Shown piece after piece: positions 1-64,000 of a stretch of DNA of 64,000 bases; position 1 is the stretch's first letter, and every line of letters begins with the position of its first letter. This DNA comes from Macrostomum lignano (Eukaryota). The notes under the pieces were generated by a model that made no database searches, was not told the DNA's origin, and saw only the letters and a list, made by a program, of their open reading frames with translations. Made by a program: the position numbers and the translations under genes. The DNA is taken from contig NIVC01000251.1 of the NCBI GenBank assembly GCA_002269645.1, positions 186,001 to 250,000 of the forward strand, given 5' to 3'.

Positions 1-181
1 TCTCATAGCGCTGATGATAGGCTAACTCGAACTTCAGAGACCGCATGATTCATTTACCCGAGCCGCTTGGCTACCCTAGAGTGCAGAAAGTACATCTCTG
101 GCGCCGATTCTGCACTTTTGGCAGTTTTGCTCACTGATTTGTTAGATTGGTCGACTGAGAACTGCCTTGCCATTGGTCCAC

Positions 182-934
182 TGTGACCGGCGCCTACTAG
201 CTTAGCTACTCATCTGAGCCATCGGCGAACAAAGAAATAAAGCCGACAAAGATAACTGTTAGATTTAACCTTCTCCTTAATTCACTTCACACTTTAGATT
301 GAATTGGAGTCTTAGACTACTGGCAGTATTATTGAATGATTCCTGCCTCAGCAACAGCACTACTGAACAAAATGAGCAAAAGTGTGCGCCTAATTCAGCT
401 ACTGCAACAGGGGACAGAAAAGGGATCACCCAATCAAGCAAGTCTAGGTAGCCTCTCACCCAACCAATCAGAAACTCAACAGCCGGAGACCAGGTATTCC
501 ACAGTGACCGAATCGGCTCGATGCTCTGCCGCTGTAGACTCGGGATGATGCTGTCACAATCTTCGCTGTTAGCTAGCAGGTGATGCTCTTAACTGGATGT
601 TCGCTGCTGTCGACCGGGGGACTCGTCCTTGATGATGATGGGGGAAGTTGCAATCCGGGGATCAAGAAACGACGGTCGTGCTCCGGGAACCAGAAGTTGC
701 GCGCTGGGCCCGAGCCAAAGTAAGAAGAAGTTGCGTTCGAGCGGGCCAAAAACTCCGGTTTAAATAGCCGCCAACTGGACCGCAGTTTGTTACAACGGAA
801 CACGTCGATTCTGATTGGCTGAGCCGTTTTGTTAAAATGAGCGCCGAATTTTCTGATTGGCTTAGCTCGTTGCTACCCAGAATCACGTGACCGAGAGATC
901 CTATCAGTTCCCACAGGGTCGTAAAAAGATGACA
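182..934 (-). mobile_element. LTR-like unit (TGTCA...GGTCACA) of a Gypsy-type element
   Basis: Minus strand starts TGTCA (934), ends GGTCACA (182), has two CAGCCAATCAG-type CCAAT boxes and a TATTTAAA box. Shares blocks with 27229-28042 (e.g. GGTGAGAGGCT..CT.GAC.TGCTT.A.TGGGTG). Lies downstream of the minus-strand Gypsy integrase remnant. Confidence 0.6.
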
Positions 935-2989
935 GGTGCGGCCATAAATCACTCAAAATCGCAACAAAATGATTTATGACTTTTCGCGTAGGATTGACAG
1001 AAATTAATGAAAAAATATACATTAGAAAGCTCTTATTAAATAGAAAGTGAAGATAATGAAGAGAAATCGCTAATCGCTAATCCCAAGGTACTTTTAGGGG
1101 TAAAACGCATAGCTGTCAAAGCTGTCACACGCTTGAGTGAATCCGAACAATAGGCTCTGACCTCATAAATCTTGATGGCCTGTCAAAATGATGAGAAAAA
1201 AGCTACCGCCCGCATCCTCTCAGACCATCCGGCGCCCGCTTCAACACTGAGTGAGGCGCAGGTGGCTGTCAGATCAGCTTCGAAAGCGATGATTTATGAC
1301 CCAAAAAGCTGCGCCTATGTTATTATGACTACTAGTATGGCCAGACATTATATCTAGTATAGATTCTATGAAGTTCGCAGAAAAAGGATAAAAATGCCCA
1401 CTGCCCACGGTTAGTAGGCAAGTAAGTTTAGAGCCCATGTGCTAGCGCGGGATTTGGGAAAAAGTGCGTCCTCATCAACAGCGCGAACGCGGCCCGGACC
1501 GACAGCAAAACTGGAACTGGTTGGAACCGGCCCGCGGGGGAGACTGATGAGGAGTTGACCTGGACCCCGCCTGGAGACGAAAGCCGGAGAAGGCCGGGAC
1601 CGCACAAGAAGACTGGATCGATGAAGTGGAAAGGGATAACGAACAGTAGGAAAGAGGTCTCGGTAGAAGCGGGAACACTTCCTAACTTAGCTAATGCGTT
1701 TCAGGGCTGCCCCCCGCTACCTAGAAAAGGGGTTGGTGTGCCTACCAACCAACTAGCTCAAAGCTTATGAGTTATGACTGTGCTAGAGTTGAGGCTGTGA
1801 CCTCATTCAGGACAAATCCTCTTGCTTGCCGTTGCTAAGTTTTTCATCCCCTCGGTTTCGAGAATATTATATAAGTCGGAGCGGAGCGCGGAAAAACGCG
1901 ACCCCGCGGTTTTGCTAGAGAGTTAGCTTTGAGCTCCGTTAGGTTAACCTACCAGATAACATACTGTGTTCATGTTCTTTCTTGGCCTGATATCCAATCA
2001 CAGAGGTGAGGATCCAGAAGGGAATTATAGCCGCCAGCCGGGAAACTGAGTATCGATAGTCGTCAGTAGTTATAGCCTTCAAGTCAACGGACTGCCACAA
2101 AGCCGCTAGACTACCTATAGGAAAACATAAAGCTGAAGACACATAGAGAAGACAGATACGAACAACACGTGAAGAGCTATAATTGTATGATATAAAGTGT
2201 TATAAAAAATCTGTGGTTTTCAAAAAAAACATTTTTTGCTATCAGTATAAAGTACCTAAAATATATTTTTCAAGTTGAGCTTTTAAATATGTGTTTCTAT
2301 GCTGGTAACAAGAAAAAATGTTTGTTCTTTTATTTTTTTATAGTTGGTCATAAAATGTGAAAAATGTCTTTGTTCTAAACAAAAAAATATTTCTAAATAT
2401 TTATGTTGGCTAGCTAAATGTAAATTTTCTAGCTGATACATGCATGTATGACAACTCTGGTGGTTACAAGACTTTTTCTGTTTTGGTACAAAATATCCTC
2501 TTTTCATGGGTCTGTGTTTAATCAGAGAATGATAGTCCATAAAATGACCATTAACATAAATATTCTCCTATTTTAACGAATAAGAAGACAAATACTGTTC
2601 CATATTCCAAGGCGTACTTCGCTTGAAAATTTTGGTCAAATCACAACACGAATGTTGTCAAAGAGTAAGAGTAACATCCCAAATTGGTACATAATTGTAC
2701 AAGACTGGTATATTTCGGAAGCGTATTAAATTAAGTAATTTCTTACTGACAATTAATCTTCAGTAAGATAAAAAATTTACTTATAACTTGCTATTAAGAC
2801 GAATCTTGTCATTTTTTGCAGTTAGTGTGATGATTGGACGCGTGTTGGGAATAAATCTTAAATTTTTGTAAAGCGAGTTATCGCTTTAACGTTGCGAGAC
2901 GACTAGATATTTTTTAACAACTGAAGCATTAGACACATATTTTTAAGCTAGGTCACGTAAGAATAAACTACAGCCAAAAAGGTGCTTGA

Positions 2990-3339
2990 AAAAATACAAA
3001 GTAAAAAAAGCAAAAAGTTGTTAAAATTTACGCGTGCTTTTATGAGTTTTAATCTCTCTCTAGCTAGCTCTTGGCCTTCCTGCAGGTTCTGCTGATGTTC
3101 CTGGACATAAGATGGCAAATCCTGGACCTGTCTTGGCTCACTAAGCTCGTTGTCACAGGGCATTCTGACCTCTCTTCCAAAGACTAAATAGTGCCGACTA
3201 AATCCTGTGGCGGTGTGAGTGCTGGTTCTTAGAGCTGTTATGCGACCTGGCAACAGAACGTCCCAGTTGGAATGCTCTTCCAGTAAATAGGAGAGAATTG
3301 ATTTAATCTGCTTGTTAAGGTTTTCTACGAAGCCATTGC
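2990..3339 (-). pseudogene. Gypsy integrase, C-terminal catalytic part (distal to Crypton insertion)
   Basis: Translates (S)NGFVENLNKQIKSILSYLLEEHSNWDVLLPGRITALRTSTHTATGFSRHYLVFGREVRMPCD, a typical retroviral-type integrase continuation after the HPQ.NG..E motif. Confidence 0.8.
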
Positions 3340-3592
3340 CCGAAATATTTGTTCATGGCAATGACCTCCGGACAATGACCGGCCATTTTCTGGAGGTAAA
3401 AAAACAAGACTGGACAACAATACCATAGGCGAAAAAAGTAACACGAAGCGTGAAATTCTTATATTTATTGAAGTCCAACAAAAAATGTTCCAACAATAAC
3501 ACTGCTTAGTCAATTGAGTGCAAGTCTAACCTATGGTCATGTTCTCATCACGACAGCAGGAGAAAGTCCAGAAAATACGACGGTTGAGTCCA

Positions 3593-5049
3593 TTACTCAA
3601 ATTTGCAACCATTGAATGAACAGTTGTGGAAACTGTACCTGACCGACGGATTGTCATGACTGATGCCGGTGATCTGCACGGAAGACGACACAGGTACTGG
3701 CACCGGTGAACTCTCACGCAATGGAGTCGCAACAGCTTGTGAAGAACCATTCAAATCAAGTGCCATAGAAACAGCCTCACTGGTAGACTGCAGCGAGCGA
3801 TCACGGCGCTTGGACAGGTAACGGCGAGTTGTCCTCTCAGAAACCTGACCGGTTATCGACATGATGTCAGCCAGGTTGTACCCAGCAGCCTCTAGATCAG
3901 CAATCCTGCTCACTCTACAACAGAAATAAAGTATTGCATAGAAAATATGCAACTGGTTTAAAGCAATATGAAGAAAAAGGCTTACCGAATGCAATGATTC
4001 GTGTACATCTTGGACAAACCGGCCTTCTCGCTCAAGTTTCGCATGAAACGCAGGAAGTAGTTCTCCCCGCGATTCTGCTTTGTTGAGAACATAGGCTGTC
4101 CATTGGAATCCGTGTTGGATAGTGGACGCGGGAACAGATGGTTGTCCTTGGTTGTTGGAGGTAGCAGTTGTAGATATCTCCTCACTTTGGCCGTGTCGTA
4201 GATCCGAGCTTGTTTGTTGTCCGGCCTGGCCTTCGCCTTCACAGGATCGGCTGACTTATTCTTCGTTGGCAGAGCAGGAAGACAGTAGTACTCCTTGCCG
4301 TCAGAATCCGTGTGCAATTCAAGCGAGTCCCTTTGTCTCAGGAACTTCAGATGCTCCTGGCCACGCTCTCCAAAGGAGTAAAGAACATAGAACAGAAATT
4401 TAGCCTGCTCGATTTCAGCCGTAGTCCCTTCAAAGTAGCACCGCAACTTCTGCATGTCGCCTTCTTCAATTGGTTCATACTGCCTGGTGCAGCCACCATC
4501 TCGATGGAAATCACGAACCTTGACACGCAGCATCTCGTTGCAGGAATTGAATTCCTCACCACCGATTATATCGACAGGCAGCTTCAGAACCATGCGTAGG
4601 AAACGCTGAATTCCAGCCCGGATACAGATGAGAGAGGCCGGCGAGTAGAACGAGCCATCCTGTTTCTTCAGCTTGAAGTAGAAGTACCGAAGATATTGGT
4701 TCAATGTAGGATTGTTGACATGCTGAATGTTGCGCAGATTCTCCCCTTCCAGGAAGTCTCGAAAACGTTGGCCATGCTGGTACATCTGCTTCCGAGTATC
4801 CTCAGGCAGACTCTCGATCTCGATTCTGTCCATCTCGGAAACGTCTATCTTTTCATCTCCATCGACCATTGGCAGCCCAGTATCAGCTGGACCATTTTGG
4901 ACATACTTCAGGAACGCATCGAAATCTTCGTCGTGCCGATCAACGGCAGAGGATTCCGAGAGGAAGTTCAGTTCATCCTGCGTGATGTTGCCGAGGTCCT
5001 CACACGGGAGGTTACCCCAATTAATATAATGTATTATCGGGTCGCTCAT
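3593..5049 (-). CDS. Crypton-type tyrosine recombinase (DUF3504/ZMYM-like), two exons, intron 3915-3985
   Basis: Motifs YLRYFY..LKKQDGSFYSPASL..IRAGIQRFL, FGERGQE (R box), YTNHCIR|VSR (HxxR), ITGQVSERTTRRYL (Tyr). A 71-nt GTAAG...TTGTAG intron joins ORF 3982-5049 to the 3' part of ORF 3593-3994 in frame. Confidence 0.85.
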
Positions 5050-5250
5050 GATGGACAGAAAACTCTTGAATCAACAGGTTTGGACAGACTACTTACTGCC
5101 TGGGAATCCCTCACACAAACCCCTTCACCCCCACTGAAAGTTTTGCCATAGACATTTCAACCCTCCATTCAATCAATAGGATTGTCATTGCCATGAACTC
5201 TCCACGCCTTTTGGCTTTCGTGCCATAGACGTTTGTGCCTCCTCCTGGGC

Positions 5251-5664
5251 CACTTCGATTCGTGCCATAGATATTTCCTGCAATGAAGTTAACTGGAAGA
5301 GAGAACTCCAGGCAACGACCACTTCGATTCGTGCCATAGATATTTCCTGCAATGAAGTTAACTGGAAGAGAGAACTCCAGGCAACGACCACTTCGATTCG
5401 TGCCATAGATATTTCCTGCAATGAAGTTAACTGGAAGAGAGAACTCCAGGCAACGACCACTTCGATTCGTGCCATAGATATTTCCTGCAATGAAGTTAAC
5501 TGGAAGAGAGAACTCCAGGCAACGACCACTTCGATTCGTGCCATAGATATTTCCTGCAATGAAGTTAACTGGAAGAGAGAACTCCAGGCAACGACCACTT
5601 CGATTCGTGCCATAGATATTTCCTGCAATGAAGTTAACTGGAAGAGAGAACTCCAGGCAACGGC
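5251..5664. repeat. 69-bp tandem repeat, about 6 near-identical copies
   Basis: Unit CACTTCGATTCGTGCCATAGATATTTCCTGCAATGAAGTTAACTGGAAGAGAGAACTCCAGGCAACGAC repeated head to tail with no spacers, at the end of Crypton copy 1. Confidence 0.95.
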
Positions 5665-5693
5665 CAAATTTCCACTCGCTTCCAGTTAACCCC

Positions 5694-6021
5694 CCATTGC
5701 TCTGCAGATGGTAACTAGTATTTCGAGTGTGTCTAATGCCATAGAGTTCTAAAAATTTCTTAAAGACTGTGTTCCCTGGTCAGTGTGAATCCACTGTGGA
5801 ATCCCGAAATCAGCGAAGATGCGCTCTTGCAAAATTTTGATAATTGTTTTAGCCTTCTGATTCCTAATTGCGAATGCGAAAGGAACTTTGCTAGTGCTGT
5901 CAATGACTGATAGTACATAATTGTTCCCTGATTTGCTAGTCTGGCTAATAGGTCCCATCAGATCTATGTATAATCTACCAAACGGTTCAACTACAGGATA
6001 TTTCCGTATTGGTGCCTTCAT
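5694..6021 (-). pseudogene. Gypsy integrase, N-terminal catalytic part (frameshifted)
   Basis: RLYIDLMGPI...YVLSVID...FGIPQWIHTDQGTQ, then after a frameshift FLELYGIRHTRNTSYHLQSNG. Confidence 0.85.
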
Positions 6022-7739
6022 TCTCTAGTTTTGCTTTCTAAGCACGATTTACGTTTGGCTACGTAACGTTCAACTGCTGTTGCTAATCCTGGCCTCCAAA
6101 ATTGAATTTTAATTCTCTGATAAGTTTTATATCGACCTAACCTAGGTTTCCCGCTAACGGTGAATCATGAAATTGGTAAAAAACTTTACTATTCAGAGAC
6201 TTGGGCAACACTACCCTTTGGATCATTGTGCCCCATAGATAAGTCTACTTTGAGTACACCGTCCTCAACTCTGAGAAACTAATAGTAATCTAAAAGGTTT
6301 CTACCATCGATTTAACTCTAGTCCTTAAAATATCGGTTTAGACTTCTAACAAAACCAACTGCTTAGAGCATCCTTAATGTCTTGGACATCCTGTTTGCTC
6401 ATTCTAACTCACTTTGATTTCTTGCTAGGTTCTACTTTTGTGTCGCGCCAGTACGCTTCACCATACTTTCGAAACATCAATTCCTGCGCAAACATAGTTG
6501 GGTTGCTTGCTGAGACCTGAGAGACCGAAAAAGGGGTGCCAATGTGCCCTCCTAATGTTTTGTCATCACGGTTTTAGCTTTCACAAAGAGTCAAAAATCC
6601 CTTAAAATCTATTATTTCCTATCCTTGCTTCACTTTCTGTTTGAGCAAACCCGTGTTGATTCGCGCTTCTAAAAGTAGAAAATAAGTCGCTGAAACACCT
6701 GGTGTTTCTGGTGTTTTTGCTGTTTTTCTTGCGACAGACGTAACCGGTAAGCCATTTGTTTGCTTACTAGCTCCAAGAGGTGTACTGGCTCCTTGTAAAA
6801 ATGCCTTTCAGCCATGGAAAGATTAGCTCAGTTAGGCTCTTCTTGGTAAGACGAAAGCAGATGCATATCCTGACATTCGCTAACCGTTCGTTTTGTTGCA
6901 CATGAAAAGCGAGGAGCTGAAGCTGAAGCCACACCAGAAGACAAGGATTCGTGTAAGAAAAGGCAGGCGAATTTATATACCTAGTGCCGCTGTGTAGGTT
7001 AGTCTTTCGGAATCAAAGTAAGGCGTGATCGAAAGGCAACTCAGAAAATCTGTTAGCCACGAGTCGCTTTGGTCTTCCGTCATTCCGTCTGGCATGCGGA
7101 GCGTGTGGCCAATTTGTGCAAGGTGACTCTTCTCAATTTTGATTCTGATCGAAGTGATCTTAATTTCAAATTTTAAATCCTGCATGTTCACTCCCTTCAT
7201 TTAAATTTCTCTTAGGGGCTCCATCTTTTTGCTCCATACGTTCCTGTACACCTTGTCCATTAATTTCTGCATTGACTTGATTTTACTCTTGTCTTGGCCC
7301 TAAGCGTGATTTCACTCTGGAGGAAAGGTCTCCATCGTCGTCGTCGACCTCACCATTATCATTATTTGCAGCTTCCTCTTTGTCGTAGCCGCATTTTACT
7401 ACTGTTGGAGCACTGCCTTTGGCGGCGGCGGTAGCGCCATGACTTGCATCTGACGAATAAATTCTCTGCTCATGTCCTTTGTACATGCATCGTTTTAGAA
7501 GTTCAAGGTAATCGTTCAGTACTAGCCGCCATTCACTGTCAGTCAACAACTTTCTACGCTTTTTTGCGTGGTTCTTTTAGTGAACGTCCTGTCTCTGCCA
7601 AATAGTGCGCATCCGCTTTGCAAAGAGAGAGCAACATTCGACAACCCTTACAAGTATTCACTGTATTTTGAAATCGCAAAGGATTTTTTAGTAAGCCTAT
7701 TATACTGATTTTTCAATTTCAAAGTAGTCAACACCGCTT

Positions 7740-8585
7740 CAACGATTGCTGCTGCTGCTGTTGTTCTTGTTGTTGCTGTTTTTTAGCGTTTAGCAAACTG
7801 AGCGTTCCGTCCACCACTTTAACTCTTTCCTTAAACTCCGCCCACAGTTTTCGACCGGCGTCAGGGCTGCTGCATAGGTCCGCGAGGCGCGTGATACCAA
7901 GGGTGCGGCGGGCCTTTTCCATCTTGGCGCACTTCAGTGCCACGTGGGTGTTGGTCTCCGGCGCCATCATACATAGCCTGCAGGTAATAGAGTCGTACAG
8001 GCCCAGTCGGTAGGCATAAGCTCTAAGGCCTGTGCTGTGCCCTACCCGGAATTTGGTGTACTCAGCTCTCTCATGCGCAAGCCACATGCTCTCTGTGCGC
8101 CAGTTCGGGCCGGGGGCTCCATAGGTGTCCCGGGAGCGGTCATGGCTCCACTTAACCTTACTGAAGTACTTCCCTCGTTGGCGGGGTGATCCGCTCTTTC
8201 GTTGCCAGGAACGCCTATGTGACCGGCTATCAACACCAAGCGGATCTGTTTATCGTGCCAGCTCTCCATGGTTGACCGGATATCGCTGGCCAGCTATTCC
8301 TCCGACAGGGGTGGGCGGTCAGCATCTGAAGGGCGGCCATGCTGTCACACGCCATCGTAGCCGTCGTCCAGGGCTGCTGCCAGCTGGTCCCACTGCACCG
8401 CCTCATACACGGCCGCCAGCTCGGCCTGCGTTGAAGAGCAGCCTGGGCCTGCCGGTCTGCTCAGCGCGGCTACCTCCTCGCCTCTAACCTGTATGCTAAT
8501 TCCTTCTCCTCCCTGTCCGTCCTTTCCAGTCGAGCCGTCAGTATAGACCACCACATCCGGCAGCTCTGTCATCCGGCAGTTGCTG
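7740..8585 (-). mobile_element. 5'-truncated non-LTR retrotransposon (RNase H plus CCHC zinc finger), frameshifted
   Basis: VVVYTDGS, CSSTQAELAAV, AGHIGVPGNERAD (RNase H) and TCRLC..APETNTHVALKC; ends in a CAA/CAG-rich tail. Confidence 0.85.
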
Positions 8586-8960
8586 CTCTCTCTCTCTCTC
8601 TCTCTCTCTCTTTGCACGGCACGTCCCGATGTCAGCCGGGCTGCGAGGGACGGGGGCGCTAGATGCGCCCCAGCCTGCGAAGTAGGTCGATGGTCGTTTT
8701 CGCGTCCGCCAGAAGGGCATCCTTCTCGCCGGGGCGGGCCGCGAACCCTCTTGGGCAGTCAAACAGGATGTGTTGCTCGGTGTCACGTGCTCCGCAGTCC
8801 GGGCACACGTCGGAGTCGGACAGGCCGAGCCGGAGTCTGGTGGCGGCGGCGAGGTTGCTGCAGCCGGCACGGAGCTGGTTGACCAGGACCTCTAGTCTCC
8901 TCGGGAGGGCTGGGAGTCTTGGCCATGGAGCCTTGCGGCCCCAAAGCCCCCAAAGCTCGA
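8586..8960 (-). mobile_element. Short 3' fragment of a second LINE with (GA)n tail
   Basis: Minus strand reads SDSDVCPDCGARDTEQHILFDCP...LLRRLGRI* (LINE C-terminal CCHC), followed by a GAGAGA tail (TC microsatellite near 8586-8611). Confidence 0.7.
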
Positions 8961-8992
<32 letters not shown>

Positions 8993-9329
8993 CGCTGTGA
9001 TCAAATGGGAGGCTATAATTAGGACTTGGCGAAGCGTGCTTGTCTTCCCAAATTCTAAACTTGCACGCGCGTTGAATAAATTTAACCTAAGAGCAATTCT
9101 ATCAGAGATGCAGTTGAGTGATAGATTTTGGATACTAATGTGAAACTGTATGAGCACGATGAGGTGCAAGAGTCTGCTCGTAATTTTTTAATATTTATGC
9201 AGGGTAGAATGAATTGGTTTCCCCTACAAATCTACAAATCTCGTTTCCCTCACTATTAAATATTTTGGGCTGGAACAGATTAAGAGTTACTTAAACGAAT
9301 GCGAGTTCCTCCCCAAGGTCAATATAGTA

Positions 9330-10448
9330 CTAGCCCACGACTCTGCTCGGTAGTACCAGTTGAATGCAGACTGACGGTATCATCGGTGAGATTGCTTCTG
9401 GGACTGGGACTCCGGCATGAATTTCTGGCGTGGCCGGTGGATTAGCAGGCTCGAATTCTCGCAAGAGATCGGATAGGCTTGCTTCTGCCATCATTATGGC
9501 TTGCTCCATATTTTTTCCTGCGACTGGAACAGGCCTGTAGGGCGGCAGCTGTTGCTGCTCAGCTTCTTCATTCGCCAGCTCAACAGGCTCCAACTCGACA
9601 TCCTCGAAGAAGGCAGTATCCAACTCTGGAGGAGCTGCAAAATCAGTGGAATCGTCAGCTGGAAGGCCGGCACCGTCAGCTGGGAGGCCGGCACCGTCAG
9701 CTGGGAGGCCGACACCGTCCGGTGGAAGGCCAGCACAGTCAGGTGGGAGGCCGGCACCGTCGACTGGGAGGCCGGAGCCGTCAGGTGGGAGGCCGGCACC
9801 GTCAGGTGGGAGGCCAGCACCGTCAAGTGGGAGGCCGGACCGTCGACTGGGAGGCCGGCACCGTCAGGTTGGAGGCCAGCACCGTCAAGTGGGAGGCCGG
9901 CACCGTCCGCTGGGGGGTCAGCACCGTCAGGTGGGAGGCCGGCACCGTCAGGTGGGAGGCCGGCACCATCAGCTAACGCAGCGGTAGAAACAAAAAGTCA
10001 GATTACTGCTCCAGAGTGGCAAGTGCAGCGGCAAGCAGATCGAAGTTTGCGTATGTAGCATGCTGAAAATCTACATCAGATTGCTGACACACGCCCTGAA
10101 TTGTTTGGCTGAGTGCGCTGACGGGTGCTTGACTGCGCTCGACGATGTTGAACTGCTCTTGACGCTGGACAGTCTCCAAGGCAGCACGGCTTGTTTTAAA
10201 TCTCCAGGTGAGCTCCAATTAATAATCATCTGGTTTTTGTAAGCTCGAACTTGCTGGCGCACATTAAAGAGCTTACGCGTCTGACACTCGTGACAAAGCA
10301 GCCAGCGACTGACGCTGCAGCTGCTTTTCGTTTTGTGACGCTTTAAGCCACCGAGCTCACATGAGTTGCAGGAAATGCACACCTTAAACGCATGTGAAGG
10401 GCAGCGGAATTTATTCATTCGTGTTCTGTAATCTTTAAACAGGACCAC
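9330..10448 (-). pseudogene. Disrupted unknown ORF (Cys-rich N-terminal part, repeat linker, acidic/Pro-rich C-terminal part), possibly a transposon accessory gene
   Basis: Consecutive minus-strand ORFs 10071-10448, 10003-10218, 9494-9826, 9330-9623; no family recognised. Confidence 0.3.
9660..9975. repeat. 21-bp tandem repeat (GGCACCGTCAGGTGGGAGGCC-like), about 15 diverged copies
   Basis: Directly visible periodicity; gives 7-aa repeats in all frames (e.g. TVPASHL on minus). Confidence 0.9.
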
Positions 10449-11739
10449 GGAGAAAACTCGCTAACCACTGGACTAATTCCCAGAACCTACTCTCAGGCGA
10501 GGACCCTGACGAATTGACAGTTCAGCGGAGCTCTGGCTAAGTTCTACCAGCCCTGCCCTTCAGTGCAACTCTGAGGCCCTCGGGGTCGAGGCCACGTACT
10601 GTGTCAAAACCGTCAGTTCCTATCTAACCGCGCTTGCCAACGACGCTCTCTGAACAGAGTTATCGCGAGCGTTACGCCAGCAAGACTATTGCGGTTTGGC
10701 AGGGAACAAAGCAAAGACCGGGGCTCAACTCTAATAAGCGCCTCAAAGCGCGGAAGATGCAAAACCGCCGGGGATGGAACAAACCAGAGGAGCCAAAACA
10801 GAAGAGGCAGAAGAATGAGATCCGACCGCCAAAAGCCCACTTTCCTATATAGTCAATTCCAAACCCCCCTCAAGCCGGGTGGTGGGTGTCTGGCTGGCCG
10901 CTTGCTAATCCAGATTGCATTGAACCCGCGGCGCTCTCTCAGGCCGGGTAGAACTTGTTTTGCCGCGTGCCAGGGGTCCAGGTCGATCGTGATTGGTTGG
11001 CCGCGCAAAGCCGGGGTACACTGGAAAACTGTCGACCTTCCGCTGAATCACTCCTGACTTGGAATTGCGTCTATTTGTTTGGCCTGTTTACACTAAAAAT
11101 AAACTCTAAACTAAGAAGTGCTTTGAAACACGCTTGACTAAAATAGAACAAAATAATGATTAACAATACAACAACTTAAGTAATGGAAATTCATAATACA
11201 ACAGAAATTCACGCAAGATGCTCACACTATAGTCAAGTTGCAAAGTAAATCTGTTGGGAAATCACATGACAATGAGTACTGCATCTAAATGCAAAGTAGC
11301 CACACATTCCATGTCTGAAACATGCTATGTCGTACTTGTTAATTTACTGCGTTTTTCATATTTTTCTCATTGAATATTCATTACTAGCAAACCTTAATAA
11401 TCTTAGTATCTTCTTGATTATATCTTACTACGAAGATCATGATAAAGTCCCGTGGTAAAAATTAATACCATTTTTTTATTTTTCTACTAAGAATACCAAG
11501 AAAATGGTCTTACTAATCTTAATAGAAATCTTACCAAGAAACTACAAAGATAACTATGAGTTGTGTAATCTTAGTAAGTTTAAGCATCGTAAGACTTACC
11601 TTGATAAAATTATTATAGGGTGCCGACCTGGAAATCAACTGAAAATAGTTAGCCAAACACCGAAAGAACACAACTGCGAACTCCAACACGGTCTTGCAAT
11701 GCGTCCTCAATACACTTATCAGTAGTTCAAACTGCGATT

Positions 11740-11948
11740 TCAGTACGTCAGACATACTGTACTACGAAGCAGGGGAGAAAGATGCTCTGCAATAGCACGT
11801 CGGACACTAATATAGTCCATGTGCAGAGGCGTACATTTGAACTGGTCAGAAACCTCATGAAAAAACAATCTCCATCACCGTCAACAGGAACATCTGCATC
11901 ACGGACATCTTCCATTCCGCCTACAATTGGAACACCACCTGACCGCAA
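11740..11948 (-). pseudogene. OTU-like cysteine protease domain fragment (1-nt frameshift)
   Basis: VPVDGDGDCFF; with one extra T in the T-run it continues FHEVSDQF...DYISVRRAIAEHL, matching the OTU GDGNCxFRA-x-SxQL...H..VR pattern. Confidence 0.6.
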
Positions 11949-12527
11949 ACGAAGTCAAACGCTCGTCAACTTATCCTCTCATTCAGATGGAGTTTCAGCC
12001 ACGCGTTTTTTTCTTACCAATTTTCGATGTTTCTCCAACCTGTGAACACGTTCAGAATCAGATTCAGTTGCACGTTTCCAGTCATCGCGTAGCCGAAAGT
12101 TCTCCCACCGGGCGGATCAAACTTCTACAGACTCAGTAGAGCGCTTTGTGCGTCAGGCCTCTAACCGAGCAGCTCGATCTGTGGACTCAGTGGAGCGCTT
12201 GGCGACTGACGCCATTAAGAGCTCATTGCTCTTAAGTTCTTGGAGAGATAGGGAAAGTACTCTCGTATACCATTGATCAAACGGTCGTGCCACATCACTA
12301 TTACAGGGTGGTCCAGAAAGGTCTCCCGGGCTACAAACAGAGTTTTCTCTGCACTGGATTGATGGATTGGGCTGAAACTTGACCTGCTTAAACTTTATTC
12401 TGAATATATTTTTTGTCTGAAAATCTTGGCAATTGCTAAAAAAATCATTAGGTTACAGCAGTTTTTCTAAAAAAAACATCGTTTTTGTTAAATCAGTTGG
12501 GTTTTAGCACAATCTGCTATGCAGCTG

Positions 12528-13786
12528 TTAGTCAGTGCTCCACATGATGACCTTTGTTTTCGATACAAGTCTGCAGGCGCTTCTTAAAGCTATAAGGCTG
12601 TTGAGAGCAAAGTCCACTGGCATATCCTGCATTACCTGCGTTATCCGTGCCTTAAGCTCATCCAGGCTGTCCACTGGCTGTCGGTAGACGTTGTCTTTCA
12701 CCCATCCCCAGGCAAAGAAGTCCATAGGGTTGAGATCAGGACTGCGTGCATTGTCCCATAGCGTCCGATTTCGCGCTCCTCAAAGTTGTGCTGAATCCAT
12801 GCACGCAAATTAAGCCCGATGGGGGCTGGAGCACCATCCTGCATCAGCTACAAGTCACCAGCAACAAATGACTCGTAATTCTGAACCACAGGCAGAAACT
12901 TTGTATCCAGCATTTCCACGTACCGCTCAGAATTCACCGTAACAGTTGCACCCTGCGCATCCTTAAAGAAGAAAGGTCCAACAATGCCGCGGAACCAAAT
13001 TCCAGCCCAGCATGAGACGCATGGACTGTGAAGGGGCATCTGGATAGAGAAATCTGGGTTTTCAATGGCCCAATACCGCGAGTTCCAGGTGTTAGTGTGG
13101 CCGGGTCTATGAAATTTGCTTGCGAGAAGTTTGCTTGCCGAAGTTTGCTTGCGGGACTTTTGCTTGCGGAAATTTGCTTGCCGAAGTCTGCTTGCCGAAC
13201 TTTGCCTGCCGAATTTTGCTTGCCGAACTTTGCTTGCCGAACTTTGCTTGCAGAATTTTGCTTCCCGCAAGCAAACGTCGTACTCCCAGTGTGGCCATGC
13301 AGGGAGAAATGAGCCTCATCAGAGAAAATAATGTTGGTTAACATTTCAGGATCACTGTCAAACATCTCCAGCAAATCAGTTGCGAATAGCACTCGCGCCT
13401 TATGGTCGGCCTCATTCATTGCCTGTTGACGGCGCATGCGATAGGGGTGGCCTCTTATCCAGCACACAAAGGATGGACTGATGGCTAACATTTAGCTCCC
13501 GACTCGCACGACGTACTGACTGTTGTGGTCGCTCTTTGAGGTGTTGAACAACTTGTTCCACATTCTCAGCAGAACGAGCAGTCCGTGGACGCCCAGAAAT
13601 TGTTCGTCGAGCCAAACCAAACTCACAGGCCACCTTAAGTGCATCTTTGATGGTCTTAGCATCTGGAGGGCGTTGGTTGGCATTTAAATTGAACTCACAA
13701 CGCCATCGCCGCTGGACCAACAGCGGACTCTTTAATTCATCCAGCCAGGATGCCATTTTAAATATTTCAACTGGCGTGTAAGTCAT
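12528..13786 (-). pseudogene. Mariner-type transposase with stops, frameshifts and a MITE insertion
   Basis: HTH region (SGRPRTARSAENVEQV, SVRRASRELNVS), IIFSDEAHF, QDGAP, SPDLNPMDFFAWG motifs; third catalytic residue is D. Confidence 0.9.
13103..13287. mobile_element. 185-bp MITE with 9-bp TSD (Mutator-like), made of TTTGCTTGC-core tandem repeats
   Basis: TSD AGTGTGGCC at 13094-13102 and 13288-13296; imperfect TIRs GGGTCTATGAAATTTGCTTGC / GGGAGTACGACGTTTGCTTGC; removal restores transposase LHGHTNTWNSRYW. Confidence 0.8.
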
Positions 13787-15454
13787 AAAGCTGGAATGAA
13801 ATGTGCACAGTAAGTGAGTGAGTGAGTGAAAACTGTGTTTTTTTAGAAAAACTGCTGTAACTTCATGATTTTTTTAGCAATTGCTAAGATTTTTAAACAA
13901 AAAATATATTCAGAATAAAGCTTAAGCAGGCCAAGTTTAAGCCCAATCCATCAATACAGTGCAGAGAAAACTCTGTTTGTAGTCCGGGATACCTTTCTGG
14001 ACCACCCTGTATATCTCTTTTCCGTGGTATGTTCGTTATTGAACAGAAAAGACGCCTCTGCTGTAAGGGGGCTTAGCGAAATTGTTGTTTTGAAGCCCTG
14101 CCCGCTGCCCACATAAAAATTTATTTAGCATTACTGTGAGTAGTCAGTCTAGCATATATTTTTACCCCTGAGAAGTTACAAAAAATTGTTTGCCTCTGGA
14201 ACCAAAAATAGTAAACCGTATTAAATGAATTGCTTAATATGCACATTTTTTAAGAAAAAAGGAAAAAATCAACCAAAAAAACTAACATTTCTAAAAAAGC
14301 CAGGGCATACAGAAAAAAGGTTTGTTCAAACCCAAAAGCTATACCTTCTCAGCTTGATGAGATATCTGTTCTGCCTATCTCTAACCAGCCAATTTGATTT
14401 CAATAGATAGATCTGCGCGAAATAGAGTCTTAAGGCAGCTGATGTACTTCTACCAAACCAAAAAGTTTCGAATTGATCACTCGAAATTCAATTATCAATA
14501 TTTGTCGTGTAGACAGGAGGCCATTATCCGAATGATAATGATCCCTCGGCCTAAATGTCCATTTTTGAATGTTAACCTCGCTTATAGTTTTTTGTCTTGT
14601 TTGCTAAATTTAGAATCAGGCAGCTTTTTGGATGTGCGAAGCCTTGGTTTCATATGCAGAGCCTCACGGGTTTGGGATCAAAGGTCCAAAGCTTGGGCAG
14701 ATAGGTACGGGACAGCCAGATTGGCGAACTGTGTGAAAATAGTATGATTTCGATTTAGTCGGGTGTTCTATCTGAGTGCCTTTCACGAATTGTTGATCGC
14801 TTTTCGGGCCTGGGTCTTTTAAACTGCTTTAGATGGCAACGGAGATCTCAATTCCCACCTCAGTTCTCGGTATTTCGGTTTACAATGGCAAAGTGCTATG
14901 CCGATGAGCCTCTGGGCGCGCCTTGGAGGACGTGCAAGCTCTGAAAAATATGTCTTGGGTCGACGACCACTAGAACGCGAGAATAGCCATGGCGCATTGA
15001 TTTGAGTACAGAACTGCGAGGCTTGAAGTTATCTTAAGTTTGTACATTTATCATCTGCTTAGCCTAGCAGTCTGAGAAGTGTGTAGGTACTACTAGTAGG
15101 TTCAGAATATTTGACAAATTTCCCGATTGGCCCATCGCTTTTTCTATGATCAAAATATTAGGGATCATACCTATAAGGTGTTGTTGCGGAGTAAACACTA
15201 CATTTCGGATCAGCTTAACTCCTGGTGTCTCACCTCTCAGCTAGCGAGTATAGTTCATCTGGTGTAATCCGCCTTTCTTGATTGTGTATGTGAAACCTGC
15301 GCGGAGAGACCCCTAGGCGCGCCTTGAAGGACGTCCAAGTCTCACGAATAGACCAGCCTCGACGGGGATTGCGAATCCGGACGCAGCAATGGCAACACTG
15401 GAGGGTTTGGAGAGTTTCCAAATAACTATACCACGCAGGGGAGCTCTGTGACAC

Positions 15455-16500
15455 CCGGGGCGCCCACATATTGGTGCCCGCAAGTTAGAGGTATTAGAGC
15501 TAGAGGAGACCAGACTAATTTTAGAGTGCGAAATAAAAATTCAATTCGAATTAAAAAGCCGCTAAAGGAGAGACATGAAAGACTGGAACTGTTTAGCTGA
15601 AGGAAAGCTGTGACCTTAGCCAATTGTGAAATTCAGGTGAAATTCAAGAGAGCATTGCAAGCGAAGAAGTTGAGTAGAGAATCAGTGAAGCGACAATTTG
15701 GTGATAGTCAGTTGAGTGACTGAATTAGTCAAAGTGACAGTGAGTTGTAAGGAGTTGATTTTGCTTATTTTGTGTGTGTTTTTTTGCGTTTGCAATTTTA
15801 ATTGCAAGTTTTGGTTTTTTAGTACACCTTGTGTGTACGAGCGTATCATTTGCGTATTTTGCGTATTTTGCTTATTTTGTTTCTTTGCCCTTTTGCTTTT
15901 GAGTTGAGTTCCCACGCGTCACTGGAACTCAACCCCCCATTTTTCTTGCGTGTCTATTATTGCGTAAACCCCCCCCCATTTCGGAATTTCATTCTTCCCC
16001 CGGTCCCCCCACTTCAATCTCCCTCGTGAATCATTTGCATTGCTTTTGTCTAGCTTTGAAGCAGACACCCAATTTTTCGGCTTAACGCCATTCTAATTTC
16101 ATTTTCTGTCCCGACTTAGCTAAGTTCTGTTTCGGCAACTGGTGTTGTAACCGACCTATGGCTACATGTAATCCCGGTTCAGAATCCTCCAGTGGTGTAG
16201 GAGATGATGGAGGTGGCGATAGTTTTTCAGTCCAGTCCGACTCTGAGGTGGGAGAGCCCCTCCAATCGGAAGGGAACATGCGATTCAGCCTGGGCCTGAG
16301 AGGAGGCAAAAACCCAATTTCATGTTCCCACTCTAAACGGGCACAATGGGAACGTTTTCCTGTGGTTCGAGAGGTTAAAGTTCAAGTTCCAATCCGAATG
16401 CACTCAAACTGAGACCGAACGAGTAAACACCCTGATTAACCACCTCGACGGAGAGTGGCAGGATGCTGCAATCTTCTTTCGGAACGCAGGTAGAAGCTAC
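15455..16500 (+). mobile_element. Possible LTR 3' end, PBS and leader/gag start of an LTR element
   Basis: GGGGCGCCCACA (ends 15468) followed by TATTGGTGCCCG (TGG-starting PBS-like); long leader, then short ORF 16158-16412; cut off by the LTR at 16501. Confidence 0.35.
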
Positions 16501-17321
16501 TGTCACGTTATTGGCGTAGAGGCTATGACCCTTAGAAGGGCCGTTTTACGAGAGTTGTCGTAAGTCGTAGTCCCAAAATGAATCGAAGTCAATTCTTGCA
16601 AAGCGGATTGTGTAGCGGAGCACTTGGCGTATAAGGGCAGGAAACTGCCGTAGCTAATTTATTGTCGAGATCAATATTAGACTGGTCAATATCAATACAA
16701 ACTTATAGTGTTCTGGGCACTGGCGGCTGCAACAACGGTTTTGAAGTGATTAGAATATGAAGTCGAGTGGCAGGCGAAGGATACAATGGCGACGCAACGT
16801 AGTGAGTGATGGCGATGAGCACAGTGGAGGCAGTGAGTAGTAAGTAAACAGGCAGATAAGTAACGGTGAGAGTGGCGTTAGCCGTGGCAGTACACAGTGG
16901 AGTACGGAGTGTAGACAGGCTGGCCCAGACAGAGGAGCCGGGGCGAGAGATAAGGAGGCTCGAGGCAGCCAGGAGAGCGAAAAGGAAAACGAGAGCCAGA
17001 CGCCCGAAGCCAGAAGAGAGGAGCCCCCCCCAGCCCGCCGCCAGGCGGGGGTTAATAAAGAGCGCAGAGGGCTAGCAATATACACGCGGAGATTTTTCAT
17101 TGGCTGGCGAGAGGACTTGAAATTATCGATCGTGGTAAAATTTACAGACGAACGCAAGGCCTACCAAATACACAGTGAATTAGCAATTGATACAGATCAT
17201 TTGCACGCTACTACAAGTAAACGTTAAAATAAACTATTGGAGAAACTTAGATGAGACATTGCGAGGGAAACTATAGTCCAACGGCCCTTTTGCGGGACCA
17301 CCTTAAACTAGCAACGTCACA
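16501..17321 (-). mobile_element. LTR (TGTGAC...GTGACA on minus), probably the 3' LTR of a truncated element
   Basis: Highly similar along its length to 54943-55724; preceded on minus by purine tract GGAAGGGAGGCGGG (PPT-like); flanks do not form a TSD. Confidence 0.85.
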
Positions 17322-17864
17322 CCCGCCTCCCTTCCGAAAAACGATAGGGTCACGCAAAAGAAAACCAACACGCGGGGTGACGGCAGAAACACAGCATGAC
17401 CGTAGCATATGAAATTACAGTAGAATGAATTACAGTGGGGTTGAGTTAGTTTATATGAGTATATGATTACTGGAGGCCTTAGGGATTACTGACCCACAGG
17501 CTTACAAGTGGCTGAATAATCGAAGTCAAAATTACAGAACAGGTGGTAGGATTACAGAAAGTTACAGAACATTACAAAGGAGACGATAGGGGGATTACAG
17601 AGCGGTAGGACGCAGTGAGCGCGAGTAGTGTAACATGGTAGCGTTACAAAAACATAGCACAAATATAACAATGGTTACGGAGTAGCGCAGAACAGAGCGC
17701 GTGTGCGCGAACACAAAAAAACGACAAAAGGACGCGCAGAAGTGATACGATGGATGAGGCAAAACACAGAACGAGGATGACAAGATGGATGAGGCAAAGG
17801 ATGCAGAGCAGAGGCACGGAACAGAGGCAAGGTCCGGACAACTGCGGGCAAACGACGCCAGGCG

Positions 17865-18025
17865 TCAAGGGCGGCGGGACACGGCGCGGCGCGCCAAGGC
17901 GGAGACGGCGCAGGAGCGCCCAAGGCAGAAGACGGCGCAGCGCGCCAGGCGGAGAACGGCGCAGCGCGCCAAGGCAGAAAACGGCGCAGGAGCGCCAAGG
18001 CAGGAAACGGCGCCACGCGCCAAGG
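17865..18025. repeat. GC-rich tandem repeat (GGCGCAG.GCGCCAAGGCAGAA..AC-like, about 27 bp)
   Basis: Visible periodicity in the internal region next to the LTR. Confidence 0.75.
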
Positions 18026-19853
18026 CAGGGATCTGCGTGCAGGTGTGTGTGCATGTGCGTGTGTTTATGTTGAAATTATTTTATCTACTTTTATCCCACA
18101 CAAGCTATATATATATACCTATGATTATTCCTTTGAAATTTGCGAAATTTGGTGACGAGCTACAGCTCATTTTCGATGAAAGTGACGCTGGCCTGATCAA
18201 CCAGTTGTGCAGCGTTACGCTGCACTCGTCAATGGGCTGAGTAGCGAACTGAGCTAGCTATTTTCCTATATGCATATTTTTTCCAAGCTTTCAATGGTTT
18301 TTTATAGTTGCTTATGAGTTTTACTAGTCGCCCGTTGGTATATTTTAATTAACAACCGTATATTGCACGTTATATGGTTTTGGGGTATTAACGTCAGAGG
18401 TGACGCCCTTATACACTTTATCGACTACGGAAAAACCGAACGGGTGCAATAGGATTATTCTGAGCTATCAATTATTTTTGCCATCGCTTATACTATCGAT
18501 ACTATCTTGTTTATACTATCTATACTATTACTATTTAATTCATATTGTCGTCATATTAGGCTTACAGGGCATACGCGCCCTAGTGTACTTCATAGATTAC
18601 GGCAATGCCGATGCAGGCGGCGAACTACTACAATATATTTTCGACAACTATTATATTTATAATATTCATATCATAATCATATTTTCGACAATAAAGTGCT
18701 TTTATGAATAAATTTTAAGTTTATTTTTGAGTTAACTAGTTTGGCTTGTGGCTTGTGTTTTTTGGCTTGCGGCTGGCAGATGCCGCAGGGACCTGTGGCC
18801 AACAGGTGCCACAGGAGGTAGTTTTACGCCTTGCCCGGGGCGTGAGCTTGCGGTCTACAGGTGCCGCAGTGACCTGTGGCCGGCAGGTGCCACAGGAGGT
18901 AGTTTTACGCCTTGCCCGGGGCGTGAAAAACTGGCGGTTAGTGTCTGCTTCCCCACTGCTGGAGCAGGTCGGGCACTTGACAGGTCCGGTACCTGACAGG
19001 CGGGCGGATGGGGCGTCCGTACCTGCCCAGTGTAAAAAGTCGAGTCCGACGGACTCAGATTCGTCATAGTCCGCAGTGATAGGTTATGTACGACCATGTC
19101 TTATCTGATCGGACCCTGATCGGACCCTGACTTGTAGACTTTGGAAAGACTGCTATTGGACTCTCTATTTATGGCTACTATCAGTAGTGTTTATTGCGAA
19201 GTTTGCTTGATTTAAAAAGAGAATTAAAAATTGTTTTATTTCTTTTTAAGCATTGCAATGAGTTGTTTTACTTTTTTGTTTTTGAAGTTTATTTGTATAT
19301 AATTATTACAATAGATTACAATAAATTAATTAGCAATGATAAATGTACCTATAATGACAAATTATAATTCTTTATACTAAATGTTTCATTACCCAGCCAT
19401 ACCGTACATTTTTTCCAGTCAAACATTAAAATAGACAGTTATTAAATATTAATCAGAATCTGAGTCAACGACTGTAGGCCGGCTGCCCCTTTTGCACTGC
19501 TTTTTGGCTGATAAATCATCGGCTGTGGCAGCCCGCTTCAATCCTCTGGTCGCTGTAGCAGCGGCAGCTTCAGCATTATCGGTGGCCCGTGCAGCTTTTG
19601 CTTGAAGTCGCTTCTGCCTCGCAACCTCTTTCCAATGCGTGCTTCAGGACGTCTTTGATAGCATTCTCAATGCTCTTGTCGCTATGCACAGGTTCCCCCG
19701 TTTTAGGGTCCCTTGGAAAGAGGTCCTGAACGGCATCTGAAAAAAATAATTATCAAGTTCATGTTGTAATGATCACGCTTGTAGATGTCTACTATCAGTA
19801 GCAACAACCGGAAATAAAAAAGAGAAATGAAACTTCAACATAATATGCCCGAT

Positions 19854-21622
19854 TTACTGTAAATCAAAAAGTGTGATCCCCGACCCCGAGTGATTCTGGG
19901 TGTGGTGAACTGGAGTGCAATAGAATAGTGAGTAGTGGTGAACTGGAAGCAAACGAATAGCTATAAATTCCAACAAGCACTCACCAATAAACAACTTTCT
20001 GACTCTCTTGAATCCCAGCTGCTCATAGTCGATGATGCCGCACTCTGGAAATTCCTCTTGGCAGCGCGGAATACAGCCTTTGCCGCTCCAATTGACCAGA
20101 CACAGCATCCTCGGCGACAAACACTTGTCCATCATTCGACGGATCGTATCCGGCAGGGTGCTGCACCGGCAACCACGCAGGCCTGCGATCTGAGTTGTGA
20201 CATAAAAAGTATCCGGTGAATTGTGAAAACTTTCAATTTTCAATTTTCAAAAACAAATCCTCAAAAAGTGTCACGCTCTACTTTAAGTAGAAATACATAA
20301 TCACTTATTTCATTTCCACACTACACATTCGGTTAACTTTATCCACAAAGATGACAAACTAAAAAATGAGCTGTCTTCTTTTTAAGTGATTGTGATTCTC
20401 TTCCTATCAGTGTTTCGGATATACTTACAAGGCTGGACTGAAGCTGCGTTGATGAGAGAAAGTCAATATACTTCTCCAGGAGTCGATGGGCTCAAAGTAT
20501 TGGCGACTGCCGCGGGCTGGTCCTGATGTTCCGGAGCCGAGACGTGCGTCCGCGAGGGAAGAAGCGATGCCCTCCAGAATCGGCAGCACTTTTTGCTCCA
20601 GCTGCTTAATTCTTCGGACAGCGTCGCAGCTTCGGCGTGCGCTCAGCATGGCTAGTATGGTGACTCCGTTCAGCGATTCGGCCGTTGTTCCTTCTGCTGC
20701 GAGATACTGCCTGATGTTGTGCATCGCTGCTGGATTTAGTTGGTCGATCCCAGCGTCAGAATCTGGGTCATCGGCGACATACCGCCGAACTGTTGTCGGC
20801 GGCGTAGCTGGCACCGACATCGACGTCGCCGCTACGCTGTCCCGCCGAACTGTTGTCGGCGGCGTGGCTGGCACCGACATCGACGTCGCCGCGACGCTGT
20901 CCCGCCGAACTGTTGTCGGTGGCGTGGCTGGCACCGACATCGACGTCGCCGCGACGCTGTCCCGCCGAACTGTTGTCGGCGGCGTGGCTGGCACCGACAT
21001 CGACGGTGGCGTACGTGTGTTCAGCGGGTGCCGTTGAGAAGGCAGAAGGGCGTGATTGAAGGCAGGCAGCTCTGGTTGAGCAGCAAGAGCTGCAACGTCC
21101 CCTTCCTGGCTTTCCCTCATCCGGTTTCGCTCTGCGCCTCATTCTCTTCGTCGGATGTTCTAATGTCCTTTGGTATGAGAGTGGGTGAAAGAAGCTGAGA
21201 AGTGCGAGTGAATGACGGTTAGAGAAAATTGATAATTAAATTTGAAATTGAATAAAAATATTTTTACTTACCCTCATGTTCGTGAATCGGTTCCGCCGGC
21301 CGACATTCACCCTGGGAATGGCGCACAGAATCCCTTCGAGACTCTTTCTTTTAATGCTGATCAAATCCCGAATAAATTTTATAGTCGGGTCTGTTTCCGT
21401 GTTCTCATCAAGTACAATTTGAACTATGCACGCGTCAAACCATTCATTGCCGAAGTCGGCCCTTACTCTAATTGGATTTTTATAAAAGCGATTTTCTGCG
21501 CCTAACTTCTCCCAGTCCTCCACAGTATACTCTTGGTACTCACCAAGAGCTACCTCACTGAACATGAGCTCAATGACCTGCTTGTCGGTCTCAAAATAAA
21601 CAATGAATCGGACAGATTCCAT
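19854..21622 (-). pseudogene. Multi-exon accessory gene of a CACTA/EnSpm-like element (DUF4806/BEN-like C-terminus)
   Basis: ORFs 21236-21622, 20425-21120 (ending YFEPIDS) and 19854-20243 (TIRRMMDKCLSPRMLCLVNWSGKG) resemble DUF4806-type accessory proteins; divergent from a transposase-like ORF at 21903. Confidence 0.5.
20775..21005. repeat. 60-bp coding tandem repeat (SMSVPATPPTTVRRDSVAAT), about 3.7 copies
   Basis: Direct periodicity within ORF 20425-21120. Confidence 0.9.
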
Positions 21623-21902
21623 TGCTGTCTGTCAAATCTAGATGGGAATCGGAACTGGAAAAAAGACTGGATTGACTGTCTTCTATGCAGGTTGGCATGA
21701 GAATATAGCTATAGTTGCGGGAAAGGGATGCAGGAAAATCAAATTCATCATCCAATCAGCGCAGCTATAGCTGTATTGACCAACCCTCACCCATTACTCG
21801 ACCTCCTCCCCATTCTTCCCTCCCCCTTGCCACTCGGGCCTCGATCCTAAATCAAGCTTCAAAAAATGAAAAATATTAAAAATCATTCGAAATGAAAAAA
21901 AA

Positions 21903-22469
21903 ATGAGTTGTATTTGCAAAACAAATATGCCGAAGGAAAAAAAAACCGAGGACGACACGAATCCAAGCAGACAGTTTCAAAACTTCCTATCTGAAAGCCG
22001 GAAGTCTGCACTACCCATTGAAAATCTACATGCCGATGCAAATATTTTCCCAGCTTGCGCTGAAACCGACCCTGCAGATCACGATTTCGAATTCGACTCA
22101 GGATTCCTCGCACAGTGCATGAATGCTTTGGTTCTTCCGAGCGAATACGAAGATGACGAAGCCAGAGTAGCTTCTGATGATGAAGATAGTGAAGACGAGG
22201 CAGCGAAGCCCAGCATGGACACTCTAGACGACGAGCTGCTCGTCCTTTTCTTGCTGCACAACCTGTCTCACAGGGCCATGCAGTTCCTCTTAAATGCACT
22301 TCACAGTCGTGGATTGCCTGTTTCCAAATCCCTTTACTTATTAACAACGAAGGATGGTCAAAAGAAAGTCCTTAAATACCCAATGGGGACAGGCGACTTT
22401 GCATACTTAGGTATTGCCTCGAATATCAAAAAAACAAACAAAATACACGCAAAGATGCTCACACTACAG
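21903..22469 (+). pseudogene. N-terminal part of a CACTA/EnSpm-like transposase, truncated
   Basis: Acidic N-terminus, then FLLHNLSHRAMQFLLNALHSRGLP..., MGTGDFAYLGI, KMLTLQF; stops just before the expected (N/S)xDG catalytic motif, where Gypsy sequence begins. Confidence 0.55.
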
Positions 22470-25120
22470 TTCCTAGGATTCCGTGTTTCGGAGTCAGGGA
22501 TTTCAACTGACCCTCACAAGGTCTGTGCCGTCCAGGACTGGCCGCAACCAAAGACAGTCAAGGAGGTTCAGTCTTTTCTGGGCTTTGTAAATTACTACCA
22601 TCAGTTTGTCCCAGATATCAGTGAGCTATCGAGTAAGCTCACCCAACTGACCAAGAAGGGAACGAAAAATTTCGCCCAAAAGTGGACATGAAGCGGCTTT
22701 CAGCGAACTCAAAAGGAGGCTGACAAATGCAACAGTCTTGGCCCATCCGAATTTCGAACAAGGGGCTGGAGAATTTGTTCTAGATTGCTATGCCAGTTAG
22801 AATTCAATTGGTGCCGTGTTGAGCCAAAAGCAGGATGACGGGACAGAGAGAGTCATCGCCTTCGGTAGTAAAACCTTGAGCAGCAGCGAGATGAACCACT
22901 GCGTCACAAAGCTCGAGATGAAGAATTTGGTCTTTTTCACTGGACACTTCCGCTATTACCTTTTGGGAAGGCCGTTCTTGGTAAGAACGGATCATCGTTC
23001 GCTTACTTGGCTCAAGAACTTCAAAGATCCGACGGGAATTATTGCCCAGTGGATTAACCATCTGGCCGAATACGACTTCAGAGTGGAATATCGCCCAGGT
23101 AGACTTCATACCAATGCTGACGCACTGAGCCGGCGTCCAGCGCACCGACATGGCGACTGCCCAGTTTGTAGGCCTCTCGAGGAAGGGAATTTCGGTGAGC
23201 CAGAAGAAAAATCTCCCATAGAAACCGTCGCCCAAGTCAGGGCCCTCTTCGCGGAGCCACTTCAGGGGCCCAAAAACGATCGGTTGGTCTCACTGTCAGA
23301 GATTGCCGAAAGCCAGCAAGAGGACCCTGTCTTGAGGGAAGTTTTGCAACTCAAAAGGGACGCCGCCTATTGTCCCGAGCGACTAGATAACCAAGCCCCA
23401 AAGCATGTTTTTTCGGAAGCTTGCGAACGTGTGGGACATCCTTGAGGTGGATGAAGGTGTTCTTAAGATCAACACCGGTGAGGGCGCTGACGGAAGGAGA
23501 ATCGTGTTTGCCTGAAGCACTGGACAAGAAGGTTTTCCATTCGCTGCACGATGAACCCCTCGCAGGACACTTTGGGCGTAACAAAGTCACTGAAAGGTTC
23601 AAACTGCGTTTCTGGCGACCTGGTCTAACTAAGCGTATTCAAGAACTTTGTGTAGCGTGTGAGGTGTGCATGAGGTCCAAGCCGTTTCATGGGCCCAAAG
23701 CCCCGGTCCAGGAGTTCGAGTTAAGTGAGAAATTCACACGAATCCATCTTGATTTCGTTGGGCCCCTCGGCCGAAGGACAAAGACCAGAAGAGGCAACAC
23801 CAGCATCTTAACTGTCACGGACAGTTACACTGGTTGGGTCGAGGCGTATCCTACGAAAGATCAGACCACGAGGACTGTGACCGAGTTCTCCAGCGCGAGT
23901 TCATCCCTCGATTCGGAGTCCCTGACTGGATCCATTCAGACCAGGGTCAGCACTTTGAATCTCGAAGGTTCCGAAAGTTCTGCGACTCCATGGGGATTCG
24001 GAAAACTCACACTACCCCGTATCACCCTCAAGGGAACGGGATGGCTGAGGTGCAGCATAGGACTCTTAAGATGCTGCTTACCACGCTGTTAGAGAAAGAC
24101 CACAAAAACTAGGATGAGGAACTTCCGTACTGCTTGATGGCGATGCGGTCCAGCGTCATAAGGACGTCGGGCTACTCACCCTTTTTCTTGGTGTACGGCC
24201 AAGAGGCCAGGCTGCCGCTGGATGTCGCAATCGCGCCGGCCCCTCCTGCTCCTGGCTACGACGCATATGCGGGCCAGCTTCTTTCGAGCCTGCAGGAAGC
24301 CAGAAAGAACCTTGAGGACCTGGCAAAGAATCGAGTCCAATCGCAGCCGAGACGAGCTAACACGTGTCGGGATCTGGAGGTCGGGGACATTGTGTTCTTG
24401 GCGAACCCCGTGATTGAAGACTGGGAAATCCCCAAGTTCCACAAAACGCACACTGGCCCGTGGAGAGTGGTCGGCCGGCCGGCGCCGGTCGTCTACGACA
24501 TCTCCCCGGTGTTCCCGCTTCCCGGGAGGCGAGGAACTTTCCGAACCCATCGGGACACCTTACGACCTGCGCCTCCAGGATTCCAACCGAAGCCGGTAGG
24601 CCAAGAGGGGCCAGAGCAGGAACAACGAAGTCGGGGGCGGCCGCCAATGAGGCCAGCCCCGGCTCCTGCAGAGGCTATCCATCCACCGGAGTACGACGAG
24701 GAGGTCGATCCTGTTGTGATCACCAGGCGCTGGATCCCGCATCCTCCGACCCAACACCAGGACGATATGGTCCGGGAGACACTGAATGAAGGATCGGGAG
24801 ACGGCCCACCACAGGACGAAGTGGTGCAGGAGAACAACGAAGCGGATTGTCCTGAAGGGCCACGTTCGCCGCGAGGGAGTCGTCTGCGGCCCAGGGATGT
24901 TGTTGCGCCACCGGACCGCTGGGGATTCCCTCGGCAAACCATCCTATCTGAAACTGGTCGGGCTATTCAGCCCAAACAGGTTAGGTTCGCGAATAGGTTG
25001 ACATGCAATAGCAGTTCGCCGAAGGTCTGCAGAATCGAGCACACCCCGAGGATGATTCCAAATTGGCGGGAAGTTTTGGATCGGCAGATTCGAATTTTCT
25101 TGGGAGATCCAGCTTTTTGA
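22470..25120 (+). pseudogene. Gypsy pol remnant (RT thumb, RNase H, integrase) with stops and frameshifts
   Basis: FLGFRVS..GISTDP, VQSFLGFVNYY, GAVLSQ, RTDHRSL, EYRPGRLHTNADALSR, HDEPLAGHFG...CVAC, IHLDFVGP, SDQGQHF, HPQGNGMAE. Confidence 0.93.
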
Positions 25121-27228
25121 GGCTCCTTGGTCTCCACCGACCCAGACCTATCCTCTTCGCGTTTCGTCCCGGGCGGTTCCTGGGCCCCTTCCCGAATGTT
25201 TGCTTCGGCGTGAGCTATGCTGGGTGAATGGGCGAAGTGAAAATTAAAAATATACGCTGCATAAGTGAATTTGAATGTTATATCTTGGAAAAATAAGATC
25301 CTGTCGCTTAGTTTCTGGTGAGCAAGGATGTGATGACTGAGAGTGAATGTCGCGTTAGGAAGATTCAAAGTTGGCATTGCAGAAGAGAAATAATATTAAA
25401 TCTTTCATGCGAACGTTATTTCGAGATAAGTAATAATTTTTGGAGCAAGTCAAGTGTTTAATGAGGCGATTAAACTGAGAATTAGCGAAGGCAAAAGGCC
25501 GAGTCGAATCATACTACTGACTGTAGTAATATGCGTGGAAAACAAAATTTGGTTTGCGTGCAATTATATAAATGATGGAGATTGAGGAGCAATGAGCGAA
25601 AAAAATTTGAAATTCCTATCTGAAATCAACTCTAGTGTTCAAAATTTATCTGCCTCCTTTTTTGAAATTTCTTTTATTAAATATCAAGTTGCTTTATATC
25701 TGTTTAACACATGCAAGGCGAGTGAGTGGAATGGAATTATCCCTTGAAGATTACCCCGGGGAGCGGGGAGGACTCTGGGTGTTCACCTGGTACAGTACGG
25801 TTGAGAGGGTAATCACCTGTATCAGTCGAGACTTACCTGTTTGGTGGCTGGGAGAATTCACGACGACTCAGCGAGGGCGAGAGCAAGTAATTCCAAGGTT
25901 GGTCACGGCTACTGGAGCTGGTGCGTGCAGCGACTGATATCGGCTGGGTGCTCGGGAGGATGGGGTTGCGAATCCTCAGATTATCCCCCCTTGAGCCTCA
26001 GCTGACCAGCCAGCGCCGTTGTCCAGTTCGACTAAGTGAGGATGTCGCCAACCTGTGGGCTCGCCATTCGCTGGAGGGGTCAGTGTCTCGCCGACCCATG
26101 CGTTCGAACCTTGGCACGCTAGGCTAGCCGAGCGGGAGGGTGGATTGACTGAGAGGATGTACAACGCATCTCTCGTGTCTCCCCTCGATCCCCCGCTGAC
26201 TCGAGCCAGAAGCCACTTTCGCGCGAGGTGTGTCGTGCATCAACACCAGGTAGACTCAGACCGATAAGCAGTAGTTGCGTCATATCTAACGTGCGCAGAA
26301 CTCAACTTGCATGAACAGGAATTCACTATTAGGGATTTTTTATCAGTTATTGCGATGTACTTCGAAGTAGCTCGTATTGTCTTTTTACTAGTGTCATATG
26401 AATCTAGCCAACTCGTGTCGTTTTCACACCTTTCCTTGAATTGGTTTGGTGCCCCCTTTTAGGCTCCCATCTTTCTTCACACTTTCCTTTCCCCTTTCCC
26501 TCTTCTTTGCTCTCGCTTTGGGAATTCATTTCTCTTGGGTCTTTGACCTTCAATGTTGATTATTCAAATTTATTGTGTTAATCTTCTAGTCTCTAAGCTT
26601 AGTTTACTATTTTCCTTCGCGATTCTGTTGCTATGTGACATTTTTGGGCTCGTACTCCGAGCGAGCAAATGCGCTGTTCTAATCTTTTAAAAGCTGCACC
26701 TTTTTTGCTCCTTTATAATGAGCTGATCTGCGATCAACTCACAAATAGGGGGGGGGGGGGGGCATATGATGAGGACGCACCTTTTTCAATTTTAGAACGG
26801 CACATTTTGCTTCGATACGCTTTTCCCCTACTGTCAGTAGGCTAGCTTAGGAATTTCTCTCCATTCTCTCATCTAGGCTAAGTTCTATACTAATTTATGC
26901 CTTTACTATTAATTTTCTTAGGAATTCAATGTACTTCGCGTAGGATCCTAATTTTGGATTGTTTACGCACCTTTGAAGGTCAGACTGTCTGGGTTCGCTT
27001 AGGGTTCTAGGACACTAAGTCTGAAAGAAGTGTTTCCCGTGATTTATGGCCGTCTAGCTGTCACTTTTGGCGCCAGCCTGTCTGGGTCAAAGAGGTCCTT
27101 CCAGCTTTCTCCACACTCACTCTGTTACTTTCTCCTTTGATTTTTGGGCGTTTTGCTGTCACTTTTGGCGCCAGAATGTCTAGAAAAGGGGCTTTTATTG
27201 CGTTTTGCTCATGATTTATGACCGCACC

Positions 27229-28042
27229 TGTCAACTCCCCGGGGTCCGAAGGCCACCTGGTGGGGTGGGTTTTGGGGTCTTGACCTCAGCCATCAGAGTC
27301 GACCTAACTGCCTCCGGCTCAGCCAATCAGAAAATTCGGCGCCTATTTTAACAAAAGCTCTCAGCCAATCAGAAAATTCGGCGTGCATTATAACAAATCG
27401 GCCGCGCGAGAGCTATAAAAGGCGGCAACTTAAGCCGCGCTCGAAAAGGCTCTCGCCCGCTCCCGGCACCTTCTCCGAGCGGGACACCACTCTTTTCTCC
27501 TTGTTGCTTTCCCGACCCCTCGGGTGTTTCCGGACTTGCTGGTATCTTGTTCGGCTTCAGCAGCTAAGTTTTCCCTCGGGAGGCTTCACCAGTAATTTCC
27601 GGCCGCGAATCAAGAGCAGCAACGACCATCGTGAGAAGTGGAGAAGTGAAGAGCAGCGGCATCACCCGTCAGCTAAGATCAGCAGCAGCATCCCGCCTGA
27701 GCGCTTCGGTCTCTGTGGATTCCTTGGCTACCTGCAAATAGGTCCTCTGATTGGTTTGGTGAGAGGCTTTCTTGACCTGCTTAACTGGGTGCACCCTTTG
27801 TCTGACCCCTTCCTATGTAGTCTAATAGGATTTGCACTTTTGCTTACTTGTTTTTGTGTGCCAATCGCGAGGCAGATGTGTCAATTAATATTAAAAGTAG
27901 CCATTTGCTCTAACTCATCTAGAGTGCTTAGGATTGCGTATTAAGTGAGAAAGTTAAATCTGGATGTTAAAGACTCAGTGTTTTCTTTCTTTTTCGCAAT
28001 GCCAGCTGAGATGAGTGGCTAAATCTAGAGGCAGGGGTCACA
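27229..28042 (+). mobile_element. LTR-like unit (TGTCA...GGGGTCACA) downstream of Gypsy pol
   Basis: Two CTCAGCCAATCAGAAAATTCGGCG boxes and CTATAAAA; homologous to 182-934 in the opposite orientation. Confidence 0.65.
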
Positions 28043-30554
28043 GTGGACCGGAAGCGGCACAGTTCCCAGTCAATCAGTCGATCTAAAAAACAATCATGAA
28101 AAGTATGCAAATGAAGTGCCAGACTGGCGCTTTGGCGCACTCCCAGGCTGCTAAGCGGCTAAATTAAGTTAAATATTAGTCTAAAGGTCTCCAAAAGTAA
28201 CAATGCAACTACATCATCGCTATCTGTCGACGTGTTAACACATTTAGTGCCATAAGAGTGCAGTTACGTGTACTTATACATGTACTTCTGGGAATTTGGT
28301 AATGAAATAGTACTTTCATTAGCGGATAAAGGCTCGCCAGCGCAAGAATCTCCTGCAGAAGTCCTCTAGCTCTGTCCCTGCATGGCCAATACGATCTTAG
28401 TCCCAGCAGCGTCAGTTCCGTTCGGCTATGACTTCGAGATTTAGACAGCTAAAAGACACTAGAGGCAGGTAAGTGCAGTGCCCCTCTAGTCGGAAGTCCG
28501 ATTTCGTTAGCTCCGGTTTGGTGAGCCGGGGCGCACGGACTGGTTAGCTAATTTCTACCTTTCAAATTCTCCCTGCTTGTATCTCACTGTCGACTCTTCT
28601 CTTAGCTATAGGACCTTGCTGCTCGCCCACAATCTAGCTACCATGGGGCTGACCATCTGACAGGAGTGAGAGGCCAGAGCTCTCAGTGATTCATTTCTGA
28701 GTTCTGAGGCCCGAAGCCACAGGCTTTTTGAAGGCCGAACCCATCATTCCTTAAAATGCTTGTGAAAGTTAATAAATGTGAAATAATGGCCGCATAAGTA
28801 AGTGTGTTAAAATGGTCGGAAAATGTTGTTAAATTAATTGGACATGGGTGGGGCTACCTCTTGACATTTTTTAATTTTGTAATTTTTCTTTGCATGGGCA
28901 TTTTTTGTGAATCCCTTTCTCGGACATTGTAACCAGTGGAAGGACCTGTAAGTGGGCAACGAGAAAATCCCTTTTCTCGTTTTCCCTAAGTCCGGCCCAT
29001 TGTTTTTGAGGCTGCCCCCTAGAATTAACGAACATTTCTTGGAAAGGACTTTGAAAACGCACAAAGGATAAATGATGGATAAAACAAACTGTTAAAAGGG
29101 AAAGCTAATATGCATTGAATAATACCGTTGTAAATGAGGAATGGCTAAAATTATACATTATAGGCGATTGCAAATAAGATCATATGCAGTTATGATGCTG
29201 AATATAACTTATGCCATGGATTAGTTATCAGTAGATAGCAGTGAGACAATGAAATTTTCACTCCATTATGCAAATGTGCCAATTGTGTTTTAAATTTTAC
29301 ATTTACATTTCTTGGCTGTGTGTAGTGTGGCGTACAGTGTGGCATACACGACTGGCGTGCAAATTAATATGAAGAATTTTTCGTGCATTTTTTTGTGTTA
29401 AGCTATTTCAAAAACAATTTTTCTGCTACTATTTTCTCATTTACCAATCATTTTAATTACCGGAATCGTCACGACAATCGTCATGTCGTTATCAATGAAT
29501 TGTAATTTAAATTTATAAACTGAATTAAACAAATTTAAAATACAACCTACTTTTTGTGGCTAAATCATAATAAACTTGCAATAGGCCAGTAGCACATAGT
29601 TTTTGTTGGCGCACATTGAGAAAGTTTGCGTACAATTAAGATTTGTTGGCGTACAATTGAAAATTCAATGAAAATTTGTCCAGCGTAAGACCCTTGGAAG
29701 CTTGGAAGCATATTAGCTTATATGCATACTAACATTTGCCGCCATGCTGCTTTAACGCCAGGTTGTACATCGCTTCTATATCGCTTCTTAGCGAGCACCG
29801 TACGCAAGCAACAAAGACCCTCTAGGGTCTCTCATACATGTACGCAAACCAAAAGGAGAAAAGGAAAGGAAGGAAGGAACAGCAAGCAAGCAATGGGTGA
29901 CGCATCGCGATAATGAACATTCCTACCCCACTTCCCCCAACCCCCTCTCACACAACACGAATTATTTATCATCACAACGATTTAAACCGAATTTAAACCG
30001 AATTTAAACCGATTTAACGAATTTAAACCGAAAACAACAAAGGAAAAACAGATTTTTTGAACACGTCGTTTTAAAACAAAAATGCAATTATCGGATGTTA
30101 AAGACTGTTGTAATTTTGAGAGCAATAATAGTTAAAAACTAAATTGAATTAATTTTTTAAGTTAGCGAAAAAAATTATTAAATTCAATGCATAATAAAAA
30201 CTAATCAAATGCAATCAATTTACTAAGTACGTATGCTTGGAGTAAAATTTATTGTACACGACGGCTTACCAAAATTCACGTCACACAAAAGTTTTGAAAT
30301 GAATTTACGAGACCTTTAATAATAATAGGCCTTTCACATTTTTACCTGTCGTCTGACACTACATGCAAACTTGCATCATAGCACAAGATCGTGAGATACG
30401 TGTTTAAAGCTAGCAAAAACCGATTCGCGTATAAAGCATTATAAAAATAAACTTGTCATCGTTAATACAGTACAAGTTGAATATAATACAGAAAAATAAT
30501 AATTGCTATTCACTGGACTCATTTAACTGCTTTCTTGACTCAAATCACTGACAG

Positions 30555-30700
30555 ATGCACAAATCCCTGACCCAGTTATCAAATCACTGACCCAGTTATC
30601 AAATATCATGACCCAATTATCAAATCACTGACCCAGTTATCAAATCAGTGACCCAGTTACCAAATCCCATGACCCAGTTATCAAATCCCTGACCCAGAGG
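30555..30700. repeat. About 20-bp tandem repeat TGACCCAGTTATCAAATCAC
   Basis: About 6-7 visible copies. Confidence 0.85.
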
Positions 30701-33700
30701 TCCAACCTGTTATAATACTTTAGCCTCAGAGGGGTGGGCAAGGGGAAACCAAATTGGGCCCCCGACTCTCAGAGTTCCAAGGAAGTTTTAACAGAAAGGA
30801 AGCATTTGCCCCAATACTAGGGCAAAAACCTAGTTTCTAGTGTGATAGTCCAACACAGCAGGTTTCTAGTGTGATAGTCCAATACAGCAGATGCTGCTGC
30901 AAGGAAGGAGTTGCCCAACAGAGGCCGGCCTTGTGCCGGGGTCACTGGCAATCAAAAACATAACTGGCATGGTCTTACTGCCTAGGATGACTGTCAGCTT
31001 TGATTGACCCATAATCTCCAGTGTATTTGTGATGACATTGCACCAGTATATTTACACTACAGTATATGGTACATTTGCATACTAACATGTGCCGCCATGT
31101 TGTTTCGCCGCTAGGTTTTACATAGCTAAGCGCCATGCTATATATAATAGCATGGTTCTGATAGAAACATTTTCCGCCATGATGTTTCCAATTATACGCG
31201 ATATGCTGTTTCTGATAAAAGTGTGCTATGCTGTTTCTGATAACAGCGGCATGCTCTAAGGAATACCATGGTACATGCATACTAACCATGGTCATGCATT
31301 AAACAGCATGCATTACTAACATTCGTCGCCATGCTGTTTCTGATAATGTCAGAAAATGTAAGTATGCAGATGTACCATGGTTTTCCTGAGAGCATGGCGC
31401 TGTTAATCAGATACAGTATGGCACTGTTATCAGCAATAGCATGGCGGCACATATAGGATGCATATGTACCATGGTAGTCCTTAAAGTATGGCACTGTTAT
31501 CTATGAGGTAAAAATAATAAACGCGGGGAATGACGATCAATGGGGCGAAGGTGTTTGCTAGATCACAAGCATGTCTACATGCTTTTTGCAAGCACGACAC
31601 TGACATGCTCCAACGAACAACCACCCCACAAAAAAGCTTGAAAAACGTTTTAACACTTATTAATTGTTATTTTATTTGTAATTTTGACCTCGCCTGGACT
31701 AAAAACCCTAGGCGGGTTAGGGTAACCCTAACTAAAAAAGAAAAAAATAAACAAAATTAAATGAAAAAAATAACATAAATCCTTGGCCCAGCTGACTCGT
31801 CAATATGACTGCCAAACACGGTGAGCAGTCGCGGATTCACCCGGCAGACAATATTGGTCCTGCCTTGCATCCGCCGCTGTCCACTTGTTGTTACTTCTGA
31901 AATGTTGGTTTACTAAAAGATTACATTCTGTAACATAATATATGATTAGAGCTACACAGCAGCGCGTTGAAAGGCGCGGGTAAAGATCCTCTCCGCGAAG
32001 TAGAAATCCTCTCCGTGAAACTGGACTCAATCGAAATTTCTCCGTCAAACAGAGCCCAGCTCTCAGAATTAATTGGTTAGGGTTACGGTTAGGGTTAGAG
32101 CTACAAAGCAGCGTGTTTTGAAGGCGCTGGTAAGGAAATTGAACCAATTCAATTAATTAGATGCGCAACCGATTTTACAGTCAGTCAGTATCAGTCTCAG
32201 CTAAAGTTATTAAGTTATTTATACTGTGATATAACTGAGCTTTTGGTTGCCCGGATCTGGGTCTAAAGATCTTGGAATCCCACCGCTATCACCAGTGTTA
32301 TACTTTAGTTGTTGGGGTGGTTCGGCAGGTTTTGATATCCCACCGCTATCACCAGTGTAGTGCTTGGCTTTCTGGTTTCTGTGGCGGGGTGGACTGCTAT
32401 TACCCGAAGCAACCTTGCTGAGGATACTTATGGGGGCTGAGACTGGGGAGAAATCTAAGGTCAAGGGTAGTGCTGCCACCAGCGTGGAAACCGTAGGATC
32501 CGCAATGAAGGGATCTGTTTGGGCTCCACGCAAATAAATAACGCTAGAACAACTAGTCTCAGATATTTCAATGTCCAAGTGACAGGACTCAATGGTAGCA
32601 AATGGCCTGAGCGGCGCAGTCCTGGCACTGACAAATGTCCGCGCTTGAGCGTGTCTGAGTTTAGCTCTCAGAGGACCCCTAACTCCTATAACCTAATAGC
32701 TACGAATCTCGCAGATGGGCGGCGAGGAGTAGGTCTATGCGCCTGAAGCAGCAATAGACTCACGCTAACTAAGCTCTCAGCTATTTCTTAGAATCGAGCA
32801 CGAGTGCTGCGACTGCACACTCACTCTCACTCTTATTCGCGCCTGTGTCGCAAAATAGACTAAAGCAGAATGGCTTCAGCCAACTGATTTCCTGCCAAAT
32901 AGGGTAGGCTGGAAAACCAGAGCTATAGCGCTAGCAATGCTCTACCAAGACCTGCTCGGGAGCGTGCTTTCTGCTTGAGCGCCGCAATGCTCTACCAAGA
33001 CCTGCTCAGGAGCTTGCAGCTGCTTCTAGCGATGCTCTGCTCTACCAAGACCTGCTCAGGAGCTTTGCTTCGCTGTTAACCGGCGCTAGAGCGCTAGACT
33101 TGGAGAAAGCTCTCGACAAGTCCTCACGAGGCGGTTCTGAGGAAAAATTCAGACAGACGGGCCTGCATTCGTTAATATAGAACGCGGAGGGTGGAGCGTT
33201 TGGGCATTCCGTGGCTTGACCATGGAACTGCAGCCGAAAAGTGCGGATAATGATGCACAACAGATATTGATTAAACATGGGGGAAAGAGTAGCTTGTACG
33301 AAGCGCCGACAGTCGCCTCAAGCCACTAGTGGCAATAGCATGCCAAATTTGGGCTTGTGCGCACAAGGCTGCACGTGAGGGAGGGTTCAGCTCGGGACAC
33401 GGGGTCCGCGAAACCCTCAGTCTAAAAATAGAATGACGCATGGGGAGAGGCTCGGACGCAGGAGGAACGAGAGAGCAGAAGGGGGAAGGGTCCAGAGAGC
33501 GCACGGGGGAGGAGTGCGGCTAACTAGACTTGCGTACACTGAGCGATTGCCCGTGTGGCCATCTGATCAGGTTTTTCGCCCGGTAGGCGATCGGGATTTT
33601 TGCCCGGTTTGTAATACATTTTTTCCTATCTAAAAACCCGAAAATCCTCGGGAAAGTGGTCTCGAAAACGGACGAAGACGGCAGTTTCGTCTGGTTGTTC

Positions 33701-33843
33701 GTCAGGAATTTCGTAGAGGACATCAGGTATTTTCTCGGGTTTCTCTTCGGCTACTCAAACTGATGAGTACCCTGAATAAAACCCGACAAATGACCGGATG
33801 AAAGTGCAATAGCAGAACCCGGCAAATAACCGGGGCAAAATCT

Positions 33844-34132
33844 GACTAAAACCTAACGAAAGCGACACGACGACCCAACCGGACGAATATCCGGAGCAAA
33901 ATCAGACTAAAACCTAACGAAAGCGACACGACGACCCAACCGGACGAATACCCGGAGCAAAAACAGACTAAAACCTAACGAAAGCGACACGACGACCCAA
34001 CCGGACGAATATCCGGAGCAAAATCAGACTAAAACCTAACGAAAGCGACACGACGACCCAACCGGAAGAATATCTGGAGCAAAATCAGACTAAAACCTAA
34101 CGAAAGCGACACGACGATCAAACCGGACGAAA
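33844..34132. repeat. 61-bp subterminal tandem repeat, about 5 copies
   Basis: GACTAAAACCTAACGAAAGCGACACGACGACCCAACCGGACGAATATCCGGAGCAAAATCA starting at 33844, 33905, 33966, 34027, 34088. Confidence 0.95.
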
Positions 34133-34429
34133 AACCCTGCATCCCTATCGAGTTGTGTCTACTCTCGGAAATATGTAGTGCCGACTTAGTAAAACATCTA
34201 CAGTGCGCTTCTGTCAACGGATACCGTGAAGAGTAAAGAAGTAAGACAATTGTCAGTTAGTGTTAATACAAAATATGTAACGTTCCATCTTGCAATTCAT
34301 CAAACTGTTCCAAATCACCTACAAGATCAATATACTCCTCTGTTTTTTTTATTCCAAAGATGTTGTAGAATACAGTCAGTAGGCGCATAGTCGCTAGTCA
34401 TCTAGGCGCATAAATGCGGGAATTTAAAA

Positions 34430-36287
34430 TCACTTCTGACTGGCCAAAAGTATGTTCAGAAAGTCGCCGCAGCTGACTGTGCCGTCCATGGCGCTCTGAT
34501 CGTCGTCCCCCTCCAGATGCCGCATTTCGACCCCTCTGGCATTTCCGGCGTCATCGCCGTCATTGGCGTCAGATGCAGCTGTTGTATTCGAGAGGGTTGG
34601 CTGACAGACTTCGCGGCTCCGAGCAGAGTCAGCGGAGTCTATAATGACGACTGTTGTGGCCTTCGGCTTTGGCGGTTTCGGCTGCTTCCGCTGGGGGGGG
34701 GGGGGAAGGGCGGAGCGCGTTGGGAGTTCCAGTCTCTGCCGCGCAGTCGCAGTGCATTGCGTGAACGCCTGACTTAGACTGTCGGCAGTGCACTGCACCC
34801 CGGCGTTCGCGAGCCACACACGTACTGCAGCCAATTTTCCCGGGTTTGCGGGTGAAGATTTGGCCTGACCGGGCGCCTTGCGCCCGGACAGTGTGCAGCA
34901 GGCGAACTCCCTGTCCGTGAAGACGGCACGCAGGGCAGCTCGGAGAAGCAGTAAGTTTTGCGTCCTCGCCATCCTGTTTGGCTGGCACTTTTTTGTAGGC
35001 TTCTAGCCGATCTTCCGCATCGTGCCGCTTATTCAAAGCTACCTTAACGAAGCCCTGCTGCTCAGAGAATGGCACAAGAGAAGCAGCTGTTAGGTCAACG
35101 TTCGGCGTGGCGGCGTCGCAGGCATCTTTCAGAGCGCTCGTCTGCGCTGCGGACAAGCTCTGCGTTACAGTGAAGGACATGGCGTCCTGCCTGGAATCGC
35201 TGGCGTCGCCGTCATCACCGTCATTGGTGTCACATGCAGCTTTTGTACTCGAGCGGGCCGGCTGAGAGACTTCGCGATCGCGGGCATTCTGGGAAAGCAG
35301 CTCTGACCCCTGAATAAGCAGCGAGTTGCACTGCTGCATGCTGCTGACCAGCAGCACGTTACGATGCTGCTCGTCCTCCAGTTGGCGTAAAAGCGTCCGC
35401 TCCATACGATTCGCGACACGAAGCTGCTCCGTTAATAGTCGGACGCTTTCTCGCTGATTCGTTTCTTCAACTATGCTGTGCTGTAACTGGCTCCCTAGAA
35501 AAGTATGCGGTGGTTCAAACAAAAAAGGCACTATACCCGACCTGAAAGTGCAGAAGTAACGACCAACAATTGATGGCACTCACGCAGGGTGTCTATAAGC
35601 GACGACTGTCGCTCGTTCTCTATAGCAAACGTCCGGCAGGATGCACAGGCACGTGGAAGTTCCGATGGCTGAGCGTGTACGTTTCCTAGGACCGCTGTGC
35701 CGGTCGCGATGCTTCTGGAAGCGAACGGCCCACGTACTAGTGTCCCGAGCCATTTTTTCGCGGCCTTCCTGTTCGCCTTAGCGACGACAATTAAGTCTTC
35801 GCTGCCGACATCGACGTTACTCGGGGACTCGCGTTTGAGTCCAACAATGTCATCGCGCGTGCTGACAACTTCTGTTTTTTCGAAATAGTTGGAGTACTTA
35901 AAAATAAACAATCGCGGTACCGCTTCACGTTCGTAGGGCACCATGTCATGCTGTATGAAAACGTCATCCCGTTGGGTGCCCTCTGCGACAGCAGACGAAG
36001 AAGGGCCCGAAGTCTGTGCAGCAGACATGGTGTCAATATCTTCGATGGCTGACAATAGCGGATCCTGCAGTCGACGTGATTTCTCGGCAGTACGACCGAG
36101 AAATTGACTCAGCACCAACATCGTCATCGTCATCAGTCACAGCTTTGCGCTTCTTTCCACCGGACTTACTCGACGGCGCCTTTGTTGGAGCTGATTTGGA
36201 GGTCGGCTTCGACTTCGACTTTGAAGTGGACGTGGAATTTGATTTCGACTTGCCGACTACGGCAGTAGTCTTCTTTCCTGTGCCCAT
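34430..36287 (-). CDS. Spliced accessory gene of the EnSpm element: Lys/Ser-rich N-terminus, coiled coil, C-terminal BEN-like domain
   Basis: ORFs 36033-36287, 35531-36133, 34629-35579, 34430-34972 with GT-AG candidates between them; LLRAALRAVFTDREFACCTLSGRK...NPGKLAAVRVWL matches the BEN pattern. Exact exon structure unresolved. Confidence 0.6.
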
Positions 36288-36519
36288 TAGGATTAGAGCA
36301 GCTGAAAAAGGTGAGTTTTTGTGTCAATACTGTGTTCTGTGTTCACATGGGTGAAATGTAATTGTACTCGTACGTTACTTTAACTAGGCCTGGACTCAAG
36401 AGTAACAATTAAGGCTGTCGGTTTCCTCCTCAGTCAAAAAGTCCGTACAAATTGTGCCGGCAACAAGGCCTTGTGTATTTATCAGCATATGCTGGTATAC
36501 ATACAAACGTGCATGTCTA

Positions 36520-36665
36520 ACGTCCATCATCTCAATGTCATCATCATCTCAATGTCATCATCATCTCAATGTCGTCATCATCTCAATGTCATCATCATCT
36601 CAATGTCGTCATCATCTCAATGTCGTCATCATCTCAATGTCGTCATCATCTCAATGTCATCAATC
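36520..36665. repeat. Simple repeat ATCTCAATGTC(A/G)TCATC
   Basis: About 8 copies, between the CtIP-like ORF and the BEN gene. Confidence 0.9.
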
Positions 36666-36704
36666 CATCAATGGAGGCAGTCTCCAGTCCATCAATCGCA
36701 GTAG

Positions 36705-37157
36705 TCACTCGTATTCAGTGCGGGGTCTCGGTGACAGACCCCAAAGCGGCCTTCGACGCCGCTTCCTCACTTTCAATTGATCCAACGGTACGGAAGGTGG
36801 TGATGGCGGCATTTCAATCGCAAAGAAGTTTGGCGCTTGCACGATCCGCCTGTGTCGGTGGCGGCCGTGCAGCGCTAAGCGGCGTGCTCGGCTAGTCGGC
36901 GACAGCTCCGCGTACCATGAGGCGCAGTCCGGGCAAGTTTGCGCAGGTAGTAGGCGTCGCTCGTCCCAACGCCTCGGCTCAAATGACGGTGGAGCAGCCG
37001 GTGGTAGCCGGTTGTAGTCCTCCCACGTATACTTGGACTCAGCAGTGGCTCGCGCGCAGGTCGACGTTGGTGGCGGGCCGGGAGAGTGACCACCGATTGT
37101 GGTGTCGCTGCCGTCATCGGAGTCGACGTTGGCACGGGCATCCCCGTCAGCGATCAT
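36705..37157 (-). CDS. 150-aa protein with CtIP/Ctp1/Sae2-like C-terminal domain (CxxC plus RHR), transposon-borne
   Basis: ERRLLPAQTCPDCASWYAELSPTSRARRLALHGRHRHRRIVQAPNFFAIEMP aligns by eye with the CtIP signature ERRKLLGHTCKECEIYY...[30 protein letters not shown]; uninterrupted ORF with basic NLS-like KVRKRRRRP. Confidence 0.75.
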   Translation of the reverse strand: MIADGDARANVDSDDGSDTTIGGHSPGPPPTSTCARATAESKYTWEDYNRLPPAAPPSFEPRRWDERRLLPAQTCPDCASWYAELSPTSRARRLALHGRHRHRRIVQAPNFFAIEMPPSPPSVPLDQLKVRKRRRRPLWGLSPRPRTEYE

Positions 37158-37633
37158 TCGGTCGAAAAGTTTTGGCCAGTCAATTATGGGGCGATCCGAC
37201 AGGATTTAAATTCAATGGGGTCAGTCTGAAAATGGTTTTGACCACCTATAAGAATATTCTTATTCTTATGCATATGAACACAACAAAAAATAAAGTGAAT
37301 ATAGTATACAGAAGTAACACGTAAATAAGCTACATATGACTCATAAAGCATCTCATCCAGATGCTTCTGGAAACCGGACTCAATTTTTTGGTTTAATTGC
37401 ATCTACTATTACGTGCATATATACACATTTTTACAAAATCGCTAACAATTAGAATGACTACTACAGTTTGTTAAAAAATATAATAGAAATTTGATTATTT
37501 TTTTGCCAATCGTAAAGTAAGGAAAAAACGAAAGGAAAATACGTTTTATGCTGGCAATCGGTTATCCTAGCCTGTCAATCAGTTATCCCAGCCTGTCAAT
37601 CAGTTATCCCATTGCCACGGACGCCAGCAGACT

Positions 37634-38745
37634 CTACGAATAGCCCAACTGCGGATGGGCCAGCAGAGCTACTTTTGTGTCGGTGACGACACAGACGCCA
37701 CGAAACTGTGGCAGCCCCACATGAATCAGGTCGCCGAGGTAGCTCAAGTCGCCGAAGGGATCGCATGCGAATACTCGGAAGTGCGCGAGTCGACAGCCTC
37801 GATTAGGTGACGTTGTGGCAACATGTGCTAGTTCCTCCAGCGGGTCGACGGCCGCGAGAACTGGCAGTACGAGCAGTCCGAGCCTAACCTGCTCACCTTG
37901 ACATTCGATGGTTTGCACTCGGCAGAATCGGAAATCCGTCGTAGTGTCACCTTCGATGGCCACGAAGCCTGCCGCATCCTGACATCCGGGAGTGAAAATT
38001 CGTATTGTCCAACCGGATTTCAGAGTGGCACTGTGCCATCCGACTTGCCAGCGCTTCGGTCGACGAAGCAAGACATCTGGAAGGGTGAGTACTTCTGTTC
38101 GACGGAATAATTCCTCTTCATCTTGCTGATCCCCGTGCCCGATCAGTCGCGCTCGCGCTTGGATGGTGCCGATGTGGCGCTCCACGGCGCCAACCAGCTC
38201 GACGTCGGTGCGCCGCGTCCCATGCAGGCGTTTTTGCAGGCGCAAGTGCGTGCTTTCGAAAATTCCAGCCGATAGGCGGTGCGCAGAGCCGGCCAGATGG
38301 ACGTATGTCAGCATGTGGCAGCACACCTGATGAGCATTATAGGTTAGTGCTCTTAAGGAGTACAACCTATACAGTTTGTCGTGGAAGTGGCGCAATGCAA
38401 TCTCTACGTGCCGCAACTCAGACAGAGGCGCATAATCGGCAGTCATCCAGAACACTGCAGCGGAAAGAAGTAACAGATGCTGGTAGTGGGCGGGTGGTAG
38501 GACGGCTTCCAAAACGAGGGGGCCGTAGGCCATCAGCCACATTTCAAACTCGTGCCCACGGAAATTGCGGAGGTCACTCAGTGGACGCACTTCATGGCGT
38601 TGGACGTTGATGGGCAGCCGGATGCGGAGCAGCAGCTCATCGACCTGATGTTGAAGCCGGTGCAGGTCCGGACAATTAGTTTCTCCTCGGTCCGGCTTCT
38701 CGGCCCGCACCAGGAATAATTGGTACATTATCATCCGGACCAGAC
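37634..38745 (-). pseudogene. EnSpm-type transposase, C-terminal half
   Basis: RIRLP...VRPLSDLRNFRGHEFEMWL, YQHLLLLSAAV, TYNAHQVCCH, AGIFES (catalytic E region). The first ~20 aa of the listed ORF come from the LINE 3' end. Confidence 0.88.
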
Positions 38746-38833
38746 TTGACTTAGCTGCAGGGCTGTCCCGGAGGGGACACAGCGGGAAGGCGCGGGCGCC
38801 CATTCCGCTAGTCCCTGAACGGCCGACGCGTCG

Positions 38834-41800
38834 CTATGGACGGAGGGTTGGCGCCGCCCAGGGAGGTCCCCCAGTGTCGCCAGCAGCTATGGTGCTCTCT
38901 GGAAAGGAGAGTTCAGCCCTGCGGGTGGCCCGAAGGTAGCGCATGAGCTGATTAAAGTTTTCGGGTTTACACGCTTCAGTAATAGATGTGTGTGGCCCGA
39001 GGTAAGTGAGTCTGGCCCGCGTGAAGGCGGGACAGATGCTGACGAAATGCTCAGCGGTTTCGTCACCTGAGTTGCAGAAACTACAGGTGGCGTTGGTGGC
39101 GTTGCCCTGCAGGTACTGGTGCCTGGAGAAGCAGCCGTGACCAGAGAGGGTCATGGTGGCAGCCCGGATGTCTCTGCGCGAGAGGCGCAAGAGGAGCTTC
39201 CGGAGCTGGTGAGAGGGCTGAGGGACAGCGCCTCTGGATTGCCTGCAGTTCGTGCGGTTCGCCCAAGTCGAGCGGTGCTGAGTCCTGATCCACGCTTTGA
39301 AGCGCGAGTCGATGACACAGCCAGGAATCGGGACGAGCCGGAGGCACCAACTTTTGCAAGGGTGTCAGCCAACTCATTTCCTCGGATCCCCACATGCCCC
39401 GGAACCCACTTAAGGGTAATTTTGTTGGCGGAACCCAACACATTGAGGAGTTTGATACAGTCAAGGACTGTAGCAGAGTTGGTGCTGCAGCCACTGATGG
39501 CGTGCAAGGCAGCTTGGCTGTCCGAATGGAAAATGATGTTCTTACCAGTAACGCCAGTGGCGAGAAGCTCTGCAGTGCAGGAGCTGATGGCCAGAACTTC
39601 ATTTTGGAAAACACTGGAGTTGACCCCAGTGTATTGAGCGTGGGTAGCGATGACCCTCCCGTTCAGAAAGATTCCAACACCAAAGCCGGTGTTGGCTGAC
39701 TGCTTAGAACCGTCGGTGTAGCAATGAAGCTCACCAGGGTTCCATGGTCATTGATGTTATCGCGCGAGTCGATAGCTACGGAGTAGCGCTGTCTCAGGTT
39801 GAGCGTTGAGGCAATGCCATCGGTGAAGACGCGATTGGCCTGACACTCGTTGAGAAAGTTGAGGCACAGATCGCTATGCGGGACAAGGTTCCGCTTAGCA
39901 GGTGCTCTCATGTAAATGAATTTGACGCCGGCATCAATTAGACACCGCGTCGTTCTAGCCGCCTCACCCCTGATGAAGAGGTCAAGAGGCGGAAGATTAA
40001 GAAAGGCCCCCATGCCAGCAAAGGGCGTGGACCTGGTGGCGTTGCAGATGAGCCTACACGCTCTGCCTTGGATCGTGTTGAGCAGGTCTGCATGGCTTTT
40101 GACCTGGGTAGCGCTAACCCAGACAACAGAGGCGTACGTAATGGCAGGTCTAACTACGGAAGTATAGATCCACCAAAGCCGCTTTGGGGATAGACCCCAA
40201 GAAGTGCCAAGTGCTCGTCGGAGCTGGGCCAGGATGGCTGAGGCACGCTTGGCTTTTGCTTTCACGTGGAGGACCAGTTGAGCCGGTGGTCAAGTATGAC
40301 CCCGAGACATCTGGTCTGGTGCGCGAAGGCAATATCTCTGCCGTAGAGCTGCAGAGGACGTATGTTCCAGCGTAGTCTGCTGGTAAACATAATGGCAACG
40401 GTTTTGGGCTCAGAGAGTTCCAGACCATTGTCATTGGCCCAGGATTCTGCTTTGCGGATAAAGCTCTGCATCAGATCCCTGAGCGTGCTGGGAGACGGTC
40501 CTGCCACAATGGCCGTGACGTCATCAGCATACCCGACTTTGAAGACGGGGTCGGGTCGGGAGTCACTCAAAAGAGCGTCCATGACCAGGTTCCAGAGCGT
40601 CGGGGTGAGGACTCCGCCTTGGGTCCACCCTTACAGACTCTGGTGGAGGCAGTTTGCCCAAGAAGTTGAGCAGTGACCGTACGGTTGGAGATCATGTACA
40701 TGATCCACCGTATGAGGGTAGCATGAGCTTTGCGATTTTGAAGGGCCCTCTGAAACGCTTCAAAGATAACGTTGTCGAAGGCGCCAACAATGTCAAGAAA
40801 GAGAGCCAGAGCGTAACCGTCACCCAGTACCGCCCTTTCAATCTTCTCGACAATCGCATGCAGGGCGCTGTCAGTCGACCTCCCGGTACGGAAGGCGTGC
40901 TGATTATTGCTGAGGGGCATCGCTGTCAGCTCGCAGGACAGCAGCCGCCAGAGAATAAGCCTCTCAGTGAGCTTAAGCATTGCTGACGTTAAGCTAATAG
41001 GCCGGAAGGCCTTGACGCTTTGGTAGTCACCCTTCCCAGGTTTGGGAATAAAGACTACCCGAGCTTCAGTCCAGCATTTGGGAACGTATCCCAGCTGGAT
41101 AGAGGCCCGCATGAGATTGCGGGTGAGTCTCAGGAACGAGGGTATCTTGGCTGCTTCACGAAGGAGAACAGGGTAGATACCATCAGGTCCAGGAGATTTG
41201 AAGGTTCTGACCGCACGAGCGATTAGGTCTTCAGTGACAATGCCCGCCGCTAGGGTGGCTCCATCCATCGAATGGTTGGGCTCCGGTCTAGCAGTAGGTA
41301 CCCTCGGGAAGAATGTGCTAAGCATATGCTGAAGCACTTCTGGGTCTTTAGTAAGAGAGCCATCATCTTTTTTGATCATGGCTAATTTGGAAATTTTGTC
41401 CATTGTAAGGGCCTTGACAAGCCTAGAAGTAGGTCTGTCTTGATCCAATTCATTGCAGAATTGGCGCCACTTACATTCCTTGGCCTTGCGCACTTCAGAT
41501 TTGAAATTGCGGGAGGCTTGCCGGAAAAGCTCCATGTCCTCCGGGTTTCCGGTCTTCATGGCACGGCGATGAAGGCTTTTGGCCTTCCGCCTGAGTTTCC
41601 CCAGCTCCGGGTTCCACCACGGCGCCGAGGTCTTGCCTTTGTAGGCGCGAGCAGGACAAGCCGCTTCGTAGGCTTCAATAATGCAACCTGTCAGCGTCTC
41701 AGCCATATGATCCACATCCTCGCAGGTCTCAATCGGACGTAAGTCCGTGAGTTCCTGCAGGTGCAGATCAAGGGCAGCCTTGTAGGCCGCCCAATCAGTG

Positions 41801-42535
41801 TTGCGGATATTGCGTCTCCAAGTGATCGGAGACTGGGTTTTAGTGTCCGCGATGTTAAAGGCGATAAAGCAGTGGTCAGACAGGGAGGGCTCCTCAGACC
41901 AGACTCTCCACTCCTCAACTCTGTCAAAGAGTCTTGGGGTAACGAGTGTGGCGTCGAGGACCTCGGTCCATCTGCCATTATTAAAGGTAGGAGTGCTGCC
42001 GCGGTTGCAGAGCATGAGGTTTGTGTTAGAGATGAGGCCAGAAGCTCCTCTCCTCTAGTGTTGGTATCTTTGCTGCCCCAGTGCTTGTGGTGCGCGTTGA
42101 GGTCGCCCCCTAAGCACAGCTCAGCGTTCTGGGACTCGCAGTACTGCGCGAGGCGCAGTAAACTCTCAGGAGCAGGGTCTCTGTCGCCTGGGATATAAAC
42201 CGAGGCAACAAGACACGTACGCGGAGAGAAATGATTAGATTGGATGACACAGAGGTCTCCATCAGAGAGATCAGTCCTCAGCCAAGCTGGAGATGGCTAG
42301 CAGCGAGGATAGCCGCTCTAGGGCGGCTGTTCCCCGGGCCACACACATAAAAATCAGAGTAGCCAGAGGGAATGTTGGGCAACTTACCGTTGCGCATCCA
42401 GGGTTCCTGGATCAGGATGAGGCCTGGCCTGTACAGCTCAGCAATCTTCATCAGATTTACTGACGCAGATACGCAATGCTGTAAATTAATTTGCAGACAG
42501 AATGTCGCTCCTTTGGCAGCGTGGAGCTTAGTCAT
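38834..42535 (-). pseudogene. LINE ORF2 (endonuclease, reverse transcriptase, RNase H, zinc finger), several frameshifts
   Basis: LQINLQH, ILIQEPW, LSDHCFI (APE); SPGPDGIYP, RPISLTS, FLDIVGAFD, GYADD (RT); WVPGHVGIRGNELAD (RNase H); CSFCNSGDETAEHFVSICP. Confidence 0.93.
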
Positions 42536-42574
42536 ACTGTATTAAATGCAATTTCTGGCTAGAGCCCAGGGCCA

Positions 42575-44134
42575 TCAAGGAGACTTGGACAACAGATCGT
42601 CCTCGTCCCAGGCCGCTGGGGCTTGACTGGGAGATGGGAGTTGGTCGACGTCCATGGCCTCCTCACCCCCACCGCCCCCCCAGCAGAGTCCTCGGCTCCG
42701 ATGACAGGATGGAGGAAGCTTCCTCACCTGCATCTTTACCTTCAGACCCCACCAAGGTGGCCGAGGAGAGCTCGGATTCCGAAGACCCGGCCTCGTCCTC
42801 AACTCCTTCTCCGACTGGCAGGTTTGGTTCCCGGGCTTGGCCGGAGCCGTTACCGCGGTCGCCGAACTGCTGCTAGCAGAGGGGCGAGATGCAGCTTTGG
42901 CTTTGGGATCGGCTTGCGCCTTTCCTTGGGCCTTAGACTGCGCCCCGCTCTTGCCGGAGATGCCAGGGTTGGCAGTAGCCTTCCCTTTGGCAGACTTTCC
43001 TCGGCGCATCTTGAGCTTGAGGGCACCCAGCTGGAAAGAGGATCCATTAGGGTACCGACTCGCCCAAGTGCTGGAAAGGCCGAGGACAATTGAGTTGCCC
43101 GTCTCCCCCCTGCGGACTTTACGGTGATACACCAGTCCACTAGCAGGGAGGTCGGGGTTCAGACGCAGTAGGACCCGGCGGATAACGTCTGGTCCAGCTG
43201 CGGTGCTCTTAGCAGGGACGAAAACCACATAGGGTATCGTCTTTGGACGCTGGCCCTCGCGAAGAAAAAGAGCTCCGCCAAGGTCAGCATCCAAGGAGAC
43301 CGTCGGTAGCCGCTGGAGCAGCTGCCGAGCGTCCTCCTCGCTGCTAGGAGCAATAAGAACGAATGTGCTTCGCAGCACCATCCGCTCAATGCCGATGGAG
43401 ATTCCCTCCTCGACAGTCAGCTCAATCAGATAGGAGTCAACAGCACTCCACACTTTTTGAAGCTGATCAGTGGTCCAGTCCTGGTCGCGACCTTGGATGA
43501 TCACTCCCGGGATTTTGGCCTTGGCCTTCGCCGCAAAGGTAGCTCCCGAAGGAACCTCCTTGTTGGCAGTGGCCATTTGTTGCGCCGTGATTTCGGCCTC
43601 AGCAGCCGCGGCAGCAGCTCCAGGGAGCGCCGCCGCTGAACTACTGGAGCTTCCACCGGCCGGCCCGCCTGGTTGCCTTGGGACTCCAGTCGCTTCAGCA
43701 TCCATGGTGGACGCCGCCGCTTTGGCCCCCGCAGCTCCCTTTTTGGCCTGCCTTTTGGCGCGTTGTTTAGCGCGTTTGCGCTCAAGCCGAGCCCGCTGAG
43801 CTTCATCGGATCTGCCAGATTTGGCCGGTCCTTTAGGCTCAGAGCTCGCGGTTCCCTTAGATCCACCAGCGGAGCTGGCAGGTCTTTGGGTATTTTGAGT
43901 TTGGTAGCTCTGGTCGAATCTGCCAGCAGAGCCAGCCGGTCCTTCCTTTGCCACAGTTGAATCAGTCGGTTGGGATCTGCCAGCAGGGCCGGCCGGTCCT
44001 TCGGACTGAGGTTGGGGTTTAGAAGGGTCCCCGTCCCTAGAGTTAGCTTGATTATCCATAGACGGCTCGAAGGCCATGATAAAAGGTTGGTGGGCTACCC
44101 TCAAAGGGGCGCGGTACCCACCCGGCCGCTCCAC
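42575..44134 (-). CDS. LINE ORF1 (gag-like, DUF4780-like, no CCHC knuckle seen)
   Basis: 519-aa open frame ending 40 bp before ORF2; low-complexity N- and C-terminal parts around a globular core. Confidence 0.8.
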   Translation of the reverse strand: MERPGGYRAPLRVAHQPFIMAFEPSMDNQANSRDGDPSKPQPQSEGPAGPAGRSQPTDSTVAKEGPAGSAGRFDQSYQTQNTQRPASSAGGSKGTASSEPKGPAKSGRSDEAQRARLERKRAKQRAKRQAKKGAAGAKAAASTMDAEATGVPRQPGGPAGGSSSSSAAALPGAAAAAAEAEITAQQMATANKEVPSGATFAAKAKAKIPGVIIQGRDQDWTTDQLQKVWSAVDSYLIELTVEEGISIGIERMVLRSTFVLIAPSSEEDARQLLQRLPTVSLDADLGGALFLREGQRPKTIPYVVFVPAKSTAAGPDVIRRVLLRLNPDLPASGLVYHRKVRRGETGNSIVLGLSSTWASRYPNGSSFQLGALKLKMRRGKSAKGKATANPGISGKSGAQSKAQGKAQADPKAKAASRPSASSSSATAVTAPAKPGNQTCQSEKELRTRPGLRNPSSPRPPWWGLKVKMQVRKLPPSCHRSRGLCWGGGGGEEAMDVDQLPSPSQAPAAWDEDDLLSKSP

Positions 44135-44595
44135 CTGACCGGGCAGTAGGCCAATAGCACCCTCAAGGCTGGCCCGACACCAGGAGGGGGACCGCTTGCG
44201 ACCGGACTACTCCCCGGCCTTCCAGCCCATCGGCACGGTCAACACCTTAGGCATTAGAGAGTACGTTGAGCAGTACCACGGCCTGCAGGTTGGCGAGCCA
44301 GACCCGCATACCCAAATTCGGCCGAAGCCACTGGATAGGGTCGCCAGCGCCGGAGCCCAGTCTGTCCAGCAGCCCTAGGGACTGCCTTGAACACACGCGG
44401 GGACGAGTACCCTGGGTCGACTTGCGAGACAGCGTGGGGGGGGGTCTGCGGCTGCCAGAGGCAAATAGAGGGTGCAGACCTCCCACCAGCCTTGACCTGC
44501 TGAAGATAGGGGCAGGCGTGAAGCATCGCAGACCTTAGCCCATGGGCCTAGTCTGACTCATACTTCACTGGCATGCTGAATACGCCTTCGCGTGC

Positions 44596-46303
44596 TCATC
44601 CGGACCAGACCTAGGTGCAGCTGGTGGAGATAACACGGCGGACATCGCGCAAGTCAAAACCCGGGAGGCGTCCTAACGGAGAGTGGCCTCGGACACCCAA
44701 TGTGTCTGTGTTCTGGTGCCGAGCACCTGCTAGGTGTTGCTCCGCTAATCTGCGCGTATCTGCCATGCTCCGTAGGACAGTTTGCAGACAACCTAGACGT
44801 CGAGCAGCATTCTGCATTGCTGGCGTTAAGCCGACGTCGAAGACACGCCCAGAGCCTGAAGGATGAAGACGCGTAGCAATGTAGCACTTCTCGCAGCCGT
44901 AGATAGCCGTGCATCGTCGCATGCGGAGCGCATCTGCACGAGCCGGTGAGTCGAACATTGCTAGCAACGGATGGAAGCGTATCGTACGCTGAACTCCATC
45001 AGCGTCAGTGTACGTTACGCCCCGGATGCGTAAAGAAATCAGCGCGTCGACGACCACCGGAAGGAAAGCCGCTGAACTCACTTTGGTCTTAGCAGCCCAG
45101 AGCCCACAGATTATGACATAGCGCAACTTGACATGATCGTGAACCTCGTTGATGCTTAAGTAGACTGGACACACCTCTACCTTGCTGGTTGACCGTGCTG
45201 GAAACCCATCAGAGCTCAGAGTATACGAGAGGTCGCTCTTAGCAACTAGGTTTATCGACTCCCGAAACTGTCTGTACAGGTGACTGTTGTAGAAATGGAT
45301 GGTGTCTTCGTGCGCATTGAAGTCGGAAGGAAAAGTCAAATTATGCAGCAGTCCACATGACTCTATGTAAGTTCGGATCTGCTTTCTAATGTTGAAAACC
45401 CAGAAGTTTGCGACTCTCATTGATCCGCAGTCTCTGCAATGTCCACCGTTTTGACTGCAGTCTCCTCGGTTGTTTACGTAGCACTCGTTGCACACAGTGA
45501 CGCATTTTTCGGAGCCGATGTAACTCTGGGCGGACTTTAGCGTCCGCCACATAGTTCTTTCAGTGCGCGGAATTCGACTTCCCGGAACCAGACAATGCAC
45601 AAGACGTAGAAGTCTGGTTATTTTTTTACTTGGGATTCCAAGATCAATGGCGCAGTCGTTGATATGACACACAGCTTCACCAATGGTGCCCGTGATGGGT
45701 TCGCCGTTGTGCCACGGTAGCTGTAGCCAGGGATCAAGAACTGGCTGTTCCTGGCCATCGCTGTCGCTGGAGTCAAGTGACTCAGCGTCACTGCCGTCAC
45801 TGGAGTCTGTGGGAAAAGCGCGATAGTTTTTCTGTATCAACGGATATCGGGGCCGCATTTTGCAGATCCTCGATGCTACTCACCATGCTCAGGGGGCTCA
45901 GAGTCGGGTGTCTCTGTACCGTCGCTGCCATTGCGGCCAGCGCTGTTTACGGACTCAGCGTCACTGCGGCTTTGGTCGCCTCCACTGCTGCCGTCACTGG
46001 AGTCTGTGGGAAACGCGCGATAGTTTTTCTGTATCAACGGATATCGGGGCCGCTTTTTGCAGATCCTCGATGCTACTCACCATGCTCGGAGGGCTCACTG
46101 TCACCGGTGTCTACGGACTCGGCACCTCTGAGAAGCTGCGACGATGCTGCGACGACAGTGCTACTGCTGCGCGAAGTACTAGGTACAGCGCGACTAACCG
46201 GGGAACGCGGTCGGTCAGTCAACTCAGCGCAGGCCGCGTCAATATTTTGTTGCAGTCGTCGCGCCCGCTGATAAAATCGTCTGTCGCGTCGTGATCGCTC
46301 CAT
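44596..46303 (-). pseudogene. EnSpm-type transposase, N-terminal half; exons 46081-46303, 45884-46003, 45806-44596; frameshift near the YLHQL motif
   Basis: CNECY...CRDC, YTLSSDGFP (D1), CPVYLSINE, FDSPARA (D2), GCEKC, YLHQLHLGLVR; two 77-nt GTGAGT...CACAG introns. Confidence 0.88.
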
Positions 46304-48360
46304 TGTAATTATTTCAGGTTTCTTAATGCAGCTGGAAATTCATGGAACTTTATTAACAAAGGCTGCTACGTACGCTACGCCTAGCGGGCCAATTCGGGGA
46401 TGGGACTTTGCTTATACATTTTTGTAAAAGAGGAAATCAACGTTGGAATCCCACAGTAGCATGCAGCCTTCAGAAATGTGTGCGATGACAGCATTAAAAT
46501 GACAATATTTTTTCTCAGTTTACGTGAACTACGCTCGTAATGTAACATACGAAGACGCTCATATGATATATATATAAAGATGAGCGGAAAAAATACTGCA
46601 AGAGAACAAAACAGGAGCACATTACAGAACATACAATTACAAGAAAATCTTCATGTCAATTGTCAATTATACACTGTGTCTCCCATACCATTTTCAACCC
46701 AATCCTGAATTAAAGGCTTTCATCAGCTCTTTTCTCCGGCTCTTGTCCAGTCGAAGAACCAGAGAAAGAACCGGGCAAAATTCCAGGCGGAAATGTTATT
46801 TCATCCGCTTTTACTCCGGAATTCCCTGGTTACTAAACTGGTTCCAAACCTGGCGAAGGACCGGGTAAAAAACCAGAGCACTCGTACGGTTTTTCCTCCG
46901 GAATTTCGCCTGGTTTAGAAAGGCAGAGAAAAAACGGATAAATTCGCCTGGTTTATGTTCTTCGCCTGGAAATGGGGCAAAAAACATAGCAAGCCAGAGC
47001 AAAACCGGGCGAAAAACCTGATCGGATGGCCACACGGGTGTGCGCGGCAGGCCAGGCAACAACAGTACAGGCAAGCGCCAAATTTGGCGGCTTCCACTAA
47101 CTAACCCTAGGCTAGGCAAACTTCCTAATTTCCTATGTTAAAGATTGCGCCATATTGTGCAACTTCTGAGCGCCAAGGAAGGCTGCTTAGAGTGCATGGA
47201 GGCAGCAGAAAATTCCTATTCCAGATACTAGCAGCGGACAGCAGTGCCTAAGATGTGACTGCGGCCCTATGCTTGCAGCAGAAGGCTGCGGCCACATCAC
47301 GTCTATGGCTGAAACGCGAGTGCGCTATGCCCATTGACGCACTCGTCAGCGTGCTAGATTCTTCTTCTTTCGTCTGACATGTTGAAAAAACTGAGTGTGG
47401 AACGGCATAGACAGCGCTTTTTATGGATTTCAGTGCTTAAATGAGTGCTCCAAAGATTAAATTGCCTGCCGGTTTGACACAGTTTTTACCATAGACAACT
47501 GGCAGTGAGGCTCAAAATGCATGTGTTTTTTCTATCTTGGATTAAATTGCTTGCCCGTAGTCTCTAGCTCGTACTAGCTTGCAAAATGCTATAATAGCCA
47601 TTAAATAACCTGTCTATGTCAGAATGTCCGAGGCTGCATTTAATGGTCCCGAGGCCAGCGAAGCGAGCCGAGGACTAGCTTTATTTATGTATCCCCCGTT
47701 CGGTATGTTGGCTGCTAGCGGGGATGAGGGGGCAGATTGCTGGCTGGGGGTGTGGGGGCGAAGCCCCCACATTTAGGCCACAGACAAATTTTAATTTATT
47801 TGCATCGATGCAAAGTGAGGCAAACTAGCAAAAAGTCAAGGGGAACTAAAGTACAAAAGAACTATAAAAAATAACAATAAAAAATGAAAAGTATAAATTA
47901 CGTTTTTAGTCTATGGCACAAAGCTAAAGGCTAATCTAGAAAGAAATTACTGTACGACGAAGTAAAGTTATTTGTGCAGCAACACTGCAAGCCGGGAGAC
48001 TTATACGTCTGAGAGACGTGCTGATTTTATCGACAAATAAGCCAAGAGATATGTCTGGACAGTCTGGTGCTCGACATCCAATCTTGTCGGATGCAGAAGC
48101 TGATGCACTGGTAAGTGCAACAGTGCCACCAAATACGGTCAAGAAGAGTGCGTGGATGATATCAACGTTTAAAGAGTGGCACGAATGCAAAAAAGAAGAC
48201 TGGGCAAAGAATGGCGGCTCCTCTCTGATGGTATTGAAATCTATGGACGAATTTACTAGGTCCGACTTGAACTATTTGCTGAAGCTTTTCATCCTTGAGG
48301 TAAGGAATAAGAAGCATGAGCGCTACTCGGCTGGAACTCTCAAGGACTTCGTGTCTATGC

Positions 48361-50744
48361 CACAGAACATACACAGAATGGCGAATCAGCAGTTCTCTAT
48401 GAAAGCGAAAATAAATGCGATTGCACTACTAACGTTGTGAAGCTGATAAGTAGCTGCGATTTTTTAAACGCAAAGTTGAATGTAAAAGTTGAGCTCAAGA
48501 CAGCCTTTGAAAGCTCTGAATCCTCGTTTTGACGCTGCAGATGAATGCTGCGCCATCATTGTAATTAATTTGTTCATAACGGTGCGTGCGCAAAGTCATG
48601 AGCAGTAGTAACAACTGTTATAACCTCATTGCCATGTACATGTAAGCTAAAAAACAAAAGTAACAAACATATAACAGCAGGTTAAGTTTTAGCGCTGCAC
48701 GCAAGGCAGGAAATGCCAGACGCAACAGAAATAACAAATCTCATGCAATCACACTCATCCTTTTGAACTTCCTCGATTGCTCATTGCAAAATGCTCGCCC
48801 GCGCTTTCTCTCCTGAGCCGCAATCCTGCGCCCATTGCACCAATGGTGCAAGCGCAGCCTCGAGAACAGCCTCACAATGCCCATCACGCATCTCTCTGAG
48901 TGCTCAGCGCAATGAGTCGCAATAATTGGCCTGATGCAATCGGCCAATAATTTGCTGATTCTGTGTGACAAAACAGCATGCATGAACTCTGTCACTTCCA
49001 GCAATTTGAATTGGCGTTCCATCTCAGTGACAGCTCTGATAACTGCTCTACTTGGGGTGACTAAGCTGTCATCCCGCTTGCACTTCAGTCGCAGGAAGCG
49101 TGTCCGAATTGCTGATGTGTTCCTTATTACCAGTCCTCAACTGTAATCAAGGAACAATCACTTCTAGCTCTTTAGCTAGGCAACCCAGTAATTCAAACGA
49201 AAGTATTCAATTACCTTGACTTCTTATGAGATATCTCTCCTTCTTTTAGTCCTTCGTAGATCTCGTGTAGATCTCGATCTGTAGTTCAGGCCTGAATTCG
49301 ACTCGACTTGTAGTCCTGGTCCGAGTTTCTCTTTTCTTCTTTTGCCGGCCGGTATCTGTCGTTCGGACCAATCGGAAGCTTCCAAATTAACAATGGGTAC
49401 CCTGCGCCAAACTGCGGTTTAATATAAGCCTACTCCTTCTAGCAGTGCCTCTATGCACTCTAGGTATAGCTCCGGAAACCACTGATAGTCTTCTAAGATC
49501 TATCAGGGGCAGTCCTTCTGGAGACTGCAACCAGTAGAGTCTAAACAGACTCAAGAGTCTCAGCAGACTCAAATAAACTCAAGTCTCAATAGACTTGAGC
49601 GAGACGTCTCAACCAACGGGCGCAAATGAGTAAGGCTTACCGCAAGAACTCGTCCACGACGCGAGTTTCTTCAGGAAGGCTTCACTAGAGCTTCCTCTTC
49701 GGAGCTTCTCTCCCTTGGAGATTGTGGCTCCGGGTCCGTTCCGGACCACTTGTATTTATAGGCGTTCAGACCTCTCTCGAGGTCGTACATCACTGTCTTC
49801 GCAAATGTCAAAGGGTCACGATTCGGTGGCTGTCAAGCATGACAGGGTAGAAAGTTGCGCAACTAGTCTACTGTAAAAGCGCATGATTGGTTACCGTAGC
49901 TGGTAGACTTTGATTGGTTCATCCGGGTGCAACCCGAGTGCAAACAAAATGATGACTTGAAGGTGGGGTTTGACTTGACAGTTGTTGGTCGCACGTGATT
50001 GGGTGATTTCTAAAATTAGCATGCTCGAGGTCTCTCTCTTCCTATTGGTTAGTTTGAATATACTTATAGTTCAAAGCATACCTTATACATGCTCTTCAAT
50101 TTACTACTAAATAAAATGTGTGAGTAGTACGTTAACACTTTTATGTCTTCTTACGGGAGGTAGAACACTCTACATTGCTTTCCCTTCAGTTCCTGCTGGA
50201 ACACCTCACACTTGCACTCGGTTTTAAAGAAGCGGAACAGCAACCAACCGCCGACATATGCGCCCTTCTCGTGATCTAAGTCATCCGATGTAGCAAAGAG
50301 CTCATCACCTGCTTCCGTGAGATCTGAGTCACAAGTGTTGCCCTGCAGGTGGAATGGATCTGGAGCTTCTTGGCTCACTGCAGCCTTGGATGCTCTCTGG
50401 CTGCTGAAAACCGGTGAAATCTAGTGCCCGGCGGACACTTGCCGGCGTAGTTGGGGCATCCGTACGCAGCGCACTGAAGCCTCGAAGCAGACGCAGTCAT
50501 GCGAAAACAGTATCACAATAAGCTGCGTATTCTAAAAATAGCACAGTTTAGAAGGGGGTGGGTTGGTTCATCAAGCCTTCCTATATTCTGTGGGACAAAC
50601 CCGCAATAAATGGCAAAGAATTGGTAAAGTGCGATTCAGCCTACTTAGTTTCTCTTCACAACAAGAGTAGCCAGTATAGAATATCATTCTTGTGCAAGAA
50701 ATTTTCTTAAAATGCGGGATTCGCCATTCTGTGTATATTCTGTG
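48361..50744 (-). mobile_element. P-element-like non-autonomous DNA transposon (copy A), 8-bp TSD
   Basis: TIR CACAGAA(C/T)ATACACAGAATGGCGAATC; TSD GTCTATGC at 48353-48360 and 50745-50752; retains P/THAP9-like C-terminal coding fragments (AYVGGWLL..CKC, VTPSRAV, RLRLHHWC). Confidence 0.85.
49142..49980 (-). mobile_element. LTR-like insertion (TGTCA...TTACA on minus) inside P-like copy A
   Basis: TG...CA ends, two CCAAT boxes and CTATAAATA; no matching TSD found. Confidence 0.5.
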
Positions 50745-52312
50745 GTCTATGCTGCAGTATGAAATGCGCAATGTCTACGGAAAGGACTGGAGCCTTTGGA
50801 CGGATGTTCAGTTTGCTGAAAGTAGAAAATCGCTGGATGCGGCTATGAAGCTATCAACTGCGGAAGGAAAAGGAGTCGGGCTAAAAAAGTCAGAGCCTGT
50901 GACGAAATCTATCGAAGATGATTGCTGGAATGCTGGTGTGCTAGGCTCCCAAAATCCTGAGCAACTAGTTCGCACCGTAATTTGGCTAATTGGCAAGCAC
51001 TTCGGTCTGCGGGGTGATAGTGAGCTACGTGATTTGGAATTCCAGTGCGAGATCAATTTGGATGGCAGTGGGATTGAAGAGTGCCTTGATTACGAGGAGT
51101 GTCGGCGGACCAAGACGAATCAAGGTGGCCTGAAAGGAATTCAGAAACAACCGAAAGTAGTCAAAGCTTTCCATGCTGCAGATCCGGAGCAATGCGTTGT
51201 GTGCCTATACATCAAGTACGTTTCGTTGCGCCCCGAGAATTGTTCAAAAGCTTTGTTTCTTGCCGCCAATAAGCACTGGATGGAATCGAACGGAAAAGCC
51301 TGGTATAGTGTTCAGCCTATTGGGAAGAACACTATCTCGACAATTGTGAAGGCCGCAGTGTCTGAAGTTCGGCCAAACAGCACTGCTCGTTTCTCGAATC
51401 AGAGCCTGCGAAAAGCATGTGCTATTCAACTCCACGAGGCTGGTGTCGAACGCGGAGACATTGCTCAGATCACTGGTCACGCTACTACCTACACGCTACA
51501 GGCTCTGGAGAAATACATAGCGCCATCAACAACACGACAGAAGATCCAAAGTGCTATTTTGAGTGGAGACGCCACCGAGGCTTCTGCTGCAAGTATCATA
51601 CAACAGTCTCGTGTTACCGTGTCCGACGTCAATACCGAGGTTTCTATCGAACCACCTGCTAGTAAGCGCATGCTCATCGAGGCAGACGGTGAAAAAAAAC
51701 GTTGTGAAAATCTCATTCTGTTAGTCATTATAAGTCCGAAACGAACTTTATATCACACATTTTGTGTCCTACAGTTGTAATTAAGCTTTTGTGTGCAACA
51801 CTTTTTGCTAGTTTTTGTTAGTCTATGGTTGTTGTCTCGAATTTATCAGCCCGCGGGGCAGCGGGAAATAAATGATTTATTCACCTAGGGAAATAAATGA
51901 AAACATGCGTCACATAGACACTCGCCCAGGGCAAAAGGGGGATACATATCATATTCCCCACTCATTTAGCTGTCTAGCGGGCAAAAGCAAGAGGTGACTC
52001 GTTTATTGACCGAGGCGAAGCCGAGGCCTAGATGCGAGTCTGAAGCTTATGCTTCAGACCATAGACTAAAATAAACGGAAATAATATATTTATACCCCGT
52101 TTGGCCATATTAACATTGTACATTTTAACCATGGAGAAATTTTGATTTGATGCCGTGCACAAACACGACTGTGTTGGGTACTTAAGAGTGAGTGGCTGTC
52201 TTTATCTTTACTAAACATTTTCTGTGACATTTCGAGTTATTGTCTGCATGGGTGATGTTGATCGCGTCAGCTTTGAATCACTTAGTCTTCCTGAAGTCGA
52301 AGCTGTCTTAAG

Positions 52313-54613
52313 CACAGAATATACACTATTTATGATATACACAGAATGCTCAATCACGCATTTTGAGAAAATTTCCTGCAAAGAATTACATTCTATACTA
52401 CATTTACACCTTTTTCTATTCTTTTTGGCAAACGTGCAATCAAATTCAAAATCTTTTCATTCAATTCAGACAGTTTATGGTAGTTCTTGGCCGGACGTGC
52501 ATTCGATTCCGACAAATGTGCTTTTAAAAGCGACAATTTTCAAACAAAGCAAACAAGCTACCACGAGAAACCGACACTTTGCAATCAATTCAAACAAATT
52601 GCAATCAATTCCGACAGTTGGCTATGAATTGGCTTTTTATGTCCTCCTATCTATGGCTTTGACTTTGATTGCACGTTTGCCAAAATAGAATGGAAAAAGG
52701 AGTAGCTACTCTTGTTGTGAAGAAAAGCTAAGTAGGCTGAATGGCACTTTGTCATGTTTGTCCGTCCCAGACGGCTTCGTGAGCGGCGCTTACCATAGCT
52801 ATATTTTAGCAGAGCATATCACTCCCGTTCTATTTTGGGTAGACTGGGAAGCGTACGAGTCTGCCCTTCATCTTTGCGTATAAAGCCACCTCCCTCAGTT
52901 CTTAATTGTAAGCACTTCTGATTATAGACAAATACGAGTATGTATGCGGCCATAGATTAAAACACGGGCAAGCCAACAGAAAGTGAGGTTGAGGCATGGT
53001 AAGCACCGTTAAGGCGTAAAGCCGGAGCAAGTGACAGAATCATTCACAGCAATTACTCAGAATGCCAAATCGACAATTTAAAAAATCGGTGCAAGAAAAG
53101 AAACCGCATCGGACTATTCTTGTTGCTTGTTAAAATGCAGAGGCAGCTTCAATGACAGACGGGAGTGCCGAGAGGCCGTGGCAGCTTTGCGATCCGTGTC
53201 TGTCAACCAGTTGTTGGGCTGTCACTTGCAGACCAACAGCAACTGCGAGAACGATGGTGGGCGATTTTCAGGCCCGGGTTGCAGAAAGTGCAAGTGCGCA
53301 GAGTCCTGGGTTGCAGGGCGATGATTCTGATTTCAGTGGATTCCACTGCATCAACTCATCAAGCTCACGACCTGCTTGCCGGTACATTCGGCATCATTAA
53401 GAGCGAGAAGTGCGTCTACATTGGGGGCTGGCTGCTTTTCAAGCTCTTCAAATCTGACGCACATTCTGCAGCTCGAAAATGGACAGGATGGAACTGGAAA
53501 CCTGGTCATCCGCAAAAAGCCAATCAATCATATCTGCAGTCTGTCAGATGGAGCGCACTTTCACGACAACAGACAAAGAGTTGTGTGTTCTGAAGGGTGT
53601 GGGTCAATGGCTGCAAGAAAAGTTCTTTCCTGTTGTTCTTGCTAACATTCACACACACAGCTTGGATCACAGTGAATGCTGCGCAAGGGCGGTGGCCAAG
53701 TCGTTTGCCAGAATTCGCCTGAATCACTGGTGCAACACTCAGAGGGAGCTTGCTCAGCAGAGAAAGCGAGGGCGCATGACAGGAATGAAGAGAACTGAAG
53801 AGAAGAATTGATGCGAATTAATGCTGTTTAACTGCGATTTGAAGATACGAATGAATGCTGTTTGACTGGGGGGTCTTTCTCGAAAGCAACTTACGATCGA
53901 CCATAGACTTAAGTTGGGTAAGCTACACTTACGGGTTGCTCGAAGGGCTCGCAAGTTAGCTATGCGTAAGATTGATCGCAACTTTACGAGTTCGTAACTT
54001 TGCGCAAAAGACTGTTTCTCGAAACGTTCGTATGTCTATGGTCTTTCGTAAGGTTGATCTTAACCCTACGACTGCTCGGTATCAGTCGTAAAACGCACTT
54101 AAGCACTAATCGCATAGTACGTGAAGCTTTAGTCAAGCCAAGTCAAGTTAAACTTTATCGAAGGTGGGTCTTTCTCGAAAGCAACTTACGATAGACTAAG
54201 TAAAGATATTTGCAGATTTATGACCATAGACATGCAACTTTTCGTTTCAGATACGACTTACGAACAGCGTAAGCCACGCAAAGTCTAAGTGAGTTTTGAG
54301 AAAGCGTCTTACGAGCAAACTTACGCTACACATAAATTTCTTTCTTACGATCTAACTTACCATAGAACTTACGTGAGTTTCGAGAAACACCCCCCAGGAG
54401 TTTTAAAGATTCAAGTTGTGACTTCCTAAATAAACTGACTGGTTTTTACATTTGATCCTTTATAATAGGATGTTACTGCTTTTGATACTTTCTGCTAAAT
54501 TATTCCTCGCTAGTTATACTACTGGCCATAGACTTCACAACAAAAGTAGCGCGGACGATTTTGAATTCAGTTTCATGAAAAATGCGTGATTGAACATTCT
54601 GTGTATATTCTGT
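52313..54613 (+). mobile_element. P-element-like non-autonomous transposon (copy B, diverged relative of copy A)
   Basis: Left end CACAGAATATACAC...ACAGAATGCTCAATCACGCATTTT, right end AAAATGCGTGATTGAACATTCTGTGTATATTCTGT; flanks GTCTTAAG / GTTTTAAG (7 of 8 match); ORF fragments CVYIGGWLL, FARIRLNHWC. Confidence 0.75.
53866..54397. mobile_element. About 530-bp MITE (PIF/Harbinger-like ends) nested in P-like copy B
   Basis: TIR CTGGGGGGTCTTTCTCGAAA / TTTCGAGAAACACCCCCCAG; internal ACTTACG-type repeats. Confidence 0.7.
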
Positions 54614-54942
54614 TTTAAGTGACTTGCCATTCGCAGCCGCAACCGACTATCCGAGTTTGAGCAAGCGCGATCTCAACTACATTCTTAAGTGTTTTATCTT
54701 AGAGATCCGAAATTAACGTGGTGATCGCTATTGCGCTTCTTCGTTGGAGGATTATTTTCAGCATGCTACAATACTTGTTCAACCTATGCGGAAAGCCATG
54801 GAGCCTCTGGAAGGACGGAGAATTCAATGAGAGCCGACGTCTTGAGAGAAACTCTGGTCTGAAGGTGTGATTGGTAGTGATGTCCACGACAATTGGTGAG
54901 TTCTGTGATTTGGGCAGAGGGGTCATTGTGATGTTGTGCGGG
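54614..54942 (+). pseudogene. Degenerate Crypton recombinase fragment (copy 3)
   Basis: LSKRDLNYILKCFILEIRN, SMLQYLFNLCGKPWSLWKDGEFNESRR, QLVSSVIW parallel copy 2; continues in frame from 52224-52312 across the P-like insertion. Confidence 0.7.
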
Positions 54943-55724
54943 TGTCACGTTATTGGCGTAGAGGCTATGACCCTTAGAAGGGCCGTTTTACGAGAGTTGT
55001 CGTAAGTCGTAGTCCCAAAATGAGTCGAGTCAAGTCTTGATAAGCGGATTGTGTAGCGGAGCACTTGGCATACAAGGCAGGTAACTGCCGTAGTTGTTTT
55101 ATTGTTGAGATCAATATTCAAATTTGGTTAATGTTAATACAGAACTTATTGTGCTTTTGGGACACTGGCGGCTGCAACAATGGTTTTGAATTGAAGGTGA
55201 ATTAGAAATTGTAGTCGAGTGGTAGGCGAGTGATGCAAGGCGATGCAACGTGGTGAGTAACGGTGATGAGCACAGCAGTGGCAGATGCGTAGTGGTGAGA
55301 TTGGCGTTAGCCGTGGCAGACAGTGGCAGGCAGTGTAAACAGGCTGGCCCAGACAGAGGAGCCGTGGCGAGAGATAAGGAGGCAGATAGAAGGCAGGAGA
55401 AGGAAAACAAGAGCCGCGAAGTGAGGAGGCCCCCAGCCCGCCGCCAGGCGGGGGTTAATAAAGAGCGCAAAAGGGGGGTAGCGTAAAACACGGAGAGCCT
55501 TCATTGGCTGGCGAGAGAACTTGAAATTATCGATCGTGCCAAAATTCACAGACGGGCGCAAGGCCTACCAAATGCACAGTGAATTAGCAGTTGATACAGA
55601 TTATTTACACGCTACTATAAGTAAACGTTAAAATAAACTATTGGAGAAATTAAAATGAGAAATTGCAAGGGAAACTATAGTCCAACGGCCCTTTTGCGGG
55701 ACCACTTAAACTAGCAACGTCACA
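54943..55724 (-). mobile_element. Solo LTR with 5-bp TSD GCGGG
   Basis: TGTCAC...GTCACA; GCGGG at 54938-54942 and 55725-55729; same family as 16501-17321. Confidence 0.92.
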
Positions 55725-56632
55725 GCGGGGTTATTGTCTACTTTTATTAAGTTGATCTGTTACGACCCATTGACTAACTTTTAACTGCCAAAGCCAAAAA
55801 ACTGCTTAACAACTGCTCGCTTTTCTAAAACTGCTTGTTGCTTGTACATGTATTCATTTGAGTACTTTCTTGTGGCTCATTCGTTTGTCTTATTTATTTG
55901 GATCGTTTATTGGGCCGGGACAAATGAACGCATTTTACATTGGACCATAGACTTATTCGGCGCGGCCAAAAGGGGTATACATTGAAAGCTTGCAGTACCA
56001 ATTAGTAGGCCGCAAAAAGGAACATTGAGACTGTCACAGAAAAAAACAATCGTCTATCGTCTACGTTTCACCACGGATAGAAAGACTTTCGATTTTAATC
56101 TAAGCTTTATTAAATTGGTTTTTACCGTAGATAAATTTGTAGGTACGAGCACGTATTTTTTAGGTAAATTTCGTATTTTACCCACGACTAGCTGACGTAG
56201 ATAGAAACTTTATAAAATTAGAACTTAGTCCACAGCTCGTAAAGTCCCACTACCCGTTTTTATCAGGCTAAACGTGCTGCTTGCTGGCCAGAGAAATTAA
56301 TCATTCCTTTTTTACTTTGGCGTCGCATTAAACTATTTGCACACAACTATCTGCTCTGCCAACAAACCTGATGAAGCTTCAGGCTTACCGAGTGATGCTC
56401 TGTAGTGGCAGTAGATAAGGGAAAATCAAACGTTTCCTAAAATCCATTCCTAAATAAAATCCATTATTGCTAACCTAATTTGGACACAGTCACCGTCTGT
56501 AGCTAGAGTAAACACCGATTTTCTCTTATTAATATTGACTTGCTGTAAGCTTCGTGCCGATCACCTATTTTACGAGAAACGAATCTGCATTAGCCTAATT
56601 TAGTCTGAACCCTATACACGTCGGTACCCGCA

Positions 56633-58258
56633 ATGCAGCTGATAAAAAATGCATTGAGTGGCACATCAGCGCACGGTCTGTCGAGAGTTACGTCCAACAA
56701 GCCAATCTACGTTCGATTAACCTGGTTACTAATATTCCTAATTATGTTTGGCCTGTTTCTTAAAGGACTCGTTGAGTTCGTGGAGAAGTTGCGGGTGAAA
56801 AAAGTAACCAGCTCGATAGAATCTGACGGTGTTAAGTTTCGATTTCCGGACATATTTGCCTGCTTTGAGAATCCCATCTCTAGCAGCTATTCGGCCACAT
56901 TGGACTACGCCACAGCTTCTGCTATTAATACCAGCTTCAGTATGGTTGATACAGAGCTCCAGTTTCATGCCATTAAAGAAAACCTATCTCAAGAGAATAC
57001 TGCAAAGCTGATGATTGAAAAGAGCTTTGTATATGTGTTTGGGTTGTCTTATAAACTTTTGTTTGACTCGTTGGCTCATCGAGTTGAGCAGTCGTTGATC
57101 TCTAGCACCATTGTCTACATGAGCGAAATCGGAGACGCCAAATTAGCAGAGATCGAAGCTTATCCGTTTAACCATCCGCAGTACCTTCGCTGCCTACGTT
57201 GGACCATCAACAAAACTTGGCAGGATAAAATGACTACAGTCGAAGCGTGGGCCGGACTCACTATCACCTTACTGTTGGACACTAGCGGCTCCTTGCTGGA
57301 GCTCAAAGGTGGTTATAAAATACCGCGTAGAACTTTCATTCCGGACGGCTCGGAGATCCCGATATCTGATTGGACTCTAGCAATCAAGGACTACAAACAG
57401 GCTGACAGGCCGATTGGACTGAAGGTGTTTTTGAGTCCACCTGGCGAATATCCTTCGGACTTTGTGAGTTCATTCTCTCTTGGGCCGGGTAGATATCACA
57501 CTGTGGAGATCAAAATGTCAGCTTACTCCTTCAAGGAGGATCAATTTAAGTGCATTGGCGACGGCCATCCCGCTATTCAGTTCACTAATCCGTACGATCT
57601 GTCTGCCTACAGTCACGTGTATAGCTACTCCTACTGCTACTACTATGAATACCACCGTTTGAACCAGCTGCTGTTAAACCTATCTGGTAACATCAGTCCT
57701 TTACCATGGCCCCTGAGAGATTTCAAGTACATGTTTAACATATCTTCAAGGCCGCACTACGGTAGCATGGATTACGAACAATCGGTGTGGGACCAGCAAG
57801 GAGAGCTGGCCGAAAAAATTCGAGAAACCTGCAAGCAGAAGCGACCCTGCAGCACGCTGGACTACAGTGCCAGCATATCCAGCGCTGACTAGCCCACGCA
57901 CAGCTCTCTGGCTCCTTTTATCAACAGCTCAGTAAGGCAGGCTTGAATGCGAGCCAAATACAGGAACCTCAGCGTACCAGCTTTTGACTTTTTGCTAACT
58001 AGCAACTCTTCCCGTGTTGCCTCGTACGTCCGCGACAATCTGTTAAAAGTGCACTTCAAGCCTAGCAGCGTCAGTAGTGACAAAGTCACATTCTCAATCG
58101 ACTACGGATTTTCAAATTTCGTCTCGGAAGTTGGCGGCATTATGGGCATCTATCTGGGCATGTCGTTGCTGACCCTATGCGAGCTGCTGGAACTGCTGTA
58201 CGACATTTTTGCACGATATTTTTTGAAGAACGACAATGAATTGCCTGCCGAAAAGTGA
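56633..58258 (+). pseudogene. Intronless DEG/ENaC (ASIC-like) sodium channel reading frame with two in-frame stops
   Basis: TSAHGL pre-TM1 motif, TM1, FPDIFAC, GLKVFL..PGEYP, C...PCS..DY, TM2 SEVGGIMGIYLGMSLLTLCEL; ORFs 56633-57892 and 57947-58258 share a frame, interrupted by TAG 57890-57892 and TGA 57944-57946. Confidence 0.85.
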
Positions 58259-58681
58259 CCCTCTTAAATATGAATGAAAACTCAAAACTCTATAAACAAA
58301 TTGTGAGCAGTTTATCCAGATTTTAACTAAGCTAGAATAAAGTTCATAACGCCTCTATGGTGTGGAGATTGGAAATTCAATTTTTAAAATCTGTTTTAAT
58401 CTGAAAAAAGTGTCGAACGACTTTTGCTAACTATTTAGTCAAGTGAAAACGCTGTCTGAAAAATCTTTCTTAATAGTTATCTTATCTACTATTCAGTCCA
58501 AATGAAAACTTTGCCCAGTCAGTCGCTAAACTTTTCCGAGTTGAGTAAAAATGTATAAGAATTTTTTTGCAAAATAATATTGCTCTCGCTCTATTTTACT
58601 GAGCTTAACGATAAATTTAGCTTGACTGTTGAGCATATCGTGCTTTTTTAACAGCAAGTATTCTGTAAAAGCTTTGAAGTG

Positions 58682-61600
58682 ATGAATATTAGTAAGATTC
58701 CTATTAAAGAGCTTTCAATTCAAATAGATTCAAGTCTGTTGGACCCCAATTGCATTGGAATTGACTTTGGTAAGTCAGCAAAATTTGGGCACCAGTCTGA
58801 GTGGTTCGGTGCCATTTATGTTGTTGGGTGCCACTTACACTATCTACGTGCCATTTTTTTGAGTTTCATTCTTAATGAAACTCATTCTGGCCATCATTCT
58901 TAAGGTCGATTCACACTGCCATCAAATGAGCCAAAAAATTACATGACCGATGTACACAGGGATAAAATTTGATGTACAAGTTGTGTGATCACACGAAATC
59001 TGGCCATATTTCATGGCTGTGTGACCCAGCAAATTGGATGTCATGTTAGTTTATAAATGGTACTCATCTAGAGACAAAAACTGAGTGCTTCGTGTATTTT
59101 TTCGTAGACAGTATTAATGAAATATAAAACAGCGCTGATTTTTAGTTTGAGTCTTGAGATCAGCATACAACAAATGGGATGTCATTTATAGTTCTCGTAG
59201 TTTCATGTACGCTACCGTTACTTTAATATCTCTTCGCAACCTATGTTACATTTTCAATCGGCTGCAAGGCACTGAACGCACAAAGCTTGCGTACCCTTCG
59301 GCCTGCATCGATTCCGAATCTACTACAAAGTACACCGCGAACTTTGCAACTTTCGAGACCAACGAAAAGACCGGCGTTGAAGTTTTAATTAAATATTTAA
59401 CTGATAAACTACCTGATTTAAAGTCTGACTCCAGCAGCGGCCGCAAAAACTGGAAGGTGCAAGTAACGGGAGCCAGGGCTACCCAAGCTGCCGCGGATTC
59501 GATAAAACAACAATTGGGACTTGAGTGAGGACTTTGGGACTTTGTGTACTGGCTAGCTAGCAAGTAGAATCGTGTCATGACTTGTTTCCCCGGCTGGCAG
59601 AAAGAAAATCAAGCCCGTTAATGGCCATAGACATGTTATAACTCACCTAAAGCATTAGCAACTGCCAAAAACTCGGCCAGTTACCATAGACAACTAGCAA
59701 ATTGCCTTTTCCGGACACTTTATTAAATTTTCGCTTAAGAACAATTTGTTTGTTATAATCACAGAAAATCACAGAATTGCAAATCAAAATTCTGAGTAGC
59801 CTACTCTTCTGGTGAAACTAGTTAGTATAAATAGTTTTAATTAATTTAATTAATTAATTTTAATTAATTAATCAGCAATTAGATGTAGATAAAGGCTTAA
59901 GTAATTTTGTAGATTAAGTTGGAATGGAAATGAGTATTTAAAATGCCTGTTTGTGGTCTGACATAGCATTCAGTCGTCATTTTCCTGTGTGGGCCTTGTT
60001 ATCTAATAGTTAGCAAAGTCACAATTTGTCTATTCTTAGCAGTAGCTGAAGCGCATATGTTTTTTCTCCCTAAAACATATTCAAAGTATAAAGTCAGAAA
60101 AAAACTCAAACAAAGCATCCAGTGGGAATCGTTTCCATTTTGTTTATAGGATCAGCTTTGTCGATGAGGCATCGAGCCAGTGTCGTGGCGCCAGCTTTCT
60201 GATGACTCGCTGCGATTCCGCCGACACCGCCTACCCGGCGCCGTTCATTGACCCCGCCGAATTCGCCGGTCTGGAGCACGGCGAGACATTTAAGAAGTTT
60301 AACGAAGCTCAAGTCGATCTCATGTCCGGCGACTCAAAATTTCCCTGCCTGTTGGGCGTGTTTGGCTCCATTTGTCGGGTGTTCTTAGTGAGTGCTTGAG
60401 CTCGTGCAATTTCGTCTATTTATATTTCAGTTTATTCACGCCTGTGAAGGTTTCTCTTCATCTCACTCCCCTATCCCAATCTCCATCTCACTACCCTATC
60501 CCAATCTCCATCTCACTCCCCTATCCCAATCTCCATCTCACTACCCTATCCCAATCTCCATCTCACTCCCCTATCCCAATCTCCATCTCACTCTCTGCCT
60601 ATCCCAATCTCCATCTCACTCCCCTATCCCAATCTCCATCTCACTCCCCTATCCCAATCCCCATCTCACTCCCCTATCCCAATCTCCATCTCACTCCCCT
60701 ATCTCAATCTCCATCTCACTCCCCTATCCCAATCTCCATCTCACTACCCTATCCCAATCTCCATCTCACTCCCCTATCCCAATCTCCATCTCACTCCCCT
60801 ATCTCAATCTCCATCTCACTTCCCTATCCCAATCTCCATCTCACTCCCCTATCCCAATCTCCATCTCACTCCCCTATCCCAATCTCCATCTCACTCCCCT
60901 ATCCCAATCTCCATCTCACTCCCCTATCTCAATCTTCATCTCACTCCCCTATCCCAATCTCCATCTCACTCCCCTATCCCAATCTCCATCTCACTCCCCT
61001 ATCCCAATCTCCATCTCACTCCCCTATCCCAATCCCCATCTCACTCCCCTATCCCAATCTCCATCTCACTCCCCTATCTCAATCTCCATCTCACTCCCCT
61101 ATCCCAATCTCCATCTCACTCCCCTATCCCAATCTCCATCTCACTCCCCTATCCCAATCTCCATCTCACTCCCCTATCCCAATCTCCATCTCACTCTCTG
61201 CCTATCCCAATCTCCATCTCACTCCCCTATCCCAATCTCCATCTCACTCCCCTATCTCAATCTCCATCTCACTCCCCTATCCCAATCTCCATCTCACTCC
61301 CCTATCCTAATCTTCATCTCACTCTCTGCTTTACTGTCGATCTCTATTGGAAAATATGTCTAGACACAACTCAAAGTAAATATTTGAAAATGTTTGCATT
61401 TCTACTTACAGCAGTAGCGTAGTAAGTAGTTAGAAGTAAAATATTTTCTCTATAATTAACTCTCAGATGCAGGAAGATGGTCGGGGCGAAGAGGTGCACA
61501 CGCAAAATCTGTCTGGCAAGAGCTTCTTAGGCATCTGCCAGTTGTTCACCGGAGTCAGCGACTACTCAGTGCTGATGTCCATGGCGGCTGCTGGCAAGCG

Positions 61601-62621
61601 GGGCAACATCGACTCGCAGATCCGCGATCTGCTGGCTGACATGAAGAACTCGCCGTACGGACGTCTGCCCCCATCTCTTGCCGTTTTTCCGTTTGGCAAG
61701 GCAGTTGACAACGACAGATCTTGTGAGCGTGTTGACAGCCACGCTGTCAGTTATACTGTCATCTATACCGCCAAACTGTCTCATATACTGTCATGCTGTC
61801 ATCTATACCGTCATTCTGTCATCTATACTGTCATGCTGTCATCTATACTGTCACACTGTCATCTATACTGTCATGCTGTCATCTATACTGTCATGCTGTC
61901 ATCTATACTGTCACACTGTCATCTATACTGTCATGCTGTCATCGATACTGTCACACTGTCATCTATACTGTCATGCTGTCATCTATACTGTCATGCTGTC
62001 ATCTATACTGTCACACTGTCATCTATACTGTCATGCTGTCATCTATACTGTCATGCTGTCATCTATACTGTCACACTGTCATCTATACTGTCATGCTGTC
62101 ATCGATACTGTCACACTGTCATCTATACTGTCATGCTGTCATCTATACTGTCATGCTGTCATCGATACTGTCACACTGTCGTCTATACTGTCATGCTGTC
62201 ATCTATACTGTCATGCTGTCATCTATACTGTCATGCTGTCATCTATACTGTCATGCTGTCAGACACCCACCCATTTATTTATTCTGCTAATTAGTATGTC
62301 TAGAAAAGCGGAAAACTATAGGCGCACTTCAGCCTTCTTTGAAAGTGAATTCCAATGCAACTCATCAGTCCCACTAATTAGCTAATCCACTTATAGCAAA
62401 TAATCCAACCTGCTCAAAAAATTAATTTTCCAGTCGAAGACACCCGACCGCAAGACCTGGTCCACTCCCTGGTGGCCACTTTTACGTCTAATCTGATCTA
62501 CACGATTACCCAGATGGCCATGTTTTACGGAGCCCGGAGTATTCGATTCGCTGGCGGCTTTTTTAACCACGAATGTCCTCGGGCCGAGCTGATCAAGACT
62601 GCCAAGTTGTTCACCGCCATT
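58682..62621 (+). CDS. Divergent type II pantothenate kinase (fumble family)-like gene; exons 58682-58769, 59269-59524, 60150-60387, 61467-61722, 62434-62621; 3' end not identified
   Basis: GT-AG exons with compatible phases give IGIDFG|TERTKLAY, VQVTGARA, ISFVDEA, FPCLLGVFGS, SFLGICQLFTG...GNIDSQIRDL...FPFGKAV, QDLVHSLVATFTSNL...RFAGGFF, colinear with eukaryotic PanK motifs. Confidence 0.78.
60455..61325. repeat. 25-bp intronic minisatellite ATCCCAATCTCCATCTCACTCCCCT
   Basis: About 35 copies; source of the spurious 312-aa and 323-aa ORFs. Confidence 0.97.
61750..62262. repeat. About 20-bp intronic minisatellite ATCTATACTGTCA(TG/CA)CTGTC
   Basis: Direct periodicity. Confidence 0.97.
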
Positions 62622-62664
62622 GTGAGCGACTGACTTGCTGTATGGGACCCTGGGAGGACTAGGG

Positions 62665-63150
62665 AAGAGATGGGGAGACAAGTGTGATGGGGAGACAGGT
62701 GAGATGGGGAGACAGGTGTGATTGGGAGACAGGTGAGATGGGGAGAAAGGTGAGTTGTGGAGACAGGTGTGATTGGGAGACAGGTGTGATTGGGGACAGG
62801 TGAGATGGGGAGACAGGTGAGATGGGGAGACAGGTAAGATAGGGAGACAGGTATGATTGGGAGACAGGAGAAATGAGATAGGTGAGAAGACAGGTGAGAT
62901 GAGATAGGAGATGGGGGACAGGTGAGATGAGACGGGTGAGATGAGACGGGTGAGATGAGACGGGTGAGATGAGACGGGTGAGATGAGACGGGTGAGATGA
63001 GACGGGTGAGATGAGACGGGTGAGATGAGACGGGTGAGATGAGACGGGTGAGATGAGACGGGTGAGATGAGACGGGTGAGATGAGACGGGTGAGATGAGA
63101 CGGGTGAGATGAGACGGGTGAGATGAGACGGGTGAGATGAGACAGGAGAG
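62665..63150. repeat. GA-rich intronic minisatellite grading into 14-bp GAGACGGGTGAGAT
   Basis: Direct periodicity. Confidence 0.95.
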
Positions 63151-63574
63151 ATGAAATAATTCAGATAAGACAGGGGAGATGCAATAGGTAAGAAGGGATG
63201 TCTAAGGCAAATAATGCCAGATGATTAAAACTTGATTTAGCTTAACTTTAACCATAGCATTCAATTTATATTAAACAGAAAGCCCTTTTAACTGAATCGA
63301 ATTTGAATTCCAAAATCATTCACCACACATTCAAACTTTGCACCGTTCAGGACTCGATGGACGTGGAATTTTTCAAGATTGACCAAATCGCTGCTCTGGG
63401 AGCGATTCTGCGAGACATTTCTACATAACAGGCAGTTTTTGATTGACAATTTCGTTACTGTGGTTTTAGTGATTAGATAAAAATACAAGCAATAGCACAA
63501 AATTTCGTTATAGATTGTCAGATTTTTCATTGATTATCTATATGTTCCTGACAGTTTTCCTTCACTGTCTCTGT

Positions 63575-64000
63575 CTGCTCCCTCCCCGTCTGTCCGCCCT
63601 CTCCCCGTCTGTCCGCCCTCTCCCCGTCTGTCCGCCCTCTCCCCGTCTGTCCGCCCTCTCCCCGTCTTTCCGCCCTCTCCCCGTCTTGCCGCCCTCTCCC
63701 CGTCTTTCCGCACACTCCCCGTCTGTCCGCCCTCTCCCCGTCTTTCCGCCCCCTCCCTGTCTTTCCGTCCTCTCCCCGTCTTTCCGCACACTCCCCGTCT
63801 GTCCGCCCTCTCCCCGTCTTTCCGCCCTCCCCCCGTCTTTCCGCCCTCTCCCCGTCTTTCCGCACACTCCCCGTCTGTCCGCCCTCTCCCCGTCTTTCCG
63901 CCCTCCCCCCGTCTTTCCGCCCTCTCCCCGTCTTTCCGCCCTCTCCCCGTCTTTCCGCACACTCCCCTCCCCGTCTTTCCGCCCTCTCCCCGTCTTTCCG
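63575..64000. repeat. About 19-bp minisatellite CTCTCCCCGTCT(G/T)TCCGCC
   Basis: Direct periodicity to the window end. Confidence 0.97.

What the first reader, a model, noticed from the sequence alone, without database searches (positions are those of the whole stretch)
36705..37157. A CACTA/EnSpm transposon carries its own mini CtIP/Sae2-like DNA end-processing domain
Seen: an intact 150-aa ORF between the transposase and the BEN gene, inside matched TIRs with a TG TSD, containing R-W-D-E-R-R-L-L-P-A-Q-T-C-P-D-C-A-S-W-Y...R-L-A-L-H-G-R-H-R-H-R...P-N-F-F. Known: the conserved CtIP/Ctp1/Sae2 C-terminal domain has CxxC followed by RHR and P.NFW, and stimulates MRE11-RAD50 cleavage at blocked or hairpin-capped ends; CACTA excision is thought to leave hairpinned donor ends. 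Inference: the element captured this domain without the N-terminal coiled coil to steer repair of its own breaks. I know of no described CtIP cargo in this superfamily, but could not search.
Basis: partly seen in the sequence, partly recalled or inferred. Interest (0 to 1): 0.92.

Follow-up and report, generated by a model that had tools for sequence, protein, structure and literature searches.

The report
Flatworm transposon carrying a mini-CtIP gene
A family of cut-and-paste DNA transposons in the flatworm Macrostomum lignano carries, under purifying selection, a short gene copied from the tail end of the host's own DNA-break-processing factor CtIP, which suggests the transposon manipulates repair of the breaks it makes; the copy in this window is a decayed one.

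Summary
The ORF (36705-37157, minus strand, 150 aa) and its CxxC...RHR...PNFF motifs are real. A profile of the ORF and four diverged genomic relatives matches canonical CtIP C-termini (hhalign 99% probability, E 6e-18) and retrieves vertebrate CtIP from 1.84 billion proteins. Pfam SAE2 is the top family for all five relatives; the window ORF alone scores below threshold.

The ORF lies inside a transposon, 33550-47038. It has 35-bp inverted ends, a 2-bp TG duplication, subterminal repeat motifs and a CMC-type transposase. It does not have CACTA termini.

The genome is Macrostomum lignano. At least 42 non-host loci in about 10 diverged subfamilies carry the gene. In all but one subfamily it sits just downstream of the transposase. 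pN/pS is 0.2-0.5 with synonymous sites saturated, the same constraint as on the transposase.

A separate host CtIP with an N-terminal coiled coil exists at three other loci. It groups with the transposon copies to the exclusion of all other CtIPs, which fits capture from the host. A related element from another organism lacks the gene.

The window copy is dead: a LINE splits the transposase, the ancestral ATG is now CTG, and the accessory gene has two frameshifts. The "BEN" neighbour is supported by fold only. Function, meaning engagement of the host MRE11-RAD50-NBS1 complex (MRN) at transposon breaks, is inferred, and whether it activates or blocks is open.

The parts
33550..33584 (+). Terminal inverted repeat at the 3' end of the element (genes are on the minus strand). 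The flank directly outside it ends in TG (33548-33549).
47004..47038 (-). Terminal inverted repeat at the 5' end of the element. The flank directly outside it starts with TG (47039-47040).
   Evidence: At least 24 genomic copies of this end are 96-100% identical.
33573..34133 (.). Subterminal cluster of the 13-bp motif AACCGGGCRAAAA (8 hits), including a 61-bp x 5 tandem array at 33825-34131. Candidate binding sites for the BEN-fold accessory protein.
46769..47015 (.). Subterminal cluster of the same motif at the other end (5 hits).
44611..45879 (-). N-terminal part of the transposase (422-aa open frame). It holds the first catalytic D (SSDGFP) and the second D followed by CxxC (MFDSPARA...YGCEKC).
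   Evidence: No Pfam hit.
38746..44595 (-). Nested non-LTR retrotransposon (ORF1 at 42575-44206; endonuclease/RT at 40567-42015) that interrupts the transposase. It has a 15-bp target duplication, TCATCCGGACCAGAC, and is absent from copies C1726 and C2249.
37634..38745 (-). C-terminal part of the transposase (YNAH...FES..LRLQKRL motif; ends ...HPQLGYS).
36705..37202 (-). Mini-CtIP gene. It has an N-terminal DW[SP]xL[LF]D motif, one acidic DSDDGSDTT repeat unit (1-4 units in other copies), then the CtIP C-terminal domain (about residues 45-140 of the 150-aa ORF).
36525..36662 (.). 17-bp x 8 tandem repeat in the spacer downstream of the mini-CtIP gene.
35584..36287 (-). Exon 1 of the accessory gene: a Lys-rich N-terminus plus a conserved beta-rich domain with CxxC (orfB). 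Frameshifted in this copy by 7 extra bases near 36123.
35495..35583 (-). Predicted 89-nt intron (GTGAGT...ttttctAG) that joins orfB in frame to the coiled-coil/BEN reading frame.
   Evidence: The fused single ORFs in L046, L026 and L043 support the join.
34430..35494 (-). Exon 2 of the accessory gene: a coiled coil plus a BEN-fold domain. Frameshifted in this copy by a 26-bp deletion near 34947.

Best explanation
SHOWN.
- The ORF is a decaying copy of the second gene of a 7.6-8.6 kb cut-and-paste DNA transposon family of Macrostomum lignano. The element has 35-bp inverted ends, a 2-bp TSD, subterminal 13-bp motifs and a CMC-type DDE transposase. It also has an accessory gene encoding a beta-rich domain, a coiled coil and a BEN-fold domain.
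- The gene encodes a protein of about 170-290 aa. Its last ~105 residues are a complete CtIP/Sae2 C-terminal domain: YNRLP, R-DER-L, CxxC, RHR, PNF[FW] and a KRRRRPL tail.
- The N-terminal tetramerising coiled coil of CtIP is absent.
- The closest relative of the domain is the host's own three-exon CtIP gene (Mlig004387), which has a coiled coil and sits at three other loci.
- The gene is present in about 10 transposon subfamilies whose transposases are only 35-49% identical. In all but one it sits in the same position, and it is under the same purifying selection as the transposase.
- A related element from another organism has the transposase and the accessory gene but no CtIP gene.

INFERRED.
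- An ancestor of these elements captured the 3' part of the host CtIP's last exon and kept it because it helps the element.
- The retained motifs are the ones that, in CtIP/Ctp1, dock onto MRE11-RAD50 and DNA and switch on the MRE11 endonuclease. The most likely mechanism is therefore that the mini-CtIP engages the host MRN complex at the double-strand breaks made by the transposase. This would uncouple the first step of break processing from the oligomerisation and regulation of host CtIP.
- My preferred direction is activation: clipping of blocked or structured donor ends and resection, which favours homology-directed repair that copies the element back into the donor site. The opposite direction, an MRN decoy, is not excluded.

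The confidence figure of 0.6 covers the whole statement, mechanism included:
- identity, capture and selection: about 0.9
- MRN engagement: about 0.6
- activation rather than blocking: about 0.35-0.4
For: Homology:
- Pfam SAE2 is the only or top family for 5 of 5 subfamily members, best E 8.1e-6.
- PF08573 scores 28.8 bits, above the 19.8 cut-off, on the C10 copy.
- The transposon profile finds 76 proteins at E<=1e-3 among 1.84e9. Almost all matches lie in the C-terminal ends of 500-1500 aa proteins, and the ones I read are CtIP/RBBP8.
- hhalign against 12 canonical CtIP C-termini gives 99.0% probability, E 6e-18, over 97 columns.
- The alignment shows every signature motif.

Transposon context:
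- TIRs and many copies, including internally deleted derivatives of 1.2-2.6 kb.
- Conserved order transposase, mini-CtIP, orfB, BEN-like across subfamilies.
- Subterminal motif: 13 of 14 window hits lie at the element ends.

Selection:
- dN 0.153, dS 1.18 for the window family against the L008 family.
- pN/pS 0.21-0.50 with pS 0.63-0.90, Fisher p 1e-8 to 1e-25. The transposase C-terminus of the same pair gives 0.25.
- Of the 42 non-host loci, 33 have no stop in the matched part.

Host gene:
- P0002/P0078 = BOX15_Mlig004387, with an N-terminal coiled coil.
- Its N-terminal exons occur only at C176, C2929 and C3324.
- A canonical CtIP query ranks those three loci first and finds no other host-type CtIP.

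Origin:
- Transposon copies plus host form a clade with 100/99 support that excludes all other CtIPs.
- L046 has the transposase followed directly by a fused orfB/coiled-coil/BEN ORF and no CtIP-like ORF.

Mechanistic background, from preprint 10.1101/2023.08.05.552090:
- The CxxC...RHR 'C-rich-H' domain is modelled as the anchor to Mre11.
- The loop just downstream contacts Rad50.
- A 15-aa C-terminal peptide of S. pombe Ctp1 suffices to stimulate Mre11 without CDK phosphorylation.
Against: - There is no expression, protein or biochemical evidence of any kind.
- The window ORF alone is below the Pfam threshold (14.1 bits), and so is the host protein (13.4 bits).
- The residue matching human T847, the activating CDK site, is Ala or Asp in the transposon copies and Ala in the host gene. 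Regulation in this lineage therefore differs from the textbook case and cannot be read off.
- From my own knowledge, CtIP without its tetramerisation domain is defective in cells. A monomeric tail could therefore act as a competitor rather than an activator.
- The tree leaves host, the L029/L026 group and the other transposon copies as a trichotomy, so the direction of transfer is not proven.
- One CtIP-like subfamily (C1566, C2718, C1267) has no transposase within 10 kb upstream.
- Two multi-copy transposase lineages (P0080, P0082) show no CtIP-like hit nearby. The gene is therefore not indispensable to this transposase family.
- Hairpin formation by CMC transposases is not documented in anything I could read.
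Confidence: 0.6

Rival explanations
1. MRN decoy or inhibitor. The monomeric CtIP tail occupies the CtIP docking sites on MRE11-RAD50 (and DNA) without the DNA bridging that tetramers provide. It thereby shields the excised, transposase-bound transposon ends from MRN-CtIP clipping before integration, or suppresses resection so that the donor site is rejoined.
For: - The coiled coil is absent in all transposon copies, whereas the host gene has one.
- All binding motifs are retained.
- MRN-CtIP specifically attacks protein-blocked ends, and a transpososome presents such ends.
- There are precedents of mobile elements blocking Mre11-Rad50, for example phage N15 TelN (PMC12624138, listed).
Against: - C-terminal fragments, down to a 15-aa Ctp1 peptide, are reported to be sufficient to stimulate rather than block Mre11 in vitro.
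- A pure blocker would not obviously need the whole domain, including the basic tail, conserved over ~105 residues.
Confidence: 0.25
2. DNA-binding or synapsis helper that does not involve MRN. The CxxC/RHR module, which binds DNA in Ctp1, was co-opted as an architectural protein for transposon-end pairing or target capture.
For: - RHR and the basic KRRRRPL tail are invariant.
- The gene sits beside a DNA-binding (BEN-fold) accessory gene.
Against: - The element already has a dedicated DNA-binding accessory protein and subterminal motifs.
- Conservation also covers the PNF[FW] loop, which is modelled to contact Rad50 rather than DNA.
Confidence: 0.08
3. Reverse direction. The CtIP-like domain spread from the transposon into the host gene, or the host gene was converted by a transposon copy. 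The 'host CtIP' would then be partly of transposon origin.
For: - The tree gives an unresolved trichotomy of host, the L029/L026 group and the remaining transposon copies.
- The host shares lineage-specific features with the transposon copies, namely QAPNFFAIEMPP and GKRRxRPLR.
Against: - The host gene has the canonical coiled-coil plus C-terminal domain layout and is the only non-transposon CtIP in the genome.
- P0003, a coiled-coil CtIP from another organism, is sister to the whole clade.
- A related element lacks the gene.
Confidence: 0.06
4. Functionless captured gene fragment (as in Pack-MULE or CACTA gene-fragment capture) that is open by chance, or an assembly artefact that places a host exon inside a repeat.
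For: - The window copy itself is decaying: the start codon is lost and there are four private amino-acid changes.
- It sits in a dead element.
Against: - There are at least 42 loci in about 10 subfamilies, in a conserved position, with saturated synonymous and low non-synonymous divergence.
- The host gene lies elsewhere, with its own upstream exons.
Confidence: 0.02

Closest known systems
CtIP / RBBP8 / Ctp1 / Sae2 / COM1 (Pfam SAE2, PF08573), the co-factor that switches on the MRE11 endonuclease
   Same: The C-terminal ~105 residues align motif for motif: [FY][DN]R[LV]P, R-[DE]ER-L, CxxC, RHR, P-x-[FY][WF], and the basic RRRRP tail. Profile-profile probability is 99%.
   Different: - No N-terminal coiled coil or tetramerisation domain.
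- Only 150-290 aa long.
- Encoded inside a multi-copy transposon.
- The position of the activating CDK site is Ala or Asp, as it is in the host gene.
- The window ORF alone scores below the Pfam cut-off.
Small CtIP orthologues: S. pombe Ctp1 (294 aa, with a CDK-independent C-terminal activating peptide) and Paramecium homologues under 200 aa (as cited in 10.1101/2023.08.05.552090)
   Same: - Small size.
- A non-phosphorylatable residue at the T847/S267 position.
- Activity that resides in the extreme C-terminus.
   Different: These are single-copy host genes. Ctp1 retains an N-terminal tetramerising coiled coil, and the transposon protein does not.
En/Spm (CACTA) and the wider CMC superfamily: a two-component element with a transposase (TnpD) and a DNA-binding accessory protein (TnpA) that binds subterminal repeats
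   Same: - TIRs plus clustered subterminal short motifs.
- A large DDE transposase with D...CxxC and YN-H...FE..LK motifs (a weak DUF4218 hit on a relative).
- A separate DNA-binding accessory gene.
- Internally deleted non-autonomous derivatives.
   Different: - The termini read CCCGTG, not CACTA.
- The TSD appears to be 2 bp (Mirage-like) rather than 3 bp.
- The transposase has no Pfam hit.
- The accessory protein has a BEN fold.
- There is a third gene, derived from CtIP.
Repair modulators encoded by mobile elements: phage Mu Gam (Ku-like), lambda Gam, phage N15 TelN (blocks Mre11-Rad50; PMC12624138), Helitron RPA-like genes (from my own knowledge except TelN)
   Same: A mobile element carries its own protein that acts on the host's double-strand-break machinery.
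   Different: Those are phage proteins or single-strand-binding proteins. I found no eukaryotic cut-and-paste transposon described with a CtIP/Sae2-derived gene.
Host-gene capture by DNA transposons (Pack-MULEs, CACTA and Helitron gene fragments; from my own knowledge)
   Same: Part of a host gene, here the 3' part of the last exon, ends up inside an element.
   Different: Captured fragments are usually non-functional and specific to one family. This one is kept under purifying selection across about 10 old subfamilies.

Membership tests
SAE2/CtIP C-terminal domain (PF08573) | Pfam profile score above the gathering cut-off (19.8 bits) | tested here: inconclusive
   The window ORF scores 14.1 bits, E 0.1, which is below the cut-off. 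The C10 subfamily copy scores 28.8 bits, which is above it. All 5 of 5 subfamily members have SAE2 as top hit, best E 8.1e-6. The host CtIP itself scores only 13.4 bits.
SAE2/CtIP C-terminal domain (PF08573) | Significant profile-level similarity to bona fide CtIP C-termini | tested here: met
   hhalign gives 99.0% probability, E 6e-18, over 97 columns. hmmsearch retrieves CtIP/RBBP8 proteins at E 4e-9 to 1e-3 in a library of 1.84e9 proteins.
SAE2/CtIP C-terminal domain (PF08573) | CxxC followed by RHR (the 'C-rich-H' domain) | tested here: met
   C75-P-D-C78 and R99-H-R101 of the window ORF are invariant in all subfamilies.
SAE2/CtIP C-terminal domain (PF08573) | Rad50-contact loop with a CDK-phosphorylated S/T-P just after RHR (human T847, yeast S267), followed by NF[W] | tested here: not met
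   P-N-F-F/W is present, but the phospho-acceptor is Ala (QAPNFF) or Asp (HDPNFW, YDPNFF). The host gene also has Ala. S. pombe Ctp1 likewise lacks it.
Full-length CtIP orthologue | N-terminal coiled-coil tetramerisation domain | tested here: not met
   No coiled-coil region is present in the transposon proteins. The host's N-terminal exons occur only at the three host loci.
Full-length CtIP orthologue | Stimulates the MRE11-RAD50 endonuclease | not testable with these tools
   This needs biochemistry or genetics.
CACTA/En-Spm sensu stricto | Termini 5'-CACTA... | tested here: not met
   The termini read CCCGTGTGGCC....
CACTA/En-Spm sensu stricto | 3-bp target site duplication | tested here: inconclusive
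   The one copy with both flanks in hand shows TG/TG (2 bp), and the 3-bp flanks differ (TTG against TGT). No further copies could be fetched.
CMC (CACTA-Mirage-Chapaev) superfamily | Transposase matches Transposase_21 / DUF4218-type profiles | tested here: inconclusive
   The window-family transposase has no Pfam hit. The distant relative P0001 hits DUF4218 at E 0.0035, 17.6 bits, below the cut-off of 27. The conserved D, D...CxxC and YN-H...[FY]E motifs are visible in alignment A5. Reading them as the CMC signature rests on my own knowledge.
CMC (CACTA-Mirage-Chapaev) superfamily | Subterminal repeated motifs and a separate DNA-binding accessory protein | tested here: met
   13 of 14 motif hits lie within 600 bp of the ends, against 3.6 expected in the whole window. 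The accessory protein has a BEN fold.
BEN domain (neighbouring gene) | Pfam BEN profile hit | tested here: not met
   No BEN hit at E<=1 for five subfamily versions. A profile search of PDB sequences is also empty.
BEN domain (neighbouring gene) | BEN fold | tested here: met
   The AF2 model has pLDDT 76.8. The top 13 Foldseek PDB hits are all BEN domains (Bsg25A, Insv, BEND6, BANP, NACC1), with TM 0.54-0.64 and probability 0.72-1.0, though E-values are only 0.02-2.4.

The most novel reading that the evidence does not exclude
This would be the first eukaryotic cut-and-paste transposon family that carries its own repair-pathway-choice factor. On this reading, a coiled-coil-less, CDK-independent mini-CtIP captured from the host recruits or activates MRE11-RAD50 at transposase-made breaks. 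The donor site is then resected and repaired from the sister or homologue, which restores the element. A conservative cut-and-paste event thereby becomes a net copy gain. This may be especially relevant in the neoblasts and germline of a highly regenerative flatworm.
Probability: 0.3. Interest if true: 0.9.

Novelty: new variant of a known kind. Interest (0 to 1): 0.78.

Why it matters
Cut-and-paste transposons depend on the host to repair the breaks they make, and which repair pathway is used decides whether the element gains copies. A transposon-encoded, selectively maintained copy of the MRN-activating end of CtIP would be a natural case of a mobile element manipulating the first committed step of break repair.

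It would also provide three practical things:
- A ready-made minimal CtIP module, shaped by natural selection, for dissecting how the C-terminal domain acts on MRE11-RAD50 without oligomerisation or CDK control.
- A testable model for how CMC/CACTA-type elements are processed after excision.
- A possible tool for biasing repair at programmed breaks in M. lignano, a flatworm model with established transgenesis.

Tried and rejected
- **Word-indexed search with the window ORF** against 5.8e9 proteins found nothing. Transposon ORFs were excluded from the M. lignano annotation.
- **PDB sequence searches** with the ORF and with profile A1 found no CtIP C-terminal structure, so no structural comparison of the CtIP domain was possible.
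- **Idea that the Ala at the T847 position is a transposon-specific, dominant-negative change.** Rejected, because the host gene has the same Ala.
- **Idea that the acidic DSDDGS[DE]TT repeats and the 'TVIP' stretch are homologous to the host's middle region or to SDT-type Nbs1-binding motifs.** BLASTP finds significant similarity to the host only over the last 100-117 residues, so this stays a speculation.
- **Pfam BEN for the neighbouring gene:** no hit. Only the fold search supports BEN.
- **orfB domain:** no Pfam, PDB-sequence or fold match.
- **Transposase classification through the last protein search** gave only unannotated M. lignano or metagenome proteins.
- **Fetching second halves of 12 loci.** As a result, TSDs of further copies, full transposases of other subfamilies and the M. 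lignano Rad50 sequence could not be read. I did not try to get round this limit.
I used single proteins instead.
- **A transposase tree to test for a single acquisition** was not built. Only C-terminal fragments of 110-150 aa were in hand for most subfamilies.
Full report
**1. The observation.**
The minus strand of 36705-37157 holds an uninterrupted 150-codon ORF. Its translation contains the quoted string...RRWDERRLLPAQTCPDCASWY...RRLALHGRHRHR...APNFFAIEMPP...KRRRRPL.
- On its own it gives only a sub-threshold Pfam match, and that match is to SAE2 (PF08573): E 0.1, 14.1 bits against a cut-off of 19.8.
- It matches no PDB sequence.

**2. It is a repeated gene, and the genome is Macrostomum lignano.**
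A six-frame search of the window's own assembly (764 Mb, 5269 contigs) found 59 matches at 45 loci, from 100% down to 39% identity. Most have open frames of 160-413 aa.
- The closest database protein is BOX15_Mlig004387 of M. lignano (P0002/P0078).
- Its C-terminal exon is identical to loci L022-L024 of this assembly.
- The assembly size and scaffold number match Mlig_3_7 (PMC5730564).
- That paper also says transcripts overlapping repeats were removed from the annotation. This explains why the word-indexed protein search with the window ORF found nothing.

**3. Homology to CtIP is real.**
I aligned the window ORF with four diverged genomic relatives (alignment A1).
- All five have SAE2 as their top or only meaningful Pfam family, best E 8.1e-6.
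- A genome scan with PF08573 scores the C10 copy at 28.8 bits, above the cut-off.
- A profile of A1 searched against 1.84 billion representative proteins found 76 hits at E<=1e-3. Apart from the two closest, nearly all matches lie in the C-terminal ends of 500-1500 aa proteins. The ones I read are unmistakable CtIP/RBBP8 sequences.
- Profile-profile comparison with 12 canonical CtIP C-termini (A2) gives 99.0% probability, E 6e-18, over 97 columns.
- The alignment shows the whole domain: [FY][DN]R[LV]P, R-[DE]ER-L, CxxC, RHR, P-x-[FY][WF] and the basic RRRRP tail.
- One textbook feature is missing. The residue at the position of human T847 is Ala or Asp. The host gene also has Ala, so this is a feature of the lineage and not of the transposon.

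**4. The transposon.**
Comparison with other copies fixes the element at 33550-47038.
- *Ends.* The termini are a 35-bp inverted repeat starting CCCGTGTGG. These are the only two matches in the window, against 0 expected. The flanks are TG|...|TG, while the 3-bp flanks differ, so the one testable copy indicates a 2-bp duplication.
- *Copy number.* At least 24 copies of the right end are 96-100% identical. Many pair with a left end only 1.2-2.6 kb away. These are internally deleted, non-autonomous derivatives and indicate recent activity.
- *Subterminal motif.* Of 14 window matches to AACCGGGCRAAAA, 13 lie within 600 bp of the ends, against 3.6 expected in the whole window. They include a 61-bp x 5 tandem array.
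- *Transposase.* It is about 790 aa. In the window it is split into 44611-45879 and 37634-38745. It has no Pfam hit. It does share conserved D, D...CxxC and YN-H...[FY]E..LK motifs with its few relatives. One of those relatives weakly hits DUF4218, the CACTA-associated domain, at E 0.0035.
- *Classification.* I therefore call the element CMC-like with a CACTA-style architecture. It is not a strict CACTA element.

**5. The neighbouring genes.**
Downstream of the mini-CtIP gene lies orfB: a Lys-rich N-terminus plus a conserved beta-rich domain containing CxxC. It has no Pfam, PDB or fold match. After it comes a coiled-coil protein.
- The C-terminal domain of that coiled-coil protein gives no Pfam BEN hit.
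- It does fold (pLDDT 76.8) into a structure whose 13 best PDB matches are all BEN domains, with TM 0.54-0.64.
- In three other lineages (L046, L026, L043) orfB and the coiled-coil part form a single ORF; in L046, the one read to its end, this includes the BEN-like domain.
- In the window a GTGAGT donor at 35583 and a ttttctAG acceptor at 35495 join the two frames.
- The element therefore probably has three genes: the transposase, the mini-CtIP and one DNA-binding accessory gene.

**6. The window copy is dead.**
- A 5.85-kb non-LTR retrotransposon with a 15-bp duplication splits the transposase. It is absent from the C1726 and C2249 copies.
The copy also carries four private amino-acid changes.
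- The accessory gene has a +7 bp indel and a -26 bp indel relative to the open C1907 copy.
- Contig C3051 shares the left flank at 98.9% identity and lacks the LINE. It is probably the allelic or homeologous copy.

**7. Conservation and selection.**
The order transposase, mini-CtIP, orfB, BEN-like recurs in subfamilies whose transposases are only 35-49% identical to the window's.
- For further subfamilies, the adjacency of transposase and mini-CtIP follows from coordinates.
- Between subfamilies, synonymous sites are saturated (pS 0.63-0.90) while pN is 0.13-0.37. This gives pN/pS of 0.21-0.50, with Fisher p from 1e-8 to 1e-25.
- The transposase C-terminus of the same pair gives 0.25.
- The mini-CtIP is therefore as constrained as the transposase.
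- N-terminal to the domain, the proteins share a short DW[SP]xL[LF]D motif and 1-4 tandem acidic DSDDGS[DE]TT-type units. No coiled coil is present.

**8. The host gene and the origin of the cargo.**
- Mlig004387 (P0078, 481 aa, partial) has an N-terminal coiled coil and the C-terminal domain.
- Its N-terminal exons occur only at C176, C2929 and C3324.
- A canonical invertebrate CtIP domain query ranks those three loci first. It finds only transposon-type copies otherwise, with the window copy near the bottom.
- In a maximum-likelihood tree of 90 C-terminal domains, transposon copies plus the host gene form one clade (100/99) that excludes every other CtIP. A coiled-coil CtIP from a metagenome, P0003, is sister to it (99/96). 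Within the clade, host, the L029/L026 group and the other transposon copies form an unresolved trichotomy.
- Similarity to the host is confined to the last 100-117 residues, at 55-60% identity. That region lies within the host's last exon.
- A related element from the same metagenome sample as P0003 has the transposase followed directly by the fused accessory ORF, with no CtIP-like ORF.
- The contig of the most distant transposase relative also lacks one.
- Two M. lignano transposase lineages (P0080, P0082) show no CtIP-like hit either.
- The simplest reading is that an ancestor of a subset of these elements captured the 3' part of the host CtIP gene, long ago (synonymous sites against the host are saturated), and kept it.

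**9. Mechanism.**
According to the preprint 10.1101/2023.08.05.552090:
- The CxxC...RHR module is modelled as the anchor of CtIP on Mre11.
- The loop just after it contacts Rad50.
- In S. pombe a 15-residue C-terminal peptide of Ctp1 stimulates Mre11 without CDK phosphorylation.
- MRN with CtIP is the activity that clips hairpin-capped and protein-blocked ends.

All of these elements are conserved in the transposon protein, while the tetramerisation domain is missing.
- I therefore infer that the protein engages the host MRE11-RAD50 at transposase-made breaks.
- Whether it activates or blocks cannot be decided from sequence. Activation would mean clipping and resection of the donor ends, followed by homology-directed repair that restores the element. 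Blocking would mean protecting the excised, transposase-bound ends.
- I lean to activation.
- That CMC transposases leave hairpins is not documented in what I could read.

**10. Novelty.**
Full-text searches for CtIP/Sae2 together with CACTA, EnSpm or transposon-encoded proteins found nothing relevant. Work on the M. lignano genome does not describe this family. Accessory genes and captured host fragments in transposons are known, and phages are known to encode modulators of Mre11-Rad50. A selectively maintained CtIP tail in a eukaryotic cut-and-paste element appears to be undescribed. I rate it a new variant of a known kind, of high interest but with its function untested.

Noticed in passing
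window 38746-44595: A full-length-looking non-LTR retrotransposon is nested in the transposase. It has a 543-aa ORF1 frame and an endonuclease/RT ORF with an RVT_1 hit, and is flanked by a 15-bp target duplication, TCATCCGGACCAGAC. It is absent from the probably allelic copy on C3051, so it may be a recent, polymorphic insertion.
   Followed up: partly
L026-L028 (G000 C1566:120448-120876, C2718, C1267); L038: A CtIP-like subfamily is present at three loci. Its 289-337 aa protein has a different N-terminus (MSDHWSHAATCEICKALVHENWALRAEVERLR..., a CxxC plus a short helical stretch). It is followed by a fused orfB/coiled-coil ORF, but there is no transposase within 10 kb upstream. It could be a non-autonomous element or a domesticated gene pair.
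   Followed up: partly
G000 C212, C930, C1499, C1686, C2297, C2877, C888, C772 (P0082 family); C581, C4357 (P0080): These are related transposase lineages annotated as hypothetical proteins (946-967 aa). One has 8 or more copies at 99% identity. No CtIP-like hit was detected nearby, so cargo-free relatives seem to coexist with the cargo-bearing ones.
   Followed up: partly
Host gene, G000 C176:165211-168498 (also C2929, C3324); protein P0078: The host CtIP of M. lignano has Ala where human CtIP has the CDK site T847, and it has a T-P at the position of human T859. It also scores below the Pfam SAE2 cut-off (13.4 bits). CtIP regulation in this flatworm may be CDK-independent at that site, as in S. 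pombe.
   Followed up: no
window 36525-36662 and 33825-34131: There are two tandem arrays inside the element: 17 bp x 8 just downstream of the mini-CtIP stop codon, and 61 bp x 5 in the subterminal region, each unit carrying the AACCGGRC motif. The number of acidic repeat units inside the mini-CtIP coding region also varies between copies, from 1 to 4.
   Followed up: partly
window 50680-51780 (+) and 47940-48440 (+): An ORF with DUF3504 (E 6.7e-22) and a weak phage-integrase match looks like a Crypton-like tyrosine-recombinase element. A nearby ORF has a weak QRICH1-domain match.
   Followed up: no
window 21870-25120 (+): By eye, these look like LTR-retrotransposon pol frames (the 22801-24112 frames resemble RNase H and integrase); none was scanned against any profile library. 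A 4-unit protein-level repeat (SMSVPATPPTTVRRDSVAAT) lies in an adjacent ORF at 20425-21138.
   Followed up: no
window 60001-62000: There is a strong local GC-skew excursion (-0.49) in the composition profile. I did not examine it.
   Followed up: no
L045 and L046 (JGI sample 3300040801): One environmental sample holds two relevant sequences. One is a 315-aa coiled-coil CtIP that is sister to the Macrostomum host/transposon clade. The other is a related transposon without the CtIP gene. An unsampled relative, possibly another flatworm, could therefore date the capture.
   Followed up: partly
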